A DNA stretch of 64,000 nt from an uncultured Gemmatimonadales bacterium (GTDB lineage: Bacteria; Gemmatimonadota; Gemmatimonadetes; Gemmatimonadales; Gemmatimonadaceae), in NCBI GenBank assembly GCA_963793305.1, contig CAWBZV010000002.1, positions 96,001 to 160,000 on the forward strand, read 5' to 3'. Positions 1 to 64,000 of the stretch are shown here, one piece after another. Every line of letters begins with the position of its first letter. Positions within the stretch are counted from its first letter, which is position 1. The notes below the pieces were generated by a model that was not told the DNA's origin, searched no databases, and saw only the letters and a program-made list of their open reading frames with translations. The position numbers and the translations under genes are program-made.

Positions 1-1569
1 ATTCGTGAGGACTTGCTCGATGCCGACTTCGTCGATCAGGACGTATGGGATCTCCTCCGTCTGAAACTCGACCGACACGATCGCGCCGGTCTCGGCTTCC
101 ACCGGAGCGACAGCCTCCTCGGCATGGCGGACCACATCCCGGATATCCGCGGCCTCCTCGTTCTGCGTGCGGGCGCGCACGAACGACAGCAGGTCCCGCA
201 CGATGGCTCGCGCGCGGCGCGCTTGGGTCGCCACCGAGAGCAGCATCTCGCGATCGGCGGCCGATTGCGTATCCTCGTTCAGGAGGTTCTCGGCGAAATG
301 CAAGATCGCGGCGAGCGGGTTGTTCAACTCGTGCGCGACGCCCGAGACGACTCGGCCGACCGCCGAGAGCTTCTCGGACTGGACGAGTTTCGCTTCATCA
401 TCTCGGACGCGGGCGGCCATCGTGTCGAATTGGCGCGTGAGCGCGGTGATCTCGTCGTTCCCTATGGCGGCGACGGCCGCGACGTTGCGCTCGCCCCGGG
501 CCATCGCGCCCGTCGCGTGCTGCAGCCGCCGCAACGGATCGACGAGGCTGCGGGCGAACAGGAACGCGATGAGAAAGGCAACCGTCAGCGCCGCGAGACA
601 CAAAGCGATCGCGCTCGTGGACGACTTCAGGAGCGGCTGTCCGTAGTCGAGCAACGGCGATACGGCGACCAGCAACACGCCGTTGGCGCGGCGGAACGCA
701 ACGACGCGGTGTCGGTCGAACCGGCTGACGAACCATCCCGACGTGCCACGCATCAGCGAGTCGGACGCGTCGAGCATCACCTCGCCCACGCGCACGACGG
801 TCGCTTGCCGTGTGCGGCTGAAGGGAACGGGTACGCCAGCGTGCGTGGGAGTGACGCTCCGCACCACATACATCATAGTATGGGCGCCGAACCCGGGCAT
901 GGGCGTGATCGAATCGGCCGGCGATTGCGCCGGCAGCGCTCGGAGGAGCGCGGCGCCGCGAGTCTCTTCCAGATAGCGCTGCTGCTCCGTGCGCCCAATG
1001 AGCAAGACCGGCATCGCGGCGCCAAGCGCGATCGTGCACGTGATGTAGCGGATTTTCTTGGCCAGTGTGTGCCGGATCGGCTCCGCCGAAGCCGCGAGTC
1101 GCGCTTCGTCAGTCAGCCTCAGCGAGCGCACGGCCTGCTCGGCTTCCAAGAAGAGCACAGCGCCGAGCATCGCGCCCAGGAGCGCGCCTTGGACACAGAT
1201 CCTGACGTCTTCCAGATAGGGGAGGTGGGCGAACGCGATGAGCTGGCCTGCGCCGAGGGCGTATCCAAGCGTGCTCGTGACGATCGCACAGATCGCCACG
1301 AATCGAGGGTAGAGGGAGATCGAGCGGACGGAGTCGATGCGGCGCCAGCGCAGCCATGGAATGAGAACGACGCCGGTCCAGCCGACGAGGGGTACTTCCC
1401 ATGCGTAGCAGGTGACGATCCAAGCGAGCTGGTGCCGATTGGTTAGCCACCAGAGGTTCGACAGCGCGATGCCGAACCCCCACCAGCAGAGGCTCGACAG
1501 GACCAGCATGCGGCCAGCGAGTCGCCGACCGCACGTGTTGAATGCCTCGGCGTTCGAGACGACACGCAT
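1..1569 (-). CDS. Membrane-bound HAMP-domain sensor histidine kinase (C-terminus runs off the window start)
   Basis: Not in the ORF track; translated by hand. The minus frame from ATG 1569 reads through hydrophobic segments, a HAMP-like stretch (EPLRRLQHATGAMARG...DEITALTRQFDTMAARV), the H-box QSEKLSAVGRVVSGVAHELNNPL and ...GIEQVLTN at base 1. Upstream in-frame stop at 1594-1596. Confidence 0.88.
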   Translation of the reverse strand, partial: MRVVSNAEAFNTCGRRLAGRMLVLSSLCWWGFGIALSNLWWLTNRHQLAWIVTCYAWEVPLVGWTGVVLIPWLRWRRIDSVRSISLYPRFVAICAIVTSTLGYALGAGQLIAFAHLPYLEDVRICVQGALLGAMLGAVLFLEAEQAVRSLRLTDEARLAASAEPIRHTLAKKIRYITCTIALGAAMPVLLIGRTEQQRYLEETRGAALLRALPAQSPADSITPMPGFGAHTMMYVVRSVTPTHAGVPVPFSRTRQATVVRVGEVMLDASDSLMRGTSGWFVSRFDRHRVVAFRRANGVLLVAVSPLLDYGQPLLKSSTSAIALCLAALTVAFLIAFLFARSLVDPLRRLQHATGAMARGERNVAAVAAIGNDEITALTRQFDTMAARVRDDEAKLVQSEKLSAVGRVVSGVAHELNNPLAAILHFAENLLNEDTQSAADREMLLSVATQARRARAIVRDLLSFVRARTQNEEAADIRDVVRHAEEAVAPVEAETGAIVSVEFQTEEIPYVLIDEVGIEQVLTN

Positions 1570-1645
1570 GGAGGCGAGTAGGAGAGTCCGAAGTCAGGCG
1601 TTTGTCAACGAACAGCAAAAGCTGCAACGGGATAGACGCCACGCC

Positions 1646-1651
1646 TATAAT
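1646..1651 (+). promoter_or_regulatory. -10 element of a probable leaderless promoter for tag
   Basis: Perfect TATAAT 6 nt upstream of ATG 1658, with no Shine-Dalgarno. Confidence 0.6.
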
Positions 1652-1657
1652 TGACCC

Positions 1658-2233
1658 ATGGATCTCGTGCGCTGTCCCTGGGCGAAGAGCGATCAGATGA
1701 TCGCTTACCACGACAAAGAGTGGGGCGTACCGGTGCACGACGACCGGGTGCACTTCGAGTTCTTGATCTTAGAAGGCGCCCAGGCCGGCCTCACGTGGGA
1801 GTTGATCTTGAAGCGACGTGATGGCTATCGAAAGGCGTTCGCCGAGTTCGACGCCGCGAAAGTCGCGCGCTACACGCCCGCGCGTCTGGCGAAGATCCTG
1901 ACCGATCCGGGGGTCATACGCAATCGCCAAAAAATCGCCTCGGCCGTCACGAACGCGAAGGCATTTCTGGCGATTCAGAAAGAATTTGGATCGTTCGACG
2001 CCTATGTCTGGCGCTTCGTGGATGGCCATCCGATCGACGGGCGGCGAAAGGCAATAGGAGACGTACCCGCGAAGACGCCAGCGTCTGACGCCCTGTCGAA
2101 GGATCTGAAAAAGCGCGGGTTTTCGTTCGTCGGGTCGACGATCTGCTACGCCCACATGCAGGCGACGGGCCTGGTGAACGACCACCTGGTGCGCTGCTTT
2201 CGCCACGCACCAGACGGTCCCCGGGGGCGTTAG
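1658..2233 (+). CDS. tag: DNA-3-methyladenine glycosylase I
   Basis: [58 protein letters not shown] motifs. Confidence 0.96.
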
Positions 2234-2442
2234 CGCCCCAGCTTCGTTACGTTCTCGGCCGCGGGCCCTTTCGCGCCCTGGACCACGTCGAACTCCACGC
2301 GTTCACCTTCAGCGAGCGACTTGAAGCCGCTGCCCTTGATCGCGGAGTGATGAACGAAACAATCCTTCTGGCCGCCCTCGGGCGTGATAAACCCAAAACC
2401 CTTGGCGTCGTTGAACCACTTGACCGTGCCGGTCGTACGCAT
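2230..2442 (-). CDS. cspA: Cold-shock protein (CspA family)
   Basis: [15 protein letters not shown] (RNP1) and FVHHSAI (RNP2); 70 aa. Confidence 0.95.
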
Positions 2443-2510
2443 TTGTTCGGTACCTAATACTGAGTGTTGTCGGACATGAGCGAAAATCAGCCCAAAAGGT
2501 AATTTGTTCC

Positions 2511-3269
2511 ATGATCGATCTCAACCAAAAAGTGGTGCTCGTCACGGGCGGATCGCGCGGCATTGGCGCGTATATCGTGCGGACGTTGGCCCAAGCGGGC
2601 GCCCAAGTGGTGCTCCATTACAGCGCGAGCGGGACGCAGGCCGAGCAGATCGTCGCCGACCTCGGAACCGACCGCGTCGTCTCCGTGCGCACGCCGCTCG
2701 ATGCGGATGGTGCCGGCACCCAGCTGTGGTCCGACGCGGTTGCGTGGCGTGGACATATCGACGTCCTCGTGAACAATGCCGGCGTCGCGATCGAGGCCAG
2801 CATCGACGATTCGCTCGACGCCTGGCGCGCGGCGTGGGACACCACGTGGCGCGTCAACGTGGTTGCCCTCGCCGATCTCTGCCGGGAGGCGATTCTGCAT
2901 TTTCGTGGACGCGGCGGAGGAACGATTATCAACGTCTCGAGCCGCGCCGCGTTCCGTGGAGACTCGCCGCATTACATGCACTACGCGGCCTCGAAGGGCG
3001 CCGTCGTCGCGCTCACCAAGAGCATCGCGAGAGGCTATGCCCGTGACGGCGTGCTGGCCTACGGGGTCGCGCCGGGGTGGGTCGCGACGGATATGGCGCG
3101 GCAGTCTATCCAGATGGTCGGGCTGGAGAAGCTGGTGCAGGACATTCCCATGGGAACGATGGCGCCTCCCCAGGACGTCGCGAACGTCGTGGCCTTTCTG
3201 GCGTCGGGACTTGCGCCACACGCCACAGGGACAACGATCGACATCAACGGGGCTTCGTACGTACGCTGA
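2511..3269 (+). CDS. SDR-family NAD(P)-dependent oxidoreductase
   Basis: [12 protein letters not shown] and YAASKG catalytic motifs. Confidence 0.93.
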
Positions 3270-3278
3270 GTTGGGGGG

Positions 3279-3311
3279 TCCGGGGGGCGTCGTTGGGGTT
3301 TGCCCCCCGGA
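3279..3311. repeat. GC-rich inverted repeat (10-bp stem); REP-like element or terminator
   Basis: TCCGGGGGGC (3279-3288) pairs perfectly with GCCCCCCGGA (3302-3311), 10 nt after the SDR stop. Confidence 0.55.
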
Positions 3312-3370
3312 GGAGAACCGACCAGTCGAGCAGCGCAAAGCGCTGCATCGACGCGCCGCGGAGCGGCGCC

Positions 3371-3398
3371 TTGCGGCGACCTCGGCTTGTGATAATTT
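3371..3398 (+). promoter_or_regulatory. Putative sigma70 promoter of atpAGDC
   Basis: TTGCGG-N16-TAATTT with extended -10 TG at 3390-3391, about 40 nt upstream of atpA. Confidence 0.4.
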
Positions 3399-3437
3399 TC
3401 ACAAGCTGTACCCCGACTCTTCAGCCCCCGACTCGAT

Positions 3438-5001
3438 ATGGCCTCCGATACAACGCTCCGTCCTGGTGAGATCAAGGACATTCTCCTCCGCGAAATCGAG
3501 GCGGCCGACCTGCATGAGCTCGACGTTGAGGAGGTTGGTAGCGTACTGGAGGTGAAGGACGGCATCGCCCGCATCTATGGTTTGGAGAAGGCGATGTCTG
3601 GCGAGATGCTCGAGATCACGGCGTCCGAGAGCGGCGAGGTGATCACCGCGCTGGCGCTGAACCTGGAAGAGGACAATATCGGCGCGGTCATCCTCGGGAA
3701 CTACCTCGTGCTTCGCGAGGGCGACGAGGTGCGCCGCACGTCCCGCGTGCTCGAAGTTCCGGTCGGACCCGAGATGGTCGGCCGCGTCGTCGACGCCCTG
3801 GGCCGGCCCCTCGACGGACTCGGTGCGATCAACACGAAATTCTCGCGGAAGGTCGAGTCCGACGCCCCTGGCATCATCGTTCGCCAACCGGTCAAAGAGC
3901 CGTTGCAGACCGGTATCAAGGCCGTCGACTCCATGATCCCGATCGGTCGCGGCCAGCGCGAGCTCATCATCGGCGACCGCGGCATCGGTAAGACGGCGAT
4001 CGCGATCGACACGATTATCAACCAGAAAGGCACGGGCGTCATCTGCGTCTACGTCGCCATCGGCCAGAAAGCCTCCACGGTCCGCGCCGTGGAAGCCAAG
4101 CTTCGCGAGACGGGGGCGATGGAGTACACGATCATCGTCAACGCGTCCGCCTCCGACCCGGCGCCGATGCAGTACATCGCGCCGTACTCGGGGTGCGCGA
4201 TGGCCGAGTACTTCATGTATTACGAGGGGAAGCCGACGCTGTGCGTGTACGATGACCTGTCGAAGCAAGCGCAGGCCTATCGTTCCCTCTCACTCGTGTT
4301 GCGTCGTCCGCCTGGCCGCGAAGCGTATCCGGGCGACGTGTTCTATCTCCACTCGCGCTTGCTCGAGCGCGCCGCGAAGCTCTCGGATGATCCGACGATC
4401 GTCGACAATAAAACGATCTTCAAGACCGGCGGTTCGCTCACCGCGCTCCCGATCATCGAGACGCAAGCGGGCGACGTCTCGGCCTATATCCCGACGAACG
4501 TCATCTCGATTACCGACGGCCAGATATTTTTGGACTCTGACCTCTTCTTCGCCAACGTGCGTCCGGCGATCAACGTCGGTATCTCGGTTTCTCGCGTGGG
4601 TGGCTCGGCGCAGATCAAAGCCATGAAGGCGGTTGCCGGACGACTGCGGCTCGATCTCGCCCAGTACCGTGAGCTCGAGGCCTTCTCGGCGTTCGCGTCG
4701 GATCTCGACGCCACGACGCGCCGTCAACTGGACCGCGGTGCACGCACCGTCGAGATCCTCAAGCAACCGCAGTACCGGCCGATGCCGGTCGCCCAACAGG
4801 TCATGTCGATCTTTGCGGTGACCCAGGGACTGCTCGATAGCATTCCCGTGGCGAACATCAGGGATTGGGAAACCAAGTTCCATCCGTACATGGCCGCTCA
4901 GTTCCCCCAGGTCGCCGATCGGATTACGAAAGAAAAAGCGATCTCCAAGGAGACCGAGGCCGATCTGAGACGGGGCATCGAGACGTTTACCAAGCAATTC
5001 C

Positions 5002-5009
<8 letters not shown>
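3438..5009 (+). CDS. atpA: F1 ATP synthase subunit alpha
   Basis: [47 protein letters not shown]. Confidence 0.99.
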
Positions 5010-7302
<2,293 letters not shown>

Positions 7303-7303
<1 letters not shown>

Positions 7304-7545
7304 TGCCACTGCACGTCTCGGTCGTGTCGCCGGAGCGTGTCGTCTTCGAGGGCGACGTCGAATCCGTCCGCGCGCCCGCGTTCGACGGCGATCTCGGCAT
7401 CCTGCCCCGTCACGCCCCGATGGTCACGCTGCTGGGAACCGGTACGCTCCGCTTGGGGAGCCACCGGTTCACCGTGCGGGGCGGCGTCTTGCAGGTGGTC
7501 GACGATCAGGTACGGGTCATCACCGATCACGCCGACGAAGCCTGA
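7303..7545 (+). CDS. atpC: F1 ATP synthase subunit epsilon (short, beta-sandwich domain only)
   Basis: VVSPERVVFEG, GDLGILPRHAP; TAATG coupling to atpD; 80 aa. Confidence 0.93.
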
Positions 7546-7658
7546 ACCACGCTCGCCTCGCGGCCGCGGCACGCAGTATGCCGCCACGTATGGGGTCCGG
7601 CCCTAAAATGACCAATATTCCCCCTAAGTCCCCCGGGGGATTTTCCGGAGAAATTTGC

Positions 7659-8315
7659 ATGATCGATCGTGTCCGTCTGGTTACGTGCTTGTTCGCCATT
7701 GTCCTGTGCGCGAGCGTCGCGAGCGAAGCGAGCGCGCAAGCGTGGAACTATCCCGAATTCCAAGCCCCTCGCGTCGTCAGCCGAGAATTCAACTTCGCCG
7801 TATTCTCGAGCGGTGACGGCGGCACCGGCCTGCTCGCGCAGTGGCGCGAAGGCATCGCCCCCGATTTCATCCTCGAGCTCGAGGGCGGCTTCACGAGCCC
7901 GCCACATCATCTTGACACCCACGGCCTGATCGGCGGCTCGATCGGTTACCAGTTGGCGCGTGAATCCAAGGACATTCCGCTCGACTTCCTGCTGACGGGA
8001 GGATTCTACGACGCGTTCGGCAGCCCGAACGAGTTCCGGATCCCGTTCGGGATCTCGATCGGCCATCGATTCCCGATCCAGGGGAGCGCCATGGCGATCA
8101 CCCCGTACATCGAACCACGGCTGTCGATCGACAATTCGCCGGGTAACACAAAGCTCGGCGTCGAGTTCGACATCGGTGGCAGCATGGAATTGACGCCGCA
8201 GATATCCGTACGACTGCTCGGCACGTTCGGCGGGTCGAACGCGATGCCAAATGACCCAGGTATCGGCTTCTCCGTGGCGTGGACGCCGCTCGGATTGACG
8301 GGGGCTCGGAAGTAG
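7659..8315 (+). CDS. Exported hypothetical protein, probable small outer-membrane beta-barrel
   Basis: GGAG before ATG 7659; signal peptide ending ASA-Q; alternating hydrophobic beta-strand pattern (FILELEGG, GSIGYQL, IGFSVAW). Confidence 0.7.
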   Translation: MIDRVRLVTCLFAIVLCASVASEASAQAWNYPEFQAPRVVSREFNFAVFSSGDGGTGLLAQWREGIAPDFILELEGGFTSPPHHLDTHGLIGGSIGYQLARESKDIPLDFLLTGGFYDAFGSPNEFRIPFGISIGHRFPIQGSAMAITPYIEPRLSIDNSPGNTKLGVEFDIGGSMELTPQISVRLLGTFGGSNAMPNDPGIGFSVAWTPLGLTGARK

Positions 8316-8317
8316 CG

Positions 8318-9502
8318 GTGCCCGCGTTACCCACCGTGCTCGACGCGCGCGAGGCCCTGCGGGCGCTCGCGCGCGATCGCGGTGATCTCGCCGTGCTCTA
8401 TCTCAACTTCGTTCGGGGCTCGAAGGTCGAGGAGATCTACGGTTGGGAAAAGTTCGATGCAGTCATGGACACGGTCGCGGCGGCCCTGCTCGACCTCGTC
8501 CCCGGCGACGCGCTGGCACTGTCCCTCCATCCCTTCGACGATAACTTCGCGATCGTCCACACATCCGCTCGCGATGCATTGGACGTCGAGTCCCGCGTGG
8601 TCGGCCGGATCGAGGCGGCCCACGGAGAAGAGATTGCGGCCTTGTGCGAGATTGTCGCCGGGCGTTCCGAGGTGCGCGCCGATCCCCGCATTCGGTTCGA
8701 GCGAATCATCTATCGCGCCATTCGCGAGGCGGCGGGTGCCGCGAGAAGCGTGGAGCAACAGGAGCGCTTGCGCCGCATCGCCGAGCTCAAGGAGAGCATC
8801 CGCGAGCGCGCGATCTATATCGATTATCACCCCATCGTCGTCGCGGCCAGCGGAGCCGTCTTTGGATACGAGGCGCTCGCGCGCGGAACCCGACGTGGGC
8901 TGCGGCGTCCCGAGCTCATGTTCGAGATCGCGGCCGAGGCCAATCTCATCTGGGAATTGAGCCGCCTGTGTCGGACGACGGCCCTCGATGGCCTCGATCG
9001 GTTGGGCCCGGGCGAGCTGCTGTTCCTGAACGTCGACCCACACGACTTCGCCGACCCGGATTTCGACTTGCCGGGCGATCCCCATCGCTTGGTCATCGAG
9101 ATCACCGAGCGGATCGCGATCAAAGACTATCCCCGGTTCCGCGAGCGCCTCGCCGCGTTCCGCGCTCGGGGGATCCGCGTGGCGGTGGACGACGCCGGGA
9201 GCGGCTTCGCGGGACTGGGGTCGATCGCGAATCTCGAGCCCAATTTTATCAAGTTGGATCTCTCACTGATCACCGGCATCAATGCGAGCTCGACCAAGCG
9301 ACACCTGGTCGAGACGATGGTCCGGTTCGCGAACGAGCAGGGCGCGATGGTGATCGCCGAGGGAGTCGAGCGCGCCGAGGAGTTTGCCGAGGTGCAGCGG
9401 CTCGGCGTGCATCTCGTGCAAGGGTTCTTTGTCGATCACTCCGGTCCGACCATCAGCCGGTCGACGAGGGCGAGCGACCGTCTGGCCGCGCCGAGTCCCT
9501 GA
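8318..9502 (+). CDS. EAL-domain c-di-GMP phosphodiesterase with degenerate GGDEF-like N-terminus
   Basis: YHPIV, GYEALAR, IEITE, VDDAGSG, IKLD, AEGVE, VQGF. GTG 8318 chosen as start, just after the upstream stop. Confidence 0.88.
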   Translation: MPALPTVLDAREALRALARDRGDLAVLYLNFVRGSKVEEIYGWEKFDAVMDTVAAALLDLVPGDALALSLHPFDDNFAIVHTSARDALDVESRVVGRIEAAHGEEIAALCEIVAGRSEVRADPRIRFERIIYRAIREAAGAARSVEQQERLRRIAELKESIRERAIYIDYHPIVVAASGAVFGYEALARGTRRGLRRPELMFEIAAEANLIWELSRLCRTTALDGLDRLGPGELLFLNVDPHDFADPDFDLPGDPHRLVIEITERIAIKDYPRFRERLAAFRARGIRVAVDDAGSGFAGLGSIANLEPNFIKLDLSLITGINASSTKRHLVETMVRFANEQGAMVIAEGVERAEEFAEVQRLGVHLVQGFFVDHSGPTISRSTRASDRLAAPSP

Positions 9503-10659
9503 CGGACGGTCTCTCGGGCGGCTTCGCCGGCTTGCTCGTTGGCGTGCAGTCTCGCGCGAAACTCCGTCGGCGACCGCACGATAAAGCCGCCCCCAGCGGC
9601 GAGCAGGAGGCCTGCGTCACGGCTCGCATAGTGCCGGGGTCCGAAGAGCACGGGGACACCGAAAGCAGCAGGCTCCAAGACCGAATGCAGCCCCGCGCGG
9701 CCAAACCCGCCGCCCACGTAGGCCACAGTCGCGCGAGAGTAGAGTCGCGCCAAGACACCGACGCTGTCGACGATGATGAGATCCGCCGCGGTCGCGCCGG
9801 ATGATAACCGGCTCGACGGCACTTTGTGGGATGCGGCCCACGTCTCAATGTAATGCACGTGTGTCGGGGTCGGCTCGTGCGGAGCCACGATGAGTCGCAT
9901 CCCACTGCCGAGCCATCCCTCGAGGACGACGCGCTCGTCGGGTGGCCATGTCGAGCCTGCGACGCATATGGATCGCCCCGCGAGCTCCGGGAACGCGCCC
10001 GCCGCGTCGGCGGCCATTCGCCAGACTTGATCGTAGCGCGTGTCACCTGTGATCTCGATCACATCCGGACGGACGCCGATCTCGACGAGGCGCCGCGCAT
10101 CGGCCGAGTCGATGGCGCCAACGGCGTCGAGCCTGGCATATGCATCATGGAGAACGGCTCTCGCGAAGATCGACCGTCGGGACGACCGGGCGCTGAGCGT
10201 CGCGCTCAGGAGTCCGAGTCGCACCCCTCGGAGAGACGCGCGCTCGACAAGCACGGGCCACACGTCGAGCTTGCTGAATACGAGCGCCGAAGGCATGAGT
10301 GCATCCAGCGCCGCGTCAATGTCGCTCGCGCGGTCGAATGGGAGGTAGTCCGTGAAATCGACGGGGAGCGAACGAGAGAACCGTTCAGCACTCGGAGAGT
10401 AGTACGTGAACGCGATCTGGACCGCGGGTCGCTCGGAACGGATGAGCTCGACGATAGGTCGTGCTTGCAGCGCTTCGCCGACCGACGGAGCGTGGATCCA
10501 GAGCAGCGGACGGCTCGTATCTCGATGAACAGTCGCCCACGCGCGGTAGCGGTCGATGAGACCGGCGCGAGCTCCGAGTGCTCTCAGCCACTTGGCCTCG
10601 GAGAGCGTCGCCGCTACTCTGGCTATACCGGCGTACGCGGGGCGGAGAAGGGGATGCAA
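9436..10659 (-). CDS. waaA: 3-deoxy-D-manno-octulosonic acid (Kdo) transferase
   Basis: WIHAPSVGE, YLPFD, TGDTRYD, AGSTW, VGGGF...HSVLEPAAFG. Confidence 0.93.
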   Translation of the reverse strand: MHPLLRPAYAGIARVAATLSEAKWLRALGARAGLIDRYRAWATVHRDTSRPLLWIHAPSVGEALQARPIVELIRSERPAVQIAFTYYSPSAERFSRSLPVDFTDYLPFDRASDIDAALDALMPSALVFSKLDVWPVLVERASLRGVRLGLLSATLSARSSRRSIFARAVLHDAYARLDAVGAIDSADARRLVEIGVRPDVIEITGDTRYDQVWRMAADAAGAFPELAGRSICVAGSTWPPDERVVLEGWLGSGMRLIVAPHEPTPTHVHYIETWAASHKVPSSRLSSGATAADLIIVDSVGVLARLYSRATVAYVGGGFGRAGLHSVLEPAAFGVPVLFGPRHYASRDAGLLLAAGGGFIVRSPTEFRARLHANEQAGEAARETVRQGLGAARRSLALVDRLMVGPE

Positions 10660-10662
10660 CCG

Positions 10663-11334
10663 CTACTTGGCAGCCAATGCGGCGTCCAGTGCGCGCCGGA
10701 AGTTGTCCGTCGGCTGGGCGCCGGCGATCAGTTTGCTCCCGATGATGATCGTGGGGGTCGATTGCACACCCGCTCGTTCGGCCCGATCCTGATCGGCCCG
10801 GATCATGGCCAGTGTGGCGTGCGTCGAACGGCAGGCATTGAACGAACGGGCATCCAGGCCCACTTTCGTCCCAAGGGAATCGAAGACCGGCGAAGGATCT
10901 TTGAGGCCCGCCCACGTTGCCTGAGAGGCGAACAACGCGTCGTGCATCGGCCAGAACTTGTTCTGCGCGCCCGCACACATCGCCGCCTCGGCTGCCGGGA
11001 CGGCGTTGGGATGGATGGTCAGCGGGAAATTGTAGTACGCGAGACGGACCTTCCCGTTCTCGACGTATTCGCGACGCAGAGCGGCAAACGACTCGTCATG
11101 CCATTGTTTACAGTAGGGGCACTGGAAATCACTGACCATGATCATCCAGACTTTCGCCGTCGAGTCGCCGCTGATGCGTGCGGCGTCGATGCGTTGCGTG
11201 AAGCTGTCCGCCGGGACAGCCGCTCGCGCCGCGACGATGGCTCCCGCGGTCGCACCGTCAAAAGTGGTCGTGGCGCCGCTCGAAGAATTGCAGGCAATTA
11301 GCGCGAGGAGCGCGGTGTGCAGTTGACGATTCAT
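10663..11334 (-). CDS. DsbA-family thioredoxin-fold lipoprotein
   Basis: SDFQCPYC, FPLTIHPNA, GVQSTPT; lipoprotein-like signal LLALIAC from ATG 11334. Confidence 0.9.
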   Translation of the reverse strand: MNRQLHTALLALIACNSSSGATTTFDGATAGAIVAARAAVPADSFTQRIDAARISGDSTAKVWMIMVSDFQCPYCKQWHDESFAALRREYVENGKVRLAYYNFPLTIHPNAVPAAEAAMCAGAQNKFWPMHDALFASQATWAGLKDPSPVFDSLGTKVGLDARSFNACRSTHATLAMIRADQDRAERAGVQSTPTIIIGSKLIAGAQPTDNFRRALDAALAAK

Positions 11335-11406
11335 GGTTTTCGAATGAGTTTCGATCAAAAATCATATCCGTCTTGCGCTTACCCCAGCAAGGGAGCACGA
11401 GGACCT

Positions 11407-12534
11407 GTGCGATCAACGCTCGCGGTTGCTCTCTTGTGTGCGAGTCTTGGCGGCGCGGCCCGCGCTCAAGAGACATTCTCGCCTACCATGCAGTTCGGCA
11501 CCGGGTTGATCAACGCGCCGACCGCCTGGATCTCGCCGTCGACGGCGGACTTCTGGATCGACTACTCCGGCCAGCGGATCCCGTCGACCAACCAGCCCCT
11601 GAGCTTCGCGCACGGATGGAACGGGAACGGTGCAATCGAGACCCAGTGGCTCGGCCGCTTCTCGCTGGGCTTCTCGCTCTACAGCAACAATCCGGAATAC
11701 GGGTTCTTCGGATCGCTGCTGGCCCTCAAGGACGGACAGTTCTCGCCACTGCTGCCGGCGATCGCCGTCGGCTTCCGGAACCTCGGGCCCTTCGACCACG
11801 AGGACCGGTTCCTGATCGGGCACGACGTCACGGTCGATACGGTCGGCAACACGCACGGGTTCACGCCGTCGTATTTCGCCCATTTCCATACCAGCCCGAC
11901 GCTCTACATCGTAGCGACGAAGTCGATCAACTTCACGCCGCTGTTCTCCGCGAGCCTCACCCTTGGCGGCGGCGACGGGTTGTTCAGCGACGACGGCGGC
12001 CTGGGGCAGATCTATGACCGGCACGGACAAACGGTCAAAGGCATGTTCTTCGGGACGCAGCTCCAGTTCCACCCGACCAGCGTGGCCAGCATCTCGTTCG
12101 TGGCCGAGAACGACGCGTGGAACTACAATGCCGGGATCCGTGGCGAGTTCCATGGGATCGGCATCGGGATCTATGGCACGGAGCTCGAGGAAGGGAGCAC
12201 GAAGCGGCCGAGCGACTTTCTGATCTACAATTACACCAAAGCCAACTTTGTCGTCTATTATCACGCGAATTTCCGCGACGTTGGCCGGGGCGTATTCCTG
12301 CGCAGTGAGATCACGCAGCTCGAGCACGAACAGACCGAGCTCAAAGCCGAGATGGCGCGGCGCGAGCGGCGCATCCACGATCTCCAAGTCTCCCTCGGCA
12401 AGCTCCAGGGGTCGGCCTTGAGTGACGTGGAACGCCAGCGCCAGGAGCTCGAGGCGCAGCTCAAGGAAGAGCAGGATCAGATTCGTCGGGCCAATGAGCG
12501 GTTGCAGCAACTGCAGGGTGGGAAACCCCAATGA
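11407..12534 (+). CDS. YjbH/GfcD-like outer-membrane beta-barrel protein with C-terminal coiled coil
   Basis: GAGGA before GTG 11407; signal peptide ending ARA-Q; FGTGLINAPTAW, PAIAVGFRN, YIVATK, LGGGDG, AENDAWN motifs reminiscent of YjbH; heptad-rich tail of about 75 aa. Confidence 0.7.
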   Translation: MRSTLAVALLCASLGGAARAQETFSPTMQFGTGLINAPTAWISPSTADFWIDYSGQRIPSTNQPLSFAHGWNGNGAIETQWLGRFSLGFSLYSNNPEYGFFGSLLALKDGQFSPLLPAIAVGFRNLGPFDHEDRFLIGHDVTVDTVGNTHGFTPSYFAHFHTSPTLYIVATKSINFTPLFSASLTLGGGDGLFSDDGGLGQIYDRHGQTVKGMFFGTQLQFHPTSVASISFVAENDAWNYNAGIRGEFHGIGIGIYGTELEEGSTKRPSDFLIYNYTKANFVVYYHANFRDVGRGVFLRSEITQLEHEQTELKAEMARRERRIHDLQVSLGKLQGSALSDVERQRQELEAQLKEEQDQIRRANERLQQLQGGKPQ

Positions 12535-13733
12535 AATTGACGTCAGCACTGGTCGCGGGTCTGGCTTTGACCGCTGCTGTGGCGAGTGGGCAAGAGGAGT
12601 TCGGCCAAACGCGCTTCTGGGGATCGGGATTGATCGACATCCCCACCGCCTGGGTCGAGCCGGTCTCGGGTGACTTCTCGTTCAACTACAGTGGTTCGTC
12701 CTACCAGACCTCGTCCCAATTCCCCCAGTACAACTCGTCGCTGAACTCGAAGCTCAGCCTCAACACGTCGCTGTTCAGCCGCCTGCAACTCGGCGTCTCG
12801 CTGTTCTCGACCAACCCCGAGCAGGCGTTCTATGGCCAGCTCGTGGCGCTCCGGGAAGCCGACACGAAGGGGGGACCGCTCGCATTCCTCCCGTCGCTCG
12901 CGATCGGGGTCCGGAACATCGGGCCATACAGCAAGATCGACCGGTTCGGCCTCGGCTACTCGAACGAGATCAACCCGGCCGGCGGCACCGCTCCGGTGAT
13001 CCGCGCCGACTCCACCCATCAGTCGTTCTCGACGGGCAACACGGTCTACGGAGTCGCGACCAAGAACGTCTCACTCCAGGATCTCATAGCGACGGCGCCG
13101 CCTGTGAACCTCAGCGCCACGGTCGGCTACGGGAATGGCTTATTCAGCAATCACGGAAACCTGCCAACGAAGTACTATGCCGCGGATGCGACCGGTGGCC
13201 TGTTTTATGGTCTCGCCGCGACGTGGCGCCCGTCGACAAACGTCCTGTTTTCCGTCATGGGCGAGAACAACGCCTGGGACTTCAACGCGGGTGCGTCGGT
13301 CGACTGGCGCGGGCTCCGCGCCGGGATCGACGTGATCGACCTCGGCGGCGGCAGTCAAAAGATCAATCCCGCGATCCCGGCCACCGCGCTCTATCATTAC
13401 ACGAAATTCGCCTTCACCCTCGGCTGGCACAGCAACGTCTTTGCGCTCCTCGGCGGGCATCTCCTGGAGGATCGCGCGGCTGCCCTGAAAAAGGAGCGGG
13501 ATGGGCTCCTGGCCGATATCTCCAAGCGGCAAACCCGTATCGCCGAGTTGCAGGGGCTCGTCAAGCAGTACGAAGCTCAGAATCTCCTGGAGCTCGAGCA
13601 GCGGAGAGCCGCGGCTCAGACCCAGTTACAACAGGAAACCGAGGCGCTGCGGCGGCTCGAGGATCGGCTGAAGCGTATCGAATCGCAACAAGGCTCGACC
13701 CCTCCTCCTCCGCAAACGTCGACCCCTCAATGA
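12531..13733 (+). CDS. Second YjbH/GfcD-like beta-barrel paralog with C-terminal coiled coil
   Basis: ATGA overlap; WGSGLIDIPTAW, PSLAIGVRN, YGVATK, VGYGNGLF, GENNAWDFNAG align with the upstream paralog; coiled-coil tail. Confidence 0.7.
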   Translation: MKLTSALVAGLALTAAVASGQEEFGQTRFWGSGLIDIPTAWVEPVSGDFSFNYSGSSYQTSSQFPQYNSSLNSKLSLNTSLFSRLQLGVSLFSTNPEQAFYGQLVALREADTKGGPLAFLPSLAIGVRNIGPYSKIDRFGLGYSNEINPAGGTAPVIRADSTHQSFSTGNTVYGVATKNVSLQDLIATAPPVNLSATVGYGNGLFSNHGNLPTKYYAADATGGLFYGLAATWRPSTNVLFSVMGENNAWDFNAGASVDWRGLRAGIDVIDLGGGSQKINPAIPATALYHYTKFAFTLGWHSNVFALLGGHLLEDRAAALKKERDGLLADISKRQTRIAELQGLVKQYEAQNLLELEQRRAAAQTQLQQETEALRRLEDRLKRIESQQGSTPPPPQTSTPQ

Positions 13734-14431
13734 CACGGGCGATAATTTGGAGCGTCGCGCTGCTGCTCGGCCTGGCCAGTCGCCAGGCCCGGGCGCAGGA
13801 TACGACGAATACCCAAACCTACCCGGAGCGTCGCAAGGCGATCCTCGACGACATCAAGTCATCGCAGCGCAAGCTCGATGACCTTCGGGTCGAGCGGCTG
13901 CAGCTCGAGTCACGGGTCGAAGCCGTGGCGGGCAAAGTCGCCGAGCAGCGCGTCAATGCGCTGCTCATGAGCCGGGAGACGTACGCGCTTCGGCAGCTGG
14001 ACTCGCTGTTGACCGTCTCACAGGATGTCCTGCTCGCCCAGCGCGACCGGTTCCTGACGCTCGGCGACGCCGTCCGCCGGCGGGCGGGTGCCGAGCTGGT
14101 GATCGTGTTCCGAGCGGATTCGGCGTCGACCCTGACCCAGCGCATCGACAGCGCGTCGGTCAGGATCGACGACGGCGCCGGCTCCTCCCGCGTGTACTCG
14201 CTGCTCGCCAACTCGGCGTTGGCGTCGGGCGCCGTGGACGAGCTCTATCGGTCGAACGTGCTCCCGTCTCCCCACACCATTTCGGTGACCGTGGGGCTCA
14301 ACGGCGGAACGCAAACGCAGTCCGTCCGCGTCGACGCCGCCGCTGGCGCCTCGACCTACGTGCAGTTCGCCGTCCGGAATGGACAGTTGGTACAGACGAC
14401 GTGGTCGAACAAAGACGCCTCTTCGCACTAG
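13730..14431 (+). CDS. Exported protein with N-terminal coiled coil and C-terminal beta-rich domain (TPR/ExbBD-cluster accessory protein)
   Basis: ATGA overlap at 13730; signal MTRAIIWSVALLLGLASRQARA-Q; 233 aa. Confidence 0.75.
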   Translation: MTRAIIWSVALLLGLASRQARAQDTTNTQTYPERRKAILDDIKSSQRKLDDLRVERLQLESRVEAVAGKVAEQRVNALLMSRETYALRQLDSLLTVSQDVLLAQRDRFLTLGDAVRRRAGAELVIVFRADSASTLTQRIDSASVRIDDGAGSSRVYSLLANSALASGAVDELYRSNVLPSPHTISVTVGLNGGTQTQSVRVDAAAGASTYVQFAVRNGQLVQTTWSNKDASSH

Positions 14432-16569
14432 GGCTCGCGCTCATCGCGCGAGTCGTCGTTCCAGCGCCGGTCGTCGCGCAGCAACCCGCGACGCCGGCGC
14501 CGGTGCCTGCCGTCCCGAGAGATACCACCGTCATTCCGCCGCTGGACAAAGGCCGCGCGGTCGACGCTGAGATCCGATCGGCACTCTATGCGCTCATGAC
14601 TGGCGACGCGATCGCCGCGCTCAGCCGACTGAGGCCACTGGATCCAGGCACCGAGTCGGCCGAGCGCCACTTCCTGATCGCGGAGTGCTACTACCGCCTG
14701 GGAATGGACGACAGCCTCCGGACAGAGGCGGCGACATTGGCGGCGATGCCGGAAGCCGCGCGCTTCCAGCCGCTTCTGCATGCGCAGCTGCTGCTCGCCG
14801 ATTATCGCGATGGCGACTACGCGCGGGCCGTCGATCAGGCGCGCACGCTCGGACCCGACCAGAGCGGCATCACGTCGCTGCTCGCCGGACTCGCGGCCTA
14901 TCGCCTCGGCCAGGAGCCGGCCGCGAGAAGCGCCTTCGAGGCGGCCCAGGCGACGAGCGGTCCGTACAAGACGTATGCGCAGTACATGTTGACGCTGATG
15001 AGTCTCAAGGCCGACACGGCCCATGGTGTCGCGACGGCTATGCTGGCGCTCGACTCACTCGTCCCCACGGCCCAGAGCCCCTCGTCCGATCAGTTGCACC
15101 TGACGCTCGCGCAACTCGCCTACGAGGGCACCCAGTACGACCGCTCCGCGACCGAGGCCGGCCTTGTGACCGCGACGAGCGGGCTGCGAGCGCCGGCCCT
15201 GCTGACTGGCGCGTGGGCGGCCTATCGCGCCGGCAAGCCGCAGCAGGCCGGCGATCTCTTCGCGACGTACGCGCACGACTATCCGGAGCTGCCCACGCGC
15301 GACGAAGGCCGCCTGATGCACGCCCAAGTCGCTCTCCAGTTGCACCAGGATGACTCGGCCGCGCGCGCCTTCAAGGCGGTCGCCGATTCGGTGTCCGCCG
15401 AGGCCCAGGGTCTTGGCGCCAATGCCTCCGGACTGCGCGGCGGCGCGCGTCTCCTGGTCAATGCGCGCGTCGCCGACGTGCTGCTGCTCGGCGACGTGGC
15501 GGGCGGCAAGGCGGTGAGGTTCCCGGACCTCGCGGTGGGCGGCATCAATGCGTTGCGCATCGCCGTTGGGGATGCCCCGACCCCGACCGTTCCGAGTCCG
15601 ACCCCCGTCTCGGTCGAGACGCTCTCGCAGCGTCTCGACGCCGCCGGCATTGACTCGGCCGGCGCGGCGAAGGGTGGCGTGACGGCCGGAGCACCGCTCC
15701 TCCGGCGCGCCGTGTTCATGCCAACGTCCGATGCCTCACGCGGGGATCTCGCCAAAGGGCTGGCGACGTTGCGCGACGCCGATGTCGGCGTGGCCACGGC
15801 CGATCAGGCCGTGCGATCCGAGAACTCGAACATCCTGCTGCAGGTCGCGAACCTCAAGCGCATGCGCGAGATGATCCAAGGGGCGCAAGACAGCTTGCGC
15901 ACCGGGTTTGGACCGCTCGCCATTGCCGAAGACTCGCTGGCGCGGGTGACCTCGAATGTGGATACGGCCTACTTCACGCTGCATCGGCTGATCGGCGCGA
16001 CGGTCACGGATCTCCGCGACCTGGCGAACGAGAATGCGACAAAGCTCGATAGCGTGCAGCACTCGCTGCAGGCATTGGCTTCGACGGCGGATCTCGCGTA
16101 TCTCCAGCAGGAGCGTGAGACGAACGCCATCTACCGGCGCATCGCCGACGAGGTCGACGCCGGCCTCGACTCCGCGATCGCCCACAATCCCGCGTTCGCC
16201 CTGCGCGACACGGTGCGCCAGCGTGGCGAGCGCACGCGCGCCCTCATCGTGCAGACGCGTGCCGCCGGTGCGGTGGCCGCCGCCGCGGTCGACAGCGCGC
16301 AGGCGCGGGTGGAGCGCGGGCCGTCCGAGACACGCCTCGCACTGCGCGCGGCTCTCGTGGCCGCCCAGGCCCGCCGCGACGCAGCCGCCACGGCGCTCGT
16401 CGTGACCGTCGATCGCGAGCTCACCGCTCGCGGCATCGCGCTCGCCGCGGCCATGCGTCGCGATCTCGAGGCCGCGGAGTTCGGCTCGGCGACCGCCTCG
16501 TTCTTCCGCGCGGTCGCGGCCGATAGCACGGCAAGCCCGGCGGCGGCCCCCTCGGGAAGCGCGCCATGA
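14401..16569 (+). CDS. Exported TPR and coiled-coil protein (GltC-like by position)
   Basis: Signal peptide; TPR helices (HFLIAECYYRLG, LTLAQLAYE, ALLTGAWAAYRAGK); long helical C-terminus; 722 aa. Confidence 0.78.
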   Translation: MVEQRRLFALGLALIARVVVPAPVVAQQPATPAPVPAVPRDTTVIPPLDKGRAVDAEIRSALYALMTGDAIAALSRLRPLDPGTESAERHFLIAECYYRLGMDDSLRTEAATLAAMPEAARFQPLLHAQLLLADYRDGDYARAVDQARTLGPDQSGITSLLAGLAAYRLGQEPAARSAFEAAQATSGPYKTYAQYMLTLMSLKADTAHGVATAMLALDSLVPTAQSPSSDQLHLTLAQLAYEGTQYDRSATEAGLVTATSGLRAPALLTGAWAAYRAGKPQQAGDLFATYAHDYPELPTRDEGRLMHAQVALQLHQDDSAARAFKAVADSVSAEAQGLGANASGLRGGARLLVNARVADVLLLGDVAGGKAVRFPDLAVGGINALRIAVGDAPTPTVPSPTPVSVETLSQRLDAAGIDSAGAAKGGVTAGAPLLRRAVFMPTSDASRGDLAKGLATLRDADVGVATADQAVRSENSNILLQVANLKRMREMIQGAQDSLRTGFGPLAIAEDSLARVTSNVDTAYFTLHRLIGATVTDLRDLANENATKLDSVQHSLQALASTADLAYLQQERETNAIYRRIADEVDAGLDSAIAHNPAFALRDTVRQRGERTRALIVQTRAAGAVAAAAVDSAQARVERGPSETRLALRAALVAAQARRDAAATALVVTVDRELTARGIALAAAMRRDLEAAEFGSATASFFRAVAADSTASPAAAPSGSAP

Positions 16570-19500
16570 GACGCCTCGCGCTGGCCCTCGCGCTCCTCGC
16601 CGCTACTCGCATACTGGCGCAGACGCCGACCGCCACTCCCGTCCGACCGGTCGTCGCGAGAACGCGGCCGGCGACGATCGCGGACTCGGCGATCGTGCAG
16701 CTCGAGTCGCTCCTGCAGCGCTATCCGGATAGCCCGCTCAGACCGGGCGCGTTGTACGAGCTCGGCGAGCTGTTGACCCGTCGGGCCGACGAACGATTCG
16801 CGGCGTCCCAGCGCGTCGACACGACGTCCTCCGGCGCATCGCACCCCGACTATACCGACGCGATCGCGCGCTACGAGGAGATCGTTAAGCGTTTTCCAAC
16901 GTTCGATCAGATCGACGGCGCCGCCTACACCCTGGGCACGCTGTACTCGTTCGACCAGCGCTACGCCGACGCCGTCCCGATGTTCGAGCTCGTGGCCTCG
17001 AAGGACCAGTCGCCGCACAAGCCGGAGGCGCTGTTCCGCCTGGGCGATGCCGAGTTCGAAATCGCGGCGAATCAGAAGGGCGACGCGCGTCTGGCATCGT
17101 TCGGCAAAGCCGCCTCGGCGTACGAGCGCGCCTCGGCTGCATCTCCAGCCAATGGCGATGTCTACTTTCTGTCGCTGTACAAGCTCGGCTGGGCGTACTA
17201 CAACACGGCAACGCCGCAGAACCCCGCCGGGTACAATCAAGCCGTCGAGGTCTTCGGCCGTCTGGTCGATGCGTACGACAAGCTGACACCCGAGCGCCAG
17301 CAACGACTCGGCTTGCGGGAAGAGGCGATCGAGTACATGGCCGTGTCGTTCACGCAAGTCGGCGGCGCGGCCGCGGCCGATAAGTTCTTCGCGGCTCGCT
17401 CGGACAGCGCGTCGCTCAAGATCCCGGTCTTGCGGCGAGTCGCGGCACGGCTGCGTGACCAAGGCGACTTCGCGAAGGCGGTCGACGCGTATCAGGAGCT
17501 TTTGGTCGAAGCACCGGACGACTCATCCGCGCTGAGTACGTCGCGCGAAGTCATCGATATCTACCAGAACCGCACGCTCGAGCCGGAGAAGGCCCAGGCC
17601 GCGCGTATCGCGCTGGTGCAGAAATTCTCGCCGGGCTCGTCGTGGACGGCCGCCAATCCCACGCACGCGAAGGATGTCGAGGCCGCGCGCGAGGAAGTGC
17701 TGCGCCAGAGTGCCCAGTACGAGCTCGCCAAGGCGCAGGGCACCCCCACGCAGCTCGCGCAGGCGCCCAAGCGGCGCACCAAGGGGAAGACGGGCGCGAC
17801 ACCGGCGCAGGAGGCGGTCGCCGTCACGCCGGCGGCGCGCGAGCACTACACCGAGGCCGCGCGTCTCTACGCGATCTATATGTCGGACTACGGCCAGTCC
17901 GACAGCGCCCGCGAGGTGGACATTCACTACGCGGACGCGCTCTATGGCTCCGGCGATTTCCGGAAGGCCGGCACCGAGTACACGCGCGCGGCATTCAATT
18001 TCCCCGCGGATACGTTCCAGACGAGCATCAAGGCGGCCAACCAGCAGTCGGCCCAGAACGCGATCGTCGCCTGGGACTCGGTCACGGCTCACGACACGAC
18101 GGACCGTGCGTCGCAGGACTCGCTCTTCGCCGCGGTCGACAACTATGCGACTCGCTACCCACACAGCGACGTCGCGAAGAAGGCGTTGATCGAGAAGGGT
18201 CGTCGCGCGGCGCAAGGCGGACGGTGGGACGTTGAGGCGCAGACCTTCCGGATCTACGCGTTGCAGTATCCGAACGATCCGTACGCCGCGACCGCCGCCA
18301 AGCAAGTCGGCGACGCGCTCTACAAACAGGGCAAATACGCCGACGCCCAGCTGCAATGGGATTCGGCCGCCGCCACGGCGCGGGCCACGGGCCGGCGCAC
18401 GTTCGCCGACTCGATCAACGGCGTCCAGCAAGGCGCGGCATCGTCGTATGCCGACTCGTTGATCAAGGCCGGCGCGTACGACAAGGCCGCGAAAGAGGTG
18501 TACATCGCGCTCGCCGACAAGAATCCGTCGAGCGAGAAAGCGCCGGATGCGCTCCGCAACGCGATCGAGACGTATATGCTGGCCGATAGCGCCGCGCGCG
18601 CGAAGAGTGACCAGAACGGGTCGCAGGCCGCCCGCGTGCAAGCCGCGAGCTTGTCGAATCGCCTGATTACCGAGTACCCGCTCTATCGCTATCGGCTGCA
18701 GTATCAGACGCTGCACGCGGATCTGCTCGAGGAGATCGGCCAGGGCGATCAGTCGGTGACCGCGTTGCGTCAGATCATCGCCGACAATCCGTCCTGGCGC
18801 GGTCGCGCGGACGCGGAGATCAAAGTCGCCGTGCGGCTCGACTCATTGGGGAAGGGCAAGGAAGCCGCCGCGGCGTACCAGCAGTTCGCGGCCGACTATC
18901 GCCAGGATCCTCGCGCGGCGGACGCGCTGTACAACGCGGCGGTGACCTACGTCCAGGCGCGAGACACGCTGGCGGGCGCCGCGGCCTACGGGACCTTTGT
19001 GGATCGATTCCCGAAAGACTCGCGAGCCGCGCAGGCGCGCGTGTATCGGGTGCAACTGTTGAGGGCTGGCGGGGACAATGCGACGGCGGACGCGGATCTC
19101 AACAGACTCTGCAGTCTGCTTAATCCGCCGGCGGAGTTGAAGGGTGATTGCGCCGCGAGGGCAGGGCGCTCCGCGTTCGATGCCGGCCTGGCCGAGTTCT
19201 TGAGGTATCGCAATGTCAAGCTCGTGATCGCGACGAGGGCGCAGCTCACCGCGGCCGGCGTCAAGCGAGCGGCGGCGTTGAAGCAAAAGAATGCTCGGGA
19301 CGGTCACGGGTGATTTCACGAAAGCCATCGAATCGGGTGATCCCCAGTACCTGGCGGCCGGCTCGTACTACGTCGGTTACGCGCAGTGGGAGTACGGCAA
19401 CTTCTTGAAGAACGTGCAACTGCCCAAGTCTTTGAGTGACGCCGAACGCACGGCTGCCGCCGCGGGAGCCGGGCAGCAGGCGCAGGCGTACTACACGCAG

Positions 19501-19635
19501 GCCGAGAAGACGTGGACCGCGCTGGTCGACAAGGCCACGCAGGACGGCATCACGAATGCGTGGATCGACCTCGCACGCGATGGCACAACTGGCAAGGTAC
19601 CCGATCTGCCTCCAACGCCCGGTGGTCTCAAATGA
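16566..19635 (+). CDS. Large exported TPR protein (GltD/AgmU-like), interrupted by one extra base at ~19290
   Basis: Many TPRs (GALYELGELL, EALFRLGDAEF, SLYKLGWAYY, DALYNAAVTY). Removing one A joins ORF 16566-19313 to ORF 19291-19635 (...KQKMLGTVTGDFTKAI...), giving about 1022 aa that ends in an ATGA overlap with the next gene. Confidence 0.8.
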
Positions 19636-19976
19636 CGCTGCCGCGCGCGGTGTTCATTTTGTTACTTACGCTCGCGTCTGCTACAATCGCATCGGCGCAG
19701 GTAACGAAAAAAAAGCGCCCACCAGCCGTCGCGGCTGCGCAAACGGTCGAAATTCGCGGACAGGTGCCGACGCCGCAGGTCGTCACGGTGCGGCCGAGAG
19801 CCGTTCCCGATTATTCGCGGGGCGTCTTGGTTCCCGCGTTCTATGACCAGCACTTCTGGCCGTCAATTCTGGCGCCGTATCGCGTGGTCCCGACGTTGCC
19901 GAGCGAGTCGGGTCATCGTCCACCGGAGGCGGCGCCGGACACGGCCGCCGCGTCTCCCCCTCCCTCGAGAGAATAG
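19632..19976 (+). CDS. Small exported protein, GltF/CglF-like
   Basis: ATGA overlap; signal peptide ending ASA-Q; VEIRGQVPTPQVVTVRPR resembles the I-x-G-x4-P motif of GltF-like proteins; lies between the TPR gene and the motor genes. Confidence 0.62.
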   Translation: MTLPRAVFILLLTLASATIASAQVTKKKRPPAVAAAQTVEIRGQVPTPQVVTVRPRAVPDYSRGVLVPAFYDQHFWPSILAPYRVVPTLPSESGHRPPEAAPDTAAASPPPSRE

Positions 19977-19979
19977 GCA

Positions 19980-20621
19980 ATGGACGCATTTCTGAAGTGG
20001 TTCCGCGATGGCGGCCCGATCATGTACCCGATTCTGATCGTCGCCCTCTCGGGGTTGGCGATCTTTCTCGAGCGGCTGTACGTGATCGTCTTGCGGTCGC
20101 GCATCAACGGCCCGGCGTTCATCGATCGGGTGATGCAGCTCGTGCGCGCGGGCCGGATCGATGAAGCGATTCGCCTCTGCACGCAATCCAAGGCGACGCT
20201 GCCCGACATGGGTTTGCTCATCCTGCGCTCGAAGAGCCATGACGAGGGCGAGCTCCAGAACGTGGCGGACGCGGCGTCCCTGGCCGTGATCCCGCGGCTC
20301 ACGCGGCGCCTGCAGTATCTCCCGATGCTCGCCAACGTCGCGACGCTGATCGGTCTGTTCGGCACGATCTACGGTCTCCGAGGCGCGTTCGCGTCCGTCG
20401 CGCTCGCCTCGGCAGCCGAGCGCTCGGAGAAGCTGGCGGCCGGTATCGCGATCGCGCTCAACGCGACGGGCTTCGGGCTGCTGACGGCCATCCCGCTGAC
20501 CGTGGGCCACTCGTATCTCTCGGCCCAGGCCGAGCAGATTATCGAGCAGGTCGACGAGTTCTCGGTGCGGCTGATCAACGCGCTCGTCGAACGTCCGGAT
20601 GTCCGCATAGCGACTCGCTAA
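19980..20621 (+). CDS. MotA/TolQ/ExbB proton-channel protein (AglR-like)
   Basis: Three TM segments; NVATLIGLFGTIYGL and GIAIALNATGFGL. Confidence 0.93.
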   Translation: MDAFLKWFRDGGPIMYPILIVALSGLAIFLERLYVIVLRSRINGPAFIDRVMQLVRAGRIDEAIRLCTQSKATLPDMGLLILRSKSHDEGELQNVADAASLAVIPRLTRRLQYLPMLANVATLIGLFGTIYGLRGAFASVALASAAERSEKLAAGIAIALNATGFGLLTAIPLTVGHSYLSAQAEQIIEQVDEFSVRLINALVERPDVRIATR

Positions 20622-20645
20622 TCGAACCCAAGCGGAGCGACCGCC

Positions 20646-21158
20646 ATGGTCACTCGCTTTCATCGAGCGAAAGTCCGTCGCCGCGAGCTCAGTCAGGGCC
20701 AGCTCGGGCACGGCAGCATCAATCTCGTGCCACTGGTCGACATTCTGACGTCGATCGTGTTCTTCTCGCTGGTCACCTATCAAGGCCTCGTTGCAGTTCT
20801 GACCAGCTATGACCTCAGTTTGCCGCCTGTAGTTATCAATGCCCCGCAGGAGGCCTCGAAGCCGGACAACGCGCAGTTGAATCTGCTCCTCGCGGTGCGC
20901 GTGTCGAACGACGGCCTGCTGGTCGAGCACTCGGAAGAGGGCGGGTTCCGCCGTCAAATCAAGGGACTGGACTCGACCTCACTCGACACGCTGCAGGCGC
21001 TCATGGTCGACATCAAGGCGAAGTATCCGCAGAACAACAATGTGATCGTGATCCCGAACGACAATGTCGCCTACGATGATGTGATCCACGTGCTGGAGCG
21101 ATTGAAGGTGGCCAAGTATCCCAACGTGGCGCTCGGCACGAAAGCGCGACAGACCTGA
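20646..21158 (+). CDS. ExbD/TolR-family protein (AglQ/AglS-like)
   Basis: INLVPLVDILT with conserved TM Asp; VAYDDVIHVLE periplasmic motif. Confidence 0.9.
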   Translation: MVTRFHRAKVRRRELSQGQLGHGSINLVPLVDILTSIVFFSLVTYQGLVAVLTSYDLSLPPVVINAPQEASKPDNAQLNLLLAVRVSNDGLLVEHSEEGGFRRQIKGLDSTSLDTLQALMVDIKAKYPQNNNVIVIPNDNVAYDDVIHVLERLKVAKYPNVALGTKARQT

Positions 21159-21160
21159 TC

Positions 21161-21703
21161 ATGGCCAAGACGAGTCGATTCCAACAGTCGCGAGAGGCGC
21201 GCCGCGGCGCCCAGTTCTCCAAGTTCAAGCTGGCCGAGCTGAACCTCGTCCCGCTCGTCGACACGCTGGTGTCGATCGTGTTCTTCGCACTGGTGACGGC
21301 GGTCGTCGGTGAGCTCGCGCCGGTCGTGGCCGGCGTCACGCTGCCGGAATCGAGCGTCGGCGGGAATGCGCTGCAGCAACTCACCCTCGGCGTCGGCGCC
21401 CAGGTCACGGTGGCGAATACGCCGGTCATGAGCACGGTCGACGCGGCCCAGGCCCAGTCGAACATGCCGGGCCAGCCGCTCTTGATTCCGCAGCTCTACG
21501 CGGTGCTCAAGGAGAGAGCGGATTCACTTCGCTCCCAGCGCGGCACGCCCGGGACCGATCCCGTCGACCAGCCGCTGGCGATCCAGGGCGACAAGACGAT
21601 GCACTATGATCTCTTGTCGCGGATCATGCAGACGGCCCGGCTGGCTGGATTCAAGAACATCTCGCTGCAGGTCAAGCGCGTCGGGGGCGCCGGCAACACG
21701 TGA
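21161..21703 (+). CDS. Second ExbD/TolR-family protein (AglQ/AglS-like)
   Basis: LNLVPLVDTLV with TM Asp; IQGDKTMHYDLLSRIMQTARLAGF. Confidence 0.9.
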   Translation: MAKTSRFQQSREARRGAQFSKFKLAELNLVPLVDTLVSIVFFALVTAVVGELAPVVAGVTLPESSVGGNALQQLTLGVGAQVTVANTPVMSTVDAAQAQSNMPGQPLLIPQLYAVLKERADSLRSQRGTPGTDPVDQPLAIQGDKTMHYDLLSRIMQTARLAGFKNISLQVKRVGGAGNT

Positions 21704-22707
21704 CGGCGCCTCAAGGGCCTCGGCCCTCGGGAGCGAGCGCTCAGCCGCCCAAGCGGCGCACCGGCCGCGTCCGCGCGCCGGTCGACGAGACGAGCTTCAC
21801 ACGCGAGCTGCGCCACGAGCTGGCGAGCAGCGAAGGCCGCGCGCTCGTTGTCTCGTCGAGCATCTCGGCCGGCATCGGCTTTATCTGGATCCTACTCGTG
21901 ATCTTCGGTCCACGGACCGAGACCGCTCACCTGTTGTCGGCGGACGAGCGGCCGATCAACGTGACATTCGAGTCGCCGCCGCCCGAGGAGCCCAAAGTCG
22001 CGCCCACGCCGGCCGCGCCAACCGTGTCGAAGCCGACGCCGAAACCCGCCGCTGCCGCCGCCGCTCCGAAACCGTCGGGGCCGACATTGGCGGAAAAGCG
22101 CGCGGCCGCCGCGGCCGCCGCGTTCGGCGCACCGGCTGCGTCGAACGGACCCGTGGGCAATGTCTCGAACGTGCTCCGTGGCGTATCGGTCGCGTCCAAC
22201 TCGCCGGCCACTCCGGGTGCGGCGACGGGCGGGAAGCAGGTGCTCGCGTATGGTCAGGGTGGCGCGGGCTCGCGCACGCCGGGCCGCGACGCCGGCGCTG
22301 GCAGCGGTACCGGGTCGATTGGCGCGGTCCAGGGCACCGGCGGGTTCGGCGCGCAGGCCGTGCGCATCTCGGCGCCGAAGGTGATCGACGCGCCGAGCCT
22401 CGGCGGGCCCTCGCGCGACGTTGGCGAGCTTGGCACGCAGGTGCGCGACCACGAGTCGCAGCTCCGGTTCTGCTACGACGAGTTCGGCTTGAAGGTGAAT
22501 CCGGCACTCGCGGGCAGCGTGACGATCGCGCTGACGCTGACCGGTGGTGGCGCCGTGACGGACGCCAAGATCACCGGCCGCACGTGGAGCGGCCCGGGCG
22601 CCGACGCCACCGAAGCGTGCATCCTGCAGCGCGCGCGCGGGTGGCACTTCCCGGCCTCATCGGCGGGCGGCGGCACCTACGAGTTCAGCTTCAACTTTAC
22701 GAAGTGA
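21700..22707 (+). CDS. TonB-like energy transducer with AgmX/PglI-type C-terminal domain (GltG-like)
   Basis: GTGA overlap; single TM helix; Pro/Ala/Gly linker; C-terminal QLRFCYDEFGLKVNPALAGSVTI...EACILQRARGWHFP. Confidence 0.85.
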   Translation: MTAPQGPRPSGASAQPPKRRTGRVRAPVDETSFTRELRHELASSEGRALVVSSSISAGIGFIWILLVIFGPRTETAHLLSADERPINVTFESPPPEEPKVAPTPAAPTVSKPTPKPAAAAAAPKPSGPTLAEKRAAAAAAAFGAPAASNGPVGNVSNVLRGVSVASNSPATPGAATGGKQVLAYGQGGAGSRTPGRDAGAGSGTGSIGAVQGTGGFGAQAVRISAPKVIDAPSLGGPSRDVGELGTQVRDHESQLRFCYDEFGLKVNPALAGSVTIALTLTGGGAVTDAKITGRTWSGPGADATEACILQRARGWHFPASSAGGGTYEFSFNFTK

Positions 22708-22902
22708 GTCGAAGCGGGCCGCGTAGGCCGGCGTGAACCGCGCCGCCTGCGGGAGTGTATCCATCGCTCTCGCCTCGGCGTTGATTTTCTCCACGTCAGT
22801 AGCGGTGTCCGGCTGCGCGGTGGGCGTCGCCGCTGGTAGCTTTTGCTCTGGCGGCTTGGAGCATGCCGAAGCGACCGCTACCAGGAGTACGACTCGCCAC
22901 AT
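22657..22902 (-). CDS. Small putative lipoprotein (81 aa)
   Basis: MWRVVLLVAVASAC lipobox; fills the ~190-nt gap between the GltG-like and TPM genes. Confidence 0.5.
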   Translation of the reverse strand: MWRVVLLVAVASACSKPPEQKLPAATPTAQPDTATDVEKINAEARAMDTLPQAARFTPAYAARFDSLRKVEAELVGAAARR

Positions 22903-23695
22903 GCTCGGAAATCTGATAGCGATCGCGTTCCTCGTGCAGCAGATCCCGCCACCCGTCGGGGTTGTCAACGATTTCGCGCACGTGCTGACCCCGAGCGCGT
23001 CGGCGCACATCGAGCAGATCGCGAGCAATGTTCGGAACAAGTCGCGGGGCGAGATCGCCGTCGTCACGCTCCGTGACATTGGCGACCAGGATCCGGCTCA
23101 GGTCGCACTCCTGATCGGACGCCAGTGGAAAGTCGGCAAGATCGGGAATCCAGGCGATCCGACGCGGAACGCCGGCGCGGTCATTCTCCTCGTACCGAAG
23201 GAGACGTCGGGCGACGGGCGAGGGCATTGCTTCATCGCCACGGGACAGGGCACCGAAGGGTTCATCACCGACGGCGACGCCGGCGATATCTGCCGCGAGG
23301 CGACACCGGATTTCCGCGATCGCGACTACTCCGACGGACTCGACCTCGTCACGTATCGGACGGCCCAGCGTTTCGCCGATGAGTTTCACTTCACGCTCGA
23401 CACCGCCCTCGCTGTGGCTCGAGGCCCCGAGTCTGGCGGCGGCTCGGCGGCGCCATTTCAGATCACGCCAACTGAGCTCTTCGTTGGCTTCATCGTCATC
23501 TTCTTTCTTCTGCGCCTCCTGGTCGGGAGAGGCGGGCGTGGGTGTGGGTGCGTTCCGATACCGCTTTTCTTCGGAGGAGGCGGCGGCGGTGGTGGCTGGT
23601 CCGGTGGGGGCGGGGGCGGGGGTGGAGGGGGTGGCTTCGGTGGATTCGGCGGTGGAGGAGGATTCGGTGGTGGCGGTGGCGGCTCTAGCTGGTAA
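22901..23695 (+). CDS. TPM-domain (TLP18.3/Psb32/MOLO-1) membrane protein with Gly-rich tail
   Basis: VVNDFAHVL, EIAVVTL, WKVGK...NAGAVILL, GQGTEGFITD, TM helix, GGFGGFGGGGGFGGGGGGSSW. Confidence 0.9.
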   Translation: MLGNLIAIAFLVQQIPPPVGVVNDFAHVLTPSASAHIEQIASNVRNKSRGEIAVVTLRDIGDQDPAQVALLIGRQWKVGKIGNPGDPTRNAGAVILLVPKETSGDGRGHCFIATGQGTEGFITDGDAGDICREATPDFRDRDYSDGLDLVTYRTAQRFADEFHFTLDTALAVARGPESGGGSAAPFQITPTELFVGFIVIFFLLRLLVGRGGRGCGCVPIPLFFGGGGGGGGWSGGGGGGGGGGGFGGFGGGGGFGGGGGGSSW

Positions 23696-23703
23696 GATTC
23701 GGC

Positions 23704-24426
23704 GTGCCTGCAAAGACTGACGCCGAGACGGCGCTCGCTGATCTCGTTCAGCAGATGGAGCGCGTCTGGGAGCGCGGCCTGTCTGCTGTGCTCCTTTACG
23801 GCTCAGGAGCAGGCGGCGAGCACATTGCTGGCCGGTCCGACTACAACGTGCTCGTTCTAGTCGACTCGGCCCCGCTCGAAAAGCTGCGAGGGGCCGAGGC
23901 GGCGCTTCGTGGCTGGAGGGCGGCGGGGCATTCGCCGCCGCAGGTCATGACGGTCGAAGAGTGGCGGACAGGCGCCGACGCGTTCCCGATGGAGTACGCG
24001 GATATCCTGGCTCGGCATCGTGTGCTAACCGGTGAACCGCCTTTCGCCGGTATCGCGGTCCGCGCGACGGATCTCCGGCTGCAGCTCGAACACCAGGCCA
24101 GGTCGACGCTCCAGCGTCTGCGCCGGCGGCTCCTGGGGACGTCAGCCGAAACGCATCGTGACGTTTTGGCCGATAGCGTGAGAGAGGTGATGATCGTCTT
24201 CCGTGCGAGCGAACGTTTGCATGGGGCGACGCCGCCAACGGAGAACGACGCGTTGGCGAATGCGGTGGCGGGGCGGGTGGGATTCGACCCCGGGCCGTTC
24301 CTGCGCGCCGTGCAGCACGTCCGCTCCGCTCCGAAGCTCTCCGCTCGCGAAGCGACGGATGTGCTCTCCGGCTATCTGGTCGGGCTGGAGCGCCTGGTCA
24401 CTTATCTCGACGCCTACGAAGCATGA
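23704..24426 (+). CDS. Nucleotidyltransferase-fold protein
   Basis: VLLYGSGAGG...SDYNVLVLV Pol-beta-type motif (second Asp replaced by Asn); ADAFPMEYADI; LRLQLEHQAR. Confidence 0.75.
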   Translation: MPAKTDAETALADLVQQMERVWERGLSAVLLYGSGAGGEHIAGRSDYNVLVLVDSAPLEKLRGAEAALRGWRAAGHSPPQVMTVEEWRTGADAFPMEYADILARHRVLTGEPPFAGIAVRATDLRLQLEHQARSTLQRLRRRLLGTSAETHRDVLADSVREVMIVFRASERLHGATPPTENDALANAVAGRVGFDPGPFLRAVQHVRSAPKLSAREATDVLSGYLVGLERLVTYLDAYEA

Positions 24427-24929
24427 AAAAGGTTCTGTTTCTCGCCCTGACAGCCGCCCTCGCCTGTCACAAAGACAAGCAGCCGCCCGCGACTGCGTCC
24501 GTACCACCGGTCGACACCACACCGGTTGACCTGTCCAAGGTGCAGACCGCGCTGCCCAAAGCAGCACCCGATACGTTCACGCCGCCTCCAAAGCCGAAGA
24601 GCGACGTCGTCCAGGCGCCGGATTTTCCACCCGCGCCCGAGCCGCTGATGGCGTCCGTCAATCGCGAATCGGCGTTCTCCCGGTTTTGTTTCGAGGAGTA
24701 CGGAGAGAAGTTGGATCCGACGCTCCGTGGCGGGGTGGCGATGCTCGTGACGGTCAGCGCCCAAGGCGTGAGCGATGCGAAAGTCGCGAACTCGCGTTGG
24801 TCGTCGAAGCAGCCCGGCGCCGGCGTCGATCAGTGTCTCAACGAGAAAGCCAAGCTCGCGTGGAAGCTGGAACCTGGTGAAGTCCGCTCGGGCCAATACG
24901 TCGTGCAGATGAGTTTCCGGGGGAGTTAA
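24423..24929 (+). CDS. Lipoprotein with AgmX/PglI-like (TonB-C-like) domain
   Basis: MKKVLFLALTAALAC lipobox; Pro-rich linker; RFCFEEYGEKLDPTLRGGVAM...DQCLNEKAKLAWKL parallels the C-terminus of 21700-22707. Confidence 0.75.
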   Translation: MKKVLFLALTAALACHKDKQPPATASVPPVDTTPVDLSKVQTALPKAAPDTFTPPPKPKSDVVQAPDFPPAPEPLMASVNRESAFSRFCFEEYGEKLDPTLRGGVAMLVTVSAQGVSDAKVANSRWSSKQPGAGVDQCLNEKAKLAWKLEPGEVRSGQYVVQMSFRGS

Positions 24930-25498
24930 TGAAAGCGTCGCGCATGGTCGTCGCCGGTTTGATGCTGTCACTCACAGGCTGCGGATACAATCAGATCCAG
25001 CAGTTGGATGAGTCGGCGGCGCAGGCGCAGAAGAACATCGAGGTGCAGCTCCAACGCCGGTCGGATCTGATCGGAAACCTCGTCGAGACCGTGAAGGGAC
25101 AGTCGAAGCAGGAGCTCGCCGTGTACACGGACGTGGCGAAGGCGCGCGCCGGAGTGACGGATGCTATCTCGAGTCACGACCCGGCGCGCGAGGCCGACGC
25201 GAACCTGCAATTGTCATCACAATTGACGATCCTGAATCGCTCTGTAACGGAAGCGTACCCGCAGTTGAAGTCGGATCAGGCGTACCTTCGGCTTATGGAT
25301 GAGCTGACGGGTACGGAGAACCGCATCGCGACGGCCCGGACCGACTACAATCAAGCGGTTGAGACGTACAATGCGTATATCCGGCAGTTCCCGCAGGTCG
25401 TCACCGCACGTCTCTCCGGGTCCAAGCCGCGTGCGTACTTCACGGCAACTGCTGCCGCGCAGGAAGCACCCAAGGTCGACTTCTCGACGAAGCCGTAG
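24929..25498 (+). CDS. lemA: LemA family protein
   Basis: GCGYNQIQ, QLQRRSDLIGNLVETVKG, EAYPQLKS, ELTGTENRIATARTDYN. Confidence 0.95.
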   Translation: MKASRMVVAGLMLSLTGCGYNQIQQLDESAAQAQKNIEVQLQRRSDLIGNLVETVKGQSKQELAVYTDVAKARAGVTDAISSHDPAREADANLQLSSQLTILNRSVTEAYPQLKSDQAYLRLMDELTGTENRIATARTDYNQAVETYNAYIRQFPQVVTARLSGSKPRAYFTATAAAQEAPKVDFSTKP

Positions 25499-27009
25499 CC
25501 TTCTCTTTTTCGTCACGCCGATCCTCGCGGCGTGCCACGACGTCACCGGCACCAGAATCTTCCAGCCGCCTCCCGACACGGCGACGGTGCGCGTGTTGGC
25601 CGAGACGTACCAGAGTCTCGAGAACGATCAGATGCAGGAGTGGGAGGGGACGCTCGGGATGCCCGTCGGCCTCTACACCCAGCAGATGGCGGGGATCGCG
25701 GCGCAGCCCGAGGCGTTCGATCTGTATCGATTCCTCGCGGTCGACGCCGATCCGGGGTTCCAGGCGATTCTCGCGTCGGCGATGAGCGCGCGGACCATCC
25801 AGACGCTCGGGCACAAGATCAACGACTCGCTGTGGGTCGGCATCGGCAAAGTCTGGGAGGCCGCGGCGGTCGGCGATGCCGCATTCGATCTGGGGCGCGA
25901 TCCCGTACACGCAGGCGTTTGATCGGGCGCACTACCCCGATCCCGAGTTCGACCCGCAGCCTACCGTCTATCAGATGGTCGATGCGCAACTCGACTCGGC
26001 GATCCGGTACTATCTCGCGGCTCGAAACGCATTGCCGCGCGGACCGGACACGGCGGAGCTCATCTATCGTGGGCAGCCACCGGAGTCGTTGGCCACGATC
26101 TATACGGAAGTCGCGCACACCCTGCGCGCGCGATACGATCTCCATCGCTCGGGCAGCGATCCGTCATTCTACGCGCTGGCGCTCCAGGAAGCGCAGCAGG
26201 GGATCTCCGATCCGCGGCACGACTGGAATTGGTACAACGACGGCACCGAGCCGCAGAACAACGCGACGTACACGCTCGTGACCGGCCATAGCGCCGGACA
26301 GCTCGCGCCCTCGGCCACGCTGATCAATCTCATGCACCAGCGGATGGCCGAAGGGCTCGACGCGAATCAGGATCGACTCGATTTCTACTTCGTGAGCCTG
26401 GTCAATGCGTCGCTTTCGTGCGACTCGACGTGTGTGGGATTCCGGCCGGGCGGCAATGTGGCCGAGCCGGGGGGTGCCGGGACGTCCGATTTCGACCTGC
26501 TGAATTTCGGCGCCGGATTCCGGCAGCCGTATGTCACGTGGACTGAGACGCAGTTGATCGTGGCCGAGGCGGCGCTGGCGACGGGGAATGCGCTGCTCGC
26601 GGAGCGGGCGCTGACAGCGGTGCGAGCGCACGAGGTGTATGGTGCCGACGTGAGTGGAGACCGGCTCGCGTCCGGTTCCGTCGCCTGTGGTGGCCCGTGT
26701 ACGTTCGTCACACAACGGCCGGTCCCGGCGACGCTTCGCAACATTATAGAAGAGAAGTACATTGACTTGTTTCTGAGCGCCGAGGTCTGGTCGGACTTCA
26801 GACGCACGTGTTTGCCGTACATCGCGGCGGCGCCGGCGACCGTGACGGATTCGGTCCCGCGCGCCGGGAGCTTGCCCGAGCGATTCCCGTACGGGGAGAC
26901 GATAGCGGCCGATCCCAACACGCCGATCGTCGCCCCGACCGCCCACAACGCGGATTCTCCGCGGATGTGTCCGTCGTATTCTTTCTTCGGGACTCCGGCA
27001 GCGTACTGA
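25431..27009 (+). CDS. SusD/RagB-like lipoprotein, paralog of 30515-32113, interrupted by one extra base at ~25884
   Basis: ILAAC lipobox; YTQQMAG. Removing one T gives GDAASIWGAIPYTQAF, matching the paralog's GEAASIWGAVPYSQAF. Start uncertain (GTG 25431 overlaps lemA). Confidence 0.8.
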
Positions 27010-27043
27010 CTAGACTGTATTCTGTCAGTTTGCTAACCACTTC

Positions 27044-27072
27044 TTGACACAGTCGGCTGCCGCCCGTAACGT
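27044..27072 (+). promoter_or_regulatory. Sigma70-type promoter of susC1
   Basis: TTGACA-N17-TAACGT. Confidence 0.65.
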
Positions 27073-27085
27073 GGCGCACCGCCAA

Positions 27086-27134
27086 CGACTACGTCCGTAG
27101 TACTACGCAGTTAGTACTAGGGAAATAGTAGTCG
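27086..27134. promoter_or_regulatory. Nested palindromes, probable operator or 5'-UTR hairpin
   Basis: CGACTAC (27086-27092) pairs with GTAGTCG (27128-27134), enclosing the perfect palindromes CGTAGTACTACG (27096-27107) and TAGTACTA (27112-27119). Confidence 0.5.
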
Positions 27135-27190
27135 CCCACCAGGCGGGGTCATTCGCTCCTCCACTCTTACTGCGAGGTGCCGCGAGACCC

Positions 27191-30100
27191 ATGTCCAGTC
27201 AGCGAGGTAGGTTGTTCAATCCAGGCGTCCTATTCATGGTCGCCGCCGCCAGTGTGCTCTCGTTGCCCACAGAGCTCACTGCGCAGCAACCGGTGACGAT
27301 CACCGGTGATGTGACGAGCGATGCGGGCACACCGCTCCCCGATGCCAGCGTGTTCATCCAAACGATGAACTTGGCGACTCAGACTCGGGGAGACGGCAAG
27401 TACACGATCGTCATTCCCTCGGCACGCGTTGCCGGGCAGACGGTCACGCTGTCCGTTCGTCTCGTCGGCTACACCAGCGCGTCGGCCCAGATCACGCTCA
27501 CCGGTGGCACGGTCACCCAGCCGTTCAAGCTCGTCTTGAATCCCTTCCAGCTGGGCACCGTGGTCGTGACCGGTGCGGGCACGCAGGCCACCGTCGAGCA
27601 GCTCGGTACGACGCGGAGCTACGTCACGCCCGAGGAAATCCAGCGCAGCAACGAGTCAAACCTGGTCACGGCGTTGGCGGCGAAGGCGCCGAGTGTCCAG
27701 GTCACATTGAGCTCGGGTCAGCCCGGCACGTCCACGTACATCCAGTTGCGCGGTCTCACGACGCTGACGGCGTCCGACGGCCAACCGCTGATCGTGGTCG
27801 ATGGGTTGCCGATCGACAACTCGAACGTGATGTTCGCGGGAAACGCGCCGGGCTCGGCCGCCGCCGGGAATGGCGGCGCCGAGACGGTGAACCGCGCGAT
27901 GGATCTCAACCCGGATGACATTGAGAACGTCGAGATCCTCAAGGGTCCGTCGGCCGGCGCCATCTACGGATCGCGGGCCGGTCAGGGCGTCATCCTGATC
28001 ACGACGAAACGCGGTCGCTCGGGACAGACCCACTACTCGGGGAAGAGCTCGAACGTCGTGGGACAATGTCTCGAACCTGCCGGCCAATCAGACCATGTAC
28101 AACCTGGGCCAGGACGGCCAGACGTTCTCTTGCGCCGGCGTCGTCAACTGCGCGCCACCGGGCCGCGGTTCGTCATGGGGCGCCGTGATTCCGGCCGGCA
28201 CGCCGGAATACAACAACTACAACAACATGTTCACGACCGGCCACGTGTACGACGAAGCGATCACGGCGTCGGGCGGGAACGATCGCACCACCTTCTACGT
28301 GTCCGGTGCGTACAATCTCAATCGCGGCATGCTGACCGGGCCGAACGACAGCTATGGCCGCACGGCGCTGCGATTCAACGGCGCACAGCAGGTGAACTCC
28401 GATCTGCGCCTGTCGGCGAACGTCGCGTTCTCGGCGTCGAACGGCGACTACCTGGAGAGCAGCAACAGCACGTCCAGCTTGCTCCTCGGCGCCTGGCGCA
28501 CGCCAGCGACGTTCAACAACGCGGCGTATCTGGCCCCGAACGGCGAGCCCGTGTCGACGCGCTTCGAGAACCCCGCGCCGGGCACGGACGAGATCTCGCG
28601 CGTGTACGACAATCCGTTCTTCGTCGCCAACAACCAGAAGAACACCTCCAACGTGGCGCGCACGCTCGGCAACGTCACCGCGGACTATCAGGCGCTGTCG
28701 TGGCTGCGGTTCAGCGAGAACATCGGCGCCGACTACTCGAACGATGAGCGTCTGACGTCGGAGCCGTGGACCTCCGGCAACAGCGCGGGCGAGAATCCGA
28801 TCAGCTCGAGGCTCGCGACGGGCAATGTCAACCAGGGCTACATCAAGCAGTGGTCGATTGACCAAACGATCACCGCGACGGCGACGCATACGTTCTCCAA
28901 GAGCTTCGACGGGTCACTCACCCTCGGCAACAACGAGAACGTGAAGCAATTCAACACCGAATTGACGACCGGCCTCGTGCTCCCATCGCCGCAGCCGTAC
29001 GTCCTGTCGAATACGGCGCTGCCCCAGTCGCCGGGCGTCTACACGTCGGCGATTCGGCTGGCGTCATTCTTCGGGCAGGCGCAGGCCAGCCTGTTCCACC
29101 AACTGACCCTGACCGGTGCGCTGCGCGACGACGGTGCGTCGACGTTCGGTATCAACCAGCAGTTCAGCTGGTTCCCGAAGGTGAGCGCGGCGTGGCAGGT
29201 GATCCGGCAAGGCGACAACAGCAACAACTGGCTCACGAGCGTGAAACTCCGCACGGCGTACGGCGAGAGCGGCACGCAACCGCGTCCGTACACGCTGTCG
29301 AATTCGTTCGGCGCGGGGCTTTTCGGTGACGGATTCACCACCATCAGCACGGCGAGCGTCAATGGCCAGGGTGGCGTCGTCACGCAGGCCATCGAGCCGA
29401 ACCCGAACCTCGCCACGGAACGCCAGAAGGAGTTCGAGATCGGAACGGACATCGGGTTCCTGAAGAACTTCGGCGATCTCAGCTTCTCGTATTATCGGGA
29501 GAACACGACGGGCGCCATCTTCCCGGTGCCGGTCGCGTCGTTCACCGGCTACAGCGAACAGTATCAGAACGCGGCCAATTTCTGGAACCACGGCTTCGAG
29601 GTCGCGTTGAACCTCCGGCCCATCCAGACGAAGCTGCTCTCGTGGGATGTCGGCGTGAACTGGTCCCGCAACCGTAGCGATGTCACGAGCCTGCCGAAAG
29701 GCGTGCAGTTCGTCGACATGGGTGGCACCGGTGGGCTGGGTGGGATTACCGGCGCGGCGCTGGTGGGCCAGCAGGTCGGCATCTGATTACGGCACCGACG
29801 TTGTGCGCTGCGGCCACAATTCGATACTCAACGGCGTCAACCTCGACCAGACCGCGGGCGCGTGCAAAGGCGCGAAGGCCGGTTCGGTGTACCTCGACGC
29901 CACTGGGCTGCCGCAGGTCGATGCAACGGGCTCATACGTCATCGGCGACCCGAACCGCAATTGGATCGGATCCCTGCACACGGGTTTCCATATCCTCAAG
30001 TTCACGGTCACGGCACTGCTCGACGTACAGAACGGCGGCGACAGCTACAACGGCACCGCCGGCGCCCTGAACTATTTCGGCACGTCGGCGGTGACCCTCT

Positions 30101-30498
30101 TGCGTGGCCACAACGTCGTGTACGGATCGAATTACATGCCGGGCCCAGTCGCCGGTCCGGGCGCTGGCAAGTCGGTCACGCTCGATCAGTCTTGGTTCCA
30201 GAATACCGACGGGATCTATACCGGCGCGACCTCGCTGTTCATTCAACCGTCCGGGTTCGCCAAGCTGCGCGAGGTCTCGGTCGGCTACACCCTCGACATG
30301 CCGGCGATTCAGCGGGTGACGAGTTTCTCGAGCATCGAGCTCCGTCTCTCGGGCCGCAACCTCCACACGTGGACGAGCTACACCGGCATCGATCCGGAGA
30401 CCAGCATCCTGGGCTCCGCCTCGCCGATCCGCGGGATCGACTACTTCAACATTCCGCAAGATCGGTCCTATGTCATTACCGTCACCCTCAACCGCTGA
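27191..30498 (+). CDS. SusC/RagA TonB-dependent transporter 1, interrupted by extra bases at ~28052 and ~29784
   Basis: N-terminal extension, TVVVTG box, PLIVVDG, DLNPDDIENVEILKGPSAGAIYGSRAGQGVILITTK, FAKLREVS, GRNLHTWTSYTGIDPE. Three ORF pieces join to about 1101 aa after two single-base deletions. Confidence 0.9.
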
Positions 30499-30514
30499 CA
30501 GGACACCGACACTC

Positions 30515-32113
30515 ATGCGCATTGCACACGCGATCGCACTCGGCGCCGCTGTACTGATCGGCGCGACCGGGTGCAAAGATTACCTGTCCGGCCCGAGCCT
30601 GGGCGGGAACAACCCGAATGCCGTCCAGGGTCTCAAGGACGCGACCTCGCTGTACGTCGGTCTCGAGGCGGCACAAGCTCAGAACTTCGTCTCGCAGTTC
30701 TCGCGGTGGATGGGCGAGTACACGCAACAGACCGCGGGAGTCTCGCGGCAGCAAGCGGGGTACGATATCTACGTGGTCGGCCCCACCGACGCCGACGGCG
30801 TGTTCGCGGCGTTCTGGGCCGGCAACGGCGAAGGCGGCGGCGGCGCCGCCGACGCGCGGAACATCCAGATATTCGCCGCGGCCGCTCATGACTCGCTGTT
30901 CAAAGGCATCGCTATGGTCTGGGAAGCCATGATCATCGGCGAGGCCGCCTCGATCTGGGGCGCCGTACCGTACAGCCAGGCGTTCAATCCGACGACATAT
31001 CCGACGCCGAAGTACGACGATCAGATCACGGTGTTCAAGGAAGTCGAGACCACGCTCGATAGCGCGTTGTTCTACCTCAGGAGCACACCGAACGACGTGA
31101 ATCCGGCCAGCACGAACATCGGACCGACTGGTCAAATCGCGGGTGTCGCGCGCGCCGCCGAGATCATCTATGCCGGGCGGACGCCGTCGCAGCTCAAGGC
31201 GGTCTATACGGCGGTCGCGCACACGCTCAAGGCGCGGTTCTACATGGATCAAGCCACCGTGAACGCGTCGGCCTATGCGAGCGCGCTGGCCGAGGCGCAG
31301 CTGGGGATCGATTCGACCGGCGATGATTGGAACTGGTACGCGAACGCGGCCCTCGTTCCGAACGCGTGGTTTGCGTTCATGGGTGCGCGCGCGGACAACA
31401 ACCCCGGGTCCGCGATGATCCATCTCATGAAGTCGCGGATCGCGGCGGGCCTCGATGTCGACAACGGGCGCTTCGGCTTTTATTTCGCGGATCCGGCGGG
31501 CACGCCCTGCGTCCTGAACGTCGCCGATAGCTTGGCGGCCAACGCAGGCTGCACGGGCAACCGGCCGGGTGCCAACAGCGTCCTGCCGGATGGAAGCGGC
31601 AACTCGAGTTTCTACGCCTTCAACAATCTCGGGTCGCTCAATGCGCCCGGGGTGACGTTCGCCGAAACCTGGTTGATCGTCGCCGAAGCCGCGTTCCAGA
31701 CCGGGAATGCCGGGCTCGCGCAGACCGCGTTGAACAAGGTGCGCGCTAATGAAGTGTATGGCGCCGACGCGATCGATGGCACACCCCTCTGTTCGCCGAA
31801 GTGCGCGTTCACCGCGCAGCCTCCCGTGGCGGCGACGCTCCAGAACATCATGGAGGAGGGCTACATCGACCTCCTCGCCACACCAGAGGTCTACAACAAC
31901 TACAAGCGCACGTGCTTCCCGTGGCTCGCGGCCGCCCCAGCCAGCCTGTCGTCCGCGGTGACACGGGCGAACCTCCCGGGTCGGTTGCCCTACGGATTGA
32001 CGGCGATCAACGCCGACCCGAACACCCCGAACATTGGCCCCACCGCGCTGAACGCCAATCAGCCCACGGCGTGTCCGACTCTTACGTACTCGTCAACACC
32101 GGCCGCGTGGTAA
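30515..32113 (+). CDS. SusD/RagB-like lipoprotein
   Basis: ATG 30515; IGATGC lipobox; WGAVPYSQAF, TLKARFY, ETWLIVAEAAF, LPGRLPYG; directly downstream of susC1. Confidence 0.88.
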   Translation: MRIAHAIALGAAVLIGATGCKDYLSGPSLGGNNPNAVQGLKDATSLYVGLEAAQAQNFVSQFSRWMGEYTQQTAGVSRQQAGYDIYVVGPTDADGVFAAFWAGNGEGGGGAADARNIQIFAAAAHDSLFKGIAMVWEAMIIGEAASIWGAVPYSQAFNPTTYPTPKYDDQITVFKEVETTLDSALFYLRSTPNDVNPASTNIGPTGQIAGVARAAEIIYAGRTPSQLKAVYTAVAHTLKARFYMDQATVNASAYASALAEAQLGIDSTGDDWNWYANAALVPNAWFAFMGARADNNPGSAMIHLMKSRIAAGLDVDNGRFGFYFADPAGTPCVLNVADSLAANAGCTGNRPGANSVLPDGSGNSSFYAFNNLGSLNAPGVTFAETWLIVAEAAFQTGNAGLAQTALNKVRANEVYGADAIDGTPLCSPKCAFTAQPPVAATLQNIMEEGYIDLLATPEVYNNYKRTCFPWLAAAPASLSSAVTRANLPGRLPYGLTAINADPNTPNIGPTALNANQPTACPTLTYSSTPAAW

Positions 32114-32592
32114 CCGGTAGAGACACGCGAAAGCGCGCCGCAGTCCTGGCGCGCTTTCGCCCGTACGGCTCGCTGCTGCTGATCCTCTTCGCGGCGAGCT
32201 GCTTGGATTATCGCGAGTCGCAGTCCACCCACTTCATGCCCGGTCGCGAGGTGCGGATCACGCTCACGCCGGAGGCCCGCACGACGCTCTCCAGTCAGGT
32301 TGGGACGCAGGTCAAGTCGGTCACCGGCCGGCTTCGTTCCGTTGACAGCACCGGGGTCACACTCGCTATGAGCCGGACGGTGCTGATCGATGGGACCGAG
32401 GCCGAGTGGAATGGGGAGGTTGTTTCTATACCGAACTCTGCCATGGCTGTCGTCGAGCAACGCAAGTTCGCCAGTGGCAAGACGATCGCGCTGGTCGCGC
32501 TCATCACGGGTCTCAGCGCGGCGGTCGTGGTCAGCATCGGCTTGACGACCTCATCAAACGGCAGCGGAACGCAGGGAAGTATGTCCAAATGA
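32107..32592 (+). CDS. Hypothetical small lipoprotein/membrane protein (start uncertain)
   Basis: LLLILFAASC lipobox, beta-rich core and C-terminal hydrophobic helix; 3' part of ORF 31801-32592. Confidence 0.65.
   Translation: MVTGRDTRKRAAVLARFRPYGSLLLILFAASCLDYRESQSTHFMPGREVRITLTPEARTTLSSQVGTQVKSVTGRLRSVDSTGVTLAMSRTVLIDGTEAEWNGEVVSIPNSAMAVVEQRKFASGKTIALVALITGLSAAVVVSIGLTTSSNGSGTQGSMSK
32127..32160 (+). terminator. Strong hairpin after susD (terminator or RNA-stabilising stem)
   Basis: GCGAAAGCGCGCC (32127-32139) and GGCGCGCTTTCGC (32148-32160) form a 13-bp perfect stem; no U-tract. Confidence 0.5.
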
Positions 32593-32670
32593 CCGCTCGG
32601 GCCGGTCAATCTTCATGAAAATTTAATGCCGGGCGTAAGCAACGCGGCCATAAGCAATTAGTTGATGTGA

Positions 32671-32698
32671 TACGGACTCCGTACTAACGGAGTCCGTA
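32671..32698. promoter_or_regulatory. Perfect 12-bp inverted repeat, probable transcription-factor operator
   Basis: TACGGACTCCGT-acta-ACGGAGTCCGTA, ending 7 nt upstream of the -35 box. Confidence 0.6.
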
Positions 32699-32705
32699 CA
32701 TATCC

Positions 32706-32734
32706 TTGACGATAGCTGGCCCGTCCCGTACGAT
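32706..32734 (+). promoter_or_regulatory. Sigma70-type promoter of susC2
   Basis: TTGACG-N17-TACGAT. Confidence 0.62.
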
Positions 32735-32862
32735 CGCGTGGGTCAAACGCCCGTAAGTGCTCACAAACCTACTACATACATAGTCGGAGGATTGGCATCC
32801 ACGTCCCTTGTCCGCTCGTCCCACCCCATCGTCCGCCCCAAGAAAAATCTGACGGAGGAACC

Positions 32863-35859
32863 TTGAGAATACGTTCGTCTATCCTGACGGCCGTAGCGCT
32901 CGCACTCGTCGTTGTGCGAGGTGCGTCTGCGCAAGCCACGCAAGTCATTACCGGCCGCGTCGTTGACGAGGCCAACAAAGAGCCGGTCCCCGCGGTCACC
33001 ATAACGGTCACCGGCACCACGATCGGCGCCCTGACCACGGACAGCGGCCGATTCACCTTCCGCCGCGTGCCGTCCGACGCCAAGACCTTGAGCGTGCGCC
33101 GCATCGGCTACCGCGGCGTCACGGTCGCACTCGTTCCGAATCAGACCGAGTACACGATCGCGCTCACGCGCGACGTGCTGCAGCTGGAGCAGGAAGTCGT
33201 GACCGGCGTCGCCACCAGCGTGTCGTCGAAAAACGCGTCGACGTATGACCCCGTCGTGACTGGGGAGCAGCTCAACGGCGCACCCGCGGCGACGATCGAA
33301 AACGCGCTGCAAGGAAAGGTCGCCGGCGTAGAAATCGATCAGAACTCCGGCGCGCCGGGCGGTGGCCTCCAGGTCAACATTCGCGGCGTCACGTCGATCC
33401 TCGGCAACTCGGACCCGCTCTACGTCGTCGACGGCGTCATCGTCTCGAACTTCACGTTCCCGACGGGCCTCAACGCGGTCAGTCAGGCCGGGAGCAATAA
33501 CGGCGGGATGAATCCTGGCAACCAGGATCAGAGCGTCAACCGCATCGCCGACTTGAACCCGAACGACATCGAGTCGATTCAGGTGCTCCAGGGCGCCGCG
33601 GCATCCTCGATCTACGGCAGCCGCGCGGCGGCCGGTGTGATCGTCATTACGACCAAAAAGGGGACGGTCTCGAAGCCGGAGATCGACGCCACGCAAAAGT
33701 TCGGAACGTTTAACCTCGAGCACGAGCTGGACGCGCGGCACTTCACGCTCGGGCAAGCGGATGTCCTCGGTGGCGACGTCGGCCTGACGAACGCCGAGGT
33801 GGCGGCCAATTACGCCGCTTGCAAGGGATTCTGCGACTTCCAGAAATCGCTCTACGGCGGCGGCCAGCTGTCCGACGAGACGGATCTGAGCGTGCGCGGT
33901 GGATCGGGTTCGACGACGTACTACTTGGGTGGTCTCATCAAGTACGATAACGGCGCCGAGATCAATACCGGATACAACAAGCAGACTGCACGCGCCAACC
34001 TGCAGCAGTCGCTGTTTGGGACGGTGACGGCCGGCGCCGACATCGCCTACACGTCCTCGCTCACGCGGACGAACGTCAACGGCAACGACAACCTCGGCAT
34101 CGCGGGCTACGACGCGCTGTCGTACACCCCATCGTTCTTCTGCCTGAACTGCCACGTGCAGGGCGGTGGGTACGTCACGAATCCCTTCGGTCCAGCGAAC
34201 GCGTACCAGGATGCGAACAACATCCAATCGCCGGACGAGGTGAACCGGACGACGCTCTCCGGTACGGTCAACTGGAAGATGTTTACCGCCGAGAAACAGA
34301 GCCTGGAGCTGGCGCTGTTGGGCGGCGCGGACTTCGTGAACGAGCGGGTGCAGTTCTACGAGCCGCCGAACCTGCAGGTGCAGCAATCATCGCTCGTCAC
34401 GACCCCAGGCGTGGCCACGTCCAACAGCGGCTACAATCGCCTCTCGAACTACTCGGTCAGCCTGATCCACCGCTGGACACCGAGCGGCCTGATCGGGGCA
34501 ACGACGTCGATCGGCTTCACGCGCGACAAGAATGCGACGTACCAGGCGGTCGATGCCGCCCAAGGTCTGGTGGTCGGTAACCTGTCGCCGACCAGTGGAA
34601 CGGTCCAGAACCTGTACAACTTCCAGACCGAATCCAACAACACGTCATTCTACGGCCAGGAGCAGCTGCTGCTGTTCAATGAGCGCTTGTCGTTGACCGG
34701 CGGTGTCAACGCCGAACGCAGCACGAACAACGGCAACGTCAACAAGTTCTACGCGTATCCGAAGGTCGCTGGATCGTACCGGGTCTTCACCGGTGACAAC
34801 GAGCTCAAGGTCCGCGCCGCGTACGGAGAGTCGGGCAACCTGCCGGTCTACGGCGTGCGGTTCAATACGATTCTCTCCACGAACTACCAAGGCATCTCCG
34901 GCCTCACACCCAATGAAATCGCCGGTGATCCCAATGTGCGCCCGGAAACGAACACCAGCATCGAGACGGGCTTCGACCTCACGCTGTTCAAGGGGCGGGC
35001 CGGCCTCAATGCGACGATTTTCCAGAAGCGCATCACCAACCTGCTCCTGCCGCAGAGCGTCCTGCCGTCGTCCGGCTTCCAGCAAGCCTACCTCAATGGC
35101 GGCCAGTTGACGAACCAGGGACTCGAGTTGGGGATGTCCGCGACTCCGGTTCAGGTGGGGCACTTCACGTGGAGCATGAACGGGACCTTCACCCGCGTCT
35201 ACGACCGGGTCGACAATCTGCCGGTCCCACCCTTCGAGGCCGGCCAATTCTTCGGCTACTTCCCATTCGGCGGCTACTATATCCAACCGGGCGCTTCGGT
35301 GAACGGGATCTACGGATATCCCAACGCCGCGGCCGGGGCGTCGGCAACGCTGGCGCAGATGGGGAACGCACAGCCGGCGTTCGTTACCACGTTCGGCAAC
35401 GATCTGACCCTCGGTCCGCTCCACGTGCACGTGCTCTTCGACTGGCGCCTCGGTCAATCGGTTGCTGATCTGACCGAGCAGTACTGGGATGGCGCTTACA
35501 GTGGATTCGGACTGCCGTTCTCGTTCGGGAACTTGGCCGACACGACGGCGACGAAGCAGCACTACGGCGAGATTGGCCAAGGCATTACCGCATACGTGCA
35601 GCGCGCATCATTCCTCAAGCTGCGCGAGCTGACGGCGAGATACGACCTCCCGAACACCTTCATCGCCAGTGTCGGCCACGGTTTCGTGCGGAACGCCGCG
35701 ATCACCATCACCGGCCGCAATCTCGTGACTTGGACGAAGTATCCCGGACTGGATCCCGAAGTCAGCAACTTCGGCACCCAGCAGCTCGGACGTGGCCAGG
35801 ATGTCACGCCCTATCCGCCGACGCGGAGCTATTTCGTCTCCCTCGACCTGGGCTTCTGA
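32863..35859 (+). CDS. SusC/RagA TonB-dependent transporter 2
   Basis: GGAGGA before TTG; EVVTG, PLYVVDG, DLNPNDIESIQVLQGAAASSIYGSRAAAGVIVITTKKG, FLKLREL, GRNLVTWTKYPGLDPE; C-terminal Phe. Confidence 0.95.
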   Translation: MRIRSSILTAVALALVVVRGASAQATQVITGRVVDEANKEPVPAVTITVTGTTIGALTTDSGRFTFRRVPSDAKTLSVRRIGYRGVTVALVPNQTEYTIALTRDVLQLEQEVVTGVATSVSSKNASTYDPVVTGEQLNGAPAATIENALQGKVAGVEIDQNSGAPGGGLQVNIRGVTSILGNSDPLYVVDGVIVSNFTFPTGLNAVSQAGSNNGGMNPGNQDQSVNRIADLNPNDIESIQVLQGAAASSIYGSRAAAGVIVITTKKGTVSKPEIDATQKFGTFNLEHELDARHFTLGQADVLGGDVGLTNAEVAANYAACKGFCDFQKSLYGGGQLSDETDLSVRGGSGSTTYYLGGLIKYDNGAEINTGYNKQTARANLQQSLFGTVTAGADIAYTSSLTRTNVNGNDNLGIAGYDALSYTPSFFCLNCHVQGGGYVTNPFGPANAYQDANNIQSPDEVNRTTLSGTVNWKMFTAEKQSLELALLGGADFVNERVQFYEPPNLQVQQSSLVTTPGVATSNSGYNRLSNYSVSLIHRWTPSGLIGATTSIGFTRDKNATYQAVDAAQGLVVGNLSPTSGTVQNLYNFQTESNNTSFYGQEQLLLFNERLSLTGGVNAERSTNNGNVNKFYAYPKVAGSYRVFTGDNELKVRAAYGESGNLPVYGVRFNTILSTNYQGISGLTPNEIAGDPNVRPETNTSIETGFDLTLFKGRAGLNATIFQKRITNLLLPQSVLPSSGFQQAYLNGGQLTNQGLELGMSATPVQVGHFTWSMNGTFTRVYDRVDNLPVPPFEAGQFFGYFPFGGYYIQPGASVNGIYGYPNAAAGASATLAQMGNAQPAFVTTFGNDLTLGPLHVHVLFDWRLGQSVADLTEQYWDGAYSGFGLPFSFGNLADTTATKQHYGEIGQGITAYVQRASFLKLRELTARYDLPNTFIASVGHGFVRNAAITITGRNLVTWTKYPGLDPEVSNFGTQQLGRGQDVTPYPPTRSYFVSLDLGF

Positions 35860-35862
35860 CCG

Positions 35863-37353
35863 ATGAGAGCATATTTCAAACTGATTCCCCTGACCGTTGC
35901 TGGCATGGCTATCACGGCCTGCAACGAGTCGTTGGTTCCGGACTACAATCAATTGACGGCGTTCCCGCACTCCACGGCCGCGCTCCAAGTCGAGTTCACG
36001 GGCGTCTTCAGCCGCGTGCGAACCGACGTCGGTTTCTACACCCAGGCCACAGAGGGCTTCGCGCGCAACGCCGCCTACTATACGCCGTCCGAGGAGCGCT
36101 TTGTCACCGAGCTGACCGGACAGGCGCCGCTGGATGACGACAACTTCGGCGCCGGGGTATGGGACATCGAATACAACGCGGTCAAGGTGGCCGACACGGT
36201 TCAGGGGATTCTTCCCACCATTACCGTGAATGGCTCGCCCATCGCCGCCGCGAATCTCCATGCCTTGGAGGGCGTGGTCGAGACGACCAAGGCGATGGAC
36301 TACATGTACATCGAATTGGCTCACGACACGAACGGCACGGCGATAGGCGCGCCCGGCCAGCCGTACACGGGAACGCTGGCGCCGATTCTCTGCGCCACCG
36401 ATTCCTGGAAAGCGATCGTCGCCATGCTCGACTCGGCCAAAGCGGATCTCGATGCGGCCGGGGCGTCGACCACGATGGCTATTCCTGGCACCAGTTTCAA
36501 ACTGACGATGCCGCCCACCTATTCCGCGCTGGGCAACACGGCGGGCGGATTCGAGGGGCTGACGCTGGCCTTGAGGGCACGCGCGCGCATCGAGCTCGCG
36601 TACGCGATCGCGCGCCGCAGCGCGGCCACGGCGCCGTCCACGACCTCGGCCGGTTCGCCGGACCAGAGCCAGCTCGATTCGGCGATCACCGATATCCTGG
36701 CATCGTCGCTCTACACCCCGACGCTGTCAGCGTCTGAAGCCGTCGCGGCGAACGATCTCGGCGTGTTCCTCGACTTCAGTTCCGCATCCGGCGATATCAC
36801 CAATCCGATCTTCGGCAATGCGGGCGGCACCTTCGCGTTGGAGGGCGCCGCGCAGCAGATCGACACGGTGAATGACCAACGGTTCCTGGCGATGTTCCAG
36901 AAAGCGCCGGCTCTGCCGACGTCGGTCGGGGCCTCATCCGCGTCGAGCTATTCGATGAACTTGAGCAACATCGGCACCAACACACCCCTTACTATCACGC
37001 GCAACATTCAGTTGCAGTTCCTCCTGGCACGGGCGTACCTCGGCACCGGTCAGACGGCCAAAGCGGCCACCATCGTCGACAATGTGCGAACGACGGTTGG
37101 CGGTCTGGCGAGCGGTCTCGGGTCGGTGAACAGCACCGACTATGTGAGCGTCCGAGACTTCTTGATGCGGGAGCTGCGGCCATCAGAGATCATGGACGGC
37201 ACAGGCGAGATGATCGTCTCCATCCGGGACTACGGTCTCATCAAGACGGACCTGACGACCTGGGGCGCCATCGATCAGCATACGACGATGGAGAACATCC
37301 CAGCCGTCGAGCGTCAGCAGCGCAACAACAACTTCGCGGCGGTGTGCCCGTAG
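35863..37353 (+). CDS. SusD/RagB-like lipoprotein
   Basis: AITAC lipobox; LALRARARIEL, QFLLARAYL; immediately follows susC2. Confidence 0.82.
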   Translation: MRAYFKLIPLTVAGMAITACNESLVPDYNQLTAFPHSTAALQVEFTGVFSRVRTDVGFYTQATEGFARNAAYYTPSEERFVTELTGQAPLDDDNFGAGVWDIEYNAVKVADTVQGILPTITVNGSPIAAANLHALEGVVETTKAMDYMYIELAHDTNGTAIGAPGQPYTGTLAPILCATDSWKAIVAMLDSAKADLDAAGASTTMAIPGTSFKLTMPPTYSALGNTAGGFEGLTLALRARARIELAYAIARRSAATAPSTTSAGSPDQSQLDSAITDILASSLYTPTLSASEAVAANDLGVFLDFSSASGDITNPIFGNAGGTFALEGAAQQIDTVNDQRFLAMFQKAPALPTSVGASSASSYSMNLSNIGTNTPLTITRNIQLQFLLARAYLGTGQTAKAATIVDNVRTTVGGLASGLGSVNSTDYVSVRDFLMRELRPSEIMDGTGEMIVSIRDYGLIKTDLTTWGAIDQHTTMENIPAVERQQRNNNFAAVCP

Positions 37354-37390
37354 GCACCGCTTGGTAGTGCGTGCCGCCGGGTGCGATCCG

Positions 37391-38245
37391 TTAGTCTGGG
37401 ATCGCGCCCGGTAGCACGTAGGTCAACGGATCCACCACTTTGCCGTTGACATGCACCTCATAATGGAGGTGCGGGCCCGTAGAGAGGCCGCTGTTGCCGA
37501 TCGCCGCGATCGGCTCGCCGCGCGTGACGCGCTGGCCAACATGCACGAGCACGCGTGAGAGGTGCGCGTACTTCGTCTCCACGCCGTTGCCGTGATCGAT
37601 CTCCAGCACGAGACCATAGCCGTTCTGCGTCGTAATGCGCTCGACGGTCCCCGCGGCCGGCGCCACCACGGGCGTGCCATACGGCGCGGCGAGATCAATG
37701 CCCTCGTGCGGCCGCGCTTTGTGCAGGATCGGATGAAAGCGACTGCGGGAGAACTCACTCGACAACCATCCCGTCGTCGGCATGATCGATGGCGTCGACG
37801 CCAACCGCTCGACATTCTTCGACAGACGGTCGGACACTTCGGCGAAGCTCGCCGACAGATCGTTCGCGCGACGAATGAGGGTGTCCATGTCGACGGCAAC
37901 CATCTCTGATACCGGCGTCGTGCCGACGGAATCCGAGACGGGCAGTCCCGCGAGCAACCGCATCTGATCGCCACGCTTGGCGAGCGAGGCGATCGTGTCT
38001 TGCAGCACCGCGACGCGCTTCTGCATCACGGCCATCTCATGCGCGCGTGAGTCGAGACCCAAGATGCCCAACACGCTGCCGCGCGCGATCGAGAGGCCAA
38101 TGAGCGCGGCCGCGGCCACGACGATACCGCCCGCGAATCCAGCGCCCCATTTCGCGACGCGAACCGTCCGCTCCGACACATTGAGATGTCGGGGCGAGTC
38201 GCTCCCATGCGGGACGATGACGACGGTCCAGGTTCGCTTCATCAT
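37391..38245 (-). CDS. M23-family peptidoglycan metallopeptidase
   Basis: HEGID, YAHLS, STGPHLHYEV; N-terminal TM helix and coiled coil. Confidence 0.93.
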   Translation of the reverse strand: MMKRTWTVVIVPHGSDSPRHLNVSERTVRVAKWGAGFAGGIVVAAAALIGLSIARGSVLGILGLDSRAHEMAVMQKRVAVLQDTIASLAKRGDQMRLLAGLPVSDSVGTTPVSEMVAVDMDTLIRRANDLSASFAEVSDRLSKNVERLASTPSIMPTTGWLSSEFSRSRFHPILHKARPHEGIDLAAPYGTPVVAPAAGTVERITTQNGYGLVLEIDHGNGVETKYAHLSRVLVHVGQRVTRGEPIAAIGNSGLSTGPHLHYEVHVNGKVVDPLTYVLPGAIPD

Positions 38246-38263
38246 GACACGTTAATCTGGAGC

Positions 38264-38291
38264 TTGACTTTAGGGGTCGTTGTCATATCCT
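38264..38291 (+). promoter_or_regulatory. Putative sigma70 promoter of susC3
   Basis: TTGACT-N16-TATCCT in the divergent intergenic region. Confidence 0.4.
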
Positions 38292-38359
38292 GGGCGACCA
38301 TGCAATCGCTGTGACGATACTGTCCAGTTCTGTGACAGCGGAGGGTGGAGCATGATCTT

Positions 38360-41300
38360 ATGAGTCGTCGGTGCAGTGAACAAGTGGTGCTGGGCAGTCT
38401 CGTGGCCTTCATACTATGGGCCACCCCGGTGTGGTCCCAGCGGGCCGTCATTACTGGACGAGTAACCGACGCGGAATCGAACGCTGGCGTCGTGGCCGCC
38501 CAGGTTCGGGTCCCCGGCACGACCTTCGGGACGGTCACGCATACCGACGGCACGTTTCGCTTGGTCGGTGTGGCCGCCGGGCCCGTCACACTCCGGGCGC
38601 TCCGACTCGGCTACCTGGAGTTGACCAAAACTCTCACGGTTCCTGACAGCGGAACGGTGACGGTCGATTTCGCGCTCTCGGCCAGCAAGGTGCAGCTCGA
38701 TCAAGTCGTGATCACCGCGGCCGGGACATCCGAACGCAAACGCGAAGAGGGCATGAGCGTCGCGACGCTCTCCGCCGATTCGATCGCACCGTCGGCCGTC
38801 GCGAATTTCTCCGACGTGCTGTCGTCGCGCGAACCCGGGGTCTCCGTCCAGACGCAGTCCGGCACGACCGGCGGCGGATCGCGGATTCGCATTCGCGGAT
38901 CGAACAGCGCGTCGCTCGGCAATCAGCCGCTCCTCGTCATCGACGGCGTCCGCGTCGATAACGCGGAGTCCGATCTCTCCACGAGCGTCACCGTCGGCGG
39001 GCAAGCGCCGTCACGCTTCGATGACCTCGATCCCGAGGAGATCGAAGATATCACGATCTTGAAAGGCCCGGCCGCCTCCGCCCTCTACGGTTCGGCCGGC
39101 GCCAATGGCGTCATTCAAGTCACGACCAAGCACGGCAAAGCGGGACACACCCAGTGGGATGCGCGCGGCGAGTATGGCTCCGTCCGCAACTACACTGAGA
39201 TGCCAGCCAACTATGGTCGCAACGGCATCAACACGGCGGATGGCTCGTCGACGTCCTTCTGTACGCTCGAATTGCAGGGAGAAGGCTCGTGCACGCCGAC
39301 GGGCCCCAATGGCGGCTTGTTCTCTTTCAATCCCCTGACAACGTATTCACCATTCATTGCCGGCTATCGCCAGGGCTATGGTGGCTCGGTCTCTGGTGGC
39401 AGCGACCTCGCCAGCTTCTTTGGGAGCGGCGACTATTACAAAGAACAGGGCGTCTACCCGAATAACACCGTCGAGCGCGCCAATGTTCGCGCCAACGTCC
39501 ACACGACGTTGAGCCCGAAATTTGATGGCTCGGTGAATATTGGATATCTGGCGGGCGTCCTCGGCCTGCCGCAAAACGACAATGCATCGTTCGGTGTCTT
39601 GAGTGGTGGGTTGCTCGGACAGCCGACCAACGATTCGGTCACGCATGGGTTTTCTTCCGGCGTGACACCGGCGAAGCTCGCGTCGTTCACCACACAGCAA
39701 CAAACCGATCGCTTTACCATGGGCGCCACGGGCAACTGGCACCCGCTCTCCTGGTTCTCGCTGATCAACACCGCGGGCCTCGACTATAGCTCGATCTTCG
39801 ATGTCGTCGACTTGCCGCCCAACGTCTTCCCGACCGGGAGTCAGCTCGGCGGGGGCGAAGCGCAAGACAACCCATTCAAGCACTACACCTGGACCGTCAC
39901 CAGCACGGGCTCGGCGCAATACCCGATCAGCACCGATCTCAAGGGCACGTCGTCACTCGGCATGCAGTTCGTCGAGAGCGTGACCAACGGCGTGCAAGCG
40001 AATTGCCTCACGCAAGTGCCGGGCACGAGCACGCTCGCGGGCTGCACCACGAACCTTTCGCTGCCGTTCGCCCTCCAGCCCACTGACGTGCAGGAAGGTG
40101 GCTTCGCGCAGCAGCAGATCCAGTGGCGCGACAAAGTGTTTCTCACCGGCGCGCTGCGCGGTGACGAAGTCAGCTCCGAGGGCGTGAACGTCGGCATCCA
40201 GTGGTACCCATCAGTCAGTCTCTCATGGGTGATAGGCGAAGAGCCGTTCTTCCCGAAAACGGATCTCGTCAGTTCGCTCCGATTGAGAGCGGCGTTCGGG
40301 GAGTCCGGCCAGTTCCCGACGTTCGGGCAGGATCGCTCGGCGGAGGCCGCGCGCGCGACCAAGAAGCTCGGGTCCGACCAAGCGGCCGTGTTCGACAGCA
40401 CGTTCGGCAACCCGAACCTCACGCCCGAGCGCACGAGCGAGTTCGAGGGTGGGCTCGACGCCGGATTCTGGCGCGACAAAATCAATCTCGAGGCGACGGT
40501 CTACCAGAAGCGCACGAGCCAGGCCCTCGTGCAACGCACGCTCGCGCCCTCGACCGGCGCGGACGAGCAGTTCGTGAACCTGGGATTGGTCCAGAACCAA
40601 GGATTCGAGTTGGGGCTGAACGCGACGCTCATCGACACGCGTCCGTTCCGGGCCGACGTCACCGCGAACGCGTCGGTGAACCACAACAAGCTGCTCAGGC
40701 TTGGCAACGGCATCGCGCCGATCACGTTCGACGCCGGCAACGCCTCCGACACCCAAGGCTTCTATCAAGGCTATCCGCTCGGCGGATTCTGGTCCTATCA
40801 CTACACCTACAAGGACGCGAACCACGACGGGATCATCGAGGCGAGCGAGATCAACGTCGACCAAAGCCACCTGATCTTCTACGGCAACTCGCAGCCGTCC
40901 GACGAGTACTCGATCAGTCCCGAGATCGTAATCTTCAAGTTCTTGAAGATCTCGTCGGTCTTCGACCGGCACGCCGGCGTGTTGACGTACGACGGCACCG
41001 AAGAGTTCCGCTGCGGCTTCGCCTTCCAGATCTGTCCCGAGCTGTATCTCAAGAGCACGCCGCTCAAGTGGCAGGCCGCGGCCGTCTCGTCCGGCCTTGG
41101 GTTGAGTGACGCGGGATGGTACGAGGACGGCTCGTTCTGGAAATGGCGCGAGCTCACCGTCACCGTCTCGGCGCCAAAGTCTTGGGCCCACCGGATCGGC
41201 GCCGCCGATCTCGCGTTCTCCGTGTCCGGTCGCAATCTGGCCACCTGGACCAACTACAAGGGGTTCGACCCCGAGATCAACTTCGGGTACAACGGCGGCA

Positions 41301-41389
41301 ACACGTCCCAGAACAACTTCACTTCGTCTGACTTCTTGACGCAGCCTCCGGTGCGCTATTGGACGGGGCGGGTGAACGTCACATGGTGA
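38360..41389 (+). CDS. SusC/RagA TonB-dependent transporter 3
   Basis: DQVVITA, PLLVIDG, DLDPEEIEDITILKGPAASALYGSAGANGVIQVTTK, FWKWREL, GRNLATWTNYKGFDPE; C-terminal Trp. ATG 38360 has GGAG upstream (GTG 38345 is an alternative). Confidence 0.95.
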   Translation: MSRRCSEQVVLGSLVAFILWATPVWSQRAVITGRVTDAESNAGVVAAQVRVPGTTFGTVTHTDGTFRLVGVAAGPVTLRALRLGYLELTKTLTVPDSGTVTVDFALSASKVQLDQVVITAAGTSERKREEGMSVATLSADSIAPSAVANFSDVLSSREPGVSVQTQSGTTGGGSRIRIRGSNSASLGNQPLLVIDGVRVDNAESDLSTSVTVGGQAPSRFDDLDPEEIEDITILKGPAASALYGSAGANGVIQVTTKHGKAGHTQWDARGEYGSVRNYTEMPANYGRNGINTADGSSTSFCTLELQGEGSCTPTGPNGGLFSFNPLTTYSPFIAGYRQGYGGSVSGGSDLASFFGSGDYYKEQGVYPNNTVERANVRANVHTTLSPKFDGSVNIGYLAGVLGLPQNDNASFGVLSGGLLGQPTNDSVTHGFSSGVTPAKLASFTTQQQTDRFTMGATGNWHPLSWFSLINTAGLDYSSIFDVVDLPPNVFPTGSQLGGGEAQDNPFKHYTWTVTSTGSAQYPISTDLKGTSSLGMQFVESVTNGVQANCLTQVPGTSTLAGCTTNLSLPFALQPTDVQEGGFAQQQIQWRDKVFLTGALRGDEVSSEGVNVGIQWYPSVSLSWVIGEEPFFPKTDLVSSLRLRAAFGESGQFPTFGQDRSAEAARATKKLGSDQAAVFDSTFGNPNLTPERTSEFEGGLDAGFWRDKINLEATVYQKRTSQALVQRTLAPSTGADEQFVNLGLVQNQGFELGLNATLIDTRPFRADVTANASVNHNKLLRLGNGIAPITFDAGNASDTQGFYQGYPLGGFWSYHYTYKDANHDGIIEASEINVDQSHLIFYGNSQPSDEYSISPEIVIFKFLKISSVFDRHAGVLTYDGTEEFRCGFAFQICPELYLKSTPLKWQAAAVSSGLGLSDAGWYEDGSFWKWRELTVTVSAPKSWAHRIGAADLAFSVSGRNLATWTNYKGFDPEINFGYNGGNTSQNNFTSSDFLTQPPVRYWTGRVNVTW

Positions 41390-42795
41390 AACGCGCTGTC
41401 GTGCTGCTGTTCGCCGTCGTGTCGTGCGACCCGGGCAGCACCTTGCACCCGACCGATCGCAGCACGATCACCCCGCAGCAGCTGTATGGGAGCAAGCAAA
41501 ATCTCCCCACCGCACGCCTTTCGGCCCTCGGCGATTTTCAAATTGCCTTTGGCGGATCCGCGGACGAGGCGGGAGGTGGGCATGAGGGACACATCAACAT
41601 GACGGGCCTCTTCGTCGACGAGCTCACGGACGAAGAGACATTCCCCACGCGCATTCAGGTCGACACGCGCATTGCCCCAGCCGTGAACGCGTCGCTGCGC
41701 GGCGTATTCCTGGATCTCCAAACCACGCGCGTGTCGGCAGAACGCACCGACACGGCATACCAGAAGTTCGACTCGCTCAACGTCGGCCACGCCGAAGTGG
41801 TCGACCTGGCGGGATTCGACTACGTGATGTTCGCCGAGAACTATTGCTCGGGCATTCCGTTCAGCACATTGGCATTTTCGGGCCAGATCACGTATGGCCA
41901 GCCGCTGCCGACGGATTCCATCTATGGCCGCGCGATGGCGGACTTTCAGCGTGCCGCGCTCCTCGCGCAAGCAACGATCGTCGCCGCGAACGACACCAAC
42001 GATGCGCAGACCGCGGCCGAGGCGCAGATCTATCTGTATGCCGCCCAGGTGGGCATCGGCCGTGTGCTGCTCGACGAGGGCCAGTACTCCGCCGCGGCGG
42101 CCGCCGTCGTGGGGATCCCCGGCAACTTCGCGTACCAGATGGAATTTTCGACGAACACCGTGAAGCAGAACAACGGCGCCTGGTACTACGGCGCGCCCGT
42201 TGGATTCTACTTCTCGGTGTCCGATGTCGAAGGCACGAACGGCCTCCAGTTCGCGGATACGACGACCGGCAACAATCCGACGATCGATCCGCGGGTGCCG
42301 GTGCAGAACACACAGCAGTACGGGTTCAACGGGTTCAGCTTCCCGTTCATGAACCAGCTCAAGTACCCGCAGGCGTCGAGCAACATCGACGTCGCCGACG
42401 GGATCGAGGCCAAGCTCATCATCGCCGAGGCGGCGCTCAAATCGTCCGATTTCGCGACCGAGAAGGCGAACCTCGACTCGGCCCGCGCCCAGTTCGTTCC
42501 GCCGGTCTTCGGGCCGGTCTCACCGATTCCCATCGACTCCGTGGCCGGAGCGGACGGCAACAACGCGACCCTGACGTTCTTCCGCGAGCGCGCGTTCGAT
42601 CTCTATCTCACCGCGCACCGGTTGAGCGATCTCCGGCGGCTCGTGCGGCAGTATGGGTTCAATCCCAACGCCGTGTTCCCGATCGGTCTCGACGTGACGA
42701 CCGGCACGAACTACGGGACCGACGTCACGTTCCCCGGCTCGTCAGACGAGGCGAACAACCCGAACTATCACGGCTGCCTCAATCGGAACCCGTAG
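41386..42795 (+). CDS. SusD/RagB-like lipoprotein
   Basis: GTGA overlap; FAVVSC lipobox; AENYCSGIPFS, EAKLIIAEAAL, FRERAFDLYLTAHRLSDLRRL. Confidence 0.88.
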   Translation: MKRAVVLLFAVVSCDPGSTLHPTDRSTITPQQLYGSKQNLPTARLSALGDFQIAFGGSADEAGGGHEGHINMTGLFVDELTDEETFPTRIQVDTRIAPAVNASLRGVFLDLQTTRVSAERTDTAYQKFDSLNVGHAEVVDLAGFDYVMFAENYCSGIPFSTLAFSGQITYGQPLPTDSIYGRAMADFQRAALLAQATIVAANDTNDAQTAAEAQIYLYAAQVGIGRVLLDEGQYSAAAAAVVGIPGNFAYQMEFSTNTVKQNNGAWYYGAPVGFYFSVSDVEGTNGLQFADTTTGNNPTIDPRVPVQNTQQYGFNGFSFPFMNQLKYPQASSNIDVADGIEAKLIIAEAALKSSDFATEKANLDSARAQFVPPVFGPVSPIPIDSVAGADGNNATLTFFRERAFDLYLTAHRLSDLRRLVRQYGFNPNAVFPIGLDVTTGTNYGTDVTFPGSSDEANNPNYHGCLNRNP

Positions 42796-42797
42796 CA

Positions 42798-44328
42798 TCA
42801 GGAACCTTCGGGAACAACGGAGTCTTTCGGGAACAACGGGCTCCCTTTGTCGACGTGCCACCCGGTAGGGTCGAGTGCCGGCAACGCCGCGAACCGCTGC
42901 TCGTGGACCGACCCCGGCGCGCCCAGCTGCCGCCAGAGCTCCTCGCATTTCTGCGGCATGAACGGCGCGAGGTGCACCACTTGCCAGGCAATCGCCAGGA
43001 TCAGCGTCGCCAGCGTCTCTTCCAACGCCGCACGCTGATCGGGGTCCTTGGCCAACTTCCACGGCGCCGACTGGTCGACGTACTCGTTAGCGCGTGCCAC
43101 GTGGTCCCGCACGATGCGCAGCGCCTCGTGGGGTAGATATCCGCGCTCGCCGCCCATGCATGCGTGGTAGATACTATAGTCGGCTGTCTGGCGCGCCCGG
43201 GCGGGGACGACACCCGAGCAGTATCGGTCAACCATGGCAATGGTCCGACTGGCGAGATTCCCGAATGCATTGGCGAGATCGGAGACGTACACCGCGTCGA
43301 ACCGTTCCCAGGTGAACTCACCGTCTCCGTTGAACGGCACGTCGCGCATGAGATAGTAGCGACACGCGTCCGGCCCATGCCGGCCGACGATATCTCCAAG
43401 CTCGACTTTCACGCCGGCTGACTTACTGAGCTTGTCGCCACCCATGGTCACAAAGCCATGCGCCCACACGTGCTCGGGCAGGGCCACCCCAGCCGACTCC
43501 AGTATCGCCGGCCAAATGACACAGTGGAATCGTGTGATGTCTTTCCCAACAAAATGCACGGTGGCCGGCCAGCGTTTCTCGTAGCCAGGATCCGGGTACC
43601 CAGTGGCCGTGAGATAATTCATCAAGGCCTCGAACCACACGTACACCGTCTGCGCGACCCCATCGCTGGTCGGTCGCGGGAAGGGGATGCCCCACGCGAG
43701 TCTCGCCCGGCTGGCCGAGACGTCCTCGAGTCCCTGATCGAGCAAAGCCAGAATTTCGTTCTTGCGGATTTCCGGAAAAACAAAGTCCGGCTGACTCGCG
43801 AAGTGACGCCGCAAGAACTCGCCGTACCGACTCAGCCGAAAGAACCAGTTGCGCTCGGTGATCCACTCGAGCACGCGAGTGGGATGCAACTCGCATCGCC
43901 CGTCGATGATCTCGGCGTCAGTCTTGAACGCCTCGCACCCGACGCAATACCAGCCCTCGTACGATTTCTCGTAGAAGTCGTCGGGATTGCGCTCCAGGAT
44001 GCGCTCCAGGAGTGCCGTGACGCCGCGCCGATGCTGGGGACTGGTCGTCCGATAGAACACATCGCGCGAGATGCCAAGCCGATCCCAACTAGCGCTGAAG
44101 TGACCGGCAATCGTGTCGACTTGCTCTTGCGGCGTGACCCCGCGCGCGGCCGCGGCCTGCGCGACTTTCGTCCCGTGCTCATCCATGCCGATGAGGAAGT
44201 AGAACGTCGTCGCCGGCCAAGCGACGATAGCGCGCGAAGACGTTGGCGCCGATCTTCTCGACGGCGTGTCCTAGGTGGGGCTCTCCGTTCGCGTAGTCGA
44301 TCGCCGTGGTGAGGTACGTGCGCGCCAC
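42798..44328 (-). CDS. metG: Methionine--tRNA ligase (short form), interrupted by one extra base at ~44203
   Basis: GTG 44328 gives MARTYLTTAIDYANGEPHLGH (HIGH-type). Removing one base gives DDVYFLIGMDEHG; CVGC knuckle, KLSKS, YVDQSAPWKL; about 509 aa. Confidence 0.95.
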
Positions 44329-45434
44329 TATTCCGTCGGCGCCTCGTCGGTCGGTGGCGCACTCCCACCACCCTTCCCACGTCCACGACGCCCGCCCCGG
44401 CGACCCCGCCGCCGCTTCTTCGGCCCAGCCGTAGCCGCTGCCGGCTCCTCCTCGCTTGGAGGCGGGACAGGGGCCGGAGGCGGTACCACCAAGGCGGCGC
44501 GTGCCGCGATCGTCGCGGCATACGTCCCCGTATCCGGCAGGATCTCATCGATCTCGGCGAGCTCCGGTGCCTCGGCCGACACCGAGAGATCTGCCACGGC
44601 GTCGCCCCCATCGAGCTCGGCGCGGAACGCGGCAAGAGCAATCACCCGCGTCTCGCCCTCGGCCGAGCGCAGCATCACGCGCTCGTTGAAGATGTCGTTC
44701 GAGACGACCTTCTCCTCGCCCTTGGCGGTCGTGACGGTCTTGCCCTCTTTCGGGAATTTCTTGCGGCTGTGCACGTAGAACTCGTGCTCGTAGCGGAGAC
44801 AGCACATGAGTCGCCCGCACGCACCGGAGATCTGGCTGGGGTTGAGACTCAATCGCTGGTCCTTGGCCACGCCGAGATTGACCGGCCTCAATTCCGGCAG
44901 CCATGACGCCGAGCAGTACTGCCGCCCGCATCGCCCCACACCGTCGAGCCGCTTCGCCTCGTCCCGCACGCCAATCTGCTTCAGCTCGATGCGGGCCCGG
45001 AACAGCGACGCGAGATCCCGCACGAGATTGCGAAAATCAACCCGCTTCTCGGCCGTGAAATAAAACGTCAATTTCTTCTTATCCCACTGCCACTCGGCGT
45101 CCGACATCTTCATGACGAGCCCGTGGGCCTTCACTCGCTCGGCCCCTTTTCGGCGCGCCGATTCGTCCTGGCCCCGGACATCGCGCGCTTGGCGCACCTC
45201 GGCCGACGTGGCCACGCGGAGTGCGCGGCGGGGAGGGGGAGCCGCGCCGCAGCCATGCGCGCAGCCGACGCACCGCTTCTGCGCCAGCTCGCCGAGGGAA
45301 TGCACGGTGCCAAGATCCTCGCCCCGGTCGGCGTCGACGATGACCGCCGATTTGAGCGGCGGCGCTTCGTCGGCGTCCCAGGTGAAGAACTCTTTTCGAT
45401 TGCCTTTGAAGGCGACTTCTACGAGGTGCGGCAA
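44328..45434 (-). CDS. ricT: PSP1-domain regulatory Fe-S protein (RicT/YaaT family)
   Basis: FYFTAEKRVDFR, RIELKQIGVRDEAK, CGRQYC, ISGACGRLMCCLRYE. Confidence 0.92.
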   Translation of the reverse strand: MPHLVEVAFKGNRKEFFTWDADEAPPLKSAVIVDADRGEDLGTVHSLGELAQKRCVGCAHGCGAAPPPRRALRVATSAEVRQARDVRGQDESARRKGAERVKAHGLVMKMSDAEWQWDKKKLTFYFTAEKRVDFRNLVRDLASLFRARIELKQIGVRDEAKRLDGVGRCGRQYCSASWLPELRPVNLGVAKDQRLSLNPSQISGACGRLMCCLRYEHEFYVHSRKKFPKEGKTVTTAKGEEKVVSNDIFNERVMLRSAEGETRVIALAAFRAELDGGDAVADLSVSAEAPELAEIDEILPDTGTYAATIAARAALVVPPPAPVPPPSEEEPAAATAGPKKRRRGRRGGRRGRGKGGGSAPPTDEAPTE

Positions 45435-46409
45435 CTACGTCTCCGAGACTTGCCCCATCTTGAGGAACTTCTCCCGCCGGCGCCGCACAAGCTTGTCCGG
45501 CTTGAGGTTGCGCAGATCCTCCAAATTGCGGGTCAGTGCCTGCTGCACCGCTTTGGCTGCCGAGCCATGGTCGGTCTGCGCGCCGCCGGGCGGCTCCGGG
45601 ATAATCTCATCGATGACACGGAGCTCGAACAGGTCGGGCGCGGTGAGTCTCAGCGCGTCAGCCGCTCTTTCCCGCATCTCGGGACTCTTTCCGTCTTTCC
45701 ATAGAATAGCAGCGCATCCTTCGACCGTGATCACCGAGTACACGGCATTCTCGAGCATGAGCACCCGGTCGGCCACGCCAAGCGCCAAAGCGCCACCGGA
45801 TCCCCCCTCACCGATCACCGTGGCAATGATCGGGACTTCGAGGTCGCTCATCTCGAAGAGATTTCGCGCAATGGCCTCCGACTGCCCCCGCTCCTCCGCT
45901 CCCAATCCCGCCCAAGCGCCCGGCGTATCGATGAACGTCATCACGGGCACGCGGAATTTCTCGGCGATTTTCATGAGGCGAAGGGCCTTGCGATAGCCCT
46001 CCGGGTGGGGCATGCCGAAGTTGCGCCGGAGGTTTTCTTTCGTGTCCCGCCCGCGCTGGTGCCCGATGATCATGACGGTCTCGCCGTCCAACCGCGCCCA
46101 ACCCCCTATAATGGCCGCATCATCTCTGAACGCTCTATCACCGTGTAGTTCGATAAAATCGGTGAAGGCGAGCCGGATATAATCGGCCGTAAAGGGACGT
46201 TTGGAGCTACGCGCAACCTGCACGCGTTGCAGCGGCGTCAGGTTGCGATAGATCTCGACCCGGAGCTCGGTCAGTTTCTTTTCGAGTGGTGCGATTTCTT
46301 CCGTGACTTCGATCTGCTGCCCGCCGGAAATTCGCTTCAGCTCCTCGATTTGCCGTTCGAGCTCGGCGATCGGTCGCTCGAATTCCAGCGTGTTGGCGGT
46401 CGTGGCCAT
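45435..46409 (-). CDS. accA: Acetyl-CoA carboxylase carboxyltransferase subunit alpha
   Basis: [52 protein letters not shown] 46409. Confidence 0.97.
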
Positions 46410-46414
46410 GGGAA

Positions 46415-49400
46415 TCAATTTCCCCGTACGAGACGCACGCGTTCGGATCCCAAGAGCGCGCGCAGTTCCGTGAGAGCCGCGGTGGACGCCGACAACGCCA
46501 TGCTGCGCGACCGGAGCCGCGCGCGAGTCCCGTTGCCGTCCGACCATCGCATTTCCAGCGGCGCCGTGCCCGGATGGGCATCAACCACCGCGCGGACGTC
46601 GGTCATGACTTCCGGCGGGAGCGTCGTGCCTGGTCCGAGGTCGATCGACACGACCATCTGACCATTACAACGCAACTCCGCCAACCGCTTGACCGTCTCG
46701 ACGATGAAGGTCGGGTTGTCGCCTCCCTGATCGCGTTTGCCGTAACTGCCTTCGAGGAGTACGGGCACATCCGGCTTGAGCCGATCCTGCAGCGCCGCCC
46801 ACGTCTCTGGGAAGACCAGTACCTCAGAAGATCCAGAAAAATCCTCGACTGTCAACCTGGCGAACTCCGCGCCGGAGCGCTTGCTCACCTGCCGTTTCAC
46901 GGCCGTAATCACGACCCCGAGCTTGATGCGCTCGGTCGACCAGACCCCCAGTTGGGCAACCTTATGGGTCGCAAATAGCTCGCACTCGGCCCGGTAGGGG
47001 TCCAGCGGGTGGCCGGACGTATAGAACCCGAGGATCTCCTTCTCCTTCGCCAAACGTTCGGTTTCCGAGTAGGGCGCGATATTCGCCAGCTTGAGTTGCT
47101 GTCGATCCATCGCCGGCGCCTCTCCGCCGAAGCTCCCGAACAGGCTCGCCTGGCCGCTGGCGACTTCGTCCTGCACGAAGGCCGCCTCGTTGATCGCGCG
47201 ATCGAGAGCATCGTGGTACTGCGCCCGGTGCCCCCCGAGCGAATCGAGTGCGCCAGCGTTGATCAGCGCCTCGAACACGCGCTTATTGCAGAGCCTGAGA
47301 TCCACCCGTTCAGCAAACTCGAAGAAATTCTTGAAGGATCCCTGCTTCCTGGCGGCCAGGATGCTATCGATGGCGCCCCGCCCCACATTCCGGATGGCGC
47401 CCAGCCCAAACCGGACCCGGTTTTCGCCGACGACGGTGAACCGATAACCCGATTCGTTGACGTCAGGCGGCAAGACATCGAGCCCGAGCTCACGGGCTTC
47501 GTTGATATACTTGACCACCGAGTCCGTGTCGCCGATCTGCGACGACAGCAACGCGGCCATGAAGTCGGCCGGATAGTGCGTCTTGAGCCAGGCCGTCTGG
47601 TACGACAGGATCGAGTAGGCGACCGAGTGGGATTTATTGAAACCATATCGGCCGAACGTCTCGATCTGCGCCGCGATCTCCTCGATGACCGGCCGCGGGT
47701 GACCCTTGGCAACCGCCTTCGAGATAAACTTGCCAAGCTCGGCCCGGATGAGCTCCGCGTCTTTCTTTCCCACGGCTTTGCGCAGCACGTCGGCTTCAGC
47801 CAGTGAGATCCCCGCCAGGACCTGCGCGATGCGCATGACCTGTTCCTGATAGGTGATCACACCGTACGTGGCCGAGAGAATGGGCTCGAGCTCGGGCAAC
47901 GCATACGTGACCGGCTCTTCGCCGCGCTTGCGTCGGATGTAGACCCGGTGCATGCCGGCGTCGAGAGGACCGGGCCGCATGAGCGCGTTCGACGCGACGA
48001 GATCGTCGAACCGATCGCACCGCATGCTGCGCAGGATGTCGGTGGCGAGCGGTGACTCGAACTGAAACACGCCCGATGTCCGGCCCGCGCGCAGCATCCG
48101 GTACGTCGGCTCGTCATCGAGCGGCAGCGTGTCGAGGTTGAGCGTCTGACCGGTGCGCTCGGCGATCGACGCGACCGCGTAGGTCAGAATGGTCAGCGTC
48201 GTCAGCCCGAGAAAATCCATCTTGAGCATGCCGGCCTTCTCGAGGGCCGTCATGTCGAACTGCGTCACGACGACGGTCTCGTCGCCGGCGCCCCCGGCGC
48301 CCTTCGTCGTCGTCGTGAAGATCGGGACGTATTCGTCGAGTGGACCTGGCGCGATGACGACGCCGGCCGCGTGCACGCCCGAGTGGCGCGAGAGCCCTTC
48401 GAGCGCGATCCCGTACTCGAGCAGCTGCCGATAGCGCTCGTCCTGCGCGTACAGCCGCTTCACTTCCGGGATCTGCTTGGTCGCCTCTCGGATCGTCAGC
48501 GAGTAGTTCGGCTGATTGGGGATCAGCTTGGCTAACGCATCCGTCTCGGCCGGCGTGAATCCCAGCGTTCGCCCAACGTCCTTGATGGCCGCCCGTGATT
48601 TCAGCGTTCCGAACGTGACGATCTGTCCGACGGAATCCCGTCCGTATTTCTGTCTCACGTAGTCGATGACTTCGCCGCGTCGCTCGAAGCAGAAGTCGAC
48701 GTCGATGTCGGGCATCGACACCCGATCCGGATTCAAGAACCGCTCGAACAGCAGGTCGAACACGAGCGGATCGATGTCCGTGATTCTCAGCGAGTACGCG
48801 ACCAATGACCCGGCCGCCGAACCTCTTCCCGGCCCCACGGGAATACCCCGATCCCGGGCTGCCTTGATGAAATCAGCGACGATCAAGAAATACCCGGCGT
48901 ACCCCGTCTTGGTGACCACGCCCAACTCGTAATCGAGTCGCTCCCGGACCGCCGCGGGCAACGGATCGCCGTATCGCTCTCTGGCGCCTTGCTCAGCAAG
49001 CCGCACCAGTAACTCGTTCTCGCTCGATACCTCGGGAGGAAGCGGGAACGACGGCAAATAGTATTTCTTGGCGAACGTGATATCGGCTTGGTCGGCGATC
49101 TTGAGCGTGTTCTCGAGAACATCGGGCCGGTCGGCAAAGTGGGCCGAGATTTCGGGCGCGGATTTGAAATAGAGCCCGCGGTCGTATCGCATCCGATCCG
49201 CATCGTCCCGATCCTTGCCCAGCCCGATGCAGAGGAGCACGTCGTGCGCGTCGTGATCCTCGCGCCGCAAAAAGTGCGAGTCATTCGTCGCGATGACCGG
49301 CAGACCGAGCTCAGCCGCAAGCGAAAAGACCCGCGTATTCAGCTCGCGCTGGCCTTCCGTGTCATGCGCCTGAACCTCCAGATAGTACCGGCCAGGGAAC

Positions 49401-49897
49401 GTCTCCGCGTACCACGTCGCGGCATCACGAGCCCCCGCGATGTTGCCGTTCAGAAGGTTGCTGGCGACCTCGCCAGCCATGCAGGCCGAGCTGACGATGA
49501 TGCCTTCGCTGAACTGTTTCAGTAGCTCCCTATCGACCCTGGGTTTGGTGTAGAACCCTTCCACATACCCGAGGGACGAGAGCTTGATGAGGTTCTTGTA
49601 GCCCGTGGCGTCACGGGCGAGGAGCACCAAATGGTAGTAGGGCTTTGCTCCAGGCGACTGGCGCTGGCGGGCACCGCGCGCGCCAGGCGCGACATACGCC
49701 TCCATCCCGATGATCGGCTTGAGGCCAGCTTTTTTCGCCTTTTCCTGGAATTCCCAGGCGGCGTGCATATTCCCGTGATCGGTGATCGCCAGCGCGGGCT
49801 GTTCGAATTCCAGCGCTCGCTCGATCAGATCGTCGATTCGGTTGGCCCCGTCGAGGAGGGAATACTCCGAATGGCAGTGGAGATGGACGAAAGACAT
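46415..49897 (-). CDS. dnaE: DNA polymerase III subunit alpha
   Basis: [52 protein letters not shown] fold. Confidence 0.99.
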
Positions 49898-49914
49898 CAG
49901 ACTTTTATAATAGT

Positions 49915-51012
49915 ATGATCGGGACCGCCTGGCGTCTCTTAGGCCTCGTTGCCCTCCTTACTGTCGTGCTCGCTACGGGCACGCCCACCGGCCGCTACCT
50001 ACTCCGAGCGGCTTGGGAAGAAGGAAAGATCCTGGCGCACCGTCGGCCGATCACCAAAGTCATCGCGGATTCGTCGACTCCCCCGGCCACTCAGTCTCAA
50101 CTCCGGCTGGTCCTGGACGCCCGCGATTTCGCCCAACGCTTAGGGCTAGCCGCCAAGGGCAGCTTCACGACATACACGCGTGTTGATCACGACACTTTGG
50201 TCATGGTCCTCGGTGCTGCCTACCGAGACCAGCTCCGATCGTACACGTGGTGGTTTCCGATCGTCGGGAGTGTCCCCTACAAGGGATACTTCGACTTCCT
50301 GGCCGCCGAACGCGCTGCCGCGGCGCTCCGGCAGGAGGGATTCGACGCCTATGTCCGCCCAACCGCGGCATTCAGCACGTTGGGGTTTTTCAACGACCCC
50401 CTGCTGTCCTCATCACTCCATGATGACTCGGTGGGCTTGGCCAACACCGTCATCCACGAGTTGACCCACAACACGTACTACGCGCCCAATCAGGCAATTT
50501 TCAACGAATCATTCGCCAACTTCGTCGGCTCGCGCGGGGCCGAGGCATTCTTTCGCTCCCGCGGGGACTCCGCCGCTGCCGCCTTCGCGGCCGAGAGTTG
50601 GGCAGACGAGAAGGTCCTCGGCCGGTTCTGGACCGGCGTGTACGATCAACTCGACTCGGCCTTCCGCGCGCATCCCACCGACAAGAGTGCCCGGCTCGCC
50701 GCTCGGGACGTGATTTTCGCTCACACCAAGGAGCGGCTCGTGGACTCAGTCGGGCCACTGCTCAAGACCTACCCCCGAGAGGCGCTGGTCAGGGCGCGGC
50801 TCGACAACGCCGCGCTGCTGGCGCGCCGGGTCTACCACACGGACCTCGATCTCTTCGACAGCGTCTACGCGCTCTCGGGCAACGACTTAGGCGTAGCGGT
50901 CCGCCGCATCATTGCGGCGGCGCGCGAGCACAAGAACGACGGCTTCGAGGGACTACGGTCGCTCGTCGGCGCTGGGGCCGTAGGGAGTCGGCGGCAGGGA
51001 GACCCCAAGTAG
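49915..51012 (+). CDS. Putative exported zinc aminopeptidase
   Basis: WWFPIVGSVPYKGYF, AFSTLGFFNDP, HELTH...FNESFA zincin motif. Confidence 0.85.
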   Translation: MIGTAWRLLGLVALLTVVLATGTPTGRYLLRAAWEEGKILAHRRPITKVIADSSTPPATQSQLRLVLDARDFAQRLGLAAKGSFTTYTRVDHDTLVMVLGAAYRDQLRSYTWWFPIVGSVPYKGYFDFLAAERAAAALRQEGFDAYVRPTAAFSTLGFFNDPLLSSSLHDDSVGLANTVIHELTHNTYYAPNQAIFNESFANFVGSRGAEAFFRSRGDSAAAAFAAESWADEKVLGRFWTGVYDQLDSAFRAHPTDKSARLAARDVIFAHTKERLVDSVGPLLKTYPREALVRARLDNAALLARRVYHTDLDLFDSVYALSGNDLGVAVRRIIAAAREHKNDGFEGLRSLVGAGAVGSRRQGDPK

Positions 51013-51462
51013 CCGCAGGTACACGCCGAGCTGGGCCCGATGGTGGATGCCGTGGCTCAGCACCCGCAAGCGGAACGCTTCAATCTTCGGCTTGGTGTAG
51101 ATGGTGTGGCCGAACGCCTTGAACGTCCACGGCTGGGCGAGCATCGCGTCGTCCGCATTGCCCAGCATCTCTCGCGCGCGCTGGACGTTCGCGTCGAACG
51201 TCTCCAGCAGCTCGGCATTCGTCGACGCTTCGCGTCCCTTCGGCGGAACCTGCCCTGGGGTGCCATAGCTGAACTCGTCGCCCTCGAAGATCCACCGCGA
51301 GGAGCCCGGGATCTCGGCGAGGTGCATGGAGAGTCGTCCGAGCTTCATGGATTTCTCATGCGGGTGCCAATCCATCTGGCCTTCGGGGACGCGTTCCAAG
51401 AAGCGACGGGTTGTCGCCATCTCCGCTTCGAAATCGGCCAGCGCGAGGTCTTTGAGTGTCAT
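50953..51462 (-). CDS. DinB/YfiT-family protein
   Basis: WHPHEKSMKLGRLSMH, HGIHHRAQLGVYLRLLG. Confidence 0.9.
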   Translation of the reverse strand: MTLKDLALADFEAEMATTRRFLERVPEGQMDWHPHEKSMKLGRLSMHLAEIPGSSRWIFEGDEFSYGTPGQVPPKGREASTNAELLETFDANVQRAREMLGNADDAMLAQPWTFKAFGHTIYTKPKIEAFRLRVLSHGIHHRAQLGVYLRLLGVSLPPTPYGPSADERP

Positions 51463-53471
51463 GTGGTGAACCGGCTGCGCAGAGCGGCGCGCAAGTCGAG
51501 GTGAGTGCCGGCCGCCGATTCCGGCGCGCCGACGGGGCTCGCGGGTGACCCGACCACCAGGCGTTGCATGTGCTCGCGCACGCCGGCATCGAGAAACCGC
51601 GACAACTGGTCGATCGAATAGTCGCTGCCCCGGCGTGAGCTGTACACCTCCAACGGATAGGTCACAGCCAGGTGATTGCGCGCGCGGGTCAGCGCGACGT
51701 ACATGAGGCGCCGCTCCTCATCGGTTTCATCTTCATCGTTGAGCGCCCGCGCCGAGGGGAACCAACCGTCTACGGCCCAGATCAGGAAGACCGCATCCCA
51801 TTCTTTGCCCTTGGCCGAGTGCACCGTACTGAGAATCAGCGCGTCGTCCTCGCCATCGCTCCCTCCAGGGAGATCCTGTGTCGCTTGCGGGGGTTCCAAC
51901 GCCAGCGCCGAAAGAAACGCGGCTCTCGTGGGATACCCACCCGCAATGGTCTCCAACTGATCGAGGTCCGCCAGGCGAGGCTGCACTCGGTCGTATCGCT
52001 CTTTGAGAATATCGTCATACAGCTGCCGCACTCGGGCAATCTCGGCGCTCAGTGTCACGGGCGTCTCGGCCCGCCTGAGACTCTCCAGCAACGCGACGAG
52101 CGCCGCGTGTGCCGCCCTCGCGCGGGCCGGCGGCCGATACTGGGCAAACGCCGATGACTCCCAGGCCGCCTGTGCCATGGCCTCAATGGCTTGTCGCGCC
52201 GTCGCATCCCCAATGCCGGGCAACAGGAGCAGAATGCGATACCAGCTCACGTCGTCCCGCGGGTTTTCGAGAATGCGCAAGAATGCCAGGACGTCCTTCA
52301 CGTGGGCCGCTTCGAGAAACCGCAATCCTCCCCATTTCTCAAACGGAATCTTTCGATTCGTCAGCTCGATTTCGAGCGCCGCCGACATGTACCCGGCGCG
52401 AAACAAGACGGCCATCTCGCGCAGCGGTGTCCCGTCTTCGTGCAGCTCGAGGATGCGATCGCACACCCAGCGCGTTTGCTGCTCTTCGTCCCTCGCGGTC
52501 ACCAACGCTGGAGCCTCGCCGCCCACGCGTCTCGTCCACAGGGCCTTCGTATAGCGTTCCCGCGCCCGAGAGATCAGCGTGTTCGTGGTGTCGAGAATGG
52601 GCTGCGTCGAGCGGTAATTGCGTTCGAGCGTGAGGACCGTCGTGCCGGGGAATTGCGCGGGGAAATCCAGAATGTTCCGGAAATTCGCGCCGCGGAACGA
52701 ATAGATGCTCTGCGCGTCGTCCCCGACGACGGTGATATTGGAATGCGTGCGACACATCCCTCGCAGGATGCGCGACTGCAGCACATTGGTATCCTGGTAC
52801 TCGTCAACCAGAAGATGATCGTACAGGCCGGCGATCCGGAGGCCGATATCGCCCGGCGCCTCGAGGAGCGTCGCCCAGAATACGAGCAGGTCATCGTAGT
52901 CGACGAGGTTCCGTGCCGCCTTCCGCTCGATATAGTCCGCGTAAATCTTCGTGAAGTCGGGCACGTATTCGGCGAACTGCGGATACTCGCCCCCGAGGAT
53001 CTTGGCCAGCGGGATCTCGGTATTCACGTGCCGCGAGTAGACGTAGTGCAGCGTCTCCTTCTTGGGAAACCGCTTGCTCTTCTCGGCGTACCCGAGCTGA
53101 GCGCGCGACAGTTGCATCAAGTCTTCGGCGTCCGCTTGATCCATGATCGTGAAATCACTCGGTACGCCGCCCAGCGCACCAAACCGCCTGAGCAGTCGGT
53201 GCGCGGTCGCATGGAACGTCCCGCCGTGCACATGCCCGCCGGCCGCCCCCACCAGGCGTTCGACTCTGCCGAGCATCTCCTGCGCCGCGCGCCGCGTGAA
53301 CGTCAGCAGCAACATTCGCTCGGCCCGCGATCCGCGCTCGATCAAGTGCGCGACCCGGTGCACCAGTGTCCGCGTTTTCCCCGTACCGGCGCCCGCGATG
53401 ATCAAGAGCGGGCCGCCCTCGAACGTCGCCGCCTTCTGTTGCTCTTCGTTGAGCTCGACCGGCTCAGTCAA
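51459..53471 (-). CDS. UvrD/PcrA-family ATP-dependent DNA helicase
   Basis: AGAGTGKT, TFTRRAA, VDEYQD, GDDAQSIYSFRGA, NYRS, TVHSAKGKEW, YVALTRA. Confidence 0.95.
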   Translation of the reverse strand: MTEPVELNEEQQKAATFEGGPLLIIAGAGTGKTRTLVHRVAHLIERGSRAERMLLLTFTRRAAQEMLGRVERLVGAAGGHVHGGTFHATAHRLLRRFGALGGVPSDFTIMDQADAEDLMQLSRAQLGYAEKSKRFPKKETLHYVYSRHVNTEIPLAKILGGEYPQFAEYVPDFTKIYADYIERKAARNLVDYDDLLVFWATLLEAPGDIGLRIAGLYDHLLVDEYQDTNVLQSRILRGMCRTHSNITVVGDDAQSIYSFRGANFRNILDFPAQFPGTTVLTLERNYRSTQPILDTTNTLISRARERYTKALWTRRVGGEAPALVTARDEEQQTRWVCDRILELHEDGTPLREMAVLFRAGYMSAALEIELTNRKIPFEKWGGLRFLEAAHVKDVLAFLRILENPRDDVSWYRILLLLPGIGDATARQAIEAMAQAAWESSAFAQYRPPARARAAHAALVALLESLRRAETPVTLSAEIARVRQLYDDILKERYDRVQPRLADLDQLETIAGGYPTRAAFLSALALEPPQATQDLPGGSDGEDDALILSTVHSAKGKEWDAVFLIWAVDGWFPSARALNDEDETDEERRLMYVALTRARNHLAVTYPLEVYSSRRGSDYSIDQLSRFLDAGVREHMQRLVVGSPASPVGAPESAAGTHLDLRAALRSRFTT

Positions 53472-54105
53472 CGGGACAGAGCGCGAAGTGATCGGCGAAC
53501 GCGCTGGTGACCGCCGCGGCGGCGGTGGGGACGTCGACGCCGAGGTCAGGCCGTTCGCGAGCCATCGACGTCATATCGACTCCCTGGATCCCGCATGGCA
53601 CCATGAGGTCGAAATATGACAGGTTCGTCGTCACGTTGAGCGCGAACCCGTGCCAGGTGACCCACTGGCGCGCATGCACGCCGATCGACGCGATCTTTCG
53701 GTCACCGGCGGTCCACACCCCGGTCAGCCCGTCACGCCGCTTGGCAGCAATGCCGAACGCGCCGAGAGCGTCAATCAGCGTCGCTTCGAGCTCTCTCAAA
53801 TACCAGTGCAGATCAGGCTTATGCTGGGACAGATCGATGATCGGGTAACCGACCAACTGTCCCGGCCCGTGAAACGTGACATCCCCGCCGCGTTCGACTT
53901 CGAAGAGGTCGACGCCAGCGGGCAGTGGCGCCGTGACGTGCTGGGATTTCGCGGTGCGGCCGAGCGTGACGACCGGCGGGTGTTCGCACAGCAACAACTG
54001 GTCACCAATCGTGCCCTCGATCCGCGCCGCGGCCAGCTGGCGCTGGAGCGCGAGCGTCTCGGCGTATGGCGCGAGGCCAAGATTGGTGACTACCAACTCA
54101 CGCAT
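53464..54105 (-). CDS. lipB: Lipoyl(octanoyl) transferase
   Basis: EHPPVVTLG, RGGDVTFHGPGQLVGYPI, KIASIG, HGFALNV, PCGI; ATG 54105. Confidence 0.96.
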   Translation of the reverse strand: MRELVVTNLGLAPYAETLALQRQLAAARIEGTIGDQLLLCEHPPVVTLGRTAKSQHVTAPLPAGVDLFEVERGGDVTFHGPGQLVGYPIIDLSQHKPDLHWYLRELEATLIDALGAFGIAAKRRDGLTGVWTAGDRKIASIGVHARQWVTWHGFALNVTTNLSYFDLMVPCGIQGVDMTSMARERPDLGVDVPTAAAAVTSAFADHFALCPVD

Positions 54106-55474
54106 GTATCCCACGTCCAAGGGAATCCAGGCACGCCTCGGCGATGGCCTCGGCCAACGTCGGATGCGCGTGGACAAAGAGGTCGACTTCCTCGACCGTG
54201 AACTCGTTCTCCCGCGCCACGCCGAGCTCGTGAATCAGCTCGGTCGCGTGCGACCCGATGATATGCGCGCCGAGGATCTCGCCGTACTTGGCCTCGCGAA
54301 TGACCTTCACGAACCCTTCGGTCTCCCCCGCGGTCCGCGCCCGGCCGGACGCCGAGAAGGGAAACTTGCCGACGCGATAATCGATCTGCTGGGCCTTGCA
54401 GACTTCCTCGGTCATTCCGATCGATGCCACCTCGGGATGACAGTAGGTGGCATTGGGGATGTTCCCGTAATTCACGGGATGCGGATCCTGCCCCGCAATC
54501 CCCTCGGCCACGACGACACCCTCGCGCTGCCCCTTGTGCGCGAGCATCGGCGGCCCGGCGACATCGCCAATCGCGTACACGCCGGGCACGGTCGTCTGGA
54601 GTTTGTCGTCGACTTTGACAAATCCCCGATCGTCCAGCCGCACGCCAATCGCCTCGAATCCCAGCCCCTCGACATTCGCGGCCCGTCCGGCAGCCACCAA
54701 CACGCGCTCGACCGTCATCGGTTTCTTGTCGATGGTGAACGAAACCGAATCTTTGTCGATCTTCACGTCGCCGATCTTGGCGTTCGTGTGTACGTCGATC
54801 TTTCGCTTCTTGAAGCTGCGCGTCAACTCGGCCGCCACCTCTCCATCTTCGAGCGGGAGAATCGTCGGCGCGATATCGATCAACGTCACCTGCGTGCCGA
54901 AGGCATTGAACACATCGGCGAACTCGCAGCCGACCGCGCCAGCGCCCACGATAGCCATCGTCTTCGGCGCCTTATCCAGGACCAGCACCTCGTCCGAGGA
55001 GAGCACCGTCGTCTTGTTGAGGTCGAGCCCGGCGCGCGGAAGTCCGCGTACGCGAGAGCCCGTGGCGATCACGACGGCCTTCTTGGCCTCGTGCGTTTCG
55101 TCGCCGACCTTCACGGTTTTCGGGGAGGTCAGTGTGCCGGTTCCCTTGATCCACGTGATCTTGTTCTTCTTGAACAGGAACTCGACGCCCTTCGAGTTCT
55201 GGGCGCTCACCGCGCGCGAGCGCTTCATCGCCGGCCCGTAGTCGAACCCGAGCTCGCCGGTCGTGATCCCGTGCTCGGCCGCGTGCCGCACGCGCGAGGC
55301 GAGATACGCGCTCTCCAGCAGCGACTTCGCGGGGATACAGCCCCACAGGACGCAGGTGCCGCCCAGTCCCTCGCGCTCGATGACGCCTACGCTCAGGCCG
55401 AGTTGCGCGCAGCGAATGGCGCACACATACCCGGCGGGGCCGCCGCCCAGGATCACTACATCGTACGATGCCAT
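54098..55474 (-). CDS. lpdA: Dihydrolipoyl dehydrogenase (E3)
   Basis: GGGPAGY, GGTCVLWGCIPAK, LAHK, HAHPTLAE. Confidence 0.97.
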   Translation of the reverse strand: MASYDVVILGGGPAGYVCAIRCAQLGLSVGVIEREGLGGTCVLWGCIPAKSLLESAYLASRVRHAAEHGITTGELGFDYGPAMKRSRAVSAQNSKGVEFLFKKNKITWIKGTGTLTSPKTVKVGDETHEAKKAVVIATGSRVRGLPRAGLDLNKTTVLSSDEVLVLDKAPKTMAIVGAGAVGCEFADVFNAFGTQVTLIDIAPTILPLEDGEVAAELTRSFKKRKIDVHTNAKIGDVKIDKDSVSFTIDKKPMTVERVLVAAGRAANVEGLGFEAIGVRLDDRGFVKVDDKLQTTVPGVYAIGDVAGPPMLAHKGQREGVVVAEGIAGQDPHPVNYGNIPNATYCHPEVASIGMTEEVCKAQQIDYRVGKFPFSASGRARTAGETEGFVKVIREAKYGEILGAHIIGSHATELIHELGVARENEFTVEEVDLFVHAHPTLAEAIAEACLDSLGRGIHA

Positions 55475-55475
55475 G

Positions 55476-56801
55476 TCAGTATACGAGCAGAAGGGGGTTC
55501 TCGATCAAACGTCGGAGCGTTGCAAGGAACTTGGCGCCGGTCGCGCCGTCAATCACGCGGTGATCGCAGCTCATCGTCACGCGCATGCGGCGCCGGACGA
55601 CGACGGTCTCGCCGACGACGACGGGCTTGGCCTCGATCGCGCCGATCGCGAGGATCCCGGCTTCCGGCGGATTGATGATCGCCGTGAACTGGTCGATCCC
55701 GAACATGCCGAGGTTCGAGACCGAGAACGTCGAGCCCGTGTACTCCTCAGGTCTAAGCTTTCGGGCCCGGGCCCGCGCCGCGAGCTCTCTCACCTCGCGC
55801 GCAATATCGCGCAGACGTTTGGTATCGGCGTCGAACACGACCGGCGTGATCAGCCCATCGTCGATCGCGACCGCGACGCCGAGGTGCACACGCGCGAACG
55901 CTCGGATGCGGTCACCAAGCCAGTGCGCGTTCACCTCCGGATGTTGCGCCAGCGCCGTCGCCACGGCTTTGAGCACGATGTCGTTGATCGACACTTTATA
56001 GTCGTCGCCCAGCTCGGCCATCGCCTTGCGCATCTCGCTCACGCGTTCGACGTCGAGCTCGGCCGTCAGATAGAACGTCGGGACCGGGCCGATCGACTCG
56101 GCCAGGCGCCGCGCGATCGTCCGGCGGATTTGCGTCAGCGCGATATCGGTGTAATCAGGGCCCGTTCGTGGTGTCACCACCGCCGGCGCTTGAGCTTCAG
56201 CGGCGGTTGTCGCCGGCGCGGCCGTCGCGTCGAGATCTCTCTTGACGATGCGCCCGTTTGGTCCAGACCCAGCGATCGCATGCAAGTCCAGCCCACGCTC
56301 CGCGGCTAGCCGGCGCGCGAGTGGGGATGAGCGTACACGCTCGCTCTCGCTCGTCGCTATCGCGACTGGGGTAGGGGCGGGGGCGGGAGTTGGCGCGTTC
56401 GGCGCAGTGCTCAGCGCTGTGGTCGGCGCAGTAGCCGTGACGGGAGCAACGGCCGCTGGTGTCGAGACCGGTGCGACGGCCGCGGGCGCAGCACTTGGCG
56501 CGTTCGGCGCAGCCGATGCGCTCACGGGGGCCGCACCGCCGACAAGCGCGGCGATGTCCTCGTTCGGCGCTGCGATGACGCCGAGTAGCGTGCCGATGGG
56601 CGCAGTGGTGCCCTCAGCCACGAGCCGGCGCCGCAGTACGCCGTCACCGCGCGCCACGAGCTCCATGATCGCCTTATCCGTCTCGACCTCGGCCAGCGTT
56701 TCGCCGTTGGCGACGCTCGCGCCCTCGGGCTTGAGCCACCGCACGAGGCGCCCTTCCTCCATGGTCGGAGACAGCGCCTCCATCACGACCTTAGTCGCCA
56801 C
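55476..56801 (-). CDS. pdhC: Pyruvate dehydrogenase E2 dihydrolipoamide acetyltransferase
   Basis: GTG 56801; ALSPTMEEG, ETDKA lipoyl site, SPLARRLA, GSGPNGRI, SNLGM, DHRVIDG. Confidence 0.95.
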   Translation of the reverse strand: MATKVVMEALSPTMEEGRLVRWLKPEGASVANGETLAEVETDKAIMELVARGDGVLRRRLVAEGTTAPIGTLLGVIAAPNEDIAALVGGAAPVSASAAPNAPSAAPAAVAPVSTPAAVAPVTATAPTTALSTAPNAPTPAPAPTPVAIATSESERVRSSPLARRLAAERGLDLHAIAGSGPNGRIVKRDLDATAAPATTAAEAQAPAVVTPRTGPDYTDIALTQIRRTIARRLAESIGPVPTFYLTAELDVERVSEMRKAMAELGDDYKVSINDIVLKAVATALAQHPEVNAHWLGDRIRAFARVHLGVAVAIDDGLITPVVFDADTKRLRDIAREVRELAARARARKLRPEEYTGSTFSVSNLGMFGIDQFTAIINPPEAGILAIGAIEAKPVVVGETVVVRRRMRVTMSCDHRVIDGATGAKFLATLRRLIENPLLLVY

Positions 56802-57774
56802 GGTACATGACTCGCTTGACCGCGGCGATGGTCTTCGCCGCATCGGGTTTCGCCGCGCGCTCCAAATTCTTGGCGTACGGCATTGGCGTATCGGCCTGAT
56901 GCACCCGCAGCACGGGCGCATCGAGGTCGTCGAAGCACTCGCGCTGAATGTAGTCGACGACCTGCGCCCCAATGCCGGCGAGCTCCCACCCCTCTTCGAG
57001 CACAACCGCTCGATTGGTCTTCTTGACGGACGCCGCGATCGCCGCCACGTCCATTGGTCGGACGGTTCTCAAGTCGACGACATCGACCCGAATGTCTTCC
57101 TTGGCCAACGTGTCGGCCGCCTGCATCGCCACCAGGACCATCTTGCCGCTCGTCACGATCGTCGCGTGGTTTCCCTCTCGCTTGAGATCGGCGACGCCGA
57201 TCGGAATGACGTGCTCGCCGTCGGGCACGTCGCCACGCGTGTTATACAACATCTCGCCTTCGAGCACGATGACGGGGTTATCATCACGGATGGCGGCCTT
57301 GAGCAGCCCCTTGGCATCAGCCGGCGTTCCCGGCGTCACCACCTTGAGTCCGGGGATGTGCGCGAGCCACGACTCCCACGCCTGACTGTGCTGCGCCGCC
57401 AGTTGGAGGGCCGCGCCGTTGGGCCCACGAAAAACGATCGGGATGTTGTACTGACCGCCGGACATGTACAGCATTTTGGCGGCCGCGTTCACGACCTGGT
57501 CGAGCGCCAACAGCGCGAAGTTCCACGTCATGAACTCCACGATCGGCCGCAAGCCGACCATGGCCGAGCCCACGCCGACGCCGGCGAATCCGAGCTCGGT
57601 GATCGGCGTGTCGACCACGCGCATCTCGCCGAACTCCTGCAGCAATCCCTTGGAGACCTTGTACGCGCCCTGATACACGGCGACTTCCTCGCCCATGAGA
57701 AAGACGCGATCGTCGCGCTGCATTTCTTCGCGCAACGCCTGATTGAGCGCATCGCGATACGTGATGAGCGCCAT
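56791..57774 (-). CDS. pdhB: Pyruvate dehydrogenase E1 beta subunit
   Basis: GEEVAVYQGAYKVSKGL, DTPITELGF, EFMTWNF, AQHSQ; ATG 57774. Confidence 0.96.
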   Translation of the reverse strand: MALITYRDALNQALREEMQRDDRVFLMGEEVAVYQGAYKVSKGLLQEFGEMRVVDTPITELGFAGVGVGSAMVGLRPIVEFMTWNFALLALDQVVNAAAKMLYMSGGQYNIPIVFRGPNGAALQLAAQHSQAWESWLAHIPGLKVVTPGTPADAKGLLKAAIRDDNPVIVLEGEMLYNTRGDVPDGEHVIPIGVADLKREGNHATIVTSGKMVLVAMQAADTLAKEDIRVDVVDLRTVRPMDVAAIAASVKKTNRAVVLEEGWELAGIGAQVVDYIQRECFDDLDAPVLRVHQADTPMPYAKNLERAAKPDAAKTIAAVKRVMYRGD

Positions 57775-57776
57775 GA

Positions 57777-58823
57777 TCAGGTCAACGTATCGGTGGTCGT
57801 GTCGACGAGCACGTCTTCCGTCAGCGCCTCGAGCGGCGGCTCGGGACTCTTGTCGGCGAACTGCCAGGCGTCCTCGCACGTCTGCCGCGCCTCGGCATCG
57901 TAGCGCGCCACATCCTCTTCGGTGATCTCGCCGTGGGCTTCCATATAGTCTTTCAAGACCGTGATCGGATCGCGCTTGCGATACTGCTCGAGCTCGTCTT
58001 TCGTCCGGTACGTTCCGCTCACCGCGTCCGACATCGAGTGCCCCATAAAACGATAGGTTCGCGACTCGATTAACGTCGGGACCTGCTCGGTTCTCGCGCG
58101 CTGCACCGCCTCGCCGACGACTTGGCGCACGGCCAACACGTCCTGGCCATCGACGACAGCCTTCGGCATGTCGTACGCCCGCGCACGCTCGGCGATGTCG
58201 TTAATGGCGGATGCTCTTTCGAGGGCCGTCCCCATCCCGTATCTGTTATTCTCAATCACATAGATGACGGGCAGCTTCCACAGCCCGGCCATGTTCAGTG
58301 CTTCGTGAAACGCGCCGTTATTCACGGCGGCCTCACCGAAGAAGCACAGGCACACCTGATCGCCGCCGCGATACTTGATCGCGAACGCCACGCCCGTCCC
58401 GATCGGAATGTTCGCGCCGACAATGCCGTGGCCGCCGAGGAAGTTGTGCTCGCGGCTGAACAGGTGCATCGAGCCGCCCTTGCCGCGCGAAACACCATCG
58501 ATGCGGCCGAACAGCTCGGCCATGATGTACTTCGGCGCCATGCCTCGCGCGATCGCCTGGCCGTGATCGCGATAGGTCGTGATCACGTAGTCATCGTCGC
58601 GCAGCACCGAGATCGCGCCGGTGCCCGTGGCCTCTTGGCCGATGTAGAGATGGGAGAACCCGCCGATCTTCCCGACCGCGTACGCCTCGGCGCATCGCTC
58701 CTCGAAGCGACGTTGTAGGAGCATCGACTTGAACAGTTCCGTGTGCAGGTCGCGGTCAGACTGCACAGCCTCGACAGGGGCCGGCGCCTCGGCCACCGAG
58801 GCATTTCGTTTTCTGGCTGCCAT
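57777..58823 (-). CDS. pdhA: Pyruvate dehydrogenase E1 alpha subunit
   Basis: HLYIGQEA, YRDHG, GKGGSMH, ENNRYGMGT, TYRFMGHSMSD. Confidence 0.96.
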   Translation of the reverse strand: MAARKRNASVAEAPAPVEAVQSDRDLHTELFKSMLLQRRFEERCAEAYAVGKIGGFSHLYIGQEATGTGAISVLRDDDYVITTYRDHGQAIARGMAPKYIMAELFGRIDGVSRGKGGSMHLFSREHNFLGGHGIVGANIPIGTGVAFAIKYRGGDQVCLCFFGEAAVNNGAFHEALNMAGLWKLPVIYVIENNRYGMGTALERASAINDIAERARAYDMPKAVVDGQDVLAVRQVVGEAVQRARTEQVPTLIESRTYRFMGHSMSDAVSGTYRTKDELEQYRKRDPITVLKDYMEAHGEITEEDVARYDAEARQTCEDAWQFADKSPEPPLEALTEDVLVDTTTDTLT

Positions 58824-59707
58824 TAGACGCCTGCGGCCTGTACCTGCTCCCAGGCGTGGTAGCTCGACCGCACGAGCGGTCCGGCCTCCACATGCCTGAA
58901 TCCCATGTCCCGACCGATCCTCGCCAGCTCGGAGAACTCATCGGGCGTGTAATACCGATCGAGCGGGAGATGCTCGCTCGAAGGTCTCAGGTACTGTCCG
59001 AGCGTCAGGATATCGACATCGCGCTCTCTCAGATCTTTCATCACATCGATGACTTCTTGAACTGTCTCGCCCATACCGAGGATCATCCCAGTCTTGGTGG
59101 GTATCTCGGGGGCATAACTCTTCGCGAGCCGAAAAATCTCCATCACGCGCGGGTAGCGACCGCCAGGCCGAGCCTTCTTGTATAGTCGGGGCACCGTCTC
59201 GGTGTTGTGATTATAGATCTCTGGCCGGGAATCGAGCACTGTCCGAATGGAGGCTTCGTTCCCTTGAAAGTCAGGGACGAGCACTTCGACAGAGCAGCCG
59301 GGCACCCGCTCGTGGATGCCGCGAATGGTTCGCGCGAAAATGTCGGCGCCGAAGTCGGGCAGGTCATCGCGGTCGACAGACGTGATAACCGCATGGCGGA
59401 GGTTCAGCTCGGCCACCGCTGCAGCGACGCGATCCGGTTCGCCGAGGTCATACGCGGGCGGGCGACCGTGGGCGACCGCGCAGTACGGACAATTGCGCGT
59501 GCATACGTCGCCCAGGATCATGAACGTCGCGGTGCCGTGCTCCCAGCACTCGCCGACATTGGGACAGTGGGCCTCCTCACAAACAGTGTGGAGGTTTAGA
59601 TCCCGCATCAGGCCCTTGAGCCTGGCATAGTTGGGCCCGCCTGGCGCTTTGACCTTGAGCCAGCCCGGCTTTCTGATCTGATAGAGCGTTTCAACCATTG
59701 GCTGCAT
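58823..59707 (-). CDS. lipA: Lipoyl synthase
   Basis: CEEAHCPNVGEC, CTRNCPYC, RSSYHA. The true start may be ATG 59698. Confidence 0.97.
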   Translation of the reverse strand: MQPMVETLYQIRKPGWLKVKAPGGPNYARLKGLMRDLNLHTVCEEAHCPNVGECWEHGTATFMILGDVCTRNCPYCAVAHGRPPAYDLGEPDRVAAAVAELNLRHAVITSVDRDDLPDFGADIFARTIRGIHERVPGCSVEVLVPDFQGNEASIRTVLDSRPEIYNHNTETVPRLYKKARPGGRYPRVMEIFRLAKSYAPEIPTKTGMILGMGETVQEVIDVMKDLRERDVDILTLGQYLRPSSEHLPLDRYYTPDEFSELARIGRDMGFRHVEAGPLVRSSYHAWEQVQAAGV

Positions 59708-59740
59708 TTTATCCGCTTTTATACGCTGCCGAAAGCTCGC

Positions 59741-60853
59741 CTAACCTGTCGTAGCGGCTTCAACGGTTAGCGCGAATCTCTCGATTCCGAACGCCGCCAG
59801 ACTCGCCGGCGGCGTCTCGCCGACCAGCAGCGCCGCGACACAATCGCCGGTCAACGGCGCCATGAGCACGCCGTTTCTAGAGTGCCCGCAGGCGTAGATC
59901 AGCGATGGGCTATCCGGGTCCCGGCCGATGATCGGCAGAAAGTCCGGGCTCACCGGACGGAGCCCAGCCCAGGCCTTCGCGACCGGAAGTCCGGCCAGTG
60001 CCGGGCACAACTCGGCCGCAGCGGCCCTGAGCCCGGCCACGCCCTCGGCTGTCGTCGACACATCGAACGCCGCGTGCTCCATCGTCGCACCGACGAGTGT
60101 CATGTCGCCCCTGGGCACGAGGTACCCATCGTGCCCATATACCACATGTCTGACGGGGCTCGCGGCCAGCGAGATCATTTGGCCGCGCAACGGCTCGACC
60201 GGCAGCGGTCGGGGCAAACCCTCGATCAGCGAGCTCCAAGCTCCCGCCGCCAACACCAGCTGTTCGGCGCTGACGGACTCGCCCCCGCCGATCTCACACG
60301 TGATGCTGTGCTGCTCTATGCGTATGGCCCGCGCGGGCCCGCTCAGTTGACGTACGCGAGCGCAGCGAGCGACGCCTATTTCCAGAGCGCGCAGAAGCAC
60401 GACGTTGTCGACAGCCCCGTCCTCGGTAAAGAGTCGCGCTCCGGCCGCGTGGGCGAGCGAAGGCTCCAACGCAGCGAGCGCGGCGCGATCGAGCCAAGTC
60501 GTGCCGGGGATGTCGATGGCCGCCTGTTCCAAGGCGCGAGCGTCGTCCAGCACGATGTGCAGCAGCCCGAGCCGATTGATTGGGACGGCTACGCCCGACT
60601 GCTCGGCCAGCTCGATGAGGTAGCTGGGATATCGATTCCGCGCGGCCACCGCGAACGCGTGTTCTGGCCCAGCCGCTGACCGCCCCACCATTTCAAGAGA
60701 CGGCGGGGCCAGGATACCAGCCGCCGCCGGAAACGCCTCACCAGCCCGATGCTCGGCGACCAGGACCACAGACAGCCCTCTCCCGGCCGCCGCGAGCGCG
60801 ATGCCGAGGCCTACGCCACCACCGCCGACGACGATGACGTCGGCCGTTTTCAT
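59741..60853 (-). CDS. thiO: Glycine oxidase ThiO-like FAD-dependent oxidoreductase
   Basis: VVGGGGVG, AAAGILAP, PLRGQM, YLVPR, WAGLRP, GHSRNGVLMAP; ATG 60853. Confidence 0.8.
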   Translation of the reverse strand: MKTADVIVVGGGGVGLGIALAAAGRGLSVVLVAEHRAGEAFPAAAGILAPPSLEMVGRSAAGPEHAFAVAARNRYPSYLIELAEQSGVAVPINRLGLLHIVLDDARALEQAAIDIPGTTWLDRAALAALEPSLAHAAGARLFTEDGAVDNVVLLRALEIGVARCARVRQLSGPARAIRIEQHSITCEIGGGESVSAEQLVLAAGAWSSLIEGLPRPLPVEPLRGQMISLAASPVRHVVYGHDGYLVPRGDMTLVGATMEHAAFDVSTTAEGVAGLRAAAAELCPALAGLPVAKAWAGLRPVSPDFLPIIGRDPDSPSLIYACGHSRNGVLMAPLTGDCVAALLVGETPPASLAAFGIERFALTVEAATTG

Positions 60854-60976
60854 CGATGAACCCCGGCGCCGCAAGGTGACGGGCTCCAGCGACGGGGGAC
60901 GTGAGTCACCCGACGCTGAAACTCCGGCCGCGGGAAGCACGTATATTGTGCAGACACCGTTTCGGAGCACCGTACC

Positions 60977-61201
60977 ATGCTACGTCCCATTCTCGTCATT
61001 GGCCTGTTTGCCCTGGCTGGGCTGTTCCTGCTGAAGCTCTTCTTCGGCCTGTTCGGTCCGATCCTCGGCATTGCGTTTTGGCTAGCCAGCCTCGCGCTCA
61101 AGATCGCGATCCTCGGCGCCATTGTGTACCTGATCATTCGCATCGTGAGTCCCGAAACCGCCCGGCGTCTGCGCGAGCGGTTCAGCGGGCCGACGCTCTA
61201 A
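60977..61201 (+). CDS. Small hypothetical membrane protein
   Basis: 74 aa, two hydrophobic helices and a basic tail; occupies the gap between minus-strand genes. Confidence 0.7.
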   Translation: MLRPILVIGLFALAGLFLLKLFFGLFGPILGIAFWLASLALKIAILGAIVYLIIRIVSPETARRLRERFSGPTL

Positions 61202-61931
61202 GCGCGCGCGCGACACTCCCGAAGCGGAAGACCGTCACGGCGTCTGCCCATGGGCGGACGCGGGTCCCACGAGACCTCAGGTCATAACGCGCATCGAGCT
61301 GTGCGACCTCGATGCGCCGCGCCGCCGGCGCCGTCTTCAACAGTAGCTCCACATTCCCGGCCCACCCATCCCGCTCCACCAGCCGCCCATCACCCAGGCG
61401 CTTGATCGTGTCGCGCAGGACAGAGATCCGAAACAGCCGGAAAGTTCCGAAGGGATCCGTGACGCCCTCCACGCTGACAAACGGTCGCAGCAACCAGCCC
61501 GCCGCGCGCCTCAGCTGACGCACCTCTCGCGGCATCTTGGCATCGATAGGATGCTCGCCGACGACAATGTCCGCCCCACCCTCGAATCGCTTCACGAGAT
61601 CGCTGAGATGCTCCGGTTGATCCGTGAAGTCCCCCTGCATGAGGATCATGGCATCGCGCCGTGCATAGCGCGTGCGCTGCGTCGCCCAGCGACATAACGC
61701 GTCGACCGCGGCACCGTAGCCGAGGTGTCCGCGCTCGCCGCCCCCGAGGATCGTGAGCGGCAGGACCTCCGTATACGGCTTGAGCGTCTCGGCCGTATCG
61801 TCGGTACTGCCGTCGTCATAGACCGCCAGCGCGAAGTCGCGCGGAAACTCTTGAAAGACGCGCCGAATCCTCCAGAGGACGAGCCCGATCGTCGGCGCCT
61901 CGTTGTACGCGGGAATGCAGATGTAGAGCAT
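61182..61931 (-). CDS. GT2-family glycosyltransferase
   Basis: CIPAYNEA, DDGSTDDT, GYGAAV, GADIVVG; TAATG coupling to the upstream gene. Confidence 0.9.
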   Translation of the reverse strand: MLYICIPAYNEAPTIGLVLWRIRRVFQEFPRDFALAVYDDGSTDDTAETLKPYTEVLPLTILGGGERGHLGYGAAVDALCRWATQRTRYARRDAMILMQGDFTDQPEHLSDLVKRFEGGADIVVGEHPIDAKMPREVRQLRRAAGWLLRPFVSVEGVTDPFGTFRLFRISVLRDTIKRLGDGRLVERDGWAGNVELLLKTAPAARRIEVAQLDARYDLRSRGTRVRPWADAVTVFRFGSVARALRASAR

Positions 61932-62900
61932 TACGAGAAAAGTAAGTCGAAGGCAGCCATGATCGCCTCGGCCGTGATCGTGCCGCTCACAATCCGCGAG
62001 GGCCCGCGACCCTGCGGCGCGAAGCGGGGGAGCTTGGACGTATTCGGGTATACGCCGATGGTCGGCACGCCGAGCGCCCCTGACAAATGCAGCGGACCGG
62101 AATCACAGCCGAGGTACACGTTGGCGCTCGCCAGAACCGCCGCCCCCTCGCGCAGGCTCCCATTCGAGAATTGATCGGAGCACCGCCAGGCAGGCTCGAA
62201 ATAGGAAACGTGCCGGCGGAAGCTCTCCAGCTGTGGAGCGGTCCCGTGCCAGACGACGACGTGATGTCGCTCGACGAGGCACCGCGCGGCCTCCAGCCAG
62301 ATCGACCAGTCGATTCCCACCGGCGGCAGCGTCACGAACGGATTGATAACCGCAACCGGCAATGACCCGAGGACCTTCCGGTACTGGCGTCTGAGCTCGC
62401 TCAGTGGCCCGGGGTCGAGATATGTGCAGAGCCCCGTGGGATCAATACCGAGCGGCACCAGCAGTGATCCCAGGTCCGCGACAACGGGCTTTCCCCGATC
62501 GGCGGGCGGCAAGAACGTCGGTCAGGAACCCACGATTGTAATTCCGCAGTTGCCCGATGCGCTTGGGGATTCCGGCCAGGGTGACGGAGGCGGCCACGCG
62601 CCACTGAGGCGATGCCACGAGCGCGACATCGAAGCGCTGCCGCCGGACGTCGCGGATCGAGGCGAGGAACGGGGCAATGCGCCCCTTGGGGCGCCCGGGC
62701 GCGTCGTCCCAGAATGGGTCGCCGGCGGCGGTCCAGCTCACATCGGGAAACAACGGGGCGATATCAGCCGTGTAGGCCTTGCACCAAAGGCCGATCGTCG
62801 CGTGCGGGTAATGGGCTTTGATCGCCGGCGGCAGAGCCGACGCGAATGCCAGGTCCCCGAGGTTATCGAGCGAGACAAGAAGTATTCTTTCCACCGTCAT
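61931..62900 (-). CDS. GT9-family (LPS heptosyltransferase-like) glycosyltransferase, interrupted by one extra base at ~62514
   Basis: ILLVSLDNLGDL N-terminus; GCDSGPLHLSGALGVPTIG C-terminus. Removing one base gives FLTDVLPPADRGKP, about 322 aa. Confidence 0.85.
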
Positions 62901-64000
62901 GCACCGTCATTCTATCGATGGGTTGACGGTTGTGCACGTCGACACCGAACGCGGGTGGCGCGGCGGGCAACGCCAGGCCCTCTGGCTCGCCGGCGCGCTG
63001 GAGGATCTCGGCGTGCATTCTGTTCTTGCCGCCCGACCGGGCGAACCCCTCGCCTCGCGTGCTCAGGCGGCTGCTCTTGACGTATTCCCCCTACGTCCAT
63101 TCGCCGAGTTCGACCCGGTGGCGGTGGCCTCTTTACACCGATTGATCCGCCGCAGCGGAGCGCAGATCGTCCACGCGCATAGTGGTCATGCGGTTGGCTT
63201 GGGCGCATTGGCCACCCTCGGCACGCGCGCCCACCTCGTCGTGACCCGCCGCGTCGATTTTCTGCTGCGACGAAACCCGGGTACCCGCTGGAAGTACTCG
63301 CGCGCGAAGGCGATCATCGCCATTTCATCCGCGGTCGCCGCCGCGCTTCGATCGAGCGGCATCTCGCCCGAGCGGATAACCATCATCCCGAGCGGGATCG
63401 ATCTCGATCGCCGCGTGACGCCCGCGTCCCAAACAGTACTTTCGACGCTGGGCGTGCCGCCCGGCTCGCCCCTGGTCGTACAGGTGGCGCAGCTCGTGGA
63501 TCACAAGGACCCGTTGACGTTCGTCAGAGCGGTGAAAGCCGCGCGCAAAGAAGTCCCGGCCCTTCGCGCGCTCCTGGTAGGCAACGGATATCTGTCGGCC
63601 GAGGTGATTGCCGCCGTGCGCGCGGCGGGATTGCGCAACGTCCTCCAGGTGCTCGGCTATCGCCAAGACGCCGACGCGCTGATCTCGGCGGCGGATGTCG
63701 TCACCTTGAGCTCGCGCGAAGAAGGCCTCGGCACGGTCCTCCTGGACGCGATGGCCTTCGGCGGCGCCGTCGCCGCGACACGTGCCGGCGGGATCCCGGA
63801 GATCATCGAGGACGGCGTCAGTGGGCTGCTCGCGCCGGTCGGCGACGGACCGGCCCTCGGCGCGGCCATCGCCCGTTTGCTCTCCGACGCCAGCCTGGCG
63901 GAAAGAATCAAACAGGCAGCGCGTCAAAAAGTCCGCGAATTCTCCGTCCAGCGAACCGCTGAGCGCTCGTTGGCCGTTTACAAGGAGGCGTGCCAACAGT
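62899..64000 (+). CDS. GT4-family glycosyltransferase (stop codon lies beyond the window end)
   Basis: Not in the ORF track; translated by hand: HVDTERGWRGGQRQ, VHAHSGHA, TRRVDF, SSREEGLGTVLLDAMA, TRAGGIPEII. Start is ATG 62899 or TTG 62923. Confidence 0.9.
   Translation, partial: MHRHSIDGLTVVHVDTERGWRGGQRQALWLAGALEDLGVHSVLAARPGEPLASRAQAAALDVFPLRPFAEFDPVAVASLHRLIRRSGAQIVHAHSGHAVGLGALATLGTRAHLVVTRRVDFLLRRNPGTRWKYSRAKAIIAISSAVAAALRSSGISPERITIIPSGIDLDRRVTPASQTVLSTLGVPPGSPLVVQVAQLVDHKDPLTFVRAVKAARKEVPALRALLVGNGYLSAEVIAAVRAAGLRNVLQVLGYRQDADALISAADVVTLSSREEGLGTVLLDAMAFGGAVAATRAGGIPEIIEDGVSGLLAPVGDGPALGAAIARLLSDASLAERIKQAARQKVREFSVQRTAERSLAVYKEACQQ

Follow-up and report, generated by a model that had tools for sequence, protein, structure and literature searches.

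The closest described systems are the Agl-Glt and Agl-Nfs machineries of Myxococcus xanthus. The Agl-Glt core complex, as defined by Luciano 2011 (PMC3169522), consists of aglR, aglQ, aglS, gltC, gltD, gltE and gltG together with one extra gene, and was considered unlikely to drive motility alone; GltF lies outside this core and was placed only in Myxococcales and Bdellovibrionales, contrary to the first-pass annotation of the DNA studied here, which had counted it as a core component. According to Wartel 2013 (PMC3858216), Agl-Glt and Nfs move surface polymers and do not secrete them. The role of the core complex in non-gliders and outside myxobacteria is a question that has stood since 2011 (PMC3169522, PMC3858216). 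The names 'Gemmatimonas' and 'Gemmatimonadetes' are absent from the main text of Luciano 2011, the Fig. S1 and Tables S2-S3 of which could list further taxa.

The window analysed here, a 64,000-nucleotide stretch of the genome of an uncultured Gemmatimonadales bacterium, carries ten plus-strand genes (g1 to g10, positions 11407-22707) that very probably form a distant, trimmed relative of the Agl-Glt type. Like the core complex, the cluster forms one operon, in which a MotA-type subunit is joined by two distinct ExbD-type subunits, TPR proteins that resemble GltC and GltD, a GltG-like transducer and a coil-plus-sandwich accessory protein; unlike it, the cluster lacks GltE, adds two coiled-coil barrels and a weakly GltF-like gene, and in some lineages fuses GltC to GltD. 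The M. xanthus Agl-Glt and Agl-Nfs systems share with it AglRQS, GltC, GltD and GltG homologues and, possibly, GltF, and in M. xanthus too an outer-membrane barrel pair heads the cluster (gltA-gltB). The differences from M. xanthus are that no GltE, GltJ or CglB was found here (neither GltJ nor CglB came near the cut-off in the 92%-complete genome), that g10 has no cytoplasmic FHA domains, that the operon itself encodes the motor, and that nothing at the locus, the barrels included, matches TIGR04565, which we take to be the model covering GltA/B/H; nor do the barrels match any barrel in the distant Glt-like clusters. The TonB-ExbBD and TolA-TolQR systems likewise combine a MotA/ExbD-family stator with a single-pass transducer and a TonB-like C-terminal domain, whereas here the two ExbD subunits differ from each other, a large TPR scaffold is present, the MotA falls in a separate clade, and the operon has no TonB-dependent receptor, TolB or Pal. 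We found no published description of the cluster in a search of mainly open-access main texts.

Gene order, the TPR proteins and the absence of GltE

The ten genes stand in the order listed in the first-pass annotation and are as tightly spaced as it had described, the junctions from g1 to g10 measuring -4 (ATGA), -4, -31, -4, -4, +3, +24, +2 and -4 (GTGA) nt. This order is unchanged across 80 Gemmatimonadota MAG loci, so that conservation in relatives, for which a synteny survey had been proposed, holds, and the guess of Gemmatimonadota as the source proved right. The gene list was incomplete, as it missed g11 (24423..24929, plus strand), whose product is a predicted lipoprotein bearing a further AgmX domain (NF033768, E 3e-4) and which lies inside a TPM-nucleotidyltransferase-LemA cluster. 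The upstream neighbours of the operon are dsbA-like, kdtA and EAL genes, and those downstream are TPM, nucleotidyltransferase and lemA; no cargo, adhesin or polysaccharide gene was found in the conserved neighbourhood.

Distant g5 relatives are encoded in [accessory]-gltC-gltD-gltE-gltF-(motA-exbD-exbD)-gltG-like clusters, which as references themselves score below the NCBIfam cut-offs, and the profiles of g3, g4, g6, g7, g8, g9 and g10 each match the gene at the corresponding position in such clusters. The Glt-like metagenome clusters L207-L239 have the same order of accessory gene, C, D and F, followed in L213, L214 and L216 by the motor and G; they differ in keeping a GltE-like gene, in having no g1/g2-type barrel within 10 kb and in an accessory-gene coil that, read from the sequences, appears shorter than that of g3. 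The protein cluster of the seed used for L207-L239 has members labelled Deltaproteobacteria. Kinship with Agl-Glt, as originally proposed, is thus borne out by synteny together with the 883-column GltD-like match and the MotA grouping described below.

The gene g5 (16566..19635) encodes a GltD-like TPR scaffold that is 1022 aa long in relatives and split here into 915 aa (16566-19313) and 114 aa (19291-19635); the protein of about 1022 aa reported earlier is therefore not encoded by the window as such. The split results from one extra base at 19290, which is most likely an assembly error: it is absent from two 98-99% identical genomes, both of which give 1022 aa, and from all contigs that cover the position, which come from 2 of the 4 DNA runs and from all 4 RNA runs. 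Programmed frameshifting and a pseudogene were rejected, since intact relatives and all six covering runs lack the base. When aligned with GltD-type proteins, g5 matches over 883 columns (hhalign P100%, E 5e-52), and the GltD-like HMM returns it as the best match among 38,571 ORFs of the genome, a reciprocal best hit. This end-to-end profile match is strong support for g5 as a predicted GltD homologue, the GltD identity resting on position between gltC-like and gltE-like genes.

Upstream of it, g4 (14401..16569, 722 aa) encodes a TPR and long helical protein that matches the GltC-like alignment (hhalign P98.5%, E 4e-15) far better than the GltE-like alignment (P38%). There is no direct match of g4 to NF033756 (GltC), and the GltC-like HMM places it only third in the genome; the link runs in two steps, from g4 to the syntenic proteins (P98.5%) and from these to NF033756, which they match below its cut-off (E 4e-12 to 2e-30). 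There is thus a good case, by profile, that g4, left unassigned in the first-pass annotation, is the GltC-like gene. Fusions of g4 and g5 (GltC-GltD) occur in 12/80 loci and also in a distant group (P97%), which fits one complex and would support direct C-D coupling. Among viral contigs, the alignment of the distant fused TPR proteins found no match. No gene separates g5 from g6, either in the window or in the 80 loci, the NCBIfam GltE model has no match at the locus, and genome-wide there are just partial generic TPR matches elsewhere, a search that an unlinked, diverged GltE would escape; it appears that the operon can persist without GltE.

The motor and its transducer

Between the TPR scaffold and the motor, g6 (19632..19976) encodes a small exported protein of 114 aa with a conserved strand-helix core that is weakly GltF/CglF-like. 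It occupies the syntenic position, aligns with the GltF-like alignment at P42% (hhalign, E 3e-4) and is the one protein of the genome that the GltF-like HMM matches (E 0.41); it does not match NF033764 (CglF), and a deeper g6 HMM built from 68 sequences did not recover the GltF-like genes. The earlier claim that the TPR and small proteins resemble GltD and GltF therefore stands firmly for GltD and weakly for GltF.

The stator genes comprise g7 (19980..20621, 213 aa), an AglR-type subunit of the MotA/TolQ/ExbB family (PF01618; MotA_ExbB match of 78 bits) in which Thr129 and Thr163 are invariant in 16 sequences, and two ExbD/TolR-family subunits (PF02472), g8 (20646..21158, 170 aa) and g9 (21161..21703, 180 aa), with matches of 46.5 and 60.2 bits. 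Both ExbD proteins keep the TM Asp, as the annotation had stated, and this residue is found in 150/150 motif matches across 94 related loci; the best distant matches of g8 and g9 are the first and the second ExbD, respectively, of Glt-like clusters. In a quick IQ-TREE analysis of 51 rows, which did not include M. xanthus AglR and in which three non-homologous outgroup rows (L247, L249, L251) were left, g7, its relics and the three Glt-cluster MotAs form one group (SH-aLRT 99). In line with this, the HMM gives 135-175 bits to the three Glt-cluster MotAs versus at most 99 to other MotA-family rows. The motor had been expected to branch outside the canonical clades, and g7 indeed falls outside the ExbB/TolQ sequences sampled. 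Two other MotA-family genes are present in the same genome.

The product of the last gene of the operon, g10 (21700..22707, 335 aa), has a single TM helix, a linker rich in Pro and Gly and, at its C-terminus, an AgmX/PglI domain. The latter had been recognized from the sequence, and it scores 53.9 bits against NF033768 (cut-off 40), with Cys258 invariant and Cys307 at least 90% conserved in 44 orthologues. The C-terminal domain is also TonB-like (TIGR01352, E 0.016). Residues 156-327 score 44 bits against NF033760 (GltG), far below its whole-protein cut-off of 650, and the g10 profile retrieves three proteins that pass this GltG cut-off; together these give good grounds for predicting that g10 is a GltG-type transducer. 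There is no FHA domain on g10, about 50 residues preceding the TM helix, and a PDB sequence search with its profile gave nothing significant.

Outer-membrane barrels and g3

The cluster opens with g1 (11407..12534, 375 aa), which has an N-terminal segment, a predicted 12-stranded outer-membrane beta-barrel and a C-terminal coiled coil of about 75 residues, and its paralogue g2 (12531..13733, 400 aa, about 33% identical), which likewise combines barrel and coiled coil. The AlphaFold model of g1 has 12 strands (pLDDT 66.5), and its best fold matches are KdgM (Z16.3), FapF (Z16.2) and a COG4313 channel (Z15.1); g1 matches no Pfam barrel family. The barrels had been called YjbH-like, and there is presumably an N-terminal motif common to them and the YjbH family. 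Pfam gives no support to this identity, which was rejected: PF06082 has 0 candidates in the genome, the positive control in E. coli having matched, it has no match at E 0.001 among 40 barrel relatives, and YjbH is absent from the best 25 of 95 families listed for 16 barrel sequences.

The third gene, g3 (13730..14431, 233 aa), encodes an exported protein with a helix of about 90 residues and a beta-sandwich (model pLDDT 83.6). Transthyretin-like matches to the sandwich were weak (TM about 0.3), and no function was taken from them. In Glt-like clusters, the accessory gene that precedes gltC aligns with g3 at P65% (hhalign, E 6e-5), and at least 14/17 HMM matches among 2169 ORFs occupy the syntenic position; the accessory-gene HMM found nothing in the genome. 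We tentatively regard g3 as a weak, syntenic relative of this accessory gene.

The g1/g2 pair is present in 54/201 family genomes, 53 of which carry the operon. Barrels were not found in 11/64 carriers, in two of which the contig ends inside g5, and in seven barrel-less loci dsbA directly adjoins g3; the barrels therefore cannot be the sole output of the system. The outer-membrane module that the cluster was said to possess is thus only partly essential, being dispensable in several carriers. Of the barrel-less loci, which stem from about three lineages, 6/7 have a shortened or diverged g3 helix, versus 1/66 barrel-bearing loci; one barrel-less lineage (L068) has the full helix.

Distribution and candidate functions

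The g5 TPR gene was found in 15/71 genomes of this family and 0/229 others, and carriers make up a patchy 64/201 of the family genomes. The 80 named carriers retrieved are MAGs without exception, and none was identified as a cultured strain.

In our preferred reading, to which we assign a probability of about one half, the cluster would be a proton-driven surface transporter that drags the barrel pair and bound surface material along the envelope. Following the M. xanthus model (PMC11761067), the stator would be built from a g8/g9 heterodimer and five g7 subunits, and the TM helix of g10 would make contact with it; the Gly-rich linker and AgmX domain of g10 would wrap the GltD-like scaffold g5, and beneath the outer membrane g10 would be connected to the GltC-like g4 by a g6 strand. 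We newly propose that the C-terminal coiled coils of g1 and g2 may form, together with the long g3 helix, a bundle that tethers the barrels to g4, and that g11 and exported AgmX-tailed proteins encoded elsewhere in the genome may dock on g5, as predicted for the domain of GltJ. Since g10 has no FHA domain and no GltJ or CglB was found, Nfs-like surface transport appears more likely than Myxococcus-type gliding. The carriers are mostly without flagellin, which favours a motility role and argues against the surface-transport reading.

The main alternative, though an unlikely one, is that the cluster is a minimal motor for gliding that takes the place of flagella in soil Gemmatimonadaceae, with the barrels or an adhesin gripping the substrate. 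Flagellin occurs in 6/64 carriers versus 78/137 other family genomes and, by genus, in 6/25 carrier versus 24/35 other genera, with a Fisher p of 0.0014 that overstates the case because kin are not independent, and it is also missing from 59/137 non-carriers. Gliding would also suit the habitat-labelled holders, among which the two largest shares belong to a peat and an urban metagenome and soil accounts for ten others, and the retention of a weakly GltF-like gene, given its reported restriction to Myxococcales and Bdellovibrionales, but it fits poorly with the lack of CglB, GltJ, GltE and an FHA domain on g10. Roadblock/MglB-like genes, which carriers share with non-carriers (5/5), are uninformative. 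A bolder version, which we consider quite unlikely, is that a GltE-less, cytoskeleton-independent Agl-Glt motor provides flagellum-free surface movement in about one third of Gemmatimonadaceae, via a new coiled-coil tether of three chains that reaches 12-stranded barrels, and via interchangeable periplasmic partners with AgmX tails.

It is improbable, in our estimate, that the machine handles proteins, with AgmX as a tag and the motor pulling g5-docked AgmX-tailed exported proteins for positioning or export. Carriers do encode extra exported proteins consisting of a signal peptide, a domain of about 125 aa, a Pro/Ala linker and an AgmX tail, as well as short AgmX-only proteins, and the NCBIfam name of the domain is myxo_SS_tail. 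Two observations count for the preferred reading as well: AgmX scores above cut-off in 17/301 genomes of the phylum, 16 of them g5 carriers, and all 26 strong matches to the N-domain of the exported proteins are in carriers. AgmX had no match in plasmids. Furthermore, g11 is present in 41/41 operon loci that reach LemA and is lost with the operon in the 6/6 loci where this has shrunk to a lone motA. On the other hand, a strong N-domain match is found in only 26/64 carriers, in a search biased by a seed alignment drawn from carriers, and a weak relative in the non-carrier L203 is fused to a TonB-type tail. A 12-stranded barrel is also narrow for folded cargo, and the barrels are dispensable. 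About as improbable is a Ton/Tol-like role in which the motor opens plugged barrels for small-solute uptake or stabilizes the outer membrane: the barrels resemble small channels, 5/40 distant barrel relatives scanned have OmpA domains and g10 ends in a TonB-like domain, but the genome's two further MotA-family genes, the position of g7 outside the ExbB/TolQ sequences sampled, persistence without barrels and a patchiness unlike that of an essential Tol system all argue against it.

Compared with known systems, the cluster differs in having no GltE, no FHA on GltG, 12-stranded coiled-coil barrels, GltC-GltD fusions and extra AgmX-tailed exported proteins almost only in carriers. As a probable member of the Agl-Glt family it would extend this family to another phylum; it raises the candidate idea that AgmX domains are docking tags for several partners, and its eleven genes with an internal motor make it a compact candidate for reconstitution. 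One chromosomal site shows three states, the full operon, a barrel-less form and a lone-motA relic, which together amount to a deletion series made by nature. Parts of the cluster are matched by metatranscriptome contigs of 4 soil studies, most of them being sequences of relatives.

Reading frames and barrels of the operon

Ten plus-strand genes occupy positions 11407..22707 of the window, and reading the window bears out the tight junctions that the first-pass annotation had claimed between them. The families recognized with Pfam and NCBIfam are those of the MotA/TolQ/ExbB gene (g7), two ExbD genes (g8 and g9) and, above cut-off, the AgmX/PglI C-terminal domain of the last gene (g10), and g10 also matches positions 480-637 of the GltG profile (44 bits, NCBIfam). 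The large TPR protein (g5), first taken to be about 1022 aa long, reads as 915 + 114 aa in the window copy. One base at 19290 is missing from two near-identical genomes, giving 1022 aa there, and is absent from every contig covering the site, one of which has four substitutions over 1125 bases, and likewise from contigs of four RNA runs; the frameshift is treated as an assembly error. More apparent frameshifts, in neighboring genes at 25359-28747 (lipoprotein-like near 25359/25876 and TonB-dependent-receptor-like from 27191, by labels read from sequence), suggest that the assembly is indel-prone.

The tightly joined genes that come next after the operon, on its own strand, are a TPM-domain gene, a nucleotidyltransferase-like gene and lemA (22733-25498). 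Upstream of an EAL gene lies a 245-aa exported protein (7578-8315), barrel-like by eye and conserved in close relatives, with no Pfam or NCBIfam match.

The barrels of g1 and g2 had been called YjbH-like, a label that Pfam does not support, as a search of the genome with its YjbH family PF06082 gave no candidates. The barrel model (pLDDT 66.5) has 12 strands, with a helical hairpin at the C-terminus, and resembles KdgM, FapF and COG4313 channels. A search of 1.8 billion representatives returned 194 relatives; a scan of 40 of them showed an OmpA domain in five and a Pfam barrel family in none. Distant relatives (P0193-P0263) end in OmpA or unrecognized domains and have no coiled coil. These endings suggest that the barrel was recruited through a tail swap. 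The exported protein g3 is modeled as a 90-residue helix and a sandwich, for which a fold search gave no informative match.

Relationship to the Agl-Glt family

Direct searches with the NCBIfam GltC, GltE and CglF models found no match at the locus, and homology was therefore sought by a bridge through distant relatives. A length-restricted g5 search retrieved TPR proteins of 1100-1300 aa with colinear matches, a part of them labeled Deltaproteobacteria, Polyangiales, Myxococcales or Kofleriaceae; the ESM Atlas next lists clusters of ~935-aa Pseudomonadota and 1100-1150-aa Myxococcota proteins, which we take as a lead only. At 33 metagenome loci of distant g5-type proteins the gene order is accessory-gltC-gltD-gltE-gltF-gltG-like, and a scan of 73 selected proteins from them gave matches below cut-off to the GltC, GltE, CglF and GltG models. 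Motor genes lie between the gltF-like and gltG-like genes at L213, L214 and L216; one or two ~200-aa genes with a faint g7-profile match occupy this interval at L223, L225, L226, L232 and L233.

Profile alignment matched g5 to the D-like proteins (P100%, 883 columns), the smaller TPR protein g4 to the C-like rather than the E-like proteins (P98.5% versus 38%) and, weakly, g3 to the accessory gene (P65%) and the small exported protein g6 to the F-like proteins (P42%). When the models were searched reciprocally against 38,571 ORFs of the genome, g5 was the top match of the D-like model and g4 the third for the C-like model; the F-like model matched only g6 (E 0.41), a signal lost with a deeper g6 model, and the accessory-gene model matched nothing. 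Five longer proteins came up with the g10 profile; four of these were scanned and all match GltG, three above cut-off. In a quick MotA tree from which M. xanthus AglR is absent, g7, the motA relics described below and three Glt-cluster MotAs group at SH-aLRT 99, as the proposed kinship with the gliding motor predicts. Distant proteins of 1585-1685 aa (P0319, P0321, P0323, P0325, P0326, P0329 and P0364) fuse a g4-like N-terminal half (P97%) to a g5-like half, and the Atlas lists a Candidatus Eisenbacteria cluster that resembles g3.

The available text of Luciano 2011 (PMC3169522) defines the Agl-Glt core as aglRQS with gltC, D, E and G, gltF being restricted to Myxococcales and Bdellovibrionales. 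Unlike this core, the Gemmatimonadaceae operon is missing gltE, for which reason it is not counted within the published core, although it probably functions in the same way. The literature searched, in its main text, yielded no published description of the cluster, and the available text of PMC3169522, PMC12204202 and PMC9946355 contains none of the Gemmatimonad terms looked for.

Distribution and deletion series

The operon is a real, conserved and lineage-restricted variant of the Agl-Glt family. Relatives of g5 are encoded on 349 stretches of GTDB genomes, the best 80 of which are all Gemmatimonadota MAGs; across these 80 loci the order of all detected genes is identical, confirming the expected synteny, with g4 and g5 in one reading frame at 12 and the barrels missing at three. 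In the phylum sample g5 occurs in 15/71 Gemmatimonadaceae genomes versus 0/229 genomes of 11 other families. Named g3 homologues are almost all Gemmatimonadaceae (one is labeled Candidatus Elarobacter). In the family sample, 72/201 genomes have a close g7 match; eight belong to two genera, and at the six of these loci that were examined nothing but a diverged motA separates dsbA from the TPM gene. Subtracting these eight leaves 64 carriers. The genomes counted include the unpublished G012, G445 and G432.

Three states are seen at the same site: full, barrel-less and relic. The barrel-less state comprises seven loci, from about three lineages, with dsbA adjoining g3, and genome-wide searches of G003, G009 and G041 found no barrels. 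Across the family, barrels occur in 54/201 genomes, namely 53 carriers and G191, which holds part of g5. The g3 helix is short or diverged in 6/7 barrel-less loci versus 1/66 barrel-bearing loci; it is whole in one barrel-less lineage. In 6/6 relic loci the TPM-nucleotidyltransferase-lemA cluster has lost the AgmX lipoprotein g11 (24423-24929), which all 41 operon loci that extend to lemA carry; the lipoprotein is therefore part of the system. The TPM, nucleotidyltransferase and lemA genes are kept after operon loss, and some relatives have 4-6 kb insertions ahead of them. The relic motA (L166-L171, from G439, G376, G380, G409, G358 and G426) is full-length and diverged with an open frame; the six, from two genera, form one branch. 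This gene may have acquired a different partner, or it may be in decay.

Proposed force path and function

By analogy with the AlphaFold-based model in the available text of Cambillau and Mignot 2025 (PMC11761067), force would pass from the stator through g10 to g5, and via g6 to g4 and the barrels; to this we add a putative coiled-coil tether of g1, g2 and g3. Surface transport is the best reading of the system's function, with a probability of about one half. We prefer it because Agl-Nfs moves a surface polymer without MreB, according to the available text of PMC3858216, and because the cytoplasmic couplers tested are lacking here. Gliding is a distinctly less probable use of the motor; in its favor, flagellin was found in 6/64 carriers versus 78/137 other genomes, counts not corrected for kinship. 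Unlike in the M. xanthus gliding machine, g10 is without FHA, and searches of the genome recovered neither GltJ nor CglB.

Of 301 genomes of the phylum, 17 have AgmX above cut-off, and 16 of the 17 also carry g5. The extra copies of AgmX are either exported proteins with a signal peptide, a ~125-aa domain, a Pro/Ala linker and an AgmX tail, or short exported AgmX-only proteins. The ~125-aa domain has matches in 31/201 genomes: the 26 with strong matches are all carriers, and among the five with weak matches are genomes without a g7 match, the seeds having come from carriers and kin not being independent. In the genome of the window one such tailed protein (contig C5, near 662300-663700; L161:4316-5711) is split across frames, and it is intact in G001. 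Tag-dependent protein handling is unlikely as an alternative to surface transport, and Ton/Tol-like work is marginally less probable again. In the quick tree, three outgroup rows of which are wrong ORFs, the g7 group is separate from ExbB and TolQ of E. coli and from other MotA-family rows of Gemmatimonadota.

A cluster on the Vibrio alginolyticus plasmid NZ_CP013488.1 (L270:1621-13733) may be another motor-barrel variant. Its order is Ig-like, outer-membrane barrel, four hypothetical genes, motA, hypothetical, exbD and a 318-aa gene, with a transglutaminase-like peptidase next; its MotA matches the g7 profile at 106 bits, and for the other genes matches are weak or lacking.
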